A stretch of DNA of 64,000 nucleotides. Origin: Phallusia mammillata. Lineage: Eukaryota. The notes below the pieces were generated by a model. That model searched no databases. It had not been told where the DNA came from and saw nothing but the letters and a program-made list of their open reading frames with translations. The DNA lies in assembly GCA_965637545.1 (NCBI GenBank), contig OZ281494.1, positions 17,360,001 through 17,424,000 on the forward strand, in the 5' to 3' direction. This document shows, in pieces, positions 1 through 64,000 of the stretch. Made by a program: the position numbers and the translations under genes. Every line of letters starts with the position of its first letter. Within the stretch, counting starts at the first letter, position 1.

Positions 1-1
1 T

Positions 2-823
2 GCAAGACAGCTGACTACAATAAGCAGAAGGACCTACACTGTTCCGTGTCCTAATTATATTTGGCACATAGATGGAACACATAAGCTCATAAGATGGAAA
101 TTTGTCATACATGCAGCTATGGATGGCTTTAGTCGTCTCATTACATTCTGCCACTGTTCAACCAATAACAGATCATCTGTAGTGTTAAAATTGTTTAAGG
201 AAGCTGAAGCAAAATATGGTTTACCATTACATGTTCGATCCGACTATGGAGGAGAAAATGTGCAAGTGTGGAATTACATGCTAGAAAAGCATCAGAACTA
301 TCATGCAGTTATTACTGGAAGCTCTGTCCATAACCAGCGCATTGAAAGGTTCAACCGTGATATAAACACACAAGTTGTAAATAAATTTTACAATGACTTT
401 TTCTTTCTTGAAGAAAGTAATTTGCTTGACCCAACAAATGATACAGATTTGTTTTGTTTACATTTTGTGTTTTGCCACATCATTAATAAGCGAATCCAGG
501 AGTTTGTTAATGCTTGGAACAAGCACAGTCTTTCCACTGAAAAAAATTGCACTCCTGAACAGTTGTTTCATCTTAACTTACATTTACTTCAACTGCAAAC
601 TTTAAACGATACTGGTAAAATAGATAGTGAGGATATTGTATGCCCAGGTACAAGTTCTGTTGAAGTAGACGCTATTCCCCATTTACCACATGAATGTGTG
701 AGTGAGCTACAGGACCTATTGCAGCAAAACTCTAATCTAGATGGAATTATTTTGTATAAAAATGCAGTCAATAAAACGTTGGAATATTTAATCCGGACAC
801 AACACAATGCTTTGGTAGTGTAA
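2..823 (+). CDS. Integrase core (rve, IS3/IS481-like) DDE transposase, 5'-truncated by the window
   Basis: The frame is open from nt 2 (ARQLTTISRRTYTVPCPNYIWHIDGTHKLIRWKFVIHAAMDGFSRLI...). The catalytic triad is intact: WHIDG (D), RSDYGGEN (D), NQRIERFNR (E). The C-terminal LFCLHFVF...FVNAWNKH...TPEQLF segment is typical of this family. Confidence 0.88.
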   Translation, partial: ARQLTTISRRTYTVPCPNYIWHIDGTHKLIRWKFVIHAAMDGFSRLITFCHCSTNNRSSVVLKLFKEAEAKYGLPLHVRSDYGGENVQVWNYMLEKHQNYHAVITGSSVHNQRIERFNRDINTQVVNKFYNDFFFLEESNLLDPTNDTDLFCLHFVFCHIINKRIQEFVNAWNKHSLSTEKNCTPEQLFHLNLHLLQLQTLNDTGKIDSEDIVCPGTSSVEVDAIPHLPHECVSELQDLLQQNSNLDGIILYKNAVNKTLEYLIRTQHNALVV

Positions 824-1032
824 ATTTGATGCATGAACTAATGTAACAGTTTTTTGATTTGCATGTTTTGAAAACAACACAAAAATGTGCCAGCAAGATG
901 TCATTTATTTCGGGTTTAAATCCAGGTAGTGACCAGAAAAGCACTGGCTAAAAAAGATCAAAAACAAAAGAACACCCAACTAGCCATTTCAAAGGATCCA
1001 AAATATCAGGGTAGATTTGTGTTATATTTCAG

Positions 1033-4000
1033 TTAAGCAACACCAAATCCGGGGGAATTCAGGATTGCAAAATCCATTGCTTCTTTGAAGTTTTCATACT
1101 TGCTGTATCTTGTGGGTACAGTCAATATGTTCGCACAAGTGTTTGCCAAAGGGTACATAGACTCGTTCGAGAACTCAATGGATGGAGTTGGAGAAAAACC
1201 AAGAGGAGGCACTTGATCTGCCCCAGTTGCAAATATTAAAATTTCTTTTATTGAACATAAAGATTCCCCATCTGAAATGAAAGTCAAAACACAAGTCATG
1301 TGTTGTATGCTAATGTGCTGAATGTGAATACCTTCAACATCCAGTATGTAATCCCTCCAGAAGGAAACCGCCCGATTTTCCTGGCATCTTTCGTTGCTTC
1401 CAGGTTCTGATAGATTTAAATTGATGAAAATTGAGTCAACAATTTCTATGCCACTCAATGGTTTATTGTTTTGCCACAGAAAAATATCCTCAAATCCATT
1501 TGGTGCCAATTTTGCCTTATGTAGCAAATTATGTGTCATTAGACCAAGTCTAAACCTTGAAATAAACAAAAACCTCTTACTGTCTCAGTAATATAAATCA
1601 TTGCTTTTAAGCCATACCTGGCCAATAACTCGGTAAGGCGATCCTCTGTATAAAATTTAATTGCTTTTTCAACAATGTCATTTTTGCATGACAGGTCCTT
1701 CACAAATGTAATGGAACCACAAATAGACAAGAAATCATCCATATCTGACAATGCCACATTTAATTCCTCTACTGTATCAGTATTTTTGATCTGTTGACAA
1801 GTTGAATTTATCTTACAAAGTTGACAGTTTAACATACAAATACTATACAATTGAATTAGCGCTTACTTTTGTTAACTTGGAAAACAAGACAGGGTCATTT
1901 ATAGTTGCAAGAGCGTCCAAAAAATTTCTTGATCTATCAAGAACTTGATCATACAATAACTGGGAAAAAAAGCGTGGAGCAGGCCCACCATGAATGATTG
2001 AAAGGGAGATAATACACCCATACACATAATACAGGTCCTTGGCAATTGCTATAAAATAAACACAACTATTAATTTGGTAGTATTTTTCATTCTTAATTTG
2101 CTTCAATATACCGTAACAAAAGTACACATTTTACAAAGTTGTTTGCTAATCAACAAACTGTAGAACTAAGGTATATCTAATGTACTATTATGTACCTGTT
2201 TCATTTCTTGTGAGAATTTTTGCTGTTTCATTTCCTTCAAATATTATGCTGTTTGCCACAGCTTGCATTACTAATCTTAAAAATTCTCTGGTAGGTCCAC
2301 CTGCATCTACAGCACCCTCAGACTGGCCAATATCATCACTAAATTTCACACTCATTCTTGCATTAGCACAAAAACTTTTTCGCTTTATGGCACGGACAGC
2401 ACAGTCCAGAACATTTTGGCGATTGACATTAAAGAAGTTTACTTGACTTTCATCGATGCTGTCTCTAATACACCTTATAGACTCATGAGCAGATAATTCC
2501 TCAACTTGGCACCTTCAGAAACACAGTTAATTAACCTTCTTTGTACCAAATATTGCTACCATGTGTCAAATTCCAAACTCATCGAAAAAACTAACACTGA
2601 AACATGTACCTATCTTTGTTTGGGGTTTCTAGCAATGAAGCCTCAATTGCCTCTTGAATCAGAGTGTCCTCATCAATTTCCTCAGATATCAAGTTTACAT
2701 AATCCCTAACAACATAAGTGCAATTTGGTAACCAATACACAAACATACCTGAAGTTATTTTGTTGTGTGCAAGTCAATTTTAGTAATTACAAATAACCAC
2801 AAAAAATTAAGAGATAAATTTAAGTGTCCACTTACATGTACAAAGAAGGTGTCTGACATGTGCCAGGTTTGGTATTTGAGCACTCCTGTAAACACAAAAT
2901 ATTTTTGCAATAAAAAATAATTTGAAATGTTAGAAAATCTAACTAGAAAGTTTTGCTCACCCCACACTTGAAATCTTCATCTAAAACTGAATTATATTTA
3001 TGCAAAGAAATGTTTGAACATGTTTTGTCACCTTTCTGCAATAAATTTATAAAATTGTCATTCCCTATTGTTTTATGATTGTTAATTTGACATTTACATA
3101 CTCATATTACCTCAACAGTTTTTTCTGTCAAAAGATTCATGGAGGATTTCAAAAGTTGGTGTTCTTTTTGTACAGTGACGTAAATAATGCTTTTACCGAG
3201 TGAAAGCACTGCAGCAGCATCCCATCTAAATGATTCACTTACTTTTGGCTTAACAAGTACTTTCAAACCAGGCAAATTGCTGAGATAATCAAACTGTAGT
3301 AAATCTTTTGACAATAATGGTGTTTGAAATGGAGTAAATTGACTTTTGAAAACATCTGAAATCTCTCTTCTTACTTCCTGTTCAGACCAGCTGTTACTTA
3401 TTGAAATCTTTGCAACTAACCCAATAGCAGCAAGTTCACTTCTGTTTTTTCCTCTTGGTATTTTAAACGCAATGTTGTGCGAGTTGTTTTGTACTTGCTC
3501 CATTATATTTGCAGGTATGCAAATTATAGTTCGGGTGTAATACATTGTTTTTGGTTTTGTTCGTCTTCTACCTCCTTTTACTGCGGTTGGCACATACCTA
3601 GATCCTCTTTGTTTTGTGCACGAGGGTAGTGAATGTTTGTAATCCTGCCAAACATTTTTATTTTTTTCAACAAAACCAACCCAAATAGCCGAATTAACCG
3701 AATGAAAAACACTAACTGTCATATACAAAACTACCTTTCTAAAATCGTCATCATCACTGTCAGATTCTATAAACAACAGCTTTGTTGCTTCATTTCCACC
3801 AGGCCTTGTCACCTAATTTAAAGTACAACATGTTTAAATGATAATGCTAGTGATTATATACATTTAAATGCAAAAAATACCTACAGGGCACAAAGTTTTT
3901 ATTTGTTTTAATTTTTAAGGTGTCAAATACTGAATGATATTAATCCAACAAGAACCATTTGGGAGTGTAAAAATGTTTGGCCTAAAGATAACTTATTTTT

Positions 4001-4208
4001 GTATGGGTGTTACCTAATGTAAATCAAATGGCAGAATTGAAATTTAGTTTACTTTTGATGGTTGTTCATGGTTGGGTGTCACTGGTCCAATTTTATCAGT
4101 TGTGGAAGAGCATGTTGGAGAATCCGAATTGTTGGTTACAGTACCAATAATTGCTGCAGCAAAGTCACCTACAGCTTTTTTTATGTGCTCTTGCAGGTTT
4201 GCATCCAT
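1033..4208 (-). CDS. G2E3-like HECT E3 ubiquitin ligase with a UIM-like motif, 10 exons, about 682 aa
   Basis: GT-AG exons 4208-4053, 3812-3735, 3644-3111, 2885-2836, 2705-2610, 2512-2196, 2048-1867, 1790-1618, 1555-1332 and 1271-1033 join in frame (2049 nt). HECT motifs: DAGGPTREF, SIIHGGPAP, IFATGADQVPPLGF, catalytic PLANTC, terminal GFG. UIM-like segment LIQEAIEASLLE. Confidence 0.85.
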
Positions 4209-4541
4209 ATTATCGTTTCGCCCAAAAAAACGAACTGAAACAAATCCTACGTGATAACGAGTACCTTCTATGTTACACCCACCGGGAGTTCACATAAAAA
4301 TATTTTTTTTCTGGTTTTGGAACCGAGATTTTTCACGCCGTTCGTTCGCTGCATTGCTGATGTTTAACCGTATTTGTCACTATCAGTCCTAACCTGTTTG
4401 GTTATATTTTTTATAAAATGGTACAGTTGTCAATGAACAGCTGATTTCTGAACGAAATCAGAAACGTAGCATGTAATTTAAGCCCCAACACCCTGTTGAT
4501 TATAATGGTTCGGTCCATCACTTAGTTCGTCATGGTTCAGT

Positions 4542-4904
4542 GCTAAATCGGAATGGCATTCCCGTTCTGATTTAGCTAAATCGTAATGATTTAGTTAAAT
4601 CGGAATGGAAATGTTATTTCTGTTCTGATTTAGCTAAATTGGAATGGCATTCCCTTTCTGATATAGCTAAATCGGAATGAAAATGTGACTCTCGTTCTGA
4701 TTTAGCTAAATCGGAATGGCATTCCCGTTCTGATTTAGCTAAATCGGAATGAAAATGTTATTCCCGTTCTGATTTAGCTAAATCGGAATGACATTCCCTT
4801 TCTGATTTAGCTAAATCGGAATGAAAATGTTATTCCCGTTCTGATTTAACTAAAGCGGAATGGCATTTCCGTTTTGATTTAGGTAAATCTGAATGGAAAT
4901 GACA
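4542..4904. repeat. Higher-order array of about 11 near-palindromic 22-mers (TTCTGATTTAGCTAAATCGGAA) with alternating 11- and 17-bp linkers
   Basis: The core GATTTAGCTAAATC is a perfect 14-bp palindrome. Linkers alternate TGGCATTCCCG and TGAAAATGTTATTCCCG, giving 33+39 = 72-bp periodicity. Copies degrade at both edges. Confidence 0.95.
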
Positions 4905-5219
4905 ACAAATATTTTTACAAACGGCGCCCCATAATCTATTGTGTACTAACAATGCGAAAACCCAGACACCTCAAGCGTCACTGGAGAAATGGTGACGTCA
5001 TAAACAGTTAAGACGAATCGCAACACTGGTCAGTGTAATTTGTGCATCAAGTTAAAATTTATTCTGGGCCTTTGGGGCGACATTTGATGTTTATACATAC
5101 ATGTGTAAAATATGTAAATCAATTTCTTGGCTGTTGGTGAAATAATTAAGCATCTGTGATGCGGCCGCCATATATATGATTAGTATAAGGTTTTACGTGA
5201 AAGTAGTTCAACTGTATTG

Positions 5220-7396
5220 TTAAATCTTACCTTTTTTGTATTCTTCCAGCTTGCCTCCCTCTATTGACGCTTTAATATTCGCTGCCACCAAATCAGCTTG
5301 CTGTTGTCCTGTATGCGGCGTTTTCTCCACATCACAATTATTTACATGACCAATAGCAAAAATATTGCTGCAACCTTGAACTTGTAAGTTGGCCTCAACC
5401 TTGATGGCTCCCGAATCTAGCAGCGCATTTTCTGAAGCAAAACAACTCCGTGCAAACTTTTGATCATGCATCTATTATGTGCATGATGTGAATTTTTTAC
5501 CTAGTGCCGGTTTGCAGAAATCGCTGGAAATCGTATATTGGTCACAAGGAACAATTAGGTCCACTTCAACTTCTTTGCCATTCGATGTTTTTACTTTTTG
5601 GTTTTCCAGAAGTTCGTTAAACTTTAAATCATCTGTATTGGTGACACTTTGATCTGTTTGCAATTGGCAAGTTAGTTTCCACTGTACAAACACTTTTTTT
5701 GCTAAAAAGTATAAGCTGTTTAAATATCTTTTGCGGCATAAGTAAAACGCCACTTCCCTTATCATAAAAGTAAAGTTTGCTGGAACGTAAAACGTAGCAC
5801 TCAAATCCCCGAAACATTGCACTTTTTAAGTCATGATTACAATCAATGAAAAAAATAATAACCGCAAATATCAGTTTGAACCACACCAACCGACCTAGCA
5901 TCAGATCAACGTCTTTTCGTTGCAGTTTTTCATTTAACTCGTCTTGAAACTCTTGATTTACGTGTGGTGATGTCAGATTCTTTTTGTGATGAATGATGAT
6001 AACCTGTAAATTAACACACAATAACACACCAGCATGTATCCATTACAATCACTGGTAATCAACATCCACTTGCCTGTTTGTCAGGATAATCCGTCTTAAT
6101 TTCTCCAGCTAGCTCACAAGCAAAGGTGTTTCCCCCGATGCAGGCAATGCGGTGCGCTTTTTTCATCTATGCAATTATGTATTTGAGTTTATTGCAGATC
6201 TGTGAGCAAGCTCAAAACGGGACCCGAATCCGAAAGTACAACCCCAAAACCGACCTAACCCGCTTTTAAAAATAAAGTCCTATTTAAGCCGGAAAGTTAG
6301 TTTAGCCAAGGTGAAATGCAACTCCATACAACACGGAAGTGCTTTCATTTTACATAACAGCGTATGTTCTTTACCGTTTCTGTAAACTCTTTGTACAAGT
6401 GTTTTGCCCCCTCCATTGTGGCATCTTGTTTGTTTTCGTACTTTGCAGGAAATGGTTGAGACGCTCCAGCGGCTATTACCAAGTAGTCGTAGGCGACCTG
6501 AAAAATGTTTTCAGAAGTTCTTTTTTTAAACACCTTTAATAACTCTATAAAACTTAGTTGTGGTAGCATCAGGTAATAGAGATTGGATTCGACTCCAGTT
6601 ATTTGCTATAGGCATATCCACGTTTTTTTTGCTCATAAACTTATTAGAGGCCCCATATATTTAAATTAATAAAGATTTCTTATGGCCAATGCACTCCGAA
6701 ACGATATGATTTTATTGTTACAAGCTCGAAAAAGTGATGGTGCAAATGCACTTTGCTATGATATCAAGCTACGTAGAATGTGCAGAGCAATTAATGGGGA
6801 ATCAAGATTATAGCACGGCAAGGCACAGCACCAAACATTAGCGGATTTTAGCGAAATAGCAATGCTAAATGTTGTCAATGTTCCGGCCTAACCACTACAT
6901 GCTTTGATACGCGGGCTAAATTTTATACGAAATGTGGCATTTGGCTTTAATTTGTTTGCCATAATATTTGAGTTGTAAAAAAACATTACAACAACAAACG
7001 TTTTTTTTAACTGCAGCGGTACAGGATGAGACGCTGACACTCACTTTTTTTCCATTTTGCAACATAACAACATTCTTGTCTTTTTTAATCGCAGTCACTC
7101 GTTGTCTTATGTGGTTGGATATAATCTTGTTAAACGGGATAAACATGTTTTTGTCAAACTCTGCAAAGTATAAAATTGAAAATAATATTTTTCTTACGTG
7201 AACTGTATTCACACTTACCCGGTTCCACTATTGAACGAGCAGATGCCACATTGTGCTGCATACATTCTCCCGGATCAATTAAAGTTGTTTTACAAACGGT
7301 TTCTTTTTGTAACAGGAATGCCAGACGCGTCCCACTGTAGCCACCACCAACTATCAGAACGTGCGGGACTTTAGGCTTGGAATTACCAAAACCCAT
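5220..7396 (-). CDS. AIFM2: Divergent AIFM2/FSP1 paralogue with degenerate NAD(P)H and FAD motifs; canonical last exon not found
   Basis: Starts MGFGNSKPKVPHVLIVGGGYSG (myristoylation consensus plus first GxGxxG). Seven exons join in frame at the same intron positions as the neighbouring copy. The second motif is GGNTFACELAGEIK, and AIGH replaces AIGD. If the last donor is not used, the frame ends KKGKI* at 5220. Confidence 0.8.
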
Positions 7397-8217
7397 GATA
7401 CCGGTGTGAGTTATAGAGAAGAAATAAACTTGTTTCTTTTTTAGGCCTGACTTTGTTGGAGATTTAAAAGTAAGCTATTGTAAAACATGAAGAGTTATGC
7501 CTGAAAAATTAAGAACTTTATGCAGATTCAGATACCATATACAAAAGGAAGAGAGACCACCATTACTTTAGCTAAGATCTGGCTTAAAATCTGTCTTTGA
7601 TGATGTTGCTTGTCAGCTGTACTTTCTATAAATGCCTAGAAATGTATTGTTTTAGAGATATCAGCACCAGAATCTATATTTTCCTAATCTATATTCAGCA
7701 AGTAAGTTAGTTTTTCCAAGCACTCGGTCACAATGACTTTGTAGGCCTTCTATCAAGATTACACAGCCATTTCGCGTAGGCAGCGGGGCCACTTAAGTTG
7801 CTTGCTTGAGTTGGCACTTCAAGCCAATGAGCGACCTTTCTTGACAATGCCAGCCATAAAAACAAACCGGGTATTCGACATATGCGTACAAAGGACTCGA
7901 AATGTGATATGTGTTTGTGGTAATAAAAGCATCGTATAAGTTTCAAAAGTCGAGCGTCTGTCTTGGCTGATGTGGTTTTAACGCGGAATTAAAACCACAC
8001 ACACAGTTCTTTTTGACACGCACAAACATTAAGATAATTTTACATAGTTTTAAAATTTTACCTCTCACGACCCTCGTTTTCACAAAAAAACTAAAATGAG
8101 TTGCAGGCCAAGACAGAAAAGAAACATAATGCGGGGTTTTCGCTTAAATAGGAGTAACTTCGATTGTGCAGTTTGACTCCTGCAGTAAATATTAACATTC
8201 GGCCTATATTAAAATCT

Positions 8218-8338
8218 CAGACTGAAAACTTTGACAAGTCTGAAGTCGTCCACCGTTTTATTTAGACATACATATTTCACCTGAGTAATTATACTTAAAA
8301 CGGTGGACGACTTCAGACTTGTCAAAGTTTTCAGTCTG
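8218..8338. repeat. Perfect 43-bp inverted repeat with a 35-bp spacer (MITE/foldback-like)
   Basis: CAGACTGAAAACTTTGACAAGTCTGAAGTCGTCCACCGTTTTA (8218-8260) and its exact reverse complement (8296-8338). No clear TSD. Confidence 0.85.
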
Positions 8339-8847
8339 TTATTATATGCGACCGTTGTCTCCATCTGTCGTACTGAGTCTCTGGTGACTCGTGATTTATA
8401 ATATACTACACACAGTTTATATTAAAATCTGATTTTAAATAATACTTCATTTATCATGGTATTCTTTCTTCGTTCATTTACCCGCTGTTAGGCAGTACTT
8501 TAATGCGAATCGAAATTTTTTTAATCTTAATTGAAGCTTGTTTTTGCTGAAAGAACTCACGATTGGAAAGAACGAAACATACGACATTACTAAAAGTTAG
8601 TGGAATTTTCTGCCTGTTGTTGGGTTTCGTTGTTAGTTTATGTTATTAAAACGTAGTATCTTTAGTAAGGTGACATGAGTAACGGAGGACATACGTCGTG
8701 AAACAACACGATGACTTAAAGCTACGTTGCTTCTCTATAACTTCAACCAAAAACATTAAAAAAAGGGGGAAAGTTTGATACATATTAAAATCTCAGTGGC
8801 GTAGCAGGATGATACATCAACGTAAAATGTAGTCAACTATGCGCTGT

Positions 8848-11817
8848 TTAAGTCTTTGGTGGTTTTAAACCCACATCTCCCCAGACCTTGGACGAAAAAA
8901 GATCTTTGCTTTTCAGATATTTCACCATCACGTTTCCAAGAGTAAATCCTTTTACTTGCCCCGTTCCGCCATTACGACCCAACGGAACCAACATCATAAA
9001 ATCACCTGTATGAAAAATATCCTTAGTACACGCCAGTGAAAGGTTTGTAAACACGTTTAAATTAGGCTACACTTACTTATAGTAGAAAATGTTGGATAAC
9101 ATCTTCAGCTTTACAAGCGTTGCCTTATAAAGAAGACGTGAAATGTGGTCATTCTTACTTGTTTACATTTCTACTGAAAATTAGTCGTATTAGCCCCGCC
9201 ATATTGGAACAAGAAAATAATTATAAGCAGGCCAAAAATGTCATAGCTTTGTAAACACCCTTGAGTCAGAAGCCATTTGATAAAAATCCTGGTCGTTTTC
9301 AAATTTATGTCGTTTTTAGTTTTACCAGCGATGTGTACCCAAGTGGAAATAATAAACTTAAAAGCCTACCTGGAACATAAGGTTTTCTTTTAGAGTCTGA
9401 CGCATCGGCAATCCAGTTTTCAGTCAAGTATTCGGCGTGGTATTTTGCGACGTAACACAATTTTTCTTCCACGATGTTTGTGACGTCACCGATTGCATAC
9501 ACGCCTTCTTGACCTTTGACTTGAAAAAATTCATCGACTTGGAGTTGGCCGGAATCCGTTAACGATGAACCTGCAGTGAAAGTTATTACAGAGTTTTTGA
9601 TGTTAAAAAATGCTACGTTGGAAATGCATTAGCTTACCAAATACGTCCTTGCAAAAATCGGTGTTGGTACGGTTTCCTACGCATGATATTACCAAATCGG
9701 CAACGATGCCTTTTCCACTCTCTGTCTTTACAACTTGACCCTGCATCGACTTGTTCAAACTGAGCTCGTTCATGTTTTGTACGTGTTCACCTGCAAGTAT
9801 AGGCATATAACCGAGAGCTTTTGATTTGTAGTGATATTTTGGTTGTTACTACTAACCAAACATAATCTTAACTCCTAGTTCTTCAAGCCCAGTTACTATT
9901 GCTTCCTTTACATCCGTTTTCAGCTTTTCTGATCCCAAGTAGTTCTTTGACTGAATTAGCGTAACCTACAAAGAAAAAGTAGCCATCAGTCTCGTTCACA
10001 AAACTTGAGGTAGAGGTTGTTTTGAACCGTTTACCTCGTGTGTAGGAAATTCGGTTTTTATTTCGCCAGCTAATTCCACGCCAACTGGTCCTCCGCCGAC
10101 GCAGACTACATGATTCGACTTTGCAATCTGCAAAACCAGAAAAGACCGTAAAATGTATTTCTACCGCTGTAAACAATCAACAAATATGATGATGATCATG
10201 ATGATGATCATAGCCTACTGTATTTTGGCCAATTTAATTACTAAACAATCTAATCAACCAGGACGTAAAGCAGGCTTACTCAACTATCATCAGCAACGAT
10301 TCCATTAATTAAAGTTATTCAATTTTGCGATAATGTGAAATATGTCCAAGGATGGTGGAGCCATTTTTTTTCTTTTTGTGGCATTTTTTGAAAACAAAAA
10401 TGACTGATTAGTTTAATAAACTTTCAAAAACATTTACAGTTTTAGTTTTTTTGTCAAAATGAATTACCTCGTCAACAAAGTCGTCGTACACTTTTATACC
10501 TTCCTCAATAGATACGTTCGGATGAGTTGAAACAATTTTTCCGGGAAATGGCGAAACTGTACCCGTAGCTATGACCAAATGAGTGTAGGTAATCTGCACA
10601 TTAGGAAACGGATGATCAACAACAGGGATACAATATCGTAACGTTTGTTTACACAACTGATATGAAAAACATAACCATGCACTCACGCTGTTATAAAAGC
10701 TACGTTGTATATTTACCAACCTTCACGCCACTTTCAAGTATGACCGTTTTATTTTCGTGATCAATTTTCGCAGCTTTTCCCCGAACAAATGAATCGCCTG
10801 CGATTTCTTTCAAAGGGACGAACACCTTTTTAGCATATCCTGCAATGAAATCGCAATGAAGTCTTAAGAAATAGCGGTTGGCAAAATGTTCAAGTCAAAA
10901 ATTCAAGTCAAATGTTCAAGTCAAACATTCGTAACACGGATTTTACGATTGTAGACATGGTTGTACGTCACATAACACGGTTTGTCTGTCAATAGAACAT
11001 TTGAATTTGTGACAAGAATTCGGTCACACAAACATCCAGTTAACATCCATCAATTGCATTTGTCCAAACTGATCTACTCTGGGTAAATGGTCTTTTGGGT
11101 AATCTCTGTTTTTAGATCAACGTCTTTAACACGCGATTTCGTAATTGTAAACTTTATTGGTAGCGCCATGTTGGTGGACAAGCCCGTAATTGCTATGCAC
11201 GCATATTTTAGAACTGTTAGCTTGGCCCCATTAACAATGCCAAGTCGGGTGTAAACTGACCAGATCTTCTTTTGAATAAATGTCGTTCTCTCTTTAAATA
11301 TTGCTGACTCGTCTTCAGTAAATATAAAGTGAACAATTTTGGAGTAGGAAGCTCCACTGTGCATTTCGCTTTACCGTTAAAATCCCTGTACTTCGTGTGT
11401 TTATATTAATACATTGGCTTAATTCTGTCATAGTTTCATAATAACATAATTGTAATCATACAAATGCAGTGGCGTTCTACTTTAATTCAGGTTAGACAAC
11501 AAAATAAAACTCACGTGCAACCTTATGTTTAGCGTGTTAATTAAACAGGATTCAATTACTAGCTGATATTGCTAAAACATTAGATGTCTATAAAAAGCAA
11601 AATAGGTCGCAACATCTCATGTGTCGATTTTACCTTTCTGGACACAAGCTCGTAAAGCAGCGACACAGTGAATCATGGAATCTTTGGGATCAATTACGGT
11701 TACTTTACAGAAGTTCTTATTCCTGAGTAGGGTGGTAAGATATGCTCCGCCGTAGCCTCCTCCTACTATTACCACGTGCATGTCGTCTTGAAACGGGACG
11801 GAAGTAACGGCACCCAT
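8848..11817 (-). CDS. AIFM2: Ferroptosis suppressor protein 1 / AIFM2, canonical copy, 8 exons
   Basis: Motifs: MGAVTSVPFQDDMHVVIVGGGYGG, LVIATG, VCVGGGPVGVELAGEIKTEFP, YAIGDV, and last exon LVPLGRNGGTGQVKGFTLGNVMVKYLKSKDLF. All match known AIFM2 motifs and exon phases are consistent. Confidence 0.92.
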
Positions 11818-13959
11818 TCCGTTTTCAGAGTGCAAATTTGTCAGACTAAAAGAAACTATGAAAAACACACACATTAAAATTCACTGTGCAGTATATAGTG
11901 TCTGCCCCGTGCAATGTTACACACTGTCTGTAAATCTTTGTTCAAACGATTGTGTAAAACATTTCAAAATATTTGCAGTACAAACGTCTATCTGACAGTC
12001 AGGCTTCATCCTAAGTGCGCTAAAGTTATAAAAAAAAACTATTTAGCCCTGCCAGTAGGCTACCTAGCCTACATAAGCTTAAAGTAAACCTTGTGCTAAG
12101 TAGGATTTGTTACTTTTCCAGTGTAGGATGCAACACATTATCTATTTCGGTGGACATTTTTGCATGAATTGAGGTTTGTACCGCAAAAGCGATTTTTTTG
12201 CTTTAGTAGCCTATACCACAAAACTACCGCCTCGAGCCAAACCGTAATTAAGGCGTTTGCAATTTTAAAAATGTTAAAGATATTCGCAGCATTGAACTTT
12301 GCTGCATGGTTTAGTAACACACTTTGGTTTTGGAAAACACTTTGAACAAGTACTAAGTGCACGGCGGAACGTGTTGACAGGTGACACTGCAGATACTTTG
12401 CCCAACTCTATCGATTAGGCCTAGGCTACTCTGAATTCTTGTTCAAGCGAACTAATGCAAAGAAACAATACCATGTTTAGCTTAATTAGCAGTGATGTAG
12501 GCTAAATAACTTCTTTTACCCATACAGCAACCATTGCAATGATCACGGCATGAAAAGGCTATCTAACTGGGTGTAGGCTAAACAAGTAGCTAGCCAAGAC
12601 TATCATCACACTTGGGAGCTGTTTAACGATAGCCGATGCTCTGCTGACACTGCTGTTTGTCTGCGTCTGTGTAATCTAACATTCCTTCGGGACAAACGAA
12701 TTAGAAGTACCAACAGTATCTTTTTCTCAGATTTAACCCCCATCAGACCTCGTAAAATGGGGTTAATGATTAAACCCTCCTGCTTTGGTATGTTTTTTTT
12801 TATTTCAGTTGAGGCAACTACGGAAAATTATACACAAACTCAGTTTAAAGTTGATCGGCCTATGTTTTCACGCTGATTGCCAATCTCGATTTGTAACTTC
12901 TGACTTTTACAGTCCGAGGAGCAAAACTTATGCATTCCAATCAGTTTGCAACGAGTTTTTTGATAAAACTTTGGATAACTTTTACCCTTAAGCATTAGCG
13001 ACATATACATGTAACTGACATGAAAACTTACTGCCAGTGCAACGTATTTAAAATTTTATTTCCCTTAAAATCACAATCAGCATCAGCTTGATGAAGTTAA
13101 AAAAGCAATTTAGTTACGAAATCTATTGTCTTAAGTTTTTGGTCCCCAACGTAACCAGTATTCACACATTAAATAGAAGAATTGGTGAGATCAAAAAATA
13201 ATTTTTAGGTTTTTCCCCAGTTGGTAGAAATAATTCGGACGTTAAACATGAGCGTATAAAGCGGGAGTTTTTTCTCAAAATAAGTTGTGCAAAAAAAGTC
13301 ACAACGATTAGTACAAAAGTATTAATTTGAATGTTTTTCGAGGTCTTGAAACTATTTTTAGGAACTATTTAACAGTATGACACGTTACCACAGAGTTGCA
13401 GTTTGAGATTAAAATAAAATTTGAAACATTCGAACAAATTAGTGGTTGTAACTTGTAAGATGCTGTTTCGCATTTCAAGTTTATTTGTTTTCTTGTTCCT
13501 CTTGTGGTTGTCAACAATCAAGTTTTAGTTCAGGATTTGGCTTGGCTCCAGCCGCCAGGATTAGCAGGTTTAGCATAAATCCAATTGGATTGAGTTGGAG
13601 ATAAAAAGTTGTGAAAACGAACTCTCTAGTTTTACAAAATTTCGAGCATTTTTTGAATTAACGTCGGGTTCGGGTAGCGAACAAATTGCGACGGAATATA
13701 ATTTGGTTTTGGATCAAAGTAATAAAATGCGTGTAAATATAAATACTTGTGTCTGCTATGCATTGATGGTGATAAAATAATCCACACAGTTTTACTGTAA
13801 AGTTACTGTTTTGTTTGTTTCCTTGAATTTAAGTTGCATTTTGTAATTTTTATCAAAAAACTATTTTCTTATGTGTGATTTTGTTCTGTTGCACAACAAC
13901 TACAAAATACTTTATTGGATGCAGCTAAGTGGCTTACTTGTTGGAGGGCCCATTAGACT

Positions 13960-16900
13960 ATGGAATCAAGGCATAAAAAGAAACGAAGATCATCGGTACA
14001 GCATTCTTTCATAAATTACAGCATTCACTTGACCAAGACCATGTTTTTGTTATAATGTTTGTCTGTAATAGTTCTTGTTCTGATTGCTGCATCTTAAGCC
14101 TTTGTTTTCACAGATATTAAAAAGTCGGAAATCTCTAGCTGATGTTGACTCTAATGCTGTTGACATAAGCATGGTGAGCTTAAATTAAACCTCTTTTCTT
14201 AAATTAAACCCAACTCTGTGACAGGAAGTGTGGTGCTTATACTAGAAACCCGATTTCTCCAGACCCTCTCAATCCTGTTTGGTTCCAGTTTGCCTGAACA
14301 ATTTTACTGTTCTAAAATGTATATTTTTGTTGCACAAGATGCATGCACCACTTAAATTAGAGCCATTGTGCTGACCTAAGTTTAAATATATATAAATGAT
14401 TTAGTCCCCCAAAATAAAAAGGAAATCAAACAACCACCTGACAGGGCTGCAATAAAATCTTTTGAACTTTACACATTCTCATTACAAAACCTACTAAAGA
14501 TGAATTTTGAGACACAATTACATCATAAAATGTTCCCATGTTTTCTCAAAAAAGATTTTTCCTAAATCAGTAAAAAACCTTACTTATACCACCCACCTGG
14601 ACTTTGAGGTAAACATGTGCTACAACATTTTCGGCAGCAACATAACAACTACAACTTTTTTATTGAGTATTAATTTCAAATCCTTATAAATGGTGCAGTA
14701 TTTATTTGTGTTTAATTTTTTACAGACTGAAGAAGACCGAAAAGGTTTAAAGCGTAGAGTGAGCTTTGCCAACACCTACCAAGTCAAGTAAGTTATTACC
14801 TGACAACCAATGTTTAAATGTCATGTAAAAATGTTGTTTTTAACTTCAAAAGGTTTAAATTATCTATCAAGCATTAACTCACTGCCTGCAATGATAAATT
14901 AGGGATAAAAAAATTACTATATTGTAGAAATGTTTTTACAATTTCGATACATTTGTTTTTTATCTGTATTTTTGATGTTATGTTCCTTTTGTAATAGTTA
15001 TTTCTTGTTCATTTTAGGGAAATTTCTAGGGTTGCTGATATAGCTGAGAAGTGGCCTGATCCAACCTCCCATGTTGGTAAGGAAAAACAACAACAACCTT
15101 ATAACATATATAATATACATTATACATTATACTGTTACTGACATGATTTCATTGTTTACAAGATACAACCAACATTAGTGATGCATCAAAGCTAAGTTGC
15201 GCTGTTCCCACCAAGAAACCGTCTGGAGAACCAGATGCAAGCAGTCTGTCATCACTTCTTCTGGCACCATTAGTGCAGCAAACATGTCCAGCGTCAAGCT
15301 CAAATGCAGTATGCCATTTTAGCACTAAGTTTTAGTAATAAAACTTGCTTGTTGATTGTTACACAACATGTCCTGATGACTCCTGAACATTATCAAAACT
15401 AAATAAGTTGTTCCTCAATATCTTAAGCTTTTTTGTTGCAGCTAAATGAAACAACTGGATCAAACACGGATTTGACTATGGTGACTTCTACTGCATTGAG
15501 CCATCCACAATCCATGATTTCAGATTCAAGTGACATAAATTCTGCATCTGGAAAGGAAGTTCCTTTTAATGGCGACTCTATGATATCCTTACAACAACCA
15601 CCTGTAGTGCCAACATATATGGTAAAAGAAGAAATTAATGAGGAAGAGCCTGGCTTTCCATTGAATTACATGAATGAAGATGATGATGATGGCATTACAG
15701 AGACCTTCGATAATGCCCCACTACCTGCATTTTTGCACACAACTACTCAAGGAGGCTCAAACAACAGAGCTGCTACAATGCCACTTTTATCACAGTCCAG
15801 TCCTTTGAAAGTTTGTGAAAGTGAAGGATACAGCACCTTGCACTCGAGCATTGGTTTGACAGATAGTATGCCAAACAAATCACTTCCTCCACTGACAGCA
15901 AGGCATACTGGTGCTCAAACACCTGTCAACAATTCAGTTTTGTCAACATTCATGTTGCAAAGCAGTAATGAAGACCAGGAACTAAACAACACAGTTTTTC
16001 TTGATGAAACTGTGGATTTGACAAGACAAATTCCCTCAACATCTAGTCTACTGGCAAATAATGATCACTCATTTGCAGGACCTTCATGGTTACAGGAAGC
16101 AAAAGGATTAAATCGATCACTGAGAAGTGGGTTAAAACAGAGCATAGAAAATGAAACTGGTGATTACAATTGTGAAAATATGGAGATTACCTGTAAAATC
16201 ACATCAGTAATACAGCAACATGTGACAACACCTTCTGATACATGTTCAGAAAAAATATCTGATTCTCACACTGCTGTGCTTAAAAGTGGTTTGACCCAAT
16301 CCCGTACCTCAGTATGTACTGACAAAAATGACATGGAGTTTACTTGTGTAATCACGAAGTCAGGCACAAACATTGCAGGTGATTCTTTGGATCCAGATGA
16401 TAACCCACCACTTCTGTCATCAAATGCATTTAGTGAAAATGCTGCTGCTACAAATGATTCTATGGAATTTACCATGACACAGTCCACATTTCCAGACACT
16501 CATCCAAATGCAGGCAATGAAATAGCCAAGTTTCTGGCACTTGATCCAAAAGAGGGTGAATCAAGCATTGTAGAGTTATCACCAGAAAACAGGGTAATCG
16601 CAACTGATACACTATATGTAAGCAGCCAAAAAAGTAGAGATGCTACTGTGGACAATAATGAGAAAAGCGACACAGACACAATGGGCTCCTCAGGTAATGG
16701 TGCAGACCAGGAAGTGTCAACGCATTTCAGGAAGCTGTCCAAGGCAAGAAATTCAATGGGATTGTATAAGCGCAACATAATACAGTCGTCTCAGAATTTC
16801 GGCAGGACTTTAGATACAAGTCATTTTAACCAAAACAATGACAATGAAAGTTTTAACCTTTCAGCTTCTGCTAGTTCCAGTCCACCGTTTTACCACTCCC

Positions 16901-19900
16901 CAAAGGAACATGAACTTGTGTCACTACAATCACCAGAGAAGTACACTGATAGAATGCTGTCGTCTAGCATGGTTGCTGAAGATGACATGAATGACTTGGT
17001 TGCATCTGAAGAAATTCTGACTGAGGAGTGCTATGATGAAGAGCAAGAGTGTTCTTCACATTCGATCTTGGAGTCCAAGAATGAGGAAAACATGTTTAAA
17101 TTTTCACCACTTGAAACTTGTGAAGACAAAAAATGTGAACTGTTTGAGAACAGTCCCGTTTATGGTTCAACATCAAAAGTGGAAAAAAGGTCCATATCTG
17201 AGTTAAATAAAGACAACCAAGATGAGGATCTTGATTCTGACATAAGTAAGAAGCTGTGTCTTGATATTTCTGATAATGTGGCTTCGGTGGAGGAGTGTGG
17301 CACGAGTGAAGAGCTTGAACCAACCACCAAGCCTAGAGAAAGGTTAGGATTTTTGGATTTAAAATTTTGTTTGGTTTATATTTTTAATGTAATAAAGCAT
17401 GTTTATAATTGGTCTTCATCTATAAACATGTGATACAAGTTTATTTTGTAGGTTGATTTTTGCCTAAACGCAAAATCAGTTGAATCAAAACATTGAAAAG
17501 AAGTTTGTCAAAGTTGTGAATAATTATGTTTTGCAAAATTGTCTACAGTGAATCCTCTTCGCAAGAAATATCCTCCACACAAGATGCATTGTTCATGCTC
17601 ACATCTATGACGGAACTACAAAAGGACTTAGTAAGTCACCCACAAATAGGGTTAGTTTATGACGTATGGCCATTGTAACATTGTGGTTACTTTTTTGCAG
17701 CCGGACAGTATTGGAATACAAGATTTTTTGCAAAACTACACTGACATACGCTTGGGTTCCTACATCAAGGTATATTGGTTTAAATTTCTCGGTGGTCATT
17801 GATAAATTTAGAAACTTCTATGTCCACTCATAATGTGCAATCACTGATCCAATACATTTGCATCTTTTTTTGCAGACAACTTGCAACAGACCTGTTAAAA
17901 TTCTTAAGGAACTTAAAAGTGTAATGTTTTGTTCTGGTTTTCAAAGGTTGTTTTTTCAGATGCAACTTTCTGTATGTCAGTTTTGTCTTGGTATTGAAGC
18001 CTTTGCAAAAATCAACAATTTAATGGTTATTTTGGAACAAATTTAGTTACCACTTAGTATCCCACGAGAACAGTCCATTGGTGAGTAAACAGCAAAATTT
18101 TGTTCATTAGAGAGACAAGCGACATCAAAGCTTAGTGCCTCACAAGAAACCAGAGACACTGGACGAGTTGGCAACGGCTGTTTTTGTTCATGCTCGAAGC
18201 ATTCCCATTTACACCCAATTTCTGAACTCGATGCAACAGAAAATGGAGAGGTTTGTGTTTAAGTTCAAATTGTTGCCAACAAAGGCCTGTTATATCTATT
18301 GACTGGAATTAAAAAAATATTTTTTCTGAGTTATTGGGAATTAAGCCCATGCATTAGTATCCCTCTCGAGTGAGATAAGCTTTGTCAAGAAATCCCAGTC
18401 AAGTACTCCTTTGGTGCAATATTTTGCATTTCAATTGATTTTTTCATTTTGCTACCAATTTCAACATCACATAGAAAAAAGCTTCTTTAAGTTTTCTAAC
18501 GCGTACTTCTGTTTGTGAGCACCACTAGCTTAAAAAGCCAACAAAACTTCTTTTATAGAAATAGAAAAGTTATGCTGTTTTATGTCAGTGATAAAAGATG
18601 TAGTACTGCTGGGATAATTTTAGCCTGAAGTTTATTTCTAATTGGTGTTCTGAGCTGTGCAAAAATTTTGAAATGCCCTTTTTCCCTTATTTGTGAAACA
18701 TAATCATGTGATTTAAAGAACTTATCTAAACAGATTTTCTTTTTTGTTTTGTTTAGTCTTTCAAAAGATGTGGAATTAATGGAGCAACAGATTCAGGCTA
18801 ACAACACTGAAGTTATGAGAAGCATTCGATTCGGATCAGAAGAAGAAAGTGAAGCTTTAAGGACTGAGGTGGAGAGTCTTGCATCGAGGTGTAAACAACT
18901 TGCCAAAGTAAGACAGAATAAAATAAAGTTCAAAAAATGACTATGCCTTCCTAAAACATTTAAAAAAACTTTAAACACCATTAAAACTAGTTTCTACATA
19001 CTATGTAAACAAAGTAAAAAAAATCGTACTGCCCTTTTTTTGGCACATGTTTAGTTGAATTTTAGAATATGAAATTTGTACTGTTGCTTTGAAACCCTTT
19101 ACTATTTTAGCTTCTGAAACTGTTTATAGCTACTTGGTTGTTGTCAAGGGTTTTCTAGTTTCTTAACATACTGTGTACTTTAATTTTTCTTTATATGACT
19201 TTACAGCTTAGACAACTGCTATTAAAGTTGTCGTAAATTTTTGTTGTATTATCCCAGGCTGAGTGGAAGCGTGACAAGGGAAAATTAAACAAGGCACTTG
19301 CCAATATAAAAGAAGAGACATACACCAACCATCTTGAACCCATTGTCAACCAGATAAACCAATATGGCAAAATTGAAGATTTAATGAGGACAGCTGTTGA
19401 AGATTTGGAAGCAGGTAACCCACTACAATGTGAAAAGACTTATGCAAATTCTAGTACTTATTTGATTATTGCCTATTTATCTACCTGACATCCGGATTAT
19501 CCTTTGCCAGATAAGCATCATTCTGTGCTGAAAATGTATATATTACAACAAATAAGTATTTGACTATTACTTTGGATAGTTTCGCTTTCAGCAAAAAAAA
19601 AAAAATTAAACCCTTTCCACGCTTATACTACTGCACAATTGCCTGGCAAGAGATGAACTTTTTTTAACGGTGTTTTTTTACGTAACGTTAAGACTTTTAT
19701 TTTCCTTTCACAAGCATAAAAACTAGCACTTGTTTTTTGTACTATCATGCAGTTTATGATGGTTTGAAAAATTGCAATTTGTTTTACTTTTTTCAGCCAA
19801 TTCAATTGCGGAACAAGAATTGCAAATCCACCATGAGAGAGGGGAACTCCCTACAGCAGACCAAATCGCATGTTTTCAGAAACAGGAAAAAGAGATAAAC

Positions 19901-22900
19901 GATCTCATGCAAAGTGAGTTGATGGCTTACTGCTTTTGATTTTACTGTCTGATGTTTGTTTCATGCTCTTGCATAGTGGATTAGACTTTTATGAAACTGA
20001 AGCCATACACTGTAACCTCTAACTAGAGATGTACCGAATATTCGGTTTACCGAATTTATTCGGCCGAATCGGTCATTTTTGCAAAGATTCGGTTTCGGCC
20101 GAATAATTTGTTGCGATTCGGCCGAAACCGAATCTTTTACGAACACAAATTTAAAGCGTTAAACGTGTCTTTTCTGATTATTAAGGTACCACGCAATTTT
20201 GCACAAACATAATTAAGCACAAACATAACGAAAATCGCGTCAATGTTGATCTTTTTCAACACATTATCGTTTTTCCCACTGTAATAAAAAATATTAATTC
20301 ATTGGCAGGTTGCCAATCATGCATGAGGCAATTTTAAACCCCATAGAACTGAAATGAGAACGAAACACAACTTTCCTGCACTAGTTGCTTGGTAGATAAA
20401 CATTTTTTCGTGTCAAACGCGTGACGTCATAAATGATTCGGTTGATTCGGTCGAATTTATTCGGCAAAACCACCGAATATTCGGTTTCGGCCGAATCGAA
20501 ATTTAGCCGATTCGGTACATCACTACCTCTAACCCCGTTGATGTGTTTCACATGCCCTCTACTAAGACATGGCACTTTTTAAAATGTCTATACAAACTTC
20601 ACTTTCGGTTCTTTTATATTTTGTTGGTTGGTGCATCACAAAGTAAATGAATACACTTCGAATTTTATTGTTACAATTTCAGCAATGGTGTTCCTGTTTG
20701 TTGTTTAAAAGTTTAGCCAGTTTAGTAATCTGCTTAGCAATTCCTGTTTCGTGCCAAATGTATTTTCTGTGTCACGGGTTATTATTTACCTTAAAGACTT
20801 TTATCCAACTTTCCCAAGCACAAACTCCCTGTGAGTGGAGTTACTCTTATCACTCATCTAACCCAACTCTGTACTGTCCATTGAACAGAAATCAAAACCG
20901 CTAAACAAGAAAAAGCTGATATTGAGAAAAGGAAAAAGGATTTAAAAGAGAAGTTGGATCGTCTGTGGGATTCAATTGATGAGCGGGTTCGAAGGGAGTC
21001 GACCTTGGGGGAAAGAAACAAAACAGCTAAAGAAGATATAAAACTTCATCAAAAGTAAGAAGTCACATGTATCTTCATTAACAGAGTTTGTACAGTTCCA
21101 GAAAGTCGTCGTCTTAGTTTTGTCCTACACTAAAAAGAACTTCATTGACAGTTTATGATAAAAGAACGTTAATCGGATTTAGTAATCCAACTGGCTTGCC
21201 GTCTATTGCTTTAGATTTCTTTCTCAACGTCGTTTAACCGATCAATTCCGAACAACATAACATTTTTATGTACCAACACGCACAAACATTAGCCCATAAT
21301 TGTGACAAACAATACTTCTGCGGGTTTTAAGGCAGGGTTCTGGCACAGTCGTGAAATGCGTTAAGCTCGGGGATGGAGTTTTTTTCTTATAAATCTGGGG
21401 AAACAGTAGATTTATTTCTTGTCCGCTTTCCTTCGAAGCTGTGGTTCTGAACCTGTGATACAACGGAACTTTAAGATGATACGCCGGGTAGCTTTCTGCT
21501 ATATCTAATTCAAGTCTGATCATGAACTGCAACTTAACTGACGCAACTAACTTAATAATTCCTAGTATTGCCCGAAACTCACGTGTTTGACATTCTTTTG
21601 GAATTGTTAACTGGTTTTAGAAATATGCTGTCCCAGTCAAGGAGAATACGTTAGCTCTTAGTTGTGCATGCATGCAATGTTTTGAAAGGGGGTTGTAGAA
21701 ATATTCACTTACGTTTATGTTAGTCTGTCAATTGTTATAATGGTCCTCACTATCAAAGAAAATGTGTTGAGATAACACAATATTGTTTTAGAATTTCGCA
21801 GTGGAAACTTACGGGGAAATACCAACACAAGGCCGAGTTTTCATTTCTCCGAAACAGTCTCCTCGTTCGAGCTTCTCACTCAACGAGTGACCCGAATAAG
21901 GTTGAAAAATACGAAATATTGGAGAACCTAGCAGGTGAATAAGTAGCTCATCCCTCCCAATTTTTCCGACCCCGATACATAACACGTCAAAATGATACCA
22001 CGTTACTCGTTTTATCCACCAACTGAATAACCCAATTGTAAAAAAATCAGGGAAAATAGTTTTTTTGCTTTATCTTATAGTTGTTTATGGAATAAAAGGC
22101 TGTGGCTTGTGGTTCTCGAAGCCAAATCTAGTGTCAGTTTTATGGCAATCACCTTTCATAAAACGAATACTTTCTTGAACGAAATACCACTGTAATTTCT
22201 GGCAATATTTTGCGTACTTTTTTGCTTTAATAAAATGACGATGTGTTTATTCAATCGTCTTGACGCTGTTAGTATGTTGCATGGTAATGTTTTGGCACAT
22301 AAGAGTAAAAGTGATAGTAGTTATTGAAATCTGCATTTTGTACTTTGAATCTATTGTTTCTGCGTGGCCCAGTAAAATACCCCATCACGCCGATGTGGAC
22401 AAAGAGCTTGTCGTGACTCCCGACTTACTACTGAGGAAAACATTTTAACCGCCCCAATCGTGGTTTGCTTTGAAAAAAAGTATCGTCTGATTTTGACAAT
22501 GTATACATTGCGCAATAATATCAAATAACGGGGATATGTTTTACATAAACAGGTGCAAGATTGTCACGCAGACAGAAAACAAACTACAGGTTTGTGATAT
22601 CGCTGATGATGCGCATCGTCACTCCCACTGTGCTACTGGATAAAGGCCCTAATAAAACTGATGTTACCAGAGTAAGTATCAATTAAAGTACTTAAACTCG
22701 CAACACATTTTTTATTGTTGAAAAAGCACAGCGTATTTTGGTGGTTTTCACCAGAAAAGGATTTGGCTGCCTTAAAATTCATTATTACTTACATATTTTA
22801 TTTTTGTCCAGTTACACATACAAACAAAAAACACCATATAAAAAGGACTTAACATAACTTCACTTTACAGGCAATTAACTTTGTGTCAATCCATGCGGTG

Positions 22901-23854
22901 AAAGCAAAACGCTTGCTGAAGCAAATAGATCAGGTGCAGTCAATGTATGGCAACGTCGGTTTAATGTTCAACGAAAATTCAATCGTGGCTGATTTTGACG
23001 GCGACCAACCGAACTTCTGCAGGTGGGTCAGCGTGTTAATTCTGCCCTGAACTAAATATGTTTGACCTCACTGTATGGGTGGAGCTATATACATAAGAAC
23101 TCACATCGGACAACTTTAGTATGTACCGATGGGTGGCGCAAAAGCATTGGTAATTATTAGGGATGTGTCAAAACTGTAAATGTGCTGTTCGGTCGAGCAC
23201 CGAGCATCAAAAACAGCGATGCTCGGTACCGAGTACTCGGGTTCTGGCTCGGCTCGGCCCATCCCTAGTCCTAATTGTGGTGACTCAAACGAAAATGTGA
23301 ATACAAACACAATGAACCAACTTTGTTGCTATGTTACGCCGTTAGCAGTTAACATGAGGTGAAAACCTATTTTTACAAGTCGAATATGTGTTTCTTATCA
23401 GTTTCCAAGTTGAATTCGTGTTCGCGAACAGTGATGCAACTGCCTCGTTTCATCCAATCAGTTTTCACTTCCATGATTCTCCATCCTGGTTTGGCAAATT
23501 GGAGTAAGTTTTGGGGATAATAGGCCTATTTTAAAGTGAGACCCAAATTTGTACCCAACTGTGTGTAACATATGACGAAGACGTGTTTTTTTGACAATAA
23601 TATAAAAGCAAGTCATTTTGGAAAGTAGGTGAAATAATGTGACCTACAACACTGATGGTAAATATTTAAATAACAATTCAAGGAATATGAAAAAGCTCAA
23701 TAGCGTCTCAATGATTTTGATCACAACACATACAATATAATTGTTTAGTCGCCAGGCAATCGATCAAGCGCTCAACGACGTGCCGCCTACATCAGTACAT
23801 TACTTCAGTGAGCTGGTCAATGCTGTACTAAATATCATCAGGAACAAGGGCTAG
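13960..23854 (+). CDS. KNL1: Kinetochore scaffold KNL1 (CASC5/Spc105)
   Basis: Spliced N-terminus MESRHKKKRRSS|ILK gives the SILK motif, and KRRVSFANT gives RVSF. A large exon (~15442-17342) has MELT-like repeats (MEIT, MEFT, MEFT). Coiled-coil and RWD-like exons follow and end ...NIIRNKG* at 23854. A few middle exon boundaries are uncertain. Confidence 0.88.
20024..20525. mobile_element. hAT (Ac-type) MITE in a KNL1 intron
   Basis: TIR TAGAGATGTACCGAAT / ATTCGGTACATCACTA, 8-bp TSD CCTCTAAC on both sides, many subterminal ATTCGG/CCGAAT repeats. Confidence 0.9.
23158..23267. mobile_element. Internally deleted 110-bp copy of the TAGGGATG MITE family
   Basis: TIR TAGGGATG / CATCCCTA; ends match the copies at 28117 and 29684. 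TSD is poor (GTAATTAT vs GTCCTAAT). Confidence 0.8.
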
Positions 23855-24055
23855 AAAAAATAACGTTCTGTAGCAAATCCTATGTCAACGAGTCAACTGC
23901 TTTCGATGATCCCGCCAAGGGGTTGATCCTGCGGATGTCTAATGGGGTGCATGTGCAAATCATCTTCCCTTCTGGCCAACAGTGTTCCAAAATCATATAC
24001 TGAACTAAAGCGTGGCGATGCAGGGCTGGTATTTGTATTTTTACGCTTTCTCGTT

Positions 24056-25870
24056 CTATTTACCGTTCGGATGCCTTGCCAAAGTTTTATTCACATATTT
24101 GTTTGTTTTTTTTTTGTCCATTTTTGTTGTTTTTTTTTGCACTACAGAAAAACGCGTTATGTGTTTACGTGCTGAAGAAATATATAACAATTCATTTTTC
24201 CCCAAACATGTACATTATACTCGGCCCTCGTTAACAAAGTGAAAAAACACCGTAGTAGCTTTACCCTTTTCACCATGATAACATGATGATAGCAGTTGCT
24301 CAATGTGATGGTCCCAAATGTTCCTGAGTATAGAACAGTGCTCTTCAACCGGTGTGCACGGTGCACCAAAATATGCATGGGGTGCACCAGTACGAAAGGG
24401 TATACAAGGGTGCATCACAAACTTTTAATGAACCATTAATCTTTGACCATCAGGATAATAGGGTGTAGGTTTTAATTGATATATAAATGAACCTTTTCTT
24501 TTTTTAAAATGTTGATGTCTAACACTTTCAGTGCAGTCGAGGAATATCTACTTCAAAAGACGCTTTGCGCACAGTGCAGATTCACATTAATTAACGGCAA
24601 AAGTTTTTGATCAAAAATGTTTACGTCAAAAGTTTTGATTTTAAGGAAACATGGCGCATAAGTTTATCACAACAACTTTAAGGGTTCGCCAGACCAAAAA
24701 AGGTTGAAGAGCACTGGTATAGAAATACATTTGTCACTTGTTTACGTATGAATGGCATATCAATGTAGAAATCTATAATGAAACGAAGTTTAGTGTACCA
24801 AAAACTTGATTCTGCCCAATAAGTATTTTTTTTATTAATGTGAAGCAATGTACCTTAGCGCTGCTATTTTTACTTATGATTTAGGCCAAACAAAAGGCAA
24901 CGTTTAGGTTTTGTGATTACGTTTTACATATAGTTCTGTAAAGTCCCCACCACGTATGTTTGCACCCACACAATCCTAGCACGTTTTCAACATCGTTAGT
25001 GTGTCGCAGGTTGCATGGATGGCATGTATGCTTCTATTTATGTATTTTAGTGAAAGAATTTTGCACCTACCTTTGAAATGCTAAATCAGCAAGGTGTGTT
25101 TCTTTCCGTGTTTGAAATGCGAACGCCGTGTTTTGTTTAATAAAACACAAACGACATTTTCTGGTCTCGACGGCACAAGCTGTGAGTTACATTAGGAAAA
25201 TTATACTGTCAAACGGATGAGATTGCTGACATGTGCTATTATTTTTACTTACGGTAACAATGTAGATAAAAAGTTTTTTCTTTGCGGAACCTGTTAAAAC
25301 TGGCCAAAATTACTTTAGATTTATCTTTTAATTTGGTGTGCAAAACATTTCTTAAAAATAGTTTTTACAAATCCAGACCAATGTACAAAAAATGTATCTT
25401 AAATGTTTCACGACTTTGTCTGATGTGCAAACTTGACCAGAAGTCCAAAATGAAGTAAGTTTACTCAGAAAATCAACCCCGAACCAATTTAAATGTATCA
25501 ATTGAAAACCCACGTTTAGTGATACACAACTGCGTTTAAAAACATTTAGATTTTAATGACGATTGAGCAATTTGTGCAGCAACGAGTTTTCTTTCAAACG
25601 GCAAGACATACAATATTTGTGAAGCTTTATAAGCATTTTTGATCAACACCTATGTAGTACCGGAGGATTGTTCACACCATGTCTTCTCTGAGCATTTCAA
25701 GCAACTTTTGCTGGTTTGTTTCTGAATGTAATCAATTCAATCCAGCACCAAATCATCATCAATTAACCTTTTATTACTGTAGCAAAATTTTTGGCTGAAA
25801 CAAAGTGCTATCAACGCACAGGTTAGTCAACAAATTTGGTGCTCAAAAAACGAGTTACTGACGCGGGCAT
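24056..25870 (-). CDS. Candidate small spliced gene of unknown function
   Basis: Three exons with good GT-AG signals (25290-25253, 25179-25071, 24323-24265) keep a single open frame: FRKEKTFYLHCYPCAVETRKCRLCFIKQNTAFAFQTRKETHLADLAFQRNIWDHHIEQLLSSCYHGEK. A plausible Lys-rich last exon ends at TAG 24056. The start and first exons are uncertain and no family was recognised. Confidence 0.4.
24336..24716. mobile_element. hAT (Buster-type) MITE
   Basis: TIR CAGTGCTCTTCAACC / GGTTGAAGAGCACTG, perfect TSD GTATAGAA. Confidence 0.92.
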
Positions 25871-26519
25871 CCAGGAAGCATAACTTATTTCACTTCCGCG
25901 GTAAATCGGTGAAGACTTTCCGGCGAAAACCCGCGTCAAAACTCGTTTTCATGTACAAACATCAAAAAAGGCAAATAACTTCGCATAAGGAGTGGACATA
26001 GTTTTATCTACAAGTTGAAACACGAAAGAATTTAACCGGCAGGGCTTGCAATTACCGCAAGGTTCACAAAAACAATGAAACTCATCAAAATCAACACGAG
26101 TTGACAACATTCTTCCTAAATCGGGTAATAACATAAATATCACATTACGTAAAAAACTAAACGCTTCTAACAACGTGAAAGTGATAGTCAAAGTGGGGTG
26201 CACAAATGTCTTACGGATAACCAAGACAAAGCAAATATGTACAAAGTGGGTCAAGGCCAATGCGACCCAACGTGAAACAGATATAACTTGACATTTCATG
26301 TTTTCGAATTTGATGTGGACGCAAAAGATTCAAGGTAAACAAATCTCGTTATGCAGGGAATCAGTTGTCATTTTCAGTCGGTATAAACCCTTTGTGTATT
26401 ACCCTGCTGTTCTTGAATTGGATTTGGATAGCGAATAAAGGCAAACAAAAACGCGTTAGTTTCAGCAGTGCACCTACGAATTATCTTAAGGTAATTTGGC
26501 TTAAGTTACTAAAAGCACT

Positions 26520-29500
26520 TCATGGCCTCCTGTTAAGCTCCGCTTCCAGCTGAGTAACGCCTTCCAGCCCGGTGTTGTCTTTATTGGCGATTAACTGGTC
26601 AAAGGACGTTCTGAGTTTGTCGCTTGGTGTGGTTGGCGAAGAGTCGGTTGCCAGGATCTCAAAAACGTCGATAGGAAAATCTTCCAACAGGGGTGAGGGT
26701 ATATTGGGGCGAACTTGTCGTGTTCCCTTGGGGTTGGTCACCGACAGCATAACCTCCGATACCCCGTTGACGAATTTTAGCCTGGGGGTAAAAAATAGCT
26801 GTTTTATGAAATCATACTAAGCTTTTCGTCTGATGTCAAAAAGCAGATGTCCCATGACGCAAAACGCAGGTTTAGGTTGACAAGACCAATACATTGTAAC
26901 TATTTATTTGTTATACCAGTAGAATGTTTGCAATGTCCGAGTTTGCTTGCACTGTGTTCTGACTTTTTAATCAACAACAACATTGTCAATGACTTTCATC
27001 AGAAAACTTACCACTGCTCATTCTTTTCTGATACATCAAACCCTTGTTGCTGTTTACCACAGTACAGAAGTTTGCATATTAATGACACGCCAAACTGCAA
27101 CAAAATATTGAAAACTCTTTTGACAAAGCTTTGTGTAAATTTCACATTTCTGGTTCAGTGAACTTTATGAAGAAAACTTTGTTTACAAAATTTAAGCTTT
27201 TAACAACTTTATTTTAACTTTTTTGCTAAATTTTACTGGAAAATTAAATTTTAAAATTAAAATGTTTTAGTTGGTAGCTAAAGGGTGAACATCACATAAC
27301 AGACCTGATCCCTGACAGCTGCAGTCAAAGTAAAAGTTGAAAGCATAGAACATAGAGATACAATCTGATTAAAGTCCAATGATGACAAGATTCTGCTTAT
27401 GGGGGCATACATTTCATGTAACACCTGAAAATTAAAATATGGTTTTTGTGGGTCAATAAAGGGTTTATAGTTTACATTTTACCCCATCTCTTGAATCTCG
27501 TTTAATCAATATGGCAAGATGTGAAAAAACAGACTGTACCACGAGAATTGCATGATCCTGAAATAAATAATGTAATCTGTTGGTTTTTGATGATTTAGAA
27601 GAGCTTTACATGGAGAAACATGCATTAACAAACAAAACAAGATCCTTACTAACAGCTAACATTTTCTAACAAAATAGTACTGTTACACCTACTGAAAATG
27701 AAAAAAGTTAAGTGCCAAAAGAAGTAATAAATACAAAAGTTAGATGCCTTTCAGTTAAAAATGGTACATACTTGCTTGAGAAAATTCATAGCTCGGGTGA
27801 TAAGTTTTTTCCCTTTCCTGATTTTCACAACTTGGAAGACTGGGTCATCATGGACTCTAAAACGACTGTTTTCATTGAAACCTAAGACTTCCTCCAGTGT
27901 TTCAGTTTTGGACTTAATTTCAAGTTCCAATAATTCTCTGTAAATTGGAAAATCGATATAAAGTGTTAAACATTCTTCATGTTTTAAAAGTGGGCATTTC
28001 AACTACATATACATGTATATAAGACCACAATTTATGAACAGTGGTGTTGGTAACAGTATTTGAAACTAGTATTTTGTTTAGCATTACACCAGTTGAACGA
28101 CAAATTTGTTAAATATTAGGGATGTGCCAAAACTGCAAATGTTCTGTTTGGTCGAGCACCGAGCATCTCACTTTAATGCTCGGTGCTCGGCCGAGCACGC
28201 TCGGTGCATTGTGACGTCACAAAAAAATCCCCTTTCTACGTTTTAGCTCTACAAGGTCTCTTACGTCACCGGGGCGGTGTTTTATTAAATTGTTTTATTG
28301 TTTTCCACCATCTAGTACATTTGAAAAATCTTTCGTTTTTGTTAATAGACACCCTTTAGAACGCTAGTTACGTATGCTAGCAGGGCATAAATATGCAAAT
28401 TTAACGCTCGGGTCAGTTTGTGCAACTGCTCGGCCGAGCACCGAGCATTAAAAACAGCGATGCTCGGTACCGAGTACTCGGGTTCTGGCTCGGCTCGGCC
28501 CATCCCTATTAAATATGCTACCTGGTGGATGAAACGCTTGTTCAGTATTTACCATTTGAAGCCTCAAACATTTCATAAAATATCGCTTGTTTGTGACCAT
28601 AGCTGGTACGGTTGGGCCAAAAATGCAAATGTTTTGTTTGATCACCGAGCATCTCACGTTAATGCTCGGTGTTCAGCCGAGCACGCGTGATGCATTGTGA
28701 CGTCACAAATATTCCCAATTCAACTCTATTTTCGTAGCTTTCCAAGGCCCCATAAGTTTGCGTTTTCCACCATCTAATTTACTTGGAAACCCTTATGAAC
28801 ACTAGTTTAATATGTTAGCAAGGCATAAATATGAAAATTTAATGCTTGAGTCAGTTTGTGCAAATGCTCGGCCAGACGCTCCAGTACCGAGTTTTGGCTG
28901 GCCCTAATAGCTGGTAGACAAAGCAGAAGTTTTCATGTAACTGTTCCAAGGAAACAAGGTAAGTACAAAAGTGGATTCTGATCTACTACCAACCTTCATG
29001 ATCATACATTATGTAACGGGTATATATGCTAACTTCAAACAATGATTTGAAGCTTAAGTAAATTACATTTCAGTATACCTTTCAGCATCATCCATTTCAT
29101 TAAATGCAAGCAACTGAAAACCAATTTCCTCCAAAGATATCACCAATACATATGCCTAAAAATCATGATGTGTCAAGCAAACAATTCACGGTTTCAAAGG
29201 AAATATTTTCAAAAAATATATTATTAGCCGGTGCAGACTAACCTTTTCTATTGTTTTGTAAATTACCAAACGTTTACTTAAGGTCTGCCTGCTCTCGGGT
29301 GTTTCCTGATTCTGAAAATAAGCAAAGCATAAATATAAACATGATAATCACAACATAACAAAGAGCCATCTTACTGCAGTCTCCTCTTCCTGGCTTGGTG
29401 CAATGTCAATGATTTGTCGAGGATTGTAAACACTAGAAGCAGTCAGTTTTCCGAGTGAGTTTGTAAATTGCACTGCAAAAGTATAAAGTATGTCATTACA

Positions 29501-32500
29501 CAACTGTGTTAAATAACCATCAGACTAAAAAGCCAGACAACTGGTGTTGGTGTTTATGTCTGTATTTTTTCATATCATTGAATTGAATATATATCTTTTA
29601 AACTATTTTATGCAGAAAAACCTTGAATAAACTAAATGCTAAAGGTAAATTCTTATGCATTGGCAATTTGCCATGGTAGCAACTAGGGATGTGCCAAAAC
29701 TGCAAATGTTCTGTTTGGTCGAGCACCGAGCATCTCACTTTAATGCTCGGTGCTCGGCCGAGCACGCTCGGTGCATTGTGACGTCACAAAAAAATCCCCT
29801 TTCTACGTTTTAGCTCTACAAGGTCTCTTACGTCACCGGGGCGGTGTTTTATTAAGCTGTACATGTCCACAAAGTTCGTGTTTTCCACCATCTAGTACAT
29901 TTGAAAAATCTTTCGTTTTTGTTAATAGACACCCTTTAGAACGCTAGTTACGTATGCTTGTGCAACTGCTCGGCCGAGCACCGAGCCTTAAAAACAGCGA
30001 TGCTCGGTACCGAGTACTCGGGTTCTGGCTCGGCTCGGCCCATCCCTAGTAGCAACAGCAAATACCGAACCTGGTACATATTTTCTGTTGTCAAGATTAG
30101 GTTTTGTAGGAGTTATAAGTCGCTTGGTGACTTTGCCTGAATCATCCAAGTTCAGCTTTCCATCTTGTAGGCGATGCTCGATATAGTTCTAAAATTACAA
30201 GAATAATTATAATTTGCAGTAATAATGTAAGTGAATTGTGAGGCATATATACTATACCTGGTAATAGTAGTCATCAATTTCTGGTCGATCGCTCTGTAGC
30301 GCCATCATCTGTATCTTTATCACCCAATCTTTTTCTTTCTGTGACATGATGTTAGCATAGGGATCACCCGGCACACCAATCATGCCTTCTCTAGGACGCA
30401 TTCTATGAAACAAACAAAACAACTAGAAAACATGTTTTTAAAGGTTGTCTTCCTGAACAATATTTTATGGTCTGCACTTTGGTGCATTATCCACGAAGAA
30501 AATCAATGATGAAAAAATAGCACAAAATGCATACAAATGCTGCAGCCTATACCTACCTCTGTTGATTGTTGTAACCTCTTCTGTCCATTCTACCTCGCCT
30601 CTGTTCCCTTAATCTTACATATTTGCTGTGCTCAGGATGCAAGTGACCTGGACCGAGTCGCATAGGATGATCCATTCCTGGCATCCTGTTGCAACAAACA
30701 TATTACATACACATCTACTCTTTAAATATGAACTTGGCCATCATTCAATAAAAAGCAGAAAATGACGAACAAATAGCAGAACAATTTCTTGCACCTGGGT
30801 CTGTTGTGGCCAAATCCAACAATTGGTCGATGCATTCCAGGGCGAATTAGCCCTGCTGGTGGCATCCTTACAGGTGGACCTGTAGGTCCGTGTCCTAATA
30901 TGTGGGCTGGTGGTGATGGAAAGTGTCTTGGCGAGCCAATAGGACTATGTACTGCAGGGTGTTGAGGTCTTAGCCCCAAGCGATGCATAATGTCCTTGAA
31001 GAAAAAAAGGAAAATACATCAGATGCTTCATCAAAACAAAGTTCAAAAGTCAACTTACCGGTGACAGAAAAGGCATTCCAGCTCTTGGGGGCATCATGCG
31101 AATAGCACCGGGAGGCACACCAAGTGGCATGTGCCCAGGAAGTCGTGCACCTGTGGGAGGCGGAGCTTGCAAAAAGAAGGGTAATTGATGCGGAGGAATG
31201 CCTGGAGGAGGTGGAGGCCGCTGAAGTTGCCCGGAGCCTCCAAAAAGATGAGGACTTGAACCTGGTGATGTTGGGTCTTTGGATTTCTAAAAGATTGTCG
31301 CAGTTGCGTTTGAAAGTTTTATTTATGTTTCATTAATCATGTATTGATGTTTGTAGCATATTTAAACAAGCAAAGCTTCGTACCTAAAATAGGAATACAA
31401 TGACGAAAATATGAAATTACACAAAATATCTTGAAAATACTGTATATGCTACTGTAAATGTTCCTAACTATCGCATTAAAATGTTATCTGTTACAAACAC
31501 ATGTAATAAACAATTTTTTTGAACAAATTTATTGACTGACACACTAAAATTATTTGTTGTGAGTGGGGCCAAAACAATTAAAAGTAACAAAACAACAAAG
31601 ATTTGACAACCATACAATAAATCACAAGTGAGGAAACAGTTATTTCCAGGCTAAAAACAGATTTTCAAAATCAATTTACTAGGATTTATGACCATACAAT
31701 TAAAAGTCATTATGTTAAAAATCAAGTTGTAGAGTAAGTTTGGACGATTTATAAAAATCTCACCTGTTCAAGTTGGTGCATCATATCCATAATCATATGT
31801 TTGGGAGGAGTTCCAATTGGCATGTAGTTTGGCTTGGGGCTTCCAAATACTGGTGATATTGATCTGGCTGGCAAAGAACGATCTTGCATATCCTCAAAAT
31901 CCCCATTCTCCCTTTTTGGTATACTTACACCAAAAAGTGGTGATGGAACTCTGTGAAAAAATAAAAAATCATTTGTAAGGAGACATTTCTTGACCAATTT
32001 TTTAACTGCCCTCCGTCTGTTACAAAATTGACTTTTGTGTAAAGCTTAGTCTAGTACAGTGGTTCCCAACCTTTTTTGTTACATTCCTCCCTTTGCCCAT
32101 TTTCAAACTATTCATTCCTCCCCATAAGATGAAAAACAAATATAACATGAAAAATTATAGCAATTTGAAATAGACCTCATAATTAGGGATGTCCATTTCA
32201 GAATCCTTTACAACCGGTTCCAAATGTGAACCGGATCCAAATCAGAATGGGCATAATAATGTAAAAACAAAAATATTCTGTAACATTTTCAATGTAAAAT
32301 TAATTTTACTGTGTTTATTAAATTCCTACCCTGAACTCTCCTCCCCGGTTGGGAACCACTGGTCTAGTACTTTTATGTTTGGTTCTTAATAAACAAATTC
32401 CGTTTAAGCAAGAATTAAAACAAGTCTGATTACATCCAACAATAGTTTGTTTCTTTAAAAGCTGTTATATATTATGTGAGTTAACAAACTATGCACAGTG

Positions 32501-34061
32501 CTACAAAAACTCCGTTTTTCCTTATTTTAAGCATTTAGCACAGCTGTAAAAAGCAAACTGTAAAATTCACACCTTGGTGGTGATGCTTGCATTTCTCTTT
32601 CCAAATCTTCTGCTTTCAAAATTATTGGTGTTGACACATTAGCTCGAGAATGATCAGGTGAATTGACCTGCAAATTGAATTTAAATTAGATTTACTTGAC
32701 AAAACAAACCAGATTTTAGAAAATGTGATTAAAATGCACCTGTGAAAATTTCATTTGATCATTAGAATTGTGTGCTTGTGGAAACAACTTTTGAAGGTGT
32801 TGCTGTTGCTGGAAAGCCTGTTGTGAATTTTGCTGAAAAGTTTCATTCCAAATGTGGTGCTACAAGAAAAATAAAATAAGGCCAAAAAAAACTGCACATA
32901 AAGTAGACCAGCATTTTAATAACAAAAACACGTTTAACAGAAGTGAATTGAACATGGGAATTTACAAAATTATCCAAGTACAAAAAAGTCCATCAACCTA
33001 CGATTACCAAAACAGATCACAACCTTTTTGTCTAAACACATATACTCACCATTTTGTCCGAATCAAACAGAGTTGGAGGATTTCCAAACAATGCTGTTAC
33101 ATTGGGGTTAGAAAATCTTTGAGGTAAACCCGGAAAAGCCATATGCCTGCAACATAATTTAATGTTTTAGTAAAATTGCAAAAAGTGATTAACTTTTGCA
33201 GATAAAATGAATTTACTGTGAAGTTCCTGGGATAGCACTAGGGGAAGGCAGAGACTGTTTTCTTAAACTGACAATAGCTGGATCAATTGAATCCTGGTCC
33301 AGATCACTGTTGAGGACAAGTTCTTCAACTGCTGCAGCAAGTTGTTGATTTGATAATTCAATATCCTCATCATTAAGCTGGGATGGTGAAAGCAAGGGAC
33401 CAAATGTGAAGGCATCCATATCCTTTCCATGACCATTGGGAACAGGTTTCTCTACAAATATGAAATTCATTGCAGGTTCAAGTATTTGTAATTGAAGGCT
33501 TGGAATAGCAGAATCTAAGAATGTTGCCTGCACTTTGTGCTTTAATGTCCAGTTTTGGAAAATCCAACTGAACTAGTTGATTGTGATCACATTCCCAATC
33601 TTCCTCTGCAAGAAAAGCATGGCAAAATAAGACCCATGTTCAGGAATCAACAAAAATCATTCTGTATCATACCTACTGCTCCTGATCCAAACGTATCCTC
33701 ATTATGAATGTCAATGTCTAGCTTACCATCTTCCTCACTCGGTGCTAGGATTTTCTGTTCCTAAAACATAAGAGATTCAAAATCAATCAATTGTTCAGGC
33801 CAATACTGTGTTATAATGATTTAACCAACAAGATTCTATTGGAAAAAAACAATTTGCTACCAGAAACCTGCTTGTAACAAATTATTAATTTCTATTTGTG
33901 GAAAATACAGGAAACTATTCATTAACATCAGAAAAAAATACGAACCCGCAATGATGGGTCCAAATGTAGATAAACATTGCTCATTTCTATGGAGTACTTT
34001 GAGGTGTAGTTTCATTTCTCAAAAAGTGTAAATTTAATAGTAAAATTACCTTTCTGCACAT
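26520..34061 (-). CDS. PATL1: Protein PAT1 homolog (decapping activator), multi-exon; start codon uncertain
   Basis: N-terminal [12 protein letters not shown]...EDWE motif (~33720-33590), a Pro-rich middle, and [34 protein letters not shown] (~30360-30258) match PATL1. Last exon ends ...ELNRRP* at 26520. Confidence 0.85.
28117..28508. mobile_element. hAT (Ac-type) MITE, TAGGGATG family, in a PATL1 intron
   Basis: TIR TAGGGATG / CATCCCTA, TSD TTAAATAT, GCTCGG/CCGAGC subterminal repeats. Confidence 0.92.
28607..28906. mobile_element. Older, diverged relative of the TAGGGATG MITE family
   Basis: Internal sequence resembles 28117-28508, the ends are degenerate, and the TSD ATAGCTGG is present on both sides. 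Confidence 0.75.
29684..30048. mobile_element. hAT (Ac-type) MITE, TAGGGATG family, in a PATL1 intron
   Basis: Near-identical to 28117-28508, with TSD GTAGCAAC. Confidence 0.92.
32057..32361. mobile_element. hAT (Buster-type) MITE in a PATL1 intron
   Basis: TIR CAGTGGTTCCCAACC / GGTTGGGAACCACTG, TSD GTCTAGTA; same family as 58348-58675. Confidence 0.92.
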
Positions 34062-35209
34062 AGGCCTGTTTAAATTGAGAATAATTTACCACCTATCCTA
34101 AAAATCTGGAAGAGAAGAGTGCGGTATATAGTAATAGAAAGATTAAGATACGGATCAGTGGATCACGATAAAATATGACACAATATTTTGTGTTCATCTC
34201 TTAAACTATTCAATACATTAAAAGTTCAAAGGTTCATATTCTTCACTATCGTCCTTCCACTGATCTACATTCCACAGTCTACTCTAACTCTACACTCAAC
34301 TCAGAACTTAGTCATATATGGTCTTGGTCTACCAGTTGACTAGCGAAATTTATCACCAGCCAACCAGTGTTCCCTTTTCGCTCTGCACTTGCTCTCCTCC
34401 ATTTTTACTGATTAAAATTCAAAAGAAAGTGAAAAGGATTGTGTTATTTTAATATTCTACAACAAACAAATTTGTTTCTTTAGATCTTTAAATATTGGTG
34501 TAAATTTTCAATATTTGTTCAACCCAACTAAAAACAAAAAAATAAATGTTCATTTTTTTCTGACCTCTGGTACCGCCAACAGTCATTGAACCGTGCAAAA
34601 ACATCAAGGATTTCAGTTTGAGTTAACCTTGCAAGTTGTCCAAGGGAGTGGATGTTACGGAAAGTAAATGACAAAATATTAAAAATTATATACACAAAAT
34701 CAATAACGTAAGATAAGCACATTTTGATGGACTCACCATTGATTTAATTGTTTGTGTAATGTGTAGCAAAATTATTGTTTTAGCTGCTGTAGTGTATAAT
34801 TTTAAGGAAAATCGTATACAACACATTTACTAAAGAGTAAAGGCACAAAACTGATATTTTAAAATTCCTGAGATTTAGTAGTTATCAGACATGTTTATGT
34901 GATTGTGCTTTGCGTGTAGCTGTAGCATATTTGTTTGCAATTGACACATAATATACCACAAAGAATAGAATTGTGAATGCTGATTGGTCGTGTTTATTTC
35001 TCGGGAGTTTGTAATTAACGACTTCTAAAAGTCTATGATTCAAAATATTGCTCAAATAAATCCCTGCATGATTTACTGGATTTTGTTAATTGTAACAACC
35101 AATGTTAAAAAAAGATTGGTGTGGATACTGAACGTTTAGCATATGACTAAAGATTAATTACAATCTTGCAGGTATGTGTCCATAAGCTTGTTTATGAACG
35201 TAGGACAAC

Positions 35210-36127
35210 ATGGTTCCATTTGACCTTGATAAAATGATTGAGATTGCAAAAGAATGCAAATACCTACCAGAATATGATTTAAAGAGACTATGTGATTACG
35301 TTTGTGATCTGTTACTTGAGGAGTCAAATGTTCAACCAGTTAGCACACCTGTGACTGTGTGTGGTGACATTCATGGACAATTTTATGATTTGTTGGAACT
35401 TTTCAAAAATGGTGGTGAAATACCTGAGACAAATTATGTGTTTATGGGAGATTTTGTTGATCGTGGGTACTACAGTTTGGAAACCTTCACTTACTTACTT
35501 ACACTGAAGGCAAAGTGGTCAAACAAAATTACGCTTTTGAGAGGAAATCATGAAAGTCGACAGATCACCCAAGTATATGGATTTTATGATGAATGCCAAA
35601 CCAAATATGGAAATGCAAATGCCTGGCGCTATTGTACAAAGGTTTTTGATCTGCTAACCATTGCAGCAATAATAGATTCAACCATACTTTGCGTTCATGG
35701 TGGACTCTCCCCAGATATCAAAACTCTCGATCAAATTCGCACCATTGACCGCCAACAGGAAATTCCTCACAAGGGTGCCTTTTGTGATTTAGTGTGGTCT
35801 GATCCTGAAGATGTTGAAACGTGGGCAGTTTCACCTCGTGGTGCTGGATGGTTGTTTGGAGCCAAGGTTACAAATGAGTTCGTACATTTGAATGGTCTGT
35901 CGTTGATATGCAGGGCACATCAGCTGGTCCATGAAGGATTTAAGTACATGTTTGATGAGAAACTTGTTACTGTGTGGTCTGCACCAAATTACTGTTACCG
36001 GTGTGGAAACATTGCTGCTATTCTTGTCATCAAGGAAAAAGATGAAAAAGAGGCCAAGTTGTTTCATGCTGTTCCTGACAACATGAGAGTTATTCCAGAG
36101 AGAAACACAACTCCCTATTTTCTGTGA
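35210..36127 (+). CDS. PPP6C: Serine/threonine-protein phosphatase 6 catalytic subunit, intronless CDS
   Basis: 305 aa. The N-terminus [42 protein letters not shown] is PP6-specific. GDFVDRG and RGNHE motifs and C-terminal TPYFL are present. Confidence 0.96.
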
Positions 36128-37214
36128 TTTATTTGAAATGAGTTTGAACAAATATGTTCCACTGTGTATTTCAAACCATGTTCTGATTCTTCGTTCAGAG
36201 ACATTTTATTTTGCATTTTTACCTGTTGTCAACTTGTCACCTGTGTTTATTATGCTAGTTTTTTGTGGTTACCCCAGTTCCTGTTCCATTGATAAATTGT
36301 GTTTGAAGTTTTAAAAATGTCAACTGTTTTTCCTCATATTACTGTTGGGTTACGTAGGCTTTGTTAATTCTGGACAGAATGATGCAAAAATTCATGTATG
36401 TGGTCTTGCATCTTATTTGCATGTGTTTCCTAAATATTTTAATCTGGAATGACGATTATGTATGGACTGAGTATATATCAATGATAAAACCGGTCAATTT
36501 TAAATTTTGACTTAAGTAAGATCATTATTTATTAACTTTGTAAACTTCTAGCTCTTTAGGCAAATGTAATCTTTGCACTATTATTTTAATATCCCATTCA
36601 GAATACCTTCTCTCAGAAAATTGCACTGAAAAACGGTTGAAAAACTGATTGTATGTTCAAAGTTATGAACATGATCTGAAAATATTTAGAGTTCTATGCT
36701 AAACACTATGGTTCACATTCCTATTTGTCCCCAAAATGCCTTTTCCTGTTGTCCAGATACCATTTTTTGTAGCAGGGACCTGCAATTCAAGATTCATGGT
36801 CCCTACTCTGCCATTAGTTTAAACGCCTAATAAACATAAAGAGGTTTTTGTTGATTTTTTTTACAGAGCTCCGCATTACCGAACAAAAGCTTCCAGGACA
36901 GGGTGGCCAAACTGCGGCTTGTATCGGACTTTGAACTTGAGATTCAAACATTTTATTCAATGCCTTTTTTGTACACAAAAGCTTGACTGGCTATTAAACC
37001 TGTTTAAAACTGTTTTCTAATCACCGCACTGGTCATACACCGGCTTAAGGCTATTGCTGTATCGCTAATTTACGTGTTAGCGAGAACCACGTCTTAAACG
37101 GCTTCCAGCCATGTTAGATTGGACGTTTCTGTATACAGAAACGAAAATTATAATCAATTTAATGAATAATTACGGTTTAGAACTTAGTTATTCTTCTCGG
37201 GCGTACGTTTTTAC

Positions 37215-39920
37215 CAGTGTTTCATACCGGAACGGAACGAAACATAATAACGTTATTCGTTCTGAGGAATTTATTTATTTCGTTATTTCGTTCTGGACCG
37301 ATATTTTCATTTCGTTCCGGTCTGACCGAAATAAAATTATAACGGTATTTTTCGGTATTTCGGTCCTTGTGCTTTTTCTACCAAAAACAAACCGCACAAA
37401 CACGGAGTGAAGGAGAGTGAAGTTGAATTTATTATTGCCACTAATATCACACATTATTTCGCAACAACATAATTGCTTCAGTGATGTCCCCTTTCATGCG
37501 GTTGCGTTTGGCTTCCAGAATCAGTTTAAGCCCAGAAAATGATCTCTCTACCGAAACCTGTGTAACTGGTAGCCCCGCTGCCACTTGTGCTACTGCTTTC
37601 ATTATAGAAGAGCTGTTGTTCCAATACTGAAAAAGATCTTCCTTTTTGTCAACCCGCTTGGACTGTTCGTACACGTCGAGGGCGTCATTGAACTCGGTCG
37701 CCTTGGGAAGGTTTCCGTAAGTATTTTGCTCCAAATCTTTTGCTTTCAACAACTTTTCAATTAGGTCATCTTCTGAATCAAATCCTCTATTCCCAGCTCT
37801 TTGGTATCCTTCCGGACTGTTTTGCTCACTGGAAGTGCTGGCGACTGGACTCGTTTCAAGTTGACTGTCGTCTGTAACTTTTTTTAGTTTTAACCACATC
37901 TCGTGCAGCTGTGCTCTTGCGACGCCCTTTTCGGAAGCTGAGAGAAGACAACGGTACCTCGGATCAACATATACTGAAGCAAGTAGAGCTGCGTTGCCAA
38001 GCAAACACTTTTCCCTGCTTCTCAGATTGTTGGCAATACTTCTTGCAAGAGGATTATCATAATCAGATAATTGTGTCTTTAGTTTAATCCAGTGGGCATA
38101 GAACTCCCCTCCAGCAATATTTCGGGTTTGTAAAATCTTGGTTACGTCGAACACCGGTTTCAATGCATCAACAATGCGACGTACATTGTTCCATTCCGAT
38201 TCTGACAAGCAAAGTCCTGCAACAGGAACACCTTGCGTGTTTATTTCGTCAATTGTGTCTCGCAAGTCTAGGACACCACGAAACATCATGTATGTCGAGC
38301 CCCACCGTGTTTCAACATCAAGAACAGCCATTTTTTGCTTTCTGTGTCTGAGAGCCAAACGAACATTTGGTTTTCGGAGAATTTTAGCCACAGCCCTTAC
38401 CTTAACAATCGTGTTGTTTGCAACAGAATCTTTCAAGGCGTCTAAAATAGCTAACTGTAGCGTATGCACAGCACATCTCACCGAAATTGGCCCACCTCTA
38501 GACGTATCTGTTTGTAACAAACACATTTCTATTTCTTGAAGCAATTGTCTGTCGGTTCCGGGACTTTGCCAATCACTGTCATCATTTTCTTCGTCACTGC
38601 TGTTCTGTTCATCTTCTTCAAGATCACGTAGCAAACAACCGCTTTTTATCATATTGCTGCCATTATCAGTGGTTAGTGTATAAACTTGCGACATGTGGAC
38701 ACCAAACAACGACAAAGTTTGAATTATAACCGGAACTAAATCAACTGCTCTGGCACGAGTTGTCATCTCTTGAACGGATAATGTTGCTAAAACAAGTTCA
38801 CTCCCGTTGACAAACTGAACATTAATCCCCATAAAATGGCGTTCCATGCGCGTAGCCAAATCAATTTTCAAAGAAACCAGTTTACCTTTCATTTGCTCGG
38901 TTAAGTTTTCTCGTTTGTGTTGAGCTGCCTCGATCGTCAAATCTCTCATCTTGTTGCGGCCAAGTGTGAGATCTGCTGACTTTAGAAGAGGGTTTAACAT
39001 TTTTTTGACACCAGACGCTTCAAACACTGAAAGAGGGAGACCATTTTTGGTGACCGCTTCTATAGCATATTGCTTAATGTCTTCTGGACATGCTTGAAAT
39101 TGGACATTTACAGATATTTTGTCGGCCTGCTGGCTGTTGTTTGGTTTAAAAAAGTTTTTTTGTTTGGCAAGTTTCTCAGCTTTCTTATTTGCGATGGCAC
39201 TTTTTTTTCTTTGAAAGTCAATCCATTCATCAGCATGGACATTTTTTATGTGTTTTAACATGTTTCCGCCATGAGCCATCCCTTCAAAAACAAATTCGCA
39301 ATGCCTGCATTTTATTTCAACTTTCTGCTTCTTCTTTACTTCAGTAAAAAAATTCCACGCTTGGTTTGTTCTTTTTCGACCCATCCCTTAATCTAAAATA
39401 TCCTGGCAATAATATAAAAACGAAAATCGTAACATGTATCACTGTTATGTTACCAATCATAACCCGCACTTATTCCACTACTTAAACCTACAAAAGTCTT
39501 CTAAAGACAGTTCCACACACAGGCTAAAATATCTAATGACGTTAAATATCAATGCTCATTGCTTACCAACACTAAAATAAGTCAACCAAACGGAGTATAA
39601 GCTAGTTGCAACAAACAAAGATGGTTGTCTGGTGGTTATTACGTCACATAACATGTATGACAAAAGAGATGTCATAGTGATTTGACTGTGATTGTATTAA
39701 AACAAATAAAAACGATGATTTTTAATTGATGAACGAAGCATTTGAAGCAACTATCCTGGATTTTTTTAGAACGAAATACCGAAATAAAAAATAACGGTAT
39801 TTCGTTCCGTTCCGGTATTTTGAATATTTTTTATTTCGGTATTTCGTTCCGGTATTTGGACCAAAAATTATTTATTTCGTTCCGGTATAACGTTCCGTTC
39901 CGTTCCGGTATGAAACACTG
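37215..39920 (-). mobile_element. Apparently intact autonomous hAT (Ac-type) transposon, 2706 bp
   Basis: 25-bp perfect TIR CAGTGTTTCATACCGGAACGGAACG, perfect 8-bp TSD GTTTTTAC, subterminal ATTTCGTTCCG repeats at both ends. Confidence 0.95.
37447..39384 (-). CDS. hAT transposase with BED finger, 645 aa, uninterrupted
   Basis: BED finger (WNFF...CRHC...KHIKNVH), KIDLATR (D), TTDNGSNM (D), CAVH (CxxH), TRWGST, VSVERSFS (E), and a C-terminal dimerisation domain. Confidence 0.93.
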   Translation of the reverse strand: MGRKRTNQAWNFFTEVKKKQKVEIKCRHCEFVFEGMAHGGNMLKHIKNVHADEWIDFQRKKSAIANKKAEKLAKQKNFFKPNNSQQADKISVNVQFQACPEDIKQYAIEAVTKNGLPLSVFEASGVKKMLNPLLKSADLTLGRNKMRDLTIEAAQHKRENLTEQMKGKLVSLKIDLATRMERHFMGINVQFVNGSELVLATLSVQEMTTRARAVDLVPVIIQTLSLFGVHMSQVYTLTTDNGSNMIKSGCLLRDLEEDEQNSSDEENDDSDWQSPGTDRQLLQEIEMCLLQTDTSRGGPISVRCAVHTLQLAILDALKDSVANNTIVKVRAVAKILRKPNVRLALRHRKQKMAVLDVETRWGSTYMMFRGVLDLRDTIDEINTQGVPVAGLCLSESEWNNVRRIVDALKPVFDVTKILQTRNIAGGEFYAHWIKLKTQLSDYDNPLARSIANNLRSREKCLLGNAALLASVYVDPRYRCLLSASEKGVARAQLHEMWLKLKKVTDDSQLETSPVASTSSEQNSPEGYQRAGNRGFDSEDDLIEKLLKAKDLEQNTYGNLPKATEFNDALDVYEQSKRVDKKEDLFQYWNNSSSIMKAVAQVAAGLPVTQVSVERSFSGLKLILEAKRNRMKGDITEAIMLLRNNV

Positions 39921-40223
39921 GTTTTTACAACTATGCTCGCATAACAATATGTGACCTGAACGCTATATAATCAGCGTATTTTAGGCTTAAAATCAGACCA
40001 TAATAGTGCGTTGGTGTATAACAAGGTACATGGGCATAACAGAGCAGTTGATAGCTCTCACGTTGGCGTTCTGGCATTTGTGTTGCGTGTCTAACCGTAA
40101 AGTGGCGCTGTTGTGAAATGCTTTGTCGAAATACAGATTTGGGAATGTAATTGCAGTTTGGCGTCTTATAGGTTTAGTAATTTAGTTAAACAGCGGTTAG
40201 TTTGTTTATAGGAGTCAGATATC

Positions 40224-40700
40224 CAGTGGTTCCCAACCTTTTTTAACGCGACCCAAATACATACCAAAATTTTGTTTAGTGGTTTCTCGCGACCCATGGT
40301 CATGCTATTTTAGTTGTATTTTGTCTGTTAATTATAGGAAAGCTTTTTGAAAATTACTACGCCAGTTTAGCAAATCAATAAACTTATAACGAGCAAACAC
40401 TGTTGTTTTTTACGACCAAACATTTCCATTTAGCCCGAACTTGGAGCTGAATGGAAGCAATATTAGCCAGACAACGCTCAACTGTGAGCTAACACATCAC
40501 TTTATGACGTCACAAACAGTTTTAACCATTATCACCACAAGTTGAAGTTATTATTGGGCCACAATTTAAAACCCTTGGAAATATAAAAACAACGCTACGA
40601 GGCGTCAAACAGTAGACGCTCTAATTGTCACTAAAACAAGCGCCCCAGGATGTTCAGGCGACCCAACTTTGGGTCGCGACCCATAGGTTGGGAAACACTC
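40224..40700. mobile_element. hAT (Buster-type) MITE, GCGACCC family
   Basis: Left TIR CAGTGGTTCCCAACC, slightly mutated right TIR GGTTGGGAAACACTC, imperfect TSD (AGATATC / AGATATAC); related to 50426-50844. Confidence 0.8.
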
Positions 40701-40740
40701 AGATATACGGTAGTGTTTCAAGTTCAACTGTCTACCCATT

Positions 40741-42249
40741 AAGGGTCAGTACAGGCTCTTTGAGCCTTTGACTGCGACTCTTTAATGTTACACATGCAAT
40801 AACTGCAAAGTCTACCCAAAAAAACGTTGTTGAGAAATAACTGTAAAAAAAGAATGATAAACAGGAAAATATAACTTTTACAACAGAATGGGAGGAGGAG
40901 TTTTCATTCATTGATAATGGAGGTAAACCTGTTGTGTCTTGTTTGTCCAGCTTCGGTCAATCATAACAAAAACAAGTAACTTGAAAGGTCATTACGAAGC
41001 TAAACACAAAAACTTTCCCATATAATTCAAATGTTTTAAATCGTAACGATGGTAAAAACCTGAGCCCAGTTTTCCGCGACATTTTGCGTCCGATTTTCCC
41101 ATCAAATATCGGACATTAGTTACGCCCTGTCATTTTGTACTCTTCACGGAAACTTTTCACGGAAAGCCTTTGTCCTAATGCAGTGCTTCCCAACCTTTTC
41201 CAGCTCGCGGCCCATTTAAAAAAAATTTTTTTTTGGCGGACCACCGTTTAATATTGCGACAAAACCACAATGGAAAAGAACTAAAATTGACAAAAAAATA
41301 ATAACCGCACAAGCAATACTTCTGTTAATGTGAAGCCTGAGCTTGCTGATTTGATATGATTTATGAGCTCACTACTACTTTCTGGGGAAAAAACTATTCA
41401 TTTTGTAGCTACGCAAAGACCAAATAAAGCTAACAATGACAGTTACAGCAAGATTTTACAACTAGTACAACTGTCGCGACAATTGCAGTTTGTTTGCGTA
41501 ATAAAGCTTTGTTTAACGTGAAATCCTATGCGGCTTAGTGAATAATATCATATTTTTGCGAAAAAAGGTTAAATTTGAAAGTACGTTCACACAAACTGTG
41601 TAACTTTTTTTAACTTCTATATTGGTATGGTAATAGTTTGAAAAGCTTCACGGTCCACCAGAAAGTACGTTGCGGACCACCAGTGGGCCGCGGCCCACCG
41701 GTTGGGAAGCGCTGTCCTAATGTAATTATTCTTCATCGTATCCCGCTTTTTTTGTACACTTTCGCCTCTGTGCCCGCTGTATTATTCGTTTATTGCTCTG
41801 AAGAAGCCCTACCGTTCTGGTGGGCGAAACGTCAGCAAATACAAGTTTTTGAAACAATAACGTTCGTCATAACCCGAAAAACAACGGATTGAAGCATTAT
41901 TTACTTTGGAACACATTTGTTGTAAATATTGCTGTTGCTTCGTGTCTCATTCGCAATGTACGCAACAATGAGCAATCATTCATTGTTCACAATTAAATAT
42001 ATGCCATCATAACCAAGCCATAAAGTTGCAGTTTTAAGGCAAGGTTTGTGGCCATACCGATAATAAGTTTGTTCAAAAGCAAAATGGTTAAAGCTTTACT
42101 TTAAATTTAACGATTTTTGTACCAGATCGCCATGCACATACTAACCCAAATATACACAATGACCCCAAACTTCGACAACAACTTAAGAGCCGCATTAAAC
42201 CAGGCGAAGAGCCGCATGCGGCTCGCGAGCCTCGGGTTGGCCACCCCTA
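40741..42249 (+). pseudogene. Remnant of a Buster/SPIN (GTF2IRD2-like) hAT: frameshifted N-terminal zinc finger plus right end
   Basis: About 40880-41020 reads, with frameshifts, TEWEEEFSFIDNGGKPVCLVC...SNLKGHYEAKHKNF. The right end is GAGCCGCATGCGGCTCGCGAGCC...GGTTGGCCACCCCT at ~42209-42249. Confidence 0.6.
41181..41714. mobile_element. hAT (Buster-type) MITE nested in the remnant
   Basis: TIR CAGTGCTTCCCAACC / GGTTGGGAAGCGCTG, perfect TSD TCCTAATG. Confidence 0.92.
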
Positions 42250-43000
42250 TTTTAGCCTAATGAGGGATTTGCCACCTTTGTCCAGTAGACCCTAAAATTC
42301 CGTACATGTGAAGTGTTTTAGAAAAATATTTCCAGATTTCGATTTTTACAGATTTGGAATTGGTTTTATTAAAAGTGGTGCGATTTTTTAAGGTTGGTAA
42401 TCATGGGCGCCGGCAGAATTTTTTTTAAGAGGGGCAAATTTTGGCTGATACTTTACCGCATCAAGAATTTGTTACATATGAAGCCATAAATCGTGTACTT
42501 CACAATTGAGTTGCTTAAATGTTAAAGCATTGAACGATGTCACAAATCCCCACGCTGCCACTTTAATTAGGTTTGCTGCTAAATATGTTAAATTGAGGCA
42601 CACTGAAATTCCAAGGGGGGCAAGTGCCCCCTCTTGCCCCTACGTGGAATATGTATTACCTTTTAACTGTGGCGATAAAGGCTTCCTTTAAAGAGCCCCG
42701 GCACCGGAAAATTATTTTTTAATATGTTGTTTGTCGTATTTTTATAAACACGATTTCAGATTTAAAACCACAAAAATCGAAGTTACTAGTCAAATATTTA
42801 CGTTTTAAATCTAAAAACACTGACACCTTGCGGATATTTTGTCACTGAGCTCAAACGCCATGTGACGTCACCTCGTACCAACTTGGTTTGGAGCTTGTTT
42901 GTAGTCGGTGGTTGTTAACGTTCTGCGACGCCAATTACGTTAGTCAGTTTAGGTATTTTGGTGTTTAAATGTTTTCATTTTTATACTCAAGTGTGCAAAA

Positions 43001-44019
43001 ATGCCTGCAGTGTGTTCTTTCTATGGTTGCAATTCAAGAGGAAATCAAAAGGCCAGCAATTTGACACTTTTTCGCTTTCCAAATATAAAGCGATTGCGGT
43101 CAGCTTGGATTAAATTTGTTAACGTGAAAAAAAGGGACCAACGAAATACAGTGTTCTTTGTAGCCTACATTTCACAGATGAATGTTTCACAAATAAAATG
43201 CAGCAGACAGGAGTATGGCAAAAGTTCTGGTGTTAAAGCCAAATGCCATTCCATGTATTCATTAGAACAGTCTTCTTCAGCAAGAAATGGCATTGAGAGC
43301 AGTTGTAAGAAAAGTAGCATATGGTATGCTTTAATTAATTGTTTTCTGACATAATCTCATTTAACATGATAGTCTTTAATATTACCATTATGTCATACTA
43401 ATTTAGTTTATTGTCATGCCATTTACTTGGTAATAACAAAAAAGTGTGGTTATGAAAAAAGGTGTGATAATATCAATATATTTTCATTTGGGAACCACCC
43501 AATCTAAGCTATGAACCAAAATACATTGTGTGTAAAGGAAAACTTCTTTACCTCTTAAATGGTGTACCAGAAGTAAATTAACTGCAGATTTCCCTGGACA
43601 CAAATTTGGTACATACACAATGATGAATGATGGATCTTTGAATTTCATAATATTTTCTAGAGCAATGAAGTGGCAAACAGCAATGATATGGAAAAAGAAG
43701 GATTCTTGGGATGCATTGAAAACATCACAAGCAAATGATTGTTTATTAAAGCCTTTGTGACTGACAGGCATCCACAAATCATTAAATACATTAGTGAAGA
43801 ATCGTCAGAAACAAAACATTATGTTTGGCATGTAGCTACAAGTATGATAGAAATAAAAGATGAGCATACACCACTATATTTGTGTTTATGGTTTTCAATT
43901 CAGAAATCCAAAAGAAACTGACAGCACTTTCTAACAAAGCCTATTGCAAAGAGTTGGGACCTTGGGTGAAAAGCATATGCAACCACATGTATTGTTGTGC
44001 AGCAACATCACAAGGGAAT
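43001..44019 (+). pseudogene. THAP domain plus Kolobok transposase fragments (frameshifted, deleted)
   Basis: MPAVCSFYGC...LFRFP...W, a frameshift to LCSLHFTDECF, then AIP. Later fragments are FVTDRHPQIIKYI...VWHVA and PWVKSICNHMY. Confidence 0.75.
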
Positions 44020-44029
44020 TCACAACTTA

Positions 44030-44364
44030 TATATTAGTTGACAAGTGGCTGTCAGTCTGGCAACGTAACTCTGAAGTCTTCCCCAGCACCATTCAACAAA
44101 TTTTAGTAGGCAGTATATCTGTAACGTATAGAGGTTGCTAGTTGCATGTTAGTAGTTAGTACAGTAAAACTTACTCGTGACGGGTGTTAATTACCCTCAT
44201 CATGATTTCCCAATTGACGTTTAAATCGATAACATGCTGCTTCTAATACACGTTGAGACATATAGATTCAAATCCAGGATATGCTTTTATACAAAGCAGA
44301 TTCGACTCAGAATATTCGTTGAACTTGGCTAACTGCTGTTGCACTTACTAATTTCATGGCAGCA
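44030..44364 (-). pseudogene. Second Kolobok gene (KolX-like; resembles the P2X7 intracellular Cys/Zn domain), disrupted, with one intron
   Basis: Fragments CCHEI..., CIKAYPGFESICLNV, a GT-AG intron, then RYTAY*, and FVEWCWGRL after a frameshift. These resemble the CC.E / C...HPGF..VCLN / YR.F..W.WG.LG pattern. Confidence 0.55.
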
Positions 44365-44987
44365 AACGCATGATTTTCACTCCTCCATTATCACATAGTT
44401 AGTACATAAACACCTACAATAATTCTGTTACGTGGAAAATACCTTTTGTCAACAACAAAACACCTACCTTTTTAAGCAAACAGTTGTTATTTATTGCTTA
44501 ACTGTCAACTAAGTATCTACGTTAATTTTATCAGTTGTAAACAATAGAAAAATGTACGCATCAAAGCTAAAACAAGCAATAAAAACAACAGCTGACCAAC
44601 GCCACTGTTAGAAGTTGGTACGAGGTGACGTAACAATCGCTGCTACATATCAAACCAAGGTGTCGCTCGAGAGCTCGTTGTTTGATTGAATATCTCGAAA
44701 ACGACAAATCATAGGACAAAAAAAATTAGTGATTCGGAATCCCTGATTTTTGGCAATTCTAAATATCTAAAATGTAGAAAAAGTCACATCGCCGCTGCCG
44801 GGGCCCTTTAACAAAAAGAAGAACAAGTCGGAAGAATACAAATTTGATGTCAATCCGCTTATTGCGCATGCGCGGTTGCCATCGGCAGAAATGCGCTTGT
44901 CAAGCATTTCGATAAGTTGCGTCGAGCGTTTTGCTGGTTACGTTGCTGTTCTTACAACTGAAAAGACAAACGGTTTGAAAAGAAAAT

Positions 44988-46466
44988 ATGGCGTCGTTTA
45001 GAAATTCTGGACCTCTTGATTGCAAAGTATACGTGGGAAATCTTGGCAGCCAAGGGAGTAAAAGTGAACTTGAAAGGGTGTTTGGTTATTATGGGCAACT
45101 GAAAAACGTTTGGGTCGCCCGCAATCCACCCGGGTTTGCATTTGTTGAATTTGAAGACAATCGAGATGCGGAAGACGCAGTTCGTGCTCTTGATGGAAGG
45201 TAAGTCGTAAGCGGTGACGGAAAAATTAAGCCACATCTAAAGAGGGTAATTTTAATGATACATGTTTTTGGATTGTAGAACGATCTGTGGAGTTCGAGCC
45301 AGAGTGGAGATGTCCAATGGTATGACCAGGCGTGGTAATGAACGTGGTGGACGCGGTGGGGGTCGTAGAGATGATCATGATGATCGACGTCGTCGTTATG
45401 ACAGGTAGGCCTGTTCTCCAAATCTTACCATAAAGATCTTTACTATTACCTATTGATTTTGATTTGAACGTCGTTAACATGTTTAATATCCCTTAGCCTT
45501 TATTGTGGTGGAATGCTACTTCTATCAGGTTTATCTTGTAATGTTGTCTACTTTTGACAAATTTTGAGACATTAACTCTCTGAACCATTTTCTCAGGCTC
45601 TACTCTACTTTCGTTGCCACACCGCATCATATACCAACGCTTATTTGTGTTATATAAAACTCCGCCTCTTCGCACACAACCTGTCTTCTACAATCAACTA
45701 TAACTACTAGACCCAACCTCGTAATGCATCGGCAACTGAGCAGTTTTGGCATCAACGATCCTCTTACCAACACTGCATCGCACAGCACCCCACTTTAGTA
45801 TATACATCGAAGCAATTTTGGTCCTGGATTCACCATGTTAGACATAAACACCTTATCTGACTTACATCAAAGTATGGTGCTGCCCCCGATTTGTCTATGC
45901 TTTTTGTGTACATGGAATGTAAATTAATTTCTGATTTACAGATCAATTGCAAAAATGTGTTGTTTGCCAAGAAAGCTGTTTACAAAATTTACATTTTTAC
46001 TAATTTCCAGTGAACTTTGCAATATCTCAAAGGATGATTAAAGCACGTTTAAATTTTTTAAATAATGAGATCATTATTCTTGGGTAATGCTATTGCTATA
46101 CTAAGGCTACTTTTTATTGTAGGTCAAGGTCTAGAAGCCCTCGTCGAAACAGGGAAAGATACTCGAGAAGTTACAGTCGCTCACCCCGCCGTAATCGCAG
46201 AAGGTAAAATACCATTTAATTTTTTTCATGTAAGATATTAGCATTATTTTCTTTCGCAGCAAAAGTGGCAGTAGATCACCTTATGGAAGAGATCACAGTG
46301 TCAGTCCAAGAAGGTAATATATTTATCTTTCTATTTTTTAGAAAAAGGCTAATTTTCCCCTTAACTTCAAAGGTCATTGTCTCCAGTGCGTAAGCACTCG
46401 ATAAGCCGAAGCCGAAGTCCAAGTCCCATTAATGGAAGAGATAGTAGAAGCAGAAGCCGATCATGA
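44988..46466 (+). CDS. SRSF3: SR splicing factor SRSF3-like (RRM plus RS domain, no zinc knuckle)
   Basis: The RRM is [10 protein letters not shown]...[30 protein letters not shown]. Exons ~44988-45199, 45279-45404, 46123-46203, 46259-46312 and 46372-46466 encode RS repeats and end SRSRS*. No CCHC knuckle, which favours SRSF3 over SRSF7. Confidence 0.85.
45597..45871 (+). other. Candidate poison (PTC) cassette exon of SRSF3
   Basis: Acceptor CATTAAC...TTTTCTCAG and donor AA|GTATGG. An in-frame TAA comes about 20 codons in. The exon is C/A-rich and sits at the RRM-to-RS junction intron. Confidence 0.5.
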
Positions 46467-46853
46467 AGCACTGTTGCTGGTTAATGTTGACTAATTGGGC
46501 AGTCTGTACAGATGGTTTTGACTGTACTATATTTCTTATACATACACCGAGATACAAACAGGGCTAAAGAGTTTACAAGTATTGGAGTTATGTTACTATT
46601 CCAATTGGTAGTTGACCTTTGTCAAATGTTTTTTACTATTTGTACAGCCACACAGCTTTTGCAGCTCTGATGTATCGCTAAATACAAAACATCTGATTTT
46701 ATGTGAGTACCTGGTGTTTTGCAAAAATGTTTGCCATGAAGAACTACTTCATAAAGATTGCAGTTGTCTTAAAACCAATGAAATCCTTCTACAAATCATT
46801 GGACAGGGGTGCATAACAGAAACACAAGGCCAAATTTGTCAATTGGTTTAAAG

Positions 46854-47172
46854 CAGGGTTGGGCGACCTTTGTTACTGTGGGGCCAAATACAATAGCCAA
46901 AATTCGATCCCGGGACGCACCTGTGTATAACACAAGGTGATTTTTCTGTGTTGCTTAGCAAATATGCTTAATTACAAGTTGTATTCGCATTTGATTCTAG
47001 CCACATATTGCCAGGTCGCATTAAAATAGCACCATGCGCATTAATTTGCTCAAAAGTATATAATAGTTGGACTCGTTTGCCAGGACACTTAAAATCCAAG
47101 GGTCTCTCTGGGCCGCACAACCTTTAATCAAGGGCCACATTTGGCCCGCGGGCTGCAGGTTGCCCACCCCTG
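46854..47172. mobile_element. hAT (Buster-type) MITE downstream of the SRSF3 stop
   Basis: TIR CAGGGTTGGGCGACC / GGTTGCCCACCCCTG, perfect TSD GTTTAAAG. Confidence 0.88.
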
Positions 47173-48280
47173 GTTTAAAGTGTTTTCAGTTACTATGACT
47201 GAACAGTTTATAAATTTCATGCCCATCTGCCATTTATCAGTGTGTTTAGCTTTAGACAGGAGGCTAAATTTGGTATCAATTAGTGTAAAGTGTTTTCAGT
47301 TGCTATGATTTTTTAGTTCATATACTTAGTGCCCTACTGTCATTTGTCAGTCTGTTTACTCCCATGAAGCAAATGATTGTGGTTTTGTTTAATCCAAGAT
47401 GGTGCCAGCAATCACCTGAACATGGTGTGACTTCGACGCCTGAGAAAGTTTGGCATGCAACCGCACGTGAGTTCTGCACCCTTGCTTTGGAATGTTCGTA
47501 CCAAAGCTGGTCTGTACAAAGAATACTCAATATAACAAGCATGATGATCTTCAATGCAGAATGAGTTGTTAGTCAGGTAAAGACTTTTAACATTCAGCAT
47601 TATTTTAACAACTTTCGGGATGGGTCAAACTTCAGACCCGCTTCTAACTCTGCTTCAATGTGAAACTCTTGCTTCCCAAAATACATTCTTTTTAAATTTG
47701 TTACCTATAATGTTTCAGCCTGCAGTGGACTGGTTTACTGATATAAATAAACTTTCATTTGTAAATATTTGTATTTTGTGGCAGAATGTTGTGCCACATC
47801 TGGCTTACAAGCTTGTAAAGTGGTGATCCTTGCCACAAACACCACTGTAGTTAAGATTACGTGCATGAATTTAGGTAATGGTTTGCTGTACACAGCACTT
47901 CTATTGCAAGAAAAAAAACAGTTTTTAAAAGATTTTCCTGAAGACTACAAATTTGTAAATGAAGCTTCACATAGAAATGTCTTTCAGATTGTCCATTTTG
48001 CTTAAGTTGGTGCCATGACTGAACAAGAATCGTAGCATGGTTTAGAACAATATGTGCTTTAAAGTACAATACTTTGCAAATTGCATGTCAAATCAATTCG
48101 AAGCAATGTAGATGACACTTGGCAGTGAGTTAAACCTTAAAAATGTATGCCTGTCACATATAGAACCAAAAAAGAGTATATATCTCAGATTAGCCAAATC
48201 ATCACTTTTAAACTCACACTATACACGTGCAAAAACAGTTCAAAATAGATTGATTTTAACTGAACCACCTATATTCATTT

Positions 48281-48811
<531 letters not shown>

Positions 48812-49134
48812 TTATTTAAAGTTTTCGAGTAACGGTTGCTGAAATTAAAGACGGTTTGAAAACACACATGAACTGCTTGCCAAAGGTTCATATCAACATC
48901 ATTCTGGCCCAGAACAAACACAAAACCATAACAAAACAGAAAACACGCTTATAAACGCTTATAGTATACTAGTTTAATTTACAGCTTAGTCTGGAATCAG
49001 CGTTGGAGTCATCCGAGAAAAAGTATCTTTCCTTTGCAATAGTAGCCATTAAACATTAAACATGTAGCATTGTTTGTTAATAAATTTACCAAAAATACAC
49101 AAAAAATGTGTTTATATACTAAAAGGGCTGGTTT

Positions 49135-49383
49135 GCGTCTGTAGTGTTCAAGATCGTGGCACAGTGGCACACACCATGAGGACTGAATGGATGAGCGCGA
49201 AATAAACGCCCGCGCCTTGCACACACGGGATCGATAGAACGCCGCGGAGCCGCGGAAGAAAGCAGGCCAGGTTCTCATTCTCACTTTCGTTAATGACAGC
49301 TGACTAAAAGTTGTGGTAGCTGTTATAGCCCGTAAAGCGAACTGTCAGACCACTGGTTGCATTTGTTAGCTTGTATCGTTTTT
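49135..49383 (+). ncRNA. Candidate structured Pol III-type ncRNA (unidentified)
   Basis: GC-rich island about 25 bp after a TATA-like TTTATATA (49111). It folds into a long hairpin with paired GATC:GATC and has no T4 run until TTTTT at 49379-49383. No family was identified. Confidence 0.25.
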
Positions 49384-49667
49384 GTTCTTGGTTTGTGAAA
49401 GGATAGCCATACTATATTATAGTTAAATGAAGACTGTCTTGAGTTGACTCTTACCCCTGTAGTACAAGGAATAATTACATTGGATTCAAATAAAGCCAAG
49501 CTGTTTTTGCTAATGTGAAAAATATCACCATTGTGTTATTTCCTACCCAATATTTTACTTTTTCTTATTACTAACCAAAAAACTACAAAGCAAAGGATAC
49601 AAAAGGTATCTGTAAACCCTAGTAACATTCCCTAATGGGTATGTAAAGCTGTTGTAGCTATTTCAAA

Positions 49668-52600
49668 ATGTTGCCTGGATGGAACCAAATAAGGCAGCAG
49701 AGACTACCTTCACAGTCTGGTGGTGAAAACCAACATCACAACCAGCAATGGATGCATGGAAACTTCCATGGCCAAATGCAGGGCATGGCACACATGGCAG
49801 GGGGCAACTTCAACCCAATGATGCACAACCAAAACCCTGAGCAGCAAATGATGCAGAACGCTCAAGGAGACATGGGACCAATGATGAACCAGCCAAACAT
49901 GTACCATCAACAATTTGTGCCTCAGCAACAAAATATGTATCAGCAACAGATGATGGCAGCATATCAAATGAACAACCAGCAGGTATTTTGCAGTAATGTG
50001 TAAAACTACACTCGCTGTAGATCTGATTTGCCTCTGCCCAGCCCATTAAGCCCCTACAAGTAGGGCTATTGTGTTTGAGGGTTTGTAATTAAAATTAAAT
50101 TATTATGTCAGATAACCAGGCTTAGTAGGCTAACAATAATTAAGTATTATTTCTGTCTAATTGGTAATAACTTTATACTTTGTTTTACTTATTTTTATCA
50201 ATACAGGGTCCTGTACAACCTCCTGATGTTCCTCCCCCAAAACAGCCACCTCCACCTGCCCCTGTTCCTCCACCTCCACCACCAAGTGAAGATAAACCAG
50301 CTCCTCCCAAGCCTCCTCCTCCTGAAGCGGAGGATAAGGTAGTTACCATTGCATTACCAGCCCTTTTTCTCTTGACAGACCTTGACATCTGTCCATGCAT
50401 TGTTAACAAAACAATGATCAAAGAACAGTGGTCCCCAACCTTTTTTGTCGCGACCCAAATACTTACCAAAATTTTGTTTTGTGGCTTCTCGCGACCCATG
50501 GATGCATTCTTACTATTTGGGTTGTATTTTGTTTGTAAATCAGGAAGGTTTTTCAAAAATTACTACGCTAGTTTGAAAAATAAAAAACATCAAACAAAAA
50601 TTATTCGTTTTTCCGCCAACTTTAGAGCTGGTTCAAAGCATTATGAGCCAGACAACGCTTAACAGCGATCTCACACAAACATTATGACATCACAAACAGA
50701 AAAATTCACTATCACGCCAAATAGCCATGAAATTGTTATTGGGAAACAATTCATAGCCTTGGGAAATAACAAAATAACGCTACGAAATGTAGATGCTCTA
50801 ATTGTCACAAAAACTGGCGACCCAACTTTGGTTGGGAAACACTGATCTAGAAAAATCAAATTGTACTATTTTGAACCAAAAGTTTTTTTTTAATCAGTTT
50901 ACCCTTCTTTTATGACACAGTAAAATGTAATTTTAATCCTATTCCTATTTTACACCTGTCAAATGAAATGTTTTTCAGTGGTGGGTGGACGAACTGGTAA
51001 AATTGAATGCTGGTGACAAAGCAAAACTGGAGAGGTTGACCAAGGAGGCATGGTTTCTTGGGTTAAACAAAGAACAGCAAGTTGAATGCTGGCAACACAA
51101 GCTTCAACTGGTGTCTAAGCAAAAAAAGACAACAGGTACTTTTATGGTTATCTTAATTAACCATGCATGCCCAAGCATAGGTATTACCTAAGACAGTGGT
51201 CTTCAACCTTTTTTATAGGCGACCCCAATTTAAGGGAAAATGAAATCAGAATTTACATGCGACCCCATTTTTTTCAACACTGAGAAAAAATATTTTAAGT
51301 AATGCTGAACGGAAAGAACTATTACACAAACTGTACATAACTAGAAGGGTGGCTTAGCACATATTGTCATTGCACATACACTGTGACCTATTTCTTAACA
51401 TATATTTACATCCGACACTTATTTTATATTGGGTCCCATCATAGGCGTAGAGTTTTAAAAAATACCGGGGGTGCGCCGTTTGATCTTCAAAAAACGATGC
51501 CTGTTCCACATAAGACCAAATAACGGTCCACCTGTTACCTGCTTTAGCATGTAGTTTCTATCACATTAATTTGCAAATAGTCACTTGGCGCAATTTCTGT
51601 GGGTTCGATTGGAACGTTTGCTGTGCGTTTAATAACGTCTGATGTAACGAAAGGACGATTTGCCGAATCAGCAATTTTAACAACGATTAAAGTAACGTGT
51701 TACGGCGGGGAATAAAGCAAAGCAATTCACGTTTTAAATATAGGCGACTATGTATTGTTGACGCCTAAACTTAGGCCACCTTGGAACAAGTTTAGGCCGT
51801 TGCAGAGCTTTGCAAACGGACATTAAACTCGGCTTAGGAAGCAATATATTAACAATTTTTATATTTATTTTTTATTGCAGAGAGTTATTGCGACAAATAA
51901 TACTAAAACGTTAGTCTATAAGTCATGTTTATGTTGCAATAAAATGCTCATTTATTGGGAAACAATTACAATTGTTACGTTTCAACCGATGTCTGTTCGA
52001 TCAATGGCGTGAATGCAAGCGCATTTGTTTAGTTGGAAACACGTTTTAATTAAGCTACGTAACTTGAACAAAGATGCGATTTTGACGTTATATAAAGGTT
52101 AAGGCCGGGGGTGCGCGGCACCCCCGCACCCCCGTACTCTACGCCAGTGGGTCCCATATCAGTCACTGTCTTTTATAACCTTAGTTGTTTCTGCAAGCAG
52201 AAACTCATGGGTCCCCACACATGCAAAGTTGTAAATAATGCATTTCAAGAGATAACATTGAGAAAGTTTGGCATTGTAACGTCAAACACAGTGATCGGTA
52301 CTGTGCACAAATAAATATGCTATATGGAGTACAAACTATTTAAATTTATTCCATTCATACATTTATTAAGGTTTTTCTCTTTTATGGCTATCTGAGAAAA
52401 AAGTGTTAAATAGTGACAAAACAGGCCAAAACACAAAAATCAGCTGCTATTAATGGTGAATTGCACTTGAATGTAGGGGGTCTAGTGGAGTAAATAATAG
52501 GTACTACAGAGTTTAATACAACAACCAACACCAACAAATGGTACACTCTACAAACTGTCCAAGTTTCAATTAATTCATACATTGTTTAAAAAATTAAACC

Positions 52601-55600
52601 ATTTTGGGGGGTAGTGGGGTAAATGTCGGGGCAACAGGGTTAAATACAACGTTCTACACCTATAAATGGCACACTCTACAAGCTATGTAAATTTCATTCA
52701 ACTCTGACATTGTTTACAAAATGGACCCATTTTGGGGGGCTAGTGGGGTTAATGTTGGGACGACAGGGTTAAACATAACAAACAACAACCATAAATAGCA
52801 CACTCTATAAGCTGTCCAAATTTTATTAAATTCGGACAATGTTTTAAAAATCACCCTTTTTAGGGGGCTAAAGGGGTAAATATTGGGGTTACAGGGTTAA
52901 ACACAACAATTGACACCTATAAATGACAAATTCTGCAAGCTTTTTAAATTTCACTAAATTCCGACACCGTTTAAAAAACTCACCCATTTTAGGGGGTCAG
53001 TGGGGTAACTGATGGGGTTTAACACTCAAAAGTATAAAATATGAAACCACAATGACCCATCTAACAGTCATGTAAAATGTTATCCAAATCCAACAATGTT
53101 TAAAATTCTGACCACTGGAGGTGTTATTAGCAACGTTCCTCAACACTTCTGACGTCATCAGGCTGTTAGTGCCCCTCTGACTGGGCATGTGTGAAAACGT
53201 CCACCAAGTTATGCACAAACACAAGTACCACGTGTACTGGTGCCTTTATTATACCATTACACCACACAAATCTTTCGTTTGTGGTGCGCAGCAACATACA
53301 AAAACGTTTTACATTTTGGGGTCTAGCGGGGTAAATACTGGGGTTATCAAGTCAAATGAAACAGAGGACACATCTACATGACCATATCTACCATCTGTGA
53401 AAGTTTCATCCAAATCCATCAACGATTTGATGCCAAAAGTGCATGGACAAACTTCGGCGGAAAAAAGAAAAAAAAAAGAAAAAAAAAAACTGAGTGAAAT
53501 CAATATGCGTCCCCTTCAGGGAAGGGGACCCATAATTACCAACAAATATGGCGATACGAAAGTATTACGAAAAAAGTTTTTAAGGCGTTTCATTAAAGAC
53601 ATAAACCCAATTTTTGGAACACAAACTTGTCAAATTGTTCAACATTTAGTTTGCACTGTTAGTGAAATGGTTGCGCCTGTATACTGTCCACAAATTTTTA
53701 AAGCTGCGGCTTGACTTTGCACAAGCTTAACCGCATGTTATGCTCCACTCCCAATCGATTACGATGTTTCGTTTTTAATACACTCATTGCACTAAATCCT
53801 GCTTCACACAGCCACATGGTTAAAAACGGGATTCGAAAAATTTGGCATAGTTGGGTACCTTGCATAAATAACTATTCACTCGTTCTGGTGTCACCTTAAA
53901 TAAGACAACCTTATAGTGTTGAGTCATAATACACATTGTCCAAACCCATTGTTACGCGATAAAGGCATTTTCTGTTTTTTCACTACCACAATTTAATTGC
54001 AACAGGAGGTAGCAAGCTGTACTACAAAACAAGAGCAAAAGTTGCGATCTAAAAGAACATAATATTAGTTTCATTTGCTGTTATCAATTTTAAAATGCAA
54101 TAAATTAAATTCGACGACTTATTGCGACCCCACAAAAAGTTTAGGCGACCCCACTTGGGGTCGCGACCCATACATGTATAGTTTGCTACTTCATTGTAAA
54201 TTATAAAAACAAATCACACTGATGTGTAGGGCTTAGGGTTGGTTCGGATATCAATAATTTCCACTATCCGGATAACGGATATATACGGATATTTTGAATT
54301 TAGCTATCCGTTTAACCGGATAATAATAAGTCTATTCCAACATCATTCAATTGTGGCGCCGATTTCGTTTTAGTGTTCATAATTGTCCAGCATATATTAA
54401 ATTTACGCATTTACTGCTTAAGCAGTATGGGACGCCGTTTTGAAAACAAACAAAAAACTTGCAAGATAGCTAACTTGCGGCAACTTAGTTACTTGCGTTG
54501 CAAGTTAGCTATGTTTCGTTGCAAGTTACCCGGTGCATTGTGGGAAATTCATATCAAAATGTATGGAGATGTCCCACAATGCATTGTTACTAAACGAACA
54601 TTTTTTTTCGCATCTAAAAATTTATCCTTCCGAGCCAATCACCTTACAATAGATGTATTTACCGTTTCATTAGTGTGACGTAAATTTTCTTGTGAATTTG
54701 AACATTAGGGAATATGTAGGATAAACATAAAGTCGTTCGTTGCATCCACCACTGCACATTAACTGCGTGTTTTCTAAAATTATGTTAAAATGCATAAAAC
54801 GCTGACGCGGCACTATTCGTTTGTTATCCGGTTAACCGACACAAAAATATCCGGATATCGGATAACAAAAAATCCTTCGGTTAATCGGTTAACCGGTTAT
54901 CCGATATCCGGATAATTCAACCCTAGTAGGGCTTATTTGGTACACTCAGAACAGCATTAGTTATGTGTACATGAAAACACAACACAGAATTTTACTTGCA
55001 GAAACTGCGAAGCAAATAAAAAAGGAGTTTGTGCCCGCTGTGAAGAAAAAAGAAATAGCAGCACCCCAAACCCTCACTAATCCAACCTCGAAACCATCTG
55101 ATATGTCACAGCCAAGTGGTTCTGATATTCCAAGTGCTCCACCACCAGTCACAGAGGTTGTGAGATGGTTTAATAGGTTTAAACACTCAAACCTCATTTG
55201 TAAACTGATGCTTATTTCGATTTTAACAACCCTTTTTTAATCAAAAATTTTTGAACTATGCTTGTGTTTAATTTTGCTATGCTTTATTGTTTGCCAGTGG
55301 GTATCAAGTGACAAAGAAGATCCACAAATATGCCTTGCACAATATCAGCAACAACTTTTAAAACTTACACAACAAGAGCAGGTGCCAATATCACATCTGC
55401 CAAAAAAAATTTTTTTTTTGGTTAAGCAGCATAATTTGCTTTAGGTGTTTCTGAAACAATACAATGACTGGCATAAGCAGTTTGATGACTGGAAGAAAAA
55501 GCATAAGGACCATCCTAATAAGTCCCAGTTTGCTCAGTATGAAAAACAGGTACGGACTTTCAAAACAATAATAAATTGTTTATTTGTCTCTTGTACTTTG

Positions 55601-58600
55601 TAAAATATATGTTTTTCCCTTAAAAATATGTTGTTGCAAATTTCTTTCTTTGTTTTATCAGTGGGTTACTTGGCAAGATCAAATGGTAAAGCAGAAGACA
55701 CAAAACCAAGCCAATATAGAGAGGCTTCGTGGTAACATCCACAAGATTCAGCATCACCTTTCACAAAAATTATCTCAAAACTCTGCTCGATTTCAAACCC
55801 CAACATCTCAAACAAATATTCTTCGCCCCAACATCCCAGGAGGTAATCAACAGCAATTTTCACAGACACAACCTGATTTCAGGCATATCAATCCTGGTAT
55901 GGCTCAAGAGAATCAACAGAGACCGAGAACACCAACTTCCCAGTTTCAGCAGCAAAATTCAAACCAAATGCAGTTTAATACTCCAGGTGCAAATGAGTTT
56001 AGGCCCCAGCGCCCACATTTTGATCAACAGGGGCCCAGATTTAATCGTCCACCTTTTGAACATGGACAAATGCAACAAGATAACTTTGTGAATGATAGGC
56101 AAGCCAGACCAGGTCAGAATAATAGGCAACAACCAAGAATGGGATTTGCCGAACACGTTGAAGGGATAAACCCAAATGATACTAATGAATTTAACCAGCA
56201 AAATATTGATAGCTATGCACATGATGCAATGGGTCAAAACAACAATGGTCCTCGACCACGAATGCCACCAAATCAAAGATTTCGAGCTCCTGGTGCTCAA
56301 AATCAGCATGGTCCCAGATTCCCAGGTCAGCCAAGGCCTCGTTTTTTGCCTAACCAACAAAGACCGAGGTTTCCAGAAGGAGAGGAATATCGTAATGAAG
56401 ACCAGGAGTTTTTTGATTCAAACTTTGAAGCACATGAAAATAACAAAAGGGGAAATATGTCGGCTCGACATCGACGTCCACGACCACGCTTTTCGGGCCA
56501 GTCTAAAGGACGAATGCCATTTAGACCTAAAGGTCCTCGATATCAAGGACATCACCAGTCACCTTCTGACAATTATGAGGAACATTTCGACGAACATCCA
56601 GAGAATTATGATGAAACTCCAACACACAATCAAATGCCAGTTAGGGGTCCTAGACCAAGGTTTCCCGGCAGCAATGAAAAAAGATTTGGTAGACCAATGC
56701 GACCACAATTTCCTGATGAATCACCAATGAGACAAAGGTTTCCTCCACCCACCTCTCAACAGGGTTCTCGGTTTTCGGCTCCAGTTGGAAATGAACCAAA
56801 TTTTAAGGAAGATGACATTGAATTTGGTGATGGTAGTTTTGAGACCTCATCTGTGAAGAGGCCTGTGTTGGAAGATCCAGAGTCTAAAATTGATCCAGGG
56901 CAAGCTCAGTTCAAAGAGCGACCAAATCTTTTAAAACAGGGTTCAACATCTTCTGGTGGTGATGACCAGCAATCTCAAGCACATGATTTTAAAACACAAA
57001 CTTCTCCAGATGCAACATCTGAGACAGGAAGCAAAATCAGCCTACCACATATTTTGGCAAACAATCCACTTTTCAAAGGAGATAATTTAAAAAAGTTACA
57101 ACAAAATCTCGAAGCTATAAAGGGAAAAAGGGAAACTGTACAAGGTAAATAATTTGATGTTACTACAACATTAATGTGGTTGTGTGATGTATTTAAACTA
57201 ATGCTACAAAAAAGTTTAAACAATATAGAAATTACATCACAGTACGCCAGGCCCATTAAATGCGTCATACCGAATCAGCCGGTCACCAAGCATTCACCAC
57301 CATATGGCAAGGCGTAGGCTAGAAAAATCTAGCCTGCGGTGGGATTCGAACCCACGACAGGAGTCTTTCCGGGACTCGCGCTCTACCAACTGAGCTACGC
57401 AGGCTCAGTGGAGAATCCGCCGAAAGTCGAATCACAAGCACCGTTGCCTGCCTCGTATGCTGCACATGTCAGCTTTGTAGTAGGGGATCGCCAGATTGAC
57501 CAGTATCAGTTAAGATGAACATAAATTCATAACTGGGATCACTCATATGAGTGTGCCGTGATCGCTGGTCTGCATCGACGCTTCAGGGCTGATCCCAGTT
57601 ATGAATTTATGTTCATCTTAATAGAAATTACATGTCACTAAATTCTTTTTTGCCTTAAACTGGTAATGATTGGATTCCAAAAATTACCTAAATATTGTAA
57701 TGGAGGCCCATGATTCAAACAAATAAAAAAAATATAGCATGCAAATTTTTGTCTCAATTGGTTGTGTTTTTGCAACTTGTCGTTCTCACTATTTTGTTTG
57801 CCTTGTATAGATGGAACACAGGAGGCATCAGCTCGTGAGCCACAAGTAGACCGTGATGCAATACTTGATCGGGCAAAAAAGCTGAGCAATTTGGACTTGC
57901 AAAATATCTTGTCTGCTGTAAAAACTGTAAAGGAAAAGCAACCGTCACCTAGGTAAGGTTTGTGTTGTATGTTGCATACCATAGTAAAAAATTGTACTTC
58001 ACAGGCACAGTTTTGTGTGTTATCAAAGGTTTATGAATTTAAGCACTGTAAAAAATTTGTTGCAAAGTGAAACATCTGACATTGAAAGAAAAGATTTAAC
58101 TGACAAAGCAGACCAACCCGGAACTAGCAGCGGTGCAGATTCCAATACATTGGACAAGGAGGCAATTGAAGCAGCACTTCTTCAACGACTGGGCTTGGAC
58201 CCAAAACTTGCCAAAGCAGCTATTGATAATCCGACTGCTGATCCTTTGTTGGAAGCAACCAGTAGTCGTGACACATTACTGGAACTGGCAGGAATCAAGG
58301 ATGATCTGTTGATGCAAGAATATGTAAGTTATTGATTTGATTTAATGCAGTGGTTCCCAACCTTTTTTTGTTACATTCCTCCCTTTGCCTATTTTCGAAC
58401 TATTCATTCCTCCCCATAAGACGGAAAACAAATATAACATAAAAAATATAGCAATTTGAAATAGACCTTATAATTAGGGATGCCCAATTAAGAATCCTTT
58501 ACAACCGGTTCCAAATGTAAACCGGCCCAAATTATAATGGACATAATAATGTATACACAAAAATATTCTGTAATATTTCCAATGTAAAATTTTTTTGCAG

Positions 58601-61600
58601 TTTTTATGAAATTCCTCCCCTGAACTCACAAAATTCCTCCTTAGGGAGGAATTCCTCCCCGGTTGGGAACCACTGATTTAATGTAAACCATACATGCTTG
58701 TTAAATTTACCCCGAAAATTTTGTTATCCATACAAATGCACATGCATGTTAATGTTCACTAAAAAACAAGTTTTGTGAACTTATATGCAGATAAACATTT
58801 CCGATTGCAGTAAAAGTTTCTGCTTGACGTATTTAACTAAATCTTTTCCTAATACTTATCATTACATTACTTGCAGATGAAGCTGGATCCTCAGCTTGAA
58901 CGTGAGCTGTTGCTTAGGGCAATAAGGGACCGTGAATTGTTGGAGGAGGCTCAGCGATTGGATCCATCATATGTGAGTGTTTAGCTCAACATAAAATTAG
59001 GATTGAAAACACTAGCTAAATTTTACACCAATGGTATTCAGAATCAGACTCTTGAAATGCAGTGGGCTGAAGAACGAAGAGCGGAAGAGAGGCATCTGTT
59101 AGAGATGAGTGCTTTAGCTGCTCGTAGGTTTTTGTTTTGTCTGTGTTAACCTGTTGAATATGGGATTGTAATTTGTAAAAACTGTTAGGACCCTTTGACG
59201 TTTTTGGCCCACCTGGACCTTGGCATCCAATGGGACCACGAGGTCCACCATACATGGGCCCTGGACGTCCACCATTTGGACCAGATATGCGTATGATTGG
59301 ACCTGGTGGTCCACCAATTGGGCCAGGTGGTCGTCCACTGGGCCCTGGACCCCCAATGGGCCCTGGCGGCCCGTTTATGGGTCCAGGCCCCCCATTTGGT
59401 CCAGGTTGGTCACCAATGAGGCATCCCACGCGCCCATTTGGCCCACGAGGACCTTCACCACCACCTGAAGAAGAGAAGTTGTTTGACATTGATGGCAGAG
59501 AGTTGGGTAAGGATAGGGAGCGAGATGTGGAGGATAAACCAGCGGGTGATCGTCGCTCCGTGGATGACAAACACTCACGTGAAAACTCCGAAAATCGTGA
59601 TCGAAAGTCTCAGGATAGATCACCAAGCGAAAGGGGCAGAAGTCGTCAACGCGATTCGATAGAACGTGGTCGACAAGCCTTACATGATGACCTTGAAACA
59701 CTGAAACGTCATCAAGAAATTCTTGGTCGAGAGCGATATGAGAAAGAACACCAAGAGAGAAGTGAACAACGTGAAAGAAGTTTGGAGCGATTAAGGGCAA
59801 TTGAAGACGACCTGCGAAAACGTGAACAATTGTTGCTGGAAAGGGAGAGGGAGCTTCAAATGGCAAGACGTCGATATTCACCGGGCAGGCATGACTATCG
59901 TGAAAGGGATGAACGGCGGCCGCTTGAGGATGATAGGCTGATGGAAGGACGGCGAAGGTTGGCTTGTGTTACCTAATAAACTCGTGACCAAGTTTTCACA
60001 TTGTGCGTTTATCTTCTAGATCTCCGTTCGATGAGCGCAGAATGCCATCAGGCCTTGGATCTCCTCCCCGGTATGATCACCCTGACAAGAGATCAGACAG
60101 CCGCGGTCGTGAGTTTGATGATGCACGAAGACGACACCCTGATGCTCGTGGTCCTTTCCGTGGTCCCCCTGATGAGGAGTTTGAACACCATGATAGAAGA
60201 CCAAGATATGAACCACGCGGGCCAGCATTTAGAACTGTCTCACCACCACATCATAGAGAGGTTTATCGTCGTTCGGTCTCACCCCACAAGTAAGTTGTGT
60301 CCATTGGTTTTCTGAAATGTATGTAGTAACATATGGAGTGCAAATATGGTATTCGTTCTTTAGCAGGAGAAACTCACCACCAATGGATTGGAGGGTTGAA
60401 GATCGTGAATTTGACAATGAGCGAGTATCACCACCACGACGGATAAACCGATCACCTTTCCGGGAAAGGTCATCACCCAAACGGGAGAGGGTGTCTGGAA
60501 GGCTTTCACCCAGACGGCAAGAACGAAGATTTGAGCGAAGAACACCACCTCGATCTATTCATCGATCAAGAAGTCGTTCAAGGTTCGTTTTTCTAGGCTA
60601 CCTTTTGCTGCCTGGGAAAATTTGATCAAGTTCTTCTAAATCGGTTAACTATTATGCACTATAGATAGACCGATTGTGGGCGCCGATATTCGCCACGGCA
60701 TCGGTCTTTTTGTCATCGGACCCCAAAAAACGGCATGTTTGTAGATATGTCATTTTTGCTTGACACAACTGTGTCTTGCCTTAAGCATTCCCAGTCACTG
60801 ATTGGTATCAAGGAAAATTGACGTCAAAAGCTTCAAATCTCTGACCTGACTTTCGATAGTTTCGTTTTTACATGGCTAGGTACCTATAGCGAAGCACGAC
60901 CTCTGAACTACATTTTTTTTGTTACTTTGTACAAACAATCACCCAACTTTCGCATTTCAAACAAAGTTTTTGTTTGCTGTTAAAAGGGTACAGACATATA
61001 AATTTTACAAAACGCAAGGTGGCGAACGTGAAGTATGACGTCACAAAATGTTACGTCACTAATGCGTGCGTGTAACGAAAGCTCAAACTAGAAGCCCAAC
61101 AAACTTCCCATAGCATACCGGGGATAACTATTTATTACAACACATTCGCATTGCACACAATAATGACCATGTGTGTTTGGCGTCATAAACAAGGCACTAA
61201 CCCAAACAGGTTGCAGTTTTCTAATTTCTTCAGATTTTATGATGTTCTGTACGATACTGCTACAAACAAACCAAAATATCCATGGTGGCGCCACTGTGCT
61301 GTACAAACCCCAGGTGGCAAAGCCACCGCCTACTCGGCGCCTATGGATACAAATTAAGGCCTTTTATTGCAAACAAATAATATATCGGCTTTAAATATCA
61401 GTTATCGGCCTACTACCGATAATTGGTATTGGCCTTAAACAGTTCATATCCGTCCATCACTATTATGCTCCTTATGTGCTGTGATGCTTCATCAAATAAT
61501 CACTAATCAAACAAATATGTTAATGTTTATGCACAAATGTATTGTGAATATGTGCTAGGTCACCTCCAATGAGGGGTAACAGAGATAGATTTGGAAGGGA

Positions 61601-64000
61601 TGTCCCCATAAAGCGAGGCCCAGATCCATTTGGTCGTGATTTGAACCTCAGAGAAAGATCTCCTAAACAGGACCACAATCAACAATATGGAAGAAACCGA
61701 GATCGACCCTTTCCACCCCATGTCAGGGACCGACCTTTTCCACCAAGTCCAGCACAGTATATATGCAGTGTATTGTGTGTATTATTCACAATTCAAAATT
61801 TAAATGCTTTAATTTTTAATGTCAGATCATCAAGTGGCAGAGGCACCCCCTCAAACACTGGAACACCAATTGCTGAAATTGCTGCTAGCATTAAAAGGAA
61901 ACTTCTGGCTCCAGCTTTTGTAAATATAGCTGATCTGATTGATATGCCTGGCAGAATGAGAAGACCTGCAAAGGTAGTTTTTTGAAATTAGAAATGATTG
62001 TTACTGTGACAAAAAACTAAAGTACTTATTTGATTTTATTTCAGATTGTTGTAATTCTGAGAGGGTTGCCAGGTAGTGGGAAGACACACATTGCCAAAAT
62101 GATAAGAGTATGCTATATATTTTTTGTGTTGTGCGTCATCCTATGATCCTTACTTACCTAAATTACCTGCAGGAAAAGGAGACAACATTTGGTGTTAAAC
62201 CTCGTGTGTTAGGTCTGGATGATTACTTTATGGCTGAAGTAGAGAAACTAGAAAAAGACCCTGACACTGGCAAAAAAGTTAAGAAGAAGGTAAAATAAAT
62301 CACCAAAATATTTTTTTCAAAAGAGTTCACTTTTTTCACAGGGTACATTTGTTTTGTACGTGGCTTGTGTTGTTTTTATCATTGTACATTTTTGTCAGCT
62401 GCTATAAAAACTTTGAATTGTATGACCGCAGGTGTTTGAATATGAGTATGAACCGGAAATGGAAGCTTCGTATCGCTCAAATCTGTTTCGCTCATTTAAA
62501 AAGACACTTGATGATGGGTTTTTCTCTTTTATCATTGTTGATGCTGTGAATGAAAATGTTCTACACTTTTCTGAATTTTATGATGCTGCTAAGAACCAAG
62601 GATTTGAGGTGTGTTTAATTTGGATCTTAGTTTATCAACCCAAGTTATTAGTTGTTGACTTGGGCATGAAACATATTTTATAAAATGTAATCAAACACAT
62701 ATGTTTTTTATGAAAAGTAAATTACTGGAATTGTTGGTTTACTTTCTTTTATGTATCAACTCAGAAACCAAAACAGTTGTTAACTATTTTTGTTTTAATA
62801 TTTTGCATGTTAGCATACCCAAAATAGAAATTTAATTAGTAGCTGCAAAAAGAATGAAAGAAAACAGTTTGATTACCAAACAACAACCATTAATATCTTA
62901 TTTGTTAGGCGTACATCGCTGAAATAAAGTGTGACCCTCATGTGTGTGCACGGCGAAACATTCACAAACGAACGCTGGCTGAGATTCAGAAAATCAATAA
63001 GGCTTGGGAGGAAACTGCCATTCACATGAACAAACTGGATTTGAGACTAATGGTGCAAGACTCAGAAATCCAGGAGGTATTTCAATCTAGTTTGTTAAAT
63101 AATAAGTGTGTGTGTTTAGAATCCACTAAACAAAACAAAACAACTGTTGCAGATTGCAGTAATGTCTACCCAGGCCTATGTTTCACAATTACAACCTTGC
63201 ACTGTTAACAGATTTGACTGAGTTATGATATTAAACATGCAGTTTCTAAAGATACATACATTCCATCACAAGTTTTTATTCTAATTATTTTTTTACTAAT
63301 TTTAAAACTAATTATTTTTTTTATGTCAAACACAGCCTTGTTTTCATGCTTTGGTCAAGAAATTGATATAAACTTAAAATTTATTTAAGATGCTTTTTGT
63401 CTTGATGCGGCTTTTTGTTAATCCTTGTGTTATAAAAAATTAAATTAGGTTGAGATGGGTGATGCTTCTGAGGAAGAAACAGATAAACCTGATGATGAGG
63501 ACGAATTGAAAGAAGAATCGTCATCTCAAGATGTAGAGAAGGATGAGGCAGTAAGTATTCTGCTCAGGTATTTTGTATTTTATTGTACAACCAAGTGGTG
63601 TCAGAGCAACTTAAGGTAAGTAAAATCTGTTGGTTTGTAGCTAACTATTTTTTTGTTATTTGTCTTCACATGACATTCAGCAGATTCAGTGAAGCACTGA
63701 ACATTCATAGATCTCGACATAAACAATTGTGTTGTTTAGTACCGAGTATTTGGGTGTTTGCCCAGCCCTAATAATGTTTTAGAGGCACTTTAGTGCAACT
63801 TGCAGATAAATGTTCTTATGACTGATTTTGAAAAGTGACACAAAACTTTTAGATTGTTTGCAATGTGTAATGTTGTGTTGCAACTCACAATTTTCTTGCT
63901 TCTTGCACCAATTGCAACAAACTGTTTTACAAACCTAAATAATATTTGTACAATATTTAACAAATTGAAGTATGGTGGTTAAAGTATGTGAGCATATTGA
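49668..64000 (+). CDS. YLPM1: YLP motif-containing protein 1 (ZAP3), multi-exon, 3' end beyond the window
   Basis: Gln/Pro-rich N-terminus and R/D/E-rich middle. The C-terminal P-loop domain reads IVVILRGLPGSGKTHIAK...RVLGLDDYF...KDPDTGKKVKKK...EYEYEPEMEASYRSNLFRSFKKTLDDGFF...CARRNIHKRTL, matching YLPM1. Confidence 0.88.
50426..50844. mobile_element. hAT (Buster-type) MITE, GCGACCC family, in a YLPM1 intron
   Basis: TIR CAGTGGTCCCCAACC / GGTTGGGAAACACTG, imperfect TSD; internal similarity to 40224-40700. Confidence 0.8.
51440..52149. mobile_element. hAT-like MITE (CATAGGCGTAGAGT type)
   Basis: TIR CATAGGCGTAGAGT / ACTCTACGCCAGTG, perfect TSD GGTCCCAT. Confidence 0.85.
52477..53535 (+). repeat. 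About 128-bp tandem repeat (4 full units plus partials) with a 3' hairpin; Helentron/HINE-like
   Basis: Units start at ~52477, 52605, 52734, 52863 and 52992 (GGGGxTAGTGGGGTAAAT...CACACTCTACAAGC...). After an A-rich tract there is a perfect 9-bp stem, GTCCCCTTC-AGG-GAAGGGGAC (53509-53529). Confidence 0.7.
54234..54925. mobile_element. hAT (Ac-type) MITE
   Basis: TIR TAGGGTTG / CAACCCTA, perfect TSD GTAGGGCT, subterminal ATCCGGAT and GGTTAACC palindromes. Confidence 0.9.
57332..57404 (-). other. tRNA-like cloverleaf (SINE head or pseudo-tRNA) in a YLPM1 intron
   Basis: GCCTGCG TA GCTC AGTTGGTA GAGC G C GAGTC CCGGAAA GACTC CTGTC GTGGG TTCGAAT CCCAC CGCAGGC. All four stems pair and the A and B boxes are intact, followed by TAGATTTTT. 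It has an extra base after position 26, C33, and a GGA anticodon without a long variable arm. Confidence 0.75.
57510..57621. repeat. Perfect 32-bp inverted repeat bounded by TTAA, 48-bp GC-rich spacer
   Basis: TTAAGATGAACATAAATTCATAACTGGGATCA (57510-57541) and its exact reverse complement (57590-57621). Confidence 0.9.
58348..58675. mobile_element. hAT (Buster-type) MITE in a YLPM1 intron
   Basis: TIR CAGTGGTTCCCAACC / GGTTGGGAACCACTG, perfect TSD ATTTAATG; same family as 32057-32361. Confidence 0.92.
60660..61462. mobile_element. Older hAT (Ac-type) MITE in a YLPM1 intron
   Basis: Degenerate TIR TATAGATAGACCGAT / ATCCGTCCATCACTA, TSD TTATGCAC / TTATGCTC (7/8). Confidence 0.7.

What the first reader, a model, noticed from the sequence alone, without database searches (positions are those of the whole stretch)
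1..4904. Candidate transposon carrying its own intact, spliced HECT ubiquitin ligase
Seen: an IS3/rve-type DDE integrase with an intact triad is convergent with a 10-exon, 682-aa gene that has a UIM-like motif and a HECT domain with its catalytic Cys (PLANTC). A palindrome array ending TGACA follows immediately. Known: IS3-family ends are TG..CA, and some eukaryotic DNA transposons carry ubiquitin/SUMO-pathway accessory domains (e.g. Ulp1 in Zisupton and Ginger). I recall Repbase IS3EU elements being described as two-gene elements, but cannot verify what the second gene is. Inference: the E3 is element cargo that could degrade host silencing factors or control transposase turnover, which would be a mobile-element ubiquitin counter-defence system.
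Basis: partly seen in the sequence, partly recalled or inferred. Interest (0 to 1): 0.85.

Follow-up and report, generated by a model that had tools for sequence, protein, structure and literature searches.

The report
IS3EU-type transposon carrying HECT ligase
The window starts inside a cut-and-paste DNA transposon of the IS3EU/GingerRoot kind whose second gene is an intact, spliced HECT ubiquitin ligase, and the same two-gene unit moves as one element in other aquatic animals, so the ligase belongs to the transposon and is not a neighbouring host gene.

Summary
Window 1-823 (+) encodes residues 99-371 of a 371-aa HTH + rve/rva_4 DDE transposase with an intact triad. Window 4208-1033 (-) is an intact GT-AG spliced gene for a protein built as N-domain, UIM, HECT, with its catalytic Cys. 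A 72-bp palindrome array lies at 4542-4904.

The main inference, that the ligase is element cargo, is strongly supported. In two other assemblies the same transposase-then-reversed-HECT pair sits inside multi-copy elements (at least 9 and 4 copies, about 97-99% identical). These have long inverted ends beginning TATG(G/A)GG and perfect 6-bp target duplications in 3 of 3 complete copies. Four further genomes (two teleosts, a coral, one unnamed assembly) show the same convergent pair.

Two corrections. The ends are TA..TA with 6-bp duplications, as published for IS3EU, not TG..CA.

The counter-defence function is untested. The left end, the target duplication and the copy number in this genome could not be checked. 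An unchecked note from this scan (s1-382308) reports another such element on another piece of the same genome. I found no paper linking IS3EU to HECT; Repbase could not be consulted.

The parts
1..823 (+). 3' part of the transposase gene (residues 99-371 of 371; stop at 821-823). It is an rve/rva_4 DDE core with D122 (71-73), D179 (242-244) and E213 (344-346). The first 98 residues, including the HTH, lie left of the window.
824..1032 (.). 209-bp spacer between the two convergent stop codons. It holds an AATAAA on the minus strand near 905-912, about 120 nt after the HECT stop.
   Evidence: read directly from the sequence
1033..4208 (-). HECT E3 gene, 11 exons, 707 aa. Exons: 4208-4053, 3812-3735, 3644-3111, 3035-2961, 2885-2836, 2705-2610, 2512-2196, 2048-1867, 1790-1618, 1555-1332, 1271-1033. 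All introns are GT..AG.
   Evidence: Intron positions near aa 330, 436/437, 497/498 and 629/630 coincide with HSP breaks in the relatives.
3111..3644 (-). Exon 3: a 178-aa N-terminal domain with no Pfam family. The predicted fold is alpha/beta and weakly resembles beta-grasp (UBL/RA/DCX-like) domains.
   Evidence: 221 representative clusters at E<=1e-3; pLDDT 88, pTM 0.78; best PDB E=0.017, none <=0.001; matches N-termini of other HECT proteins, E down to 4e-12
2627..2671 (-). UIM-like motif EDTLIQEAIEASLLE (aa 310-324)
   Evidence: regular expression; conserved in P0163, P0173, L007, L015. Pfam is silent.
1135..1137 (-). Catalytic Cys674 codon (PLANTC)
   Evidence: T-C is conserved in all 8 element-linked HECT genes aligned.
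4209..4541 (.). Region upstream of the HECT start codon (presumed promoter and 5' UTR), inside the element
   Evidence: By position only
4542..4904 (.). Subterminal array, 72-bp period (33+39). Each unit carries the near-palindrome TTCCGATTTAGCTAAATC(A/G)GAA. This is the presumed set of transposase binding sites.
   Evidence: The TTCC(G/A)ATTTA core is also the unit of the 13-bp subterminal arrays of the related element, always in the same orientation to the terminus.
4907..4933 (-). Terminal 27 bp of the element, read inward as TATGGGGCGCCGTTTGTAAAAATATTT. The element ends at 4933.
   Evidence: Unique in the window. It matches the terminus of the ERZ25067590 family at 23 of 27 bases and resembles the TATGAGGTGCCGTTTGTG terminus of the ERZ26868619 family.
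4934..4939 (.). Candidate 6-bp target-site duplication, ATCTAT. It is unverified because the left end is outside the window.
   Evidence: Inferred from the 6-bp duplications in relatives

Best explanation
Window 1-4933 is the right-hand ~4.9 kb of a cut-and-paste DNA transposon of the IS3EU/GingerRoot kind.

The element carries two convergent genes. One is an HTH + DDE (rve/rva_4) transposase. The other is an intron-containing gene for a HECT ubiquitin ligase built as N-domain, UIM, HECT. The ligase is a conserved element gene, not a neighbouring host gene.

Inferred mechanism: the transposase binds the TTCC(G/A)ATTTA repeats in the subterminal arrays, cuts at the TA-terminated inverted ends, and integrates with a 6-bp target duplication.

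The ligase keeps its catalytic Cys in every lineage examined. It most likely acts in trans as an accessory factor that ubiquitinates a host or element protein to favour transposition. That would mean either removing a host restriction or silencing factor, or clearing the transposase and strand-transfer complex so the gaps can be repaired.

Shown here: the gene content, the terminus, and mobility of the two-gene unit in relatives. Inferred: transposase binding to the repeats, ligase activity, the substrate, and mobility of this particular copy.
For: 1. Both genes are intact.
2. ENA ERZ25067590 (transposase 61% identical): at least 9 copies about 99% identical on different contigs. Each has the transposase (+) and a HECT homologue (-) 38-46% identical to ours, N-domain included. 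Every copy starts at TATGGGGTGCCATGTG with a different flank. The two ends are more than 140 bp of inverted repeat. The copy on ctg30530 has the duplication TTTAAG on both sides.
3. ENA ERZ26868619: a compact 4.85-kb family with the same two genes, termini TATGAGGTGCCGTTTG, and duplications GTTCAA and TACCAG.
4. The same convergent pair occurs in Notolabrus celidotus, Brienomyrus brachyistius, Desmophyllum pertusum (C-terminal exon only) and GCA_949826985.1.
5. The window's end at 4933 matches those termini at 23 of 27 bases, and its array shares their repeat core in the same orientation.
6. The catalytic Cys is conserved in 8 of 8 element-linked HECT genes. The UIM is conserved in the fish copies. 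Intron positions are shared.
7. Published IS3EU features agree: TA..TA ends and 6-bp duplications (PMC10045372); TAYGG..CCRTA ends and a second gene opposite to the transposase in fungi (PMC12730594).
Against: - The left terminus, the target duplication and the copy number of this element in its own genome were not seen, because the element runs off the window.
- The transposase's 90% cluster has a single member, and the next hit is 61% identical. No close paralogue is visible in the protein database.
- One of eight genomes (Anneissia, L005) has HECT exons upstream on the same strand rather than convergent.
- Substitutions among copies were too few to measure selection.
- The correlation between transposase and HECT divergence is weak (rho 0.37, p 0.056, non-independent pairs).
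- No evidence bears on ligase activity or substrate.
Confidence: 0.87

Rival explanations
1. Domesticated pair. An ancient IS3EU insertion became fixed and immobile in this genome, and one or both genes are now host genes. The terminus and array are relics.
For: Only one end is visible. The transposase has no close paralogue in the protein database (cluster of 1, next hit 61%). Both genes are intact and sit in a gene-rich neighbourhood (FSP1-like gene from 5220).
Against: The 27-bp terminus and the 363-bp array are well preserved (89% matches between units; 23 of 27 bases to a relative's terminus). That is not expected for unused relics. An unchecked scan note reports another such element elsewhere in this genome (s1-382308). 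Relatives are clearly mobile.
Confidence: 0.08
2. Chance neighbours. A transposase fragment or insertion happens to sit next to an ordinary host HECT gene.
For: HECT genes of this type are numerous in aquatic animals. In Anneissia the arrangement differs.
Against: The same convergent arrangement recurs in 7 of 8 genomes examined. In two of them it lies within the inverted ends and target duplications of multi-copy elements. The window's element terminus lies beyond the HECT gene, at 4933, so the gene is inside the element.
Confidence: 0.02
3. Functional sub-hypothesis A. The ligase is a counter-defence factor that marks a host silencing or restriction protein for degradation.
For: Long-term retention of an active-site-competent E3 in a selfish element. 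By analogy, fungal IS3EU and other transposons carry TET/JBP genes proposed to help escape methylation silencing (PMC12730594). The N-domain is variable and modular (absent in the ERZ26868619 family; fused to RING/B-box or Myb/SANT elsewhere), as expected of a target-recognition part.
Against: No substrate, interaction or expression data. The argument rests on analogy only.
Confidence: 0.3
4. Functional sub-hypothesis B. The ligase serves the transposition reaction itself. It ubiquitinates the transposase or strand-transfer complex (or nearby chromatin) so it is extracted and the 6-bp gaps are repaired, or it limits transposase dosage.
For: The UIM next to the HECT domain is conserved from this genome to teleosts. 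Related HECT clusters carry UBX or CUE modules, which elsewhere bind p97 or ubiquitin. Stable DDE strand-transfer complexes are generally known to need active removal (established knowledge, e.g. phage Mu and ClpX).
Against: Entirely inferential. The compact ERZ26868619 family lacks the N-domain, and no UIM was detected there.
Confidence: 0.25

Closest known systems
[quoted passage not shown] 2019, PMC6839031; Kojima and Bao 2023, PMC10045372)
   Same: An rve-like DDE transposase without an HHCC finger. TA..TA termini (here TATGG..CCATA). 6-bp target duplications. Long inverted ends. Distribution in fish, corals, sea anemones and other aquatic animals.
   Different: No searchable paper describes a HECT ligase as the second gene. 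The inverted ends here include arrays several hundred bp long. Clustering of this transposase with Repbase IS3EU entries was not tested.
Fungal IS3EU families with an alpha-kinase gene opposite the transposase, some also carrying TET/JBP (Kojima 2025, PMC12730594)
   Same: A two-gene layout with the second gene in the opposite orientation. TAYGG..CCRTA ends and 6-bp duplications. The cargo is an enzyme that could modify host or element proteins or DNA.
   Different: The second gene here is a HECT E3, not an alpha-kinase or dioxygenase, and the host is an animal. An unchecked scan note (s1-375463) says this genome also has an IS3EU-like element with an alpha-kinase.
G2E3-like HECT ligases ('G2/M phase-specific E3 ubiquitin-protein ligase-like', multi-copy in fish and invertebrates)
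   Same: A divergent HECT domain of the same broad group by language-model and structure neighbours.
   Different: There are no PHD or zf-HC5HC2H fingers. The N-terminus is instead an unnamed 178-aa domain plus a UIM. It is not a G2E3 orthologue.
Transposons carrying ubiquitin/SUMO-pathway enzymes
   Same: A mobile element carrying an enzyme of a ubiquitin-like pathway.
   Different: Those are deconjugating cysteine proteases, often fused to the transposase. This is a separate, spliced, conjugating HECT E3. The comparison is from memory and was not tested here.

Membership tests
IS3EU/GingerRoot DNA transposon | rve-like DDE transposase with an intact catalytic triad | tested here: met
   Pfam rva_4 3.7e-72 and rve 3e-09. 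D122 and D179 are invariant and E213 is at least 90% conserved in 24 homologues.
IS3EU/GingerRoot DNA transposon | No HHCC zinc finger upstream of the core; an N-terminal HTH-type region instead (PMC10045372) | tested here: met
   P0001 residues 1-34 match HTH_7 (3.9e-06), with no zinc-finger family reported. The sequence upstream of D122 has no HHCC pattern.
IS3EU/GingerRoot DNA transposon | TA..TA termini (TAYGG..CCRTA in fungal families) | tested here: inconclusive
   The right end in the window is ...GCCCCATA at 4933. The left end is outside the window. Both ends are met in relatives (TATGGGG and TATGAGG).
IS3EU/GingerRoot DNA transposon | 6-bp target-site duplication | tested here: inconclusive
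   Not testable for the window copy (candidate ATCTAT at 4934-4939). Met in 3 of 3 complete related copies: TTTAAG, GTTCAA, TACCAG.
IS3EU/GingerRoot DNA transposon | Terminal inverted repeats | tested here: inconclusive
   Only one end is in the window. Relatives have more than 140 bp of near-identical inverted ends plus arrays.
IS3EU/GingerRoot DNA transposon | Transposase clusters with Repbase IS3EU / published GingerRoot sequences in a tree | not testable with these tools
   Repbase and the GingerRoot data set are not available here.
HECT-type E3 ubiquitin ligase | HECT domain (N-lobe and C-lobe) | tested here: met
   C-lobe exon 7.5e-13, 49 bits against a cut-off of 23.9. N-lobe exons are weak (4.5e-05; 0.0057). 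The full-length homologue P0173 aligns over aa 113-678 and hits AREL1, HUWE1 and other HECT structures.
HECT-type E3 ubiquitin ligase | Catalytic cysteine about 35 residues from the C-terminus | tested here: met
   Cys674 of 707 in PLANTC. Conserved in all 8 element-linked genes aligned.
HECT-type E3 ubiquitin ligase | Ubiquitin thioester formation and transfer | not testable with these tools
   Needs a biochemical assay.
G2E3 orthologue | N-terminal PHD / zf-HC5HC2H fingers | tested here: not met
   No such domains in any exon or in homologues P0163 and P0173.
UIM (ubiquitin-interacting motif) | Match to the UIM profile or consensus | tested here: inconclusive
   Fits the consensus e-e-x-x-hydrophobic-x-x-A-x-x-x-S-x-x-e and is conserved in fish homologues. 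Pfam reports nothing even at E=10.

The most novel reading that the evidence does not exclude
A whole lineage of IS3EU/GingerRoot transposons, spread from cnidarian-grade animals to teleosts, has kept its own HECT ubiquitin ligase for a very long time. It uses the ligase to rewire host ubiquitination in its favour, either by destroying a host silencing or restriction factor or by clearing the transpososome. These elements would then also be the source of the large, unexplained families of 'G2E3-like' and orphan HECT genes in fish and marine invertebrates.
Probability: 0.3. Interest if true: 0.85.

Novelty: new variant of a known kind. Interest (0 to 1): 0.64.

Why it matters
Transposon-encoded accessory enzymes are rare clues to how mobile elements deal with host control. 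Known examples are TET/JBP, Ulp1 proteases and alpha-kinases.

A conjugating HECT E3 carried stably inside a DNA transposon across distant animal phyla would be a new class of such cargo. It gives a concrete, testable handle: transposition assays with and without the catalytic Cys, and substrate capture.

It also offers an explanation for the many orphan HECT genes annotated in fish, coral and mollusc genomes. It warns annotators that these 'host' E3 genes may be transposon genes.

The shared terminus and the TTCC(G/A)ATTTA repeat give a practical signature for finding such elements.

Tried and rejected
- Fetching the window's left flank through its own transposase protein: not on record.
- Context look-ups for HECT homologues P0173 and P0163 and for transposase P0088: not on record.
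- Selection test among ERZ26868619 copies: only 3 synonymous and 0 non-synonymous changes in the transposase, which was ascertained by identical protein, and 1 synonymous and 3 non-synonymous in the HECT ORF parts. Too few to interpret.
- Co-divergence of transposase and HECT C-terminal exon over 8 genomes: rho 0.37, p 0.056, pairs not independent. Suggestive only.
- Identifying the host species through an intronless PPP6C-like ORF: too conserved to place.
- Pfam for the UIM: nothing.
- PDB fold search for the N-domain: only weak beta-grasp-like matches, none at E<=0.001, so I do not name the fold firmly.
- One literature query was wasted by a loose setting. Searches for IS3EU+HECT, HECT+transposon-encoded and HECT domain+Repbase returned nothing. 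G2E3+transposon+integrase also returned nothing.
- The full spliced protein could not be submitted to the remote tools because it has no reference, so domain work was done exon by exon and through homologues.
Full report
**What is in the window**

The window is eukaryotic DNA of about 36% G+C.

*Transposase.* Frame 2 of the plus strand is open from base 2 to the stop at 821-823. It matches Pfam rva_4 (3.7e-72) and rve (3e-09). The protein database holds the full product, P0001, at 371 aa. The window carries residues 99-371. The missing N-terminus has a resolvase-type HTH (HTH_7, 3.9e-06). In an alignment of 24 homologues, D122 and D179 are invariant and E213 is at least 90% conserved. These lie at window 71-73, 242-244 and 344-346, with D-57-D-34-E spacing.

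*HECT gene.* I assembled it on the minus strand as 11 exons between 4208 and 1033. Every intron is GT..AG and 71-240 nt long, and the product is 707 aa. Both versions are in frame, and only RNA data can decide. The last exon matches Pfam HECT above the curated cut-off (7.5e-13) and carries Cys674 in PLANTC. Aa 310-324 (EDTLIQEAIEASLLE) fit the UIM consensus, although Pfam reports nothing for that exon.

*Array.* The array at 4542-4901 has a 72-bp period built from 33- and 39-bp half-units, with 4.4 copies and 89% matches. Its near-palindromic core occurs 17 times in the window against 0 expected.

**Is the ligase part of the element?**

This was the key question, and comparative data answer it.

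*First related family.* The closest transposase outside this genome, P0002 (61% identical), occurs as identical copies on four contigs of ENA assembly ERZ25067590.
- A tblastn with my HECT model finds a homologue downstream on the opposite strand in all four. It is 38-46% identical, N-terminal domain included.
- The copies are about 99% identical over more than 12 kb, interrupted by nested insertions.
- Fetching the far side through an 86-aa ORF gave seven more loci with the same sharp boundary.
- Every copy begins with TATGGGGTGCCATGTGTAAAATTATTT next to a different flank, at both ends in inverted orientation.
- The two ends are near-identical for more than 140 bp and continue into arrays of a 13-bp unit, ACTTTCC(G/A)ATTTA.
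- For the copy whose two ends both lie on contig ctg30530, the six bases outside each end are TTTAAG.

*Second related family.* In ENA ERZ26868619 the element is compact, about 4.85 kb.
- The ends are inverted TATGAGGTGCCGTTTGTG termini.
- The transposase (10001-11167, +) and a HECT gene (11317 to about 12830, -) lie inside.
- Two copies have perfect 6-bp duplications, GTTCAA and TACCAG.

*Other genomes.* The same convergent pair is present in:
- the wrasse Notolabrus celidotus, where an annotated 763-aa HECT gene sits on the opposite strand;
- the mormyrid Brienomyrus brachyistius, unannotated, with stop codons 74 bp apart;
- assembly GCA_949826985.1;
- the coral Desmophyllum pertusum, for the C-terminal exon only.

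Only the crinoid Anneissia locus differs. Its HECT exons are upstream on the same strand.

*Conservation of the ligase.* The catalytic T-C is conserved in all eight element-linked genes. The UIM recurs at the equivalent position in both fish loci and in fish proteins P0163 and P0173. HSP breaks in the relatives coincide with my exon junctions near aa 330, 436/437, 497/498 and 629/630. The gene has therefore travelled with its introns.

**The element's end in the window**

Read inward from 4933, the sequence is TATGGGGCGCCGTTTGTAAAAATATTT. It is unique in the window. It matches the ERZ25067590 terminus at 23 of 27 positions and resembles the ERZ26868619 terminus.

The window's array contains TTCC(G/A)ATTTA eight times. 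This motif is the core of the relatives' 13-bp units, and it always has the same orientation relative to the terminus.

ATCTAT (4934-4939) is the candidate target duplication. The FSP1-like gene starts its last exon at 5220 on the minus strand, so the insertion lies just downstream of that gene.

**Comparison with what is known**

- Kojima and Bao (PMC10045372) state that complete IS3EU families have TA..TA termini and usually 6-bp duplications, lack an HHCC finger, and form one lineage with GingerRoot.
- Cerbin et al. [quoted passage not shown]
- Kojima 2025 (PMC12730594) describes fungal IS3EU ending TAYGG..CCRTA, with an alpha-kinase gene opposite the transposase and sometimes a TET/JBP gene between them.

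All of these structural features are met here or in the close relatives. Only one end can be seen in the window, and I could not place the transposase in a tree with Repbase entries.

A HECT ligase as the second gene is not mentioned in any of these papers. No paper in the library contains both IS3EU and HECT. Repbase Reports cannot be searched, so curators may already have recorded the ORF.

**The ligase itself**

The N-terminal exon defines a family with 221 representative clusters at E<=1e-3. Full-length members carry HECT (P0163, P0173). Others have the domain with RING + B-box (P0151) or Myb/SANT, and one protein is 12 tandem copies of it.

An AlphaFold model built on 50 sequences is confident (pLDDT 88, pTM 0.78). 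PDB matches are weak and point to beta-grasp domains (RA, UBL, SUMO, UBX, DCX), with a best E of 0.017. AlphaFold DB matches are the N-termini of other HECT proteins from corals, sponges and fish.

Language-model neighbours are multi-member 'hypothetical' HECT clusters from Cnidaria, Chordata and Mollusca. Some have SAM, CUE or UBX modules, and G2E3-like proteins are more distant. The protein has no PHD fingers and is not a G2E3 orthologue.

**How it probably works**

*Shown:*
- a two-gene, TA-ended element with 6-bp duplications that is mobile in relatives;
- an intact DDE transposase;
- an intact ligase gene with its catalytic Cys.

*Inferred:*
- the HTH of the transposase reads the TTCC(G/A)ATTTA repeats;
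- the ligase acts in trans to favour transposition.

I rate two substrate ideas about equally. The other is service to the reaction itself, in which the transposase or strand-transfer complex is ubiquitinated so that it is removed and the gaps are repaired, or so that dosage is limited. The conserved UIM and the UBX/CUE modules of relatives fit the second idea slightly better. The modular, variable N-domain fits the first. Neither is tested.

**Limits**

- The left end, the target duplication and the copy number in this genome are unknown.
- The transposase has no close paralogue in the protein database, so a fixed or domesticated copy cannot be excluded.
- Two unchecked notes from this scan report, on other pieces of the same genome, another IS3EU-like element with a UIM-HECT gene (s1-382308) and one with an alpha-kinase (s1-375463). 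I could not read those sequences, so they are leads only.

**Verdict**

The cargo inference is strongly supported by relatives. The terminus is corrected to 4933 and the end rule to TA..TA. The function is open. This is a new variant of a known kind of element.

Noticed in passing
window 37447-39384 (-): A 645-aa open frame with a BED zinc finger (2.2e-04) and a hAT C-terminal dimerisation domain (1.8e-08). It is probably an intact hAT transposase.
   Followed up: partly
window 35210-36127 (+): An intronless 305-aa ORF, 85-89% identical to metazoan protein phosphatase 6 catalytic subunit (Metallophos 5.4e-45). It could be a retrocopy or a single-exon PPP6C gene. No identical entry was listed in the protein database.
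   Followed up: partly
window 15433-17433 (+) and 55584-57152 (+): Long open frames of 666 and 522 aa with no Pfam family at E<=0.001.
   Followed up: no
protein P0121 (2095 aa): A protein made of 12 tandem copies of the same 130-150-aa N-domain that precedes the HECT domain here (E 4e-243, 31-40% identity per copy).
   Followed up: no
proteins P0151, P0245, P0168: The N-domain also occurs with RING + B-box (P0151, which still aligns across the HECT region) and with Myb/SANT-like DNA-binding domains. The fusions to PAICS enzymes (P0158, P0168) look like gene-model artefacts.
   Followed up: partly
L001/L009, contig ctg30530 of ENA ERZ25067590 (about 630699-657221): This copy of the related element spans about 26.5 kb because of nested insertions. 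Its 13-bp terminal arrays vary in length between copies (24 versus 46 units). About 6 kb left of the transposase and an 86-aa ORF near the HECT-side end are conserved between copies but unexplained.
   Followed up: partly
L019:8975-9000: One copy of the compact family has its first 19 bp (TATGAGGTGCCGTTTG...) duplicated in tandem at the left end.
   Followed up: no
L005 (Anneissia japonica) 23-6360 (+): Two HECT C-terminal exons (2986-3198, 6142-6354) and an N-domain piece lie upstream of the transposase on the same strand. This departs from the convergent layout and may reflect neighbouring or rearranged elements.
   Followed up: no

What the first reader, a model, noticed from the sequence alone, without database searches (positions are those of the whole stretch)
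5220..7396. FSP1 paralogue with an open frame but lost cofactor motifs: possible pseudoenzyme next to a canonical FSP1
Seen: the frame is intact over seven exons and retains MGxxxS myristoylation and the first GxGxxG. However, the NAD(P)H loop GGGPVGVE becomes GGNTFACE, the FAD-binding GD becomes GH, ATG becomes AAG, and CVG becomes CDQ relative to the neighbour at 8848-11817. The Glu equivalent to human E156 is kept. Inference: several targeted motif losses without frameshifts suggest a membrane-anchored, non-catalytic or altered-specificity regulator of ferroptosis defence, possibly through heterodimers with the active copy.
Basis: partly seen in the sequence, partly recalled or inferred. 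Interest (0 to 1): 0.7.

Follow-up and report, generated by a model that had tools for sequence, protein, structure and literature searches.

The report
Divergent FSP1 copy missing its tail
This sea-squirt gene belongs to an old, fast-changing branch of the anti-ferroptosis enzyme FSP1 whose NAD(P)H site is broken in every known member, and this copy shows only seven of its eight exons, so the tail the enzyme needs is missing here.

Summary

Three points change the reading.
1. It is not a private degenerate copy of its neighbour. It groups (support 100/99) with one Clavelina and two Ciona "FSP1(-like)" proteins. In this old tunicate clade every member has a broken second GxGxxG and has replaced the Gly that matches human G244. 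G244D and D285N inactivate human FSP1 (PMC10643123).
2. The gene is incomplete. The relatives have eight exons. The stop at 5222-5220 is reached by reading through the conserved intron-7 donor (5231|5230). No exon for the C-terminal domain exists anywhere in the window. About 300 nt further on, a high-copy element begins.
3. That domain builds the dimer and the FAD and quinone pockets (PMC10516921), so the heterodimer idea has no support for the product as read.

The neighbour is a canonical 8-exon FSP1 and is transcribed and spliced. No RNA was seen for this gene, but the RNA data are thin.

Best reading: a non-canonical, probably catalytically dead, membrane-anchored FSP1 relative. Whether this copy still works is open, and it may be a gene recently truncated by a transposon. 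An exhaustive profile search found no further clade members. An earlier scan note had already described the adjacent element.

The parts
7219..7396 (-). Exon 1 of gene A: start codon, MGFGNSK myristoylation-type motif, FAD-side GxGxxG (GGGYSG)
   Evidence: donor CGG|gtaagt
7045..7160 (-). Exon 2 of gene A
   Evidence: acceptor tttgcag, donor gtgagt; aligns with exon 2 of gene B and of Ciona P0002
6375..6497 (-). Exon 3 of gene A; ATG motif changed to AAG at 6473-6465
6074..6166 (-). Exon 4 of gene A: degenerate NAD(P)H-side motif GGNTFACE (6136-6113). It ends at a GC donor (CAG|gcaagt) where Ciona and Clavelina have GT.
5895..6003 (-). Exon 5 of gene A (109 nt, same length as exon 5 of gene B)
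5501..5653 (-). Exon 6 of gene A (153 nt, same length as in gene B); PCDQ at 5549-5538, where Q replaces the Gly that matches human G244
5231..5431 (-). Exon 7 of gene A up to the conserved intron-7 donor; GH at 5351-5346 (human D285 position). Three haplotype differences: K323K, A308T, G299A.
5220..5230 (-). First 11 nt of what is intron 7 in the relatives (gtaagatttaa). Read through, it adds the last two bases of the Gly-325 codon, then Lys, Ile and the stop TAA at 5222-5220.
   Evidence: Ciona has the same 'TAC AAA AAA G|gt' junction and then an exon 8
5058..5063 (-). AATAAA 156 nt after the read-through stop: a possible poly(A) signal if the transcript is not spliced
   Evidence: a pattern match only, in AT-rich DNA
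4934..5219 (-). Unique-depth DNA between the stop and the repeat element. It holds no homologue of the C-terminal-domain exon.
4542..4933 (.). End of a high-copy element (palindrome array; contig depth 10-35 times the unique level). Candidate transposon lying where exon 8 would be expected.
   Evidence: depth, array-length joints at 4719-4910; earlier notes s1-375395 and s1-375554; HECT ORF at 1036-1584
8848..11817 (-). Gene B: canonical 8-exon FSP1 (380 aa) with all motifs and the C-terminal domain. Exons 11817-11634, 10839-10721, 10593-10468, 10127-10035, 9965-9857, 9790-9638, 9570-9370, 9005-8848.
   Evidence: An RNA contig in X4 is spliced exactly at intron 4 (joint 9963/10033, cut +2), and another covers exon 6.

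Best explanation
The locus holds the first seven of eight exons of the local member of a tunicate-specific, fast-evolving FSP1/AIFM2-like clade, whose other known members are one Clavelina lepadiformis and two Ciona proteins.

Shown:
- The clade keeps the N-terminal MGxGxSK signal, the FAD-side Rossmann motif and the FSP1 fold.
- In every member the NAD(P)H-side GxGxxG is broken, and the Gly matching human G244 is replaced by Gln or Glu.
- This copy also has His at the FAD-binding Asp (human D285), Ala in the ATG motif and a GC donor in intron 4.
- Its frame ends by read-through into intron 7.
- The exon for the C-terminal domain is not in the window, and a high-copy element starts about 300 nt downstream.

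Inferred:
- The protein cannot work as a canonical NAD(P)H:ubiquinone reductase.
- The clade most likely acts as a membrane-anchored, non-catalytic or differently working relative of FSP1.
- In this genome, exon 8 either lies beyond the roughly 6-kb element, making an enlarged intron 7, or the gene has been truncated to a form without the C-terminal domain. That form would lack the dimer interface and the quinone pocket.
For: - Tree: gene A groups with Clavelina P0001 and Ciona P0002/P0003 at 100/99, on a long stem inside the tunicate FSP1 radiation. Gene B sits elsewhere.
- Identity: A is 42.5% identical to Clavelina P0001 and 39% to Ciona P0002, but only 34% to B.
- Synteny: the Clavelina relative lies between an Spc7/KNL1 gene and a single-exon Metallophos gene. 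The window has Spc7-like matches at 15.0-15.2 kb and the Metallophos gene (93% identical) at 35210-36124.
- Conserved columns: 56 columns are at least 90% conserved in 50 canonical FSP1s. All clade members lose G244, and each breaks the second GxGxxG differently. Ciona also loses E156 and K355.
- Literature: G244D and D285N kill human FSP1 (PMC10643123). The C-terminal domain is required for the dimer, the FAD and CoQ pockets, activity and ferroptosis protection (PMC10516921). D285, K355 and L329 contact the cofactors (PMC10896247).
- Intron 7: its position and phase are identical in Ciona, Clavelina, gene B and gene A.
- No C-terminal-domain exon in the window by tblastn or by profile HMM.
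- Fold: AF2 model with pLDDT 94; best PDB matches are FSP1 structures (TM 0.94, rmsd 1.3 A) over residues that stop before the C-terminal domain (also 32).
- Constraint: 0 haplotype differences in exons 1-6 (772 nt) against 9 in introns (1193 nt), one-sided Fisher p = 0.011, post hoc.
Against: - No RNA contig covers gene A in the two small RNA-like runs, while gene B has spliced contigs. B's depth is only about 3, so this is weak.
- Exon 7 carries 2 non-synonymous and 1 synonymous haplotype differences, while B has 0 and 2. This could mean relaxed constraint.
- The GC donor, D285H and T109A occur only in this copy within the clade, and could be early decay.
- Loss of cofactor binding is inferred from motifs and from human mutants, not measured.
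- Only three lineages define the clade, and no more were found.
Confidence: 0.6

Rival explanations
1. This copy is a dying gene. It belonged to the divergent clade but was recently truncated, probably by insertion of the repeat element into or behind intron 7. It is now an untranscribed or useless remnant whose frame has not yet had time to break.
For: - The C-terminal-domain exon is absent from the window.
- A high-copy element starts about 300 nt after the intron-7 donor.
- There is no RNA contig on A, although B is seen.
- The GC donor in intron 4 and His at D285 occur only in this copy.
- Two of three exon-7 polymorphisms are non-synonymous.
Against: - There is no stop or frameshift in 327 codons, and all splice sites are usable. 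CAG|GCAAGT fits the recalled consensus for working GC-AG introns.
- The terminal branch of A (0.61) is no longer than that of B (0.54) and is shorter than the Clavelina relative's (0.96).
- Exons 1-6 show no haplotype differences against nine in the introns.
- Exon 8 may simply lie beyond the element, outside the window.
- The RNA data are too thin to show silence.
Confidence: 0.3
2. It is still an active oxidoreductase that binds NAD(P)H, or another electron donor, through a non-canonical site. This would be altered specificity rather than loss of catalysis.
For: - It keeps E156, E160 and K293, D41, N49 and K118, and the FAD-side GxGxxG.
- The predicted fold is an undistorted FSP1 fold.
- GxGxxA occurs in some nucleotide-binding proteins. 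This rests on general knowledge and was not tested here.
Against: - The middle Gly of GxGxxG is Asn.
- G244 is Gln, and G244D abolishes activity in human FSP1.
- D285 is His, and D285N loses FAD.
- The C-terminal domain, with K355 and the nicotinamide-contacting L329, is missing from the product as read.
Confidence: 0.1
3. One reading: the protein regulates the neighbouring active FSP1 by forming heterodimers with it at the membrane.
For: - The two genes are adjacent and on the same strand.
- Both carry an MGxxxS start.
- FSP1 works as a homodimer.
Against: - The FSP1 dimer is built mainly by the C-terminal domain (PMC10516921), which the seven-exon product lacks.
- In Ciona and Clavelina the relative is not next to a canonical copy.
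- The C-terminal domains of the clade are strongly diverged from canonical ones.
- Co-expression is not shown.
Confidence: 0.08

Closest known systems
FSP1 / AIFM2 (human, chicken; PDB 8wik, 8jsc, 7xpi, 9ift)
   Same: - Pyr_redox_2 two-Rossmann fold (Pfam E = 4.6e-32).
- Best sequence and fold match in the PDB (E = 8.7e-58; TM 0.94).
- N-terminal MGxxxS and FAD-side GxGxxG.
- E156 and E160 equivalents.
- Intron positions shared with the canonical neighbour.
   Different: - Second GxGxxG is broken (G to N, G to A).
- G244 equivalent is Q.
- D285 equivalent is H.
- ATG is AAG.
- No C-terminal domain in the window, so no K355, no L329/L330 loop and no dimer interface.
Clavelina lepadiformis 'ferroptosis suppressor protein 1-like' (P0001) and Ciona intestinalis 'ferroptosis suppressor protein 1' (P0002, with P0003)
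   Same: - One clade at 100/99 support.
- Shared MGxGxSK, EPE, DYPDK and GC.NI signatures.
- All lack G244, and all have a damaged NAD(P)H-side glycine motif.
- Same eight-exon plan up to intron 7.
- Partial synteny with the Clavelina locus.
   Different: - Both relatives have exon 8, giving a diverged C-terminal domain, and a GT donor in intron 4.
- Ciona keeps GD but loses E156 and K355.
- Clavelina keeps ATG and K355 but has GE for GD.
- The copy here alone has GH and AAG.
Engineered human FSP1 mutants G244D, D285N and the C-terminal-domain deletion (residues 1-316)
   Same: The natural sequence combines changes at the same three places that each inactivate human FSP1 in vitro and in cells.
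   Different: These are natural substitutions (Q, H) in a 34%-identical background. Their effect has not been measured.
Type II NADH dehydrogenases (NDH-2, Ndi1)
   Same: Same superfamily fold and the same motif set: GxGxxGxE, WxxG, GD.
   Different: Far weaker match (TM about 0.73, 16-20% identity). No myristoylation motif in those enzymes.

Membership tests
FSP1/AIFM2 family (homology) | Pyr_redox_2 two-dinucleotide-binding fold, with closest sequence and structure matches to FSP1 | tested here: met
   Pfam PF07992 E = 4.6e-32. PDB phmmer best hits are all FSP1, E = 8.7e-58. Foldseek TM 0.94 to FSP1. The gene nests inside the tunicate FSP1 radiation.
FSP1/AIFM2 family (homology) | N-terminal myristoylation consensus MGxxxS | tested here: met
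   MGFGNSK at 7396-7376; MGxGxSK in all clade members. This is a pattern match only. Phe at position 3 is disfavoured in the PROSITE pattern as I recall it, but the canonical Saccoglossus protein also has it.
Catalytically competent FSP1 (NAD(P)H:quinone oxidoreductase) | NAD(P)H-side GxGxxGxE | tested here: not met
   GGNTFACE: the Gly matching human G151 is Asn and G154 is Ala; Glu is kept.
Catalytically competent FSP1 (NAD(P)H:quinone oxidoreductase) | Gly of the WxxG/CxG motif (human G244) | tested here: not met
   Gln here, Glu in the Clavelina and Ciona relatives. G244D abolishes activity (PMC10643123).
Catalytically competent FSP1 (NAD(P)H:quinone oxidoreductase) | FAD-binding GD motif (human D285) | tested here: not met
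   GH at 5351-5346. D285N lacks FAD and is inactive.
Catalytically competent FSP1 (NAD(P)H:quinone oxidoreductase) | C-terminal domain with K355 and the quinone and dimer elements | tested here: not met
   No such exon anywhere in the window by tblastn or by profile HMM; only gene B's exon 8 is found. It may lie outside the window.
Catalytically competent FSP1 (NAD(P)H:quinone oxidoreductase) | Measured FAD content and NAD(P)H oxidation | not testable with these tools
   Needs recombinant protein.
Pseudoenzyme (conserved inactive homologue) | Loss of residues essential for catalysis or cofactor binding, with the fold retained | tested here: met
Pseudoenzyme (conserved inactive homologue) | Long-term retention under selection | tested here: inconclusive
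   At clade level, open frames exist in three tunicate lineages at 35-42% identity. For this copy, there are 0 differences in exons 1-6 against 9 in introns (p = 0.011, post hoc). dS is saturated between species, so no dN/dS was possible.
Pseudoenzyme (conserved inactive homologue) | Expression | tested here: inconclusive
   No contig on A in X3 or X4. B is seen at depth about 3 in X4.
Unprocessed pseudogene | Frame-breaking lesions (stops, frameshifts, lost splice sites) | tested here: not met
   None in seven exons. The only oddity is a consensus-like GC donor.
Unprocessed pseudogene | Truncation or loss of an essential exon | tested here: inconclusive
   Exon 8 is not in the window, and the repeat element runs over the window edge.

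The most novel reading that the evidence does not exclude
Tunicates have kept, since before Ciona, Clavelina and this species diverged, a myristoylated FSP1 relative that is catalytically dead. Its members are natural equivalents of the G244D and GxGxxG mutants, and in Ciona also of E156 and K355 loss. It would have acquired a non-redox role at membranes, for example binding quinone or lipid, or scaffolding or regulating the several active FSP1 paralogues of these animals.
Probability: 0.35. Interest if true: 0.6.

Novelty: new variant of a known kind. Interest (0 to 1): 0.4.

Why it matters
FSP1 is the second main defence against ferroptosis and a drug target. All known biology treats it as an NAD(P)H:quinone (and vitamin K) reductase.

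A naturally conserved lineage would be the first hint of a non-enzymatic FSP1 function if it keeps the membrane anchor and the fold while carrying, in three independent versions, the lesions that kill the human enzyme. That lineage sits in Ciona, a tractable model. Databases currently name these proteins simply 'ferroptosis suppressor protein 1', which probably over-annotates their function.

For this locus the practical lesson is narrower. The seven-exon 'intact' frame is an incomplete gene model. Its stop codon is intronic, and a transposon-like element lies where the last exon should be.

Tried and rejected
- **Search for exon 8.** I ran tblastn with gene B's exon 8 and with the C-termini of P0001-P0004. 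I also ran a profile HMM of the C-terminal domain against all six frames of the window. Only gene B's exon 8 was found. A weak hit at 4023-3958 contains a stop and lies inside the repeat element, so I rejected it.
- **DNA left of the window.** The findings look-up does not accept coordinates below 1, and no tool gives that sequence.
- **RNA evidence.** No run on record as RNA holds either gene. X4 holds 7% of gene B's words and proved to be spliced RNA. Nothing lies on gene A in X3 or X4. The runs are too shallow to call A silent.
- **A haplotype without the element.** The contig joints at 4719-4910 are only length variants of the palindrome array.
- **More clade members.** The alignment-based word search and the exhaustive profile search of 1.84 billion representatives found none beyond Ciona and Clavelina. 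P0305 (749 aa, 402 bits) looked promising but is two fused canonical copies with intact motifs.
- **dN/dS.** Between species the proteins are 35-42% identical, so dS is saturated. The two Clavelina haplotypes differ at only 3 intronic sites, which is not informative.
- **A-clade-specific conserved residues.** Only five were found (K7, E60, E188, D201, C278). That is too few, from too few lineages, to infer a new site.
- **Literature.** No paper links FSP1/AIFM2 paralogues with tunicates.

Full report
**What is there.** Reading the minus strand of 5150-7450 and 8700-11950 in three frames, and fixing the splice junctions by eye and script, gives two genes with the same architecture.

- Gene A has exons 7396-7219, 7160-7045, 6497-6375, 6166-6074, 6003-5895, 5653-5501 and 5431-5220. 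That is 984 nt and 327 codons, with no stop or frameshift.
- Gene B has eight exons between 11817 and 8848 and encodes 380 aa.
- Exons 4, 5 and 6 have identical lengths (93, 109, 153 nt), and intron phases agree.
- Both proteins are Pyr_redox_2 flavoproteins (Pfam E = 4.6e-32 and 1.8e-36).
- Gene A's best matches among solved structures are all FSP1 (E = 8.7e-58).

- MGFGNSK and GGGYSG are kept.
- GGGPVGVE has become GGNTFACE.
- ATG has become AAG.
- The CVG motif has become CDQ.
- GD has become GH.
- The Glu matching human E156 is kept.

DNA contigs of two samples (X1, X2) agree with the window over exons 1-6, so these are not assembly errors.

Gene A is only 34% identical to gene B. It is 42.5% identical to a Clavelina lepadiformis protein (P0001) and 39% to a Ciona intestinalis protein (P0002; P0003 is a 94%-identical Ciona sequence).

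- In a careful maximum-likelihood tree of 39 FSP1 sequences, these four form a clade with 100/99 support. The clade sits on a long stem (0.53) inside the tunicate FSP1 radiation, while gene B falls in a different tunicate group.
- Gene order gives modest extra support. In Clavelina the relative lies between an Spc7/KNL1 gene and a single-exon Metallophos phosphatase. The window has short Spc7-like matches on the expected strand at 15016-15236, and the phosphatase (93% identical, Pfam E = 5e-45) at 35210-36124.
- In Ciona and Clavelina no canonical FSP1 lies within 10 kb of the relative.
- The best hits of gene B are only 46-49% identical (Phallusia, Clavelina, Ciona). The organism is therefore a tunicate with no close annotated relative.

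**The motif erosion is a property of the clade.** I aligned 50 canonical FSP1s (vertebrates, amphioxus, hemichordates, echinoderms, tunicates) and took the 56 columns that are at least 90% conserved.

- Gene A keeps 38 of the 56 columns, changes 12 and lacks 6. Clavelina keeps 39 and Ciona keeps 44-45.
- The Gly matching human G244 is replaced in all clade members: Q in gene A, E in Clavelina, E in both Ciona sequences.
- The NAD(P)H-side GxGxxG is broken in all of them, but differently. Gene A and Clavelina have Asn at the middle Gly, and Ala or Asn at the third. Ciona has Asn at the first Gly, and has also lost E156 (Thr) and K355 (Leu).
- D285 is His here and Glu in Clavelina, and is kept in Ciona.
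- The ATG threonine is Ala here and Met in Ciona, and is kept in Clavelina.
- By contrast, the N-terminal MGxGxSK, the FAD-side GxGxxG, D41, R54 and E160 are kept by all.

The literature gives direct precedents.

- G244D abolishes human FSP1 activity more completely than E156A. D285N lacks FAD and is inactive. Both lose ferroptosis protection (PMC10643123).
- D285 binds the ribitol and phosphates of FAD. K355 binds the isoalloxazine and pairs with E156. L329 holds the nicotinamide (PMC10896247).

A canonical NAD(P)H:quinone reductase is therefore unlikely for any member of the clade. This is an inference from motifs and from human mutants, not a measurement.

**The gene model is incomplete.** Gene B, Clavelina P0001 and Ciona P0002 all have an eighth exon encoding the C-terminal domain.

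- In Ciona, exon 7 ends 'TAC AAA AAA G|gtaaac'. Gene A has 'TAC AAA AAA G|gtaaga' at 5231|5230, which is the same codon, the same phase and a good donor.
- No homologue of exon 8 exists in the window. tblastn with five different C-termini, and a profile HMM over all six frames, find only gene B's exon 8.
- From 5219 down to about 4934 the DNA is at unique depth. Below that, contig depth rises 10-35 fold in a palindrome array.
- Earlier notes of this scan describe 1-4904 as part of a cut-and-paste element carrying a HECT ligase, whose other end lies about 1 kb before the window. I confirmed a HECT ORF at 1036-1584.

Two situations remain that I cannot separate. Either the element sits in intron 7 and exon 8 lies beyond it, outside the window, or exon 8 is lost. 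In the second case, the product equals the engineered human C-terminal-domain deletion (residues 1-316). That construct does not dimerise, does not form the FAD and quinone pockets, and does not protect cells (PMC10516921). The same paper undercuts the heterodimer idea for the seven-exon product, because the FSP1 dimer is built mainly by that domain.

**Is this copy alive?**

In favour:
- There is no lesion in 327 codons.
- The terminal branch (0.61) is like gene B's (0.54) and shorter than the Clavelina relative's (0.96).
- The X1/X2 contigs and the window show no difference in exons 1-6 (772 nt) against six substitutions and three indels in the introns (1193 nt). The one-sided Fisher p is 0.011, chosen post hoc.
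- The AF2 model is confident (pLDDT 94) and superposes on FSP1 structures at 1.3 A.

Against:
- The intron-4 donor is GC here and GT in both relatives. CAG|GCAAGT does fit the recalled consensus for working GC-AG introns.
- Exon 7 carries K323K, A308T and G299A, while gene B has two synonymous differences only.
- In the one run that proved to be RNA (X4), gene B has a contig spliced exactly at intron 4 and another on exon 6. Gene A has nothing. Gene B's depth is only about 3, so the absence is weak evidence.

**How wide is the clade?** A word search seeded with the four-sequence alignment and an exhaustive profile search of 1.84 billion representatives returned no further member. The next scores are canonical FSP1s, and the one intermediate hit (P0305) is a fusion of two canonical copies. 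Most tunicate genomes have no protein predictions in these libraries, so this bounds what is annotated, not what exists. I found no paper on FSP1 paralogues in tunicates.

- The interesting unit is the tunicate clade, not this copy.
- The 'intact' frame is seven-eighths of a gene.
- The proposed heterodimer mechanism is not supported.
- I put about 0.6 on the combined reading, with this copy's functional status left open.
- I put about 0.3 on the rival that this copy is a recently truncated remnant.

Nothing in the window was an N run.

Noticed in passing
window 8200-8420: A short element between genes A and B has contig depth about 300 times the unique level (26,773 against about 90 in X1). 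It is also present in the RNA-like runs X3 and X4. It looks like a very high-copy, possibly transcribed, repeat family.
   Followed up: no
window 4542-4933: The palindrome array at the end of the putative transposon differs in length between the window and the read-derived contigs. In both X1 and X2, at unique depth, 4720-4908 is replaced by 29 other letters.
   Followed up: partly
window 1036-1584 (minus strand): An ORF with the C-terminal part of a HECT domain (Pfam E = 4e-12), on the same strand as gene A. It lies inside the element that earlier notes call a HECT-carrying DNA transposon.
   Followed up: partly
window 35210-36124 (plus strand): An intronless 305-aa PPP-type Ser/Thr phosphatase, 93% identical to the Clavelina gene that lies next to the Clavelina relative of gene A.
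   Followed up: partly
window 15016-15236 (plus strand): Short tblastx matches (52-82% over 22-25 aa) to the Clavelina Spc7/KNL1 gene that flanks the Clavelina relative. This suggests conserved gene order with gene B inserted, or lost in Clavelina.
   Followed up: partly
window 9026-9097 and 8031-8121: Structural haplotype variants at about half depth in X1 and X2. In intron 7 of gene B, 70 nt are replaced by 24 other letters. In the A-B spacer, 89 nt are replaced by a single G.
   Followed up: no
same genome, outside the window (earlier notes s1-392439, s1-361617): At least two more FSP1/AIFM2-like genes are noted elsewhere in this genome. One is about 5.4 Mb away. Another has a hydrophobic N-terminal anchor instead of Gly2, which resembles the Phallusia P0132 / Clavelina P0171 type seen in my tree.
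   Followed up: no
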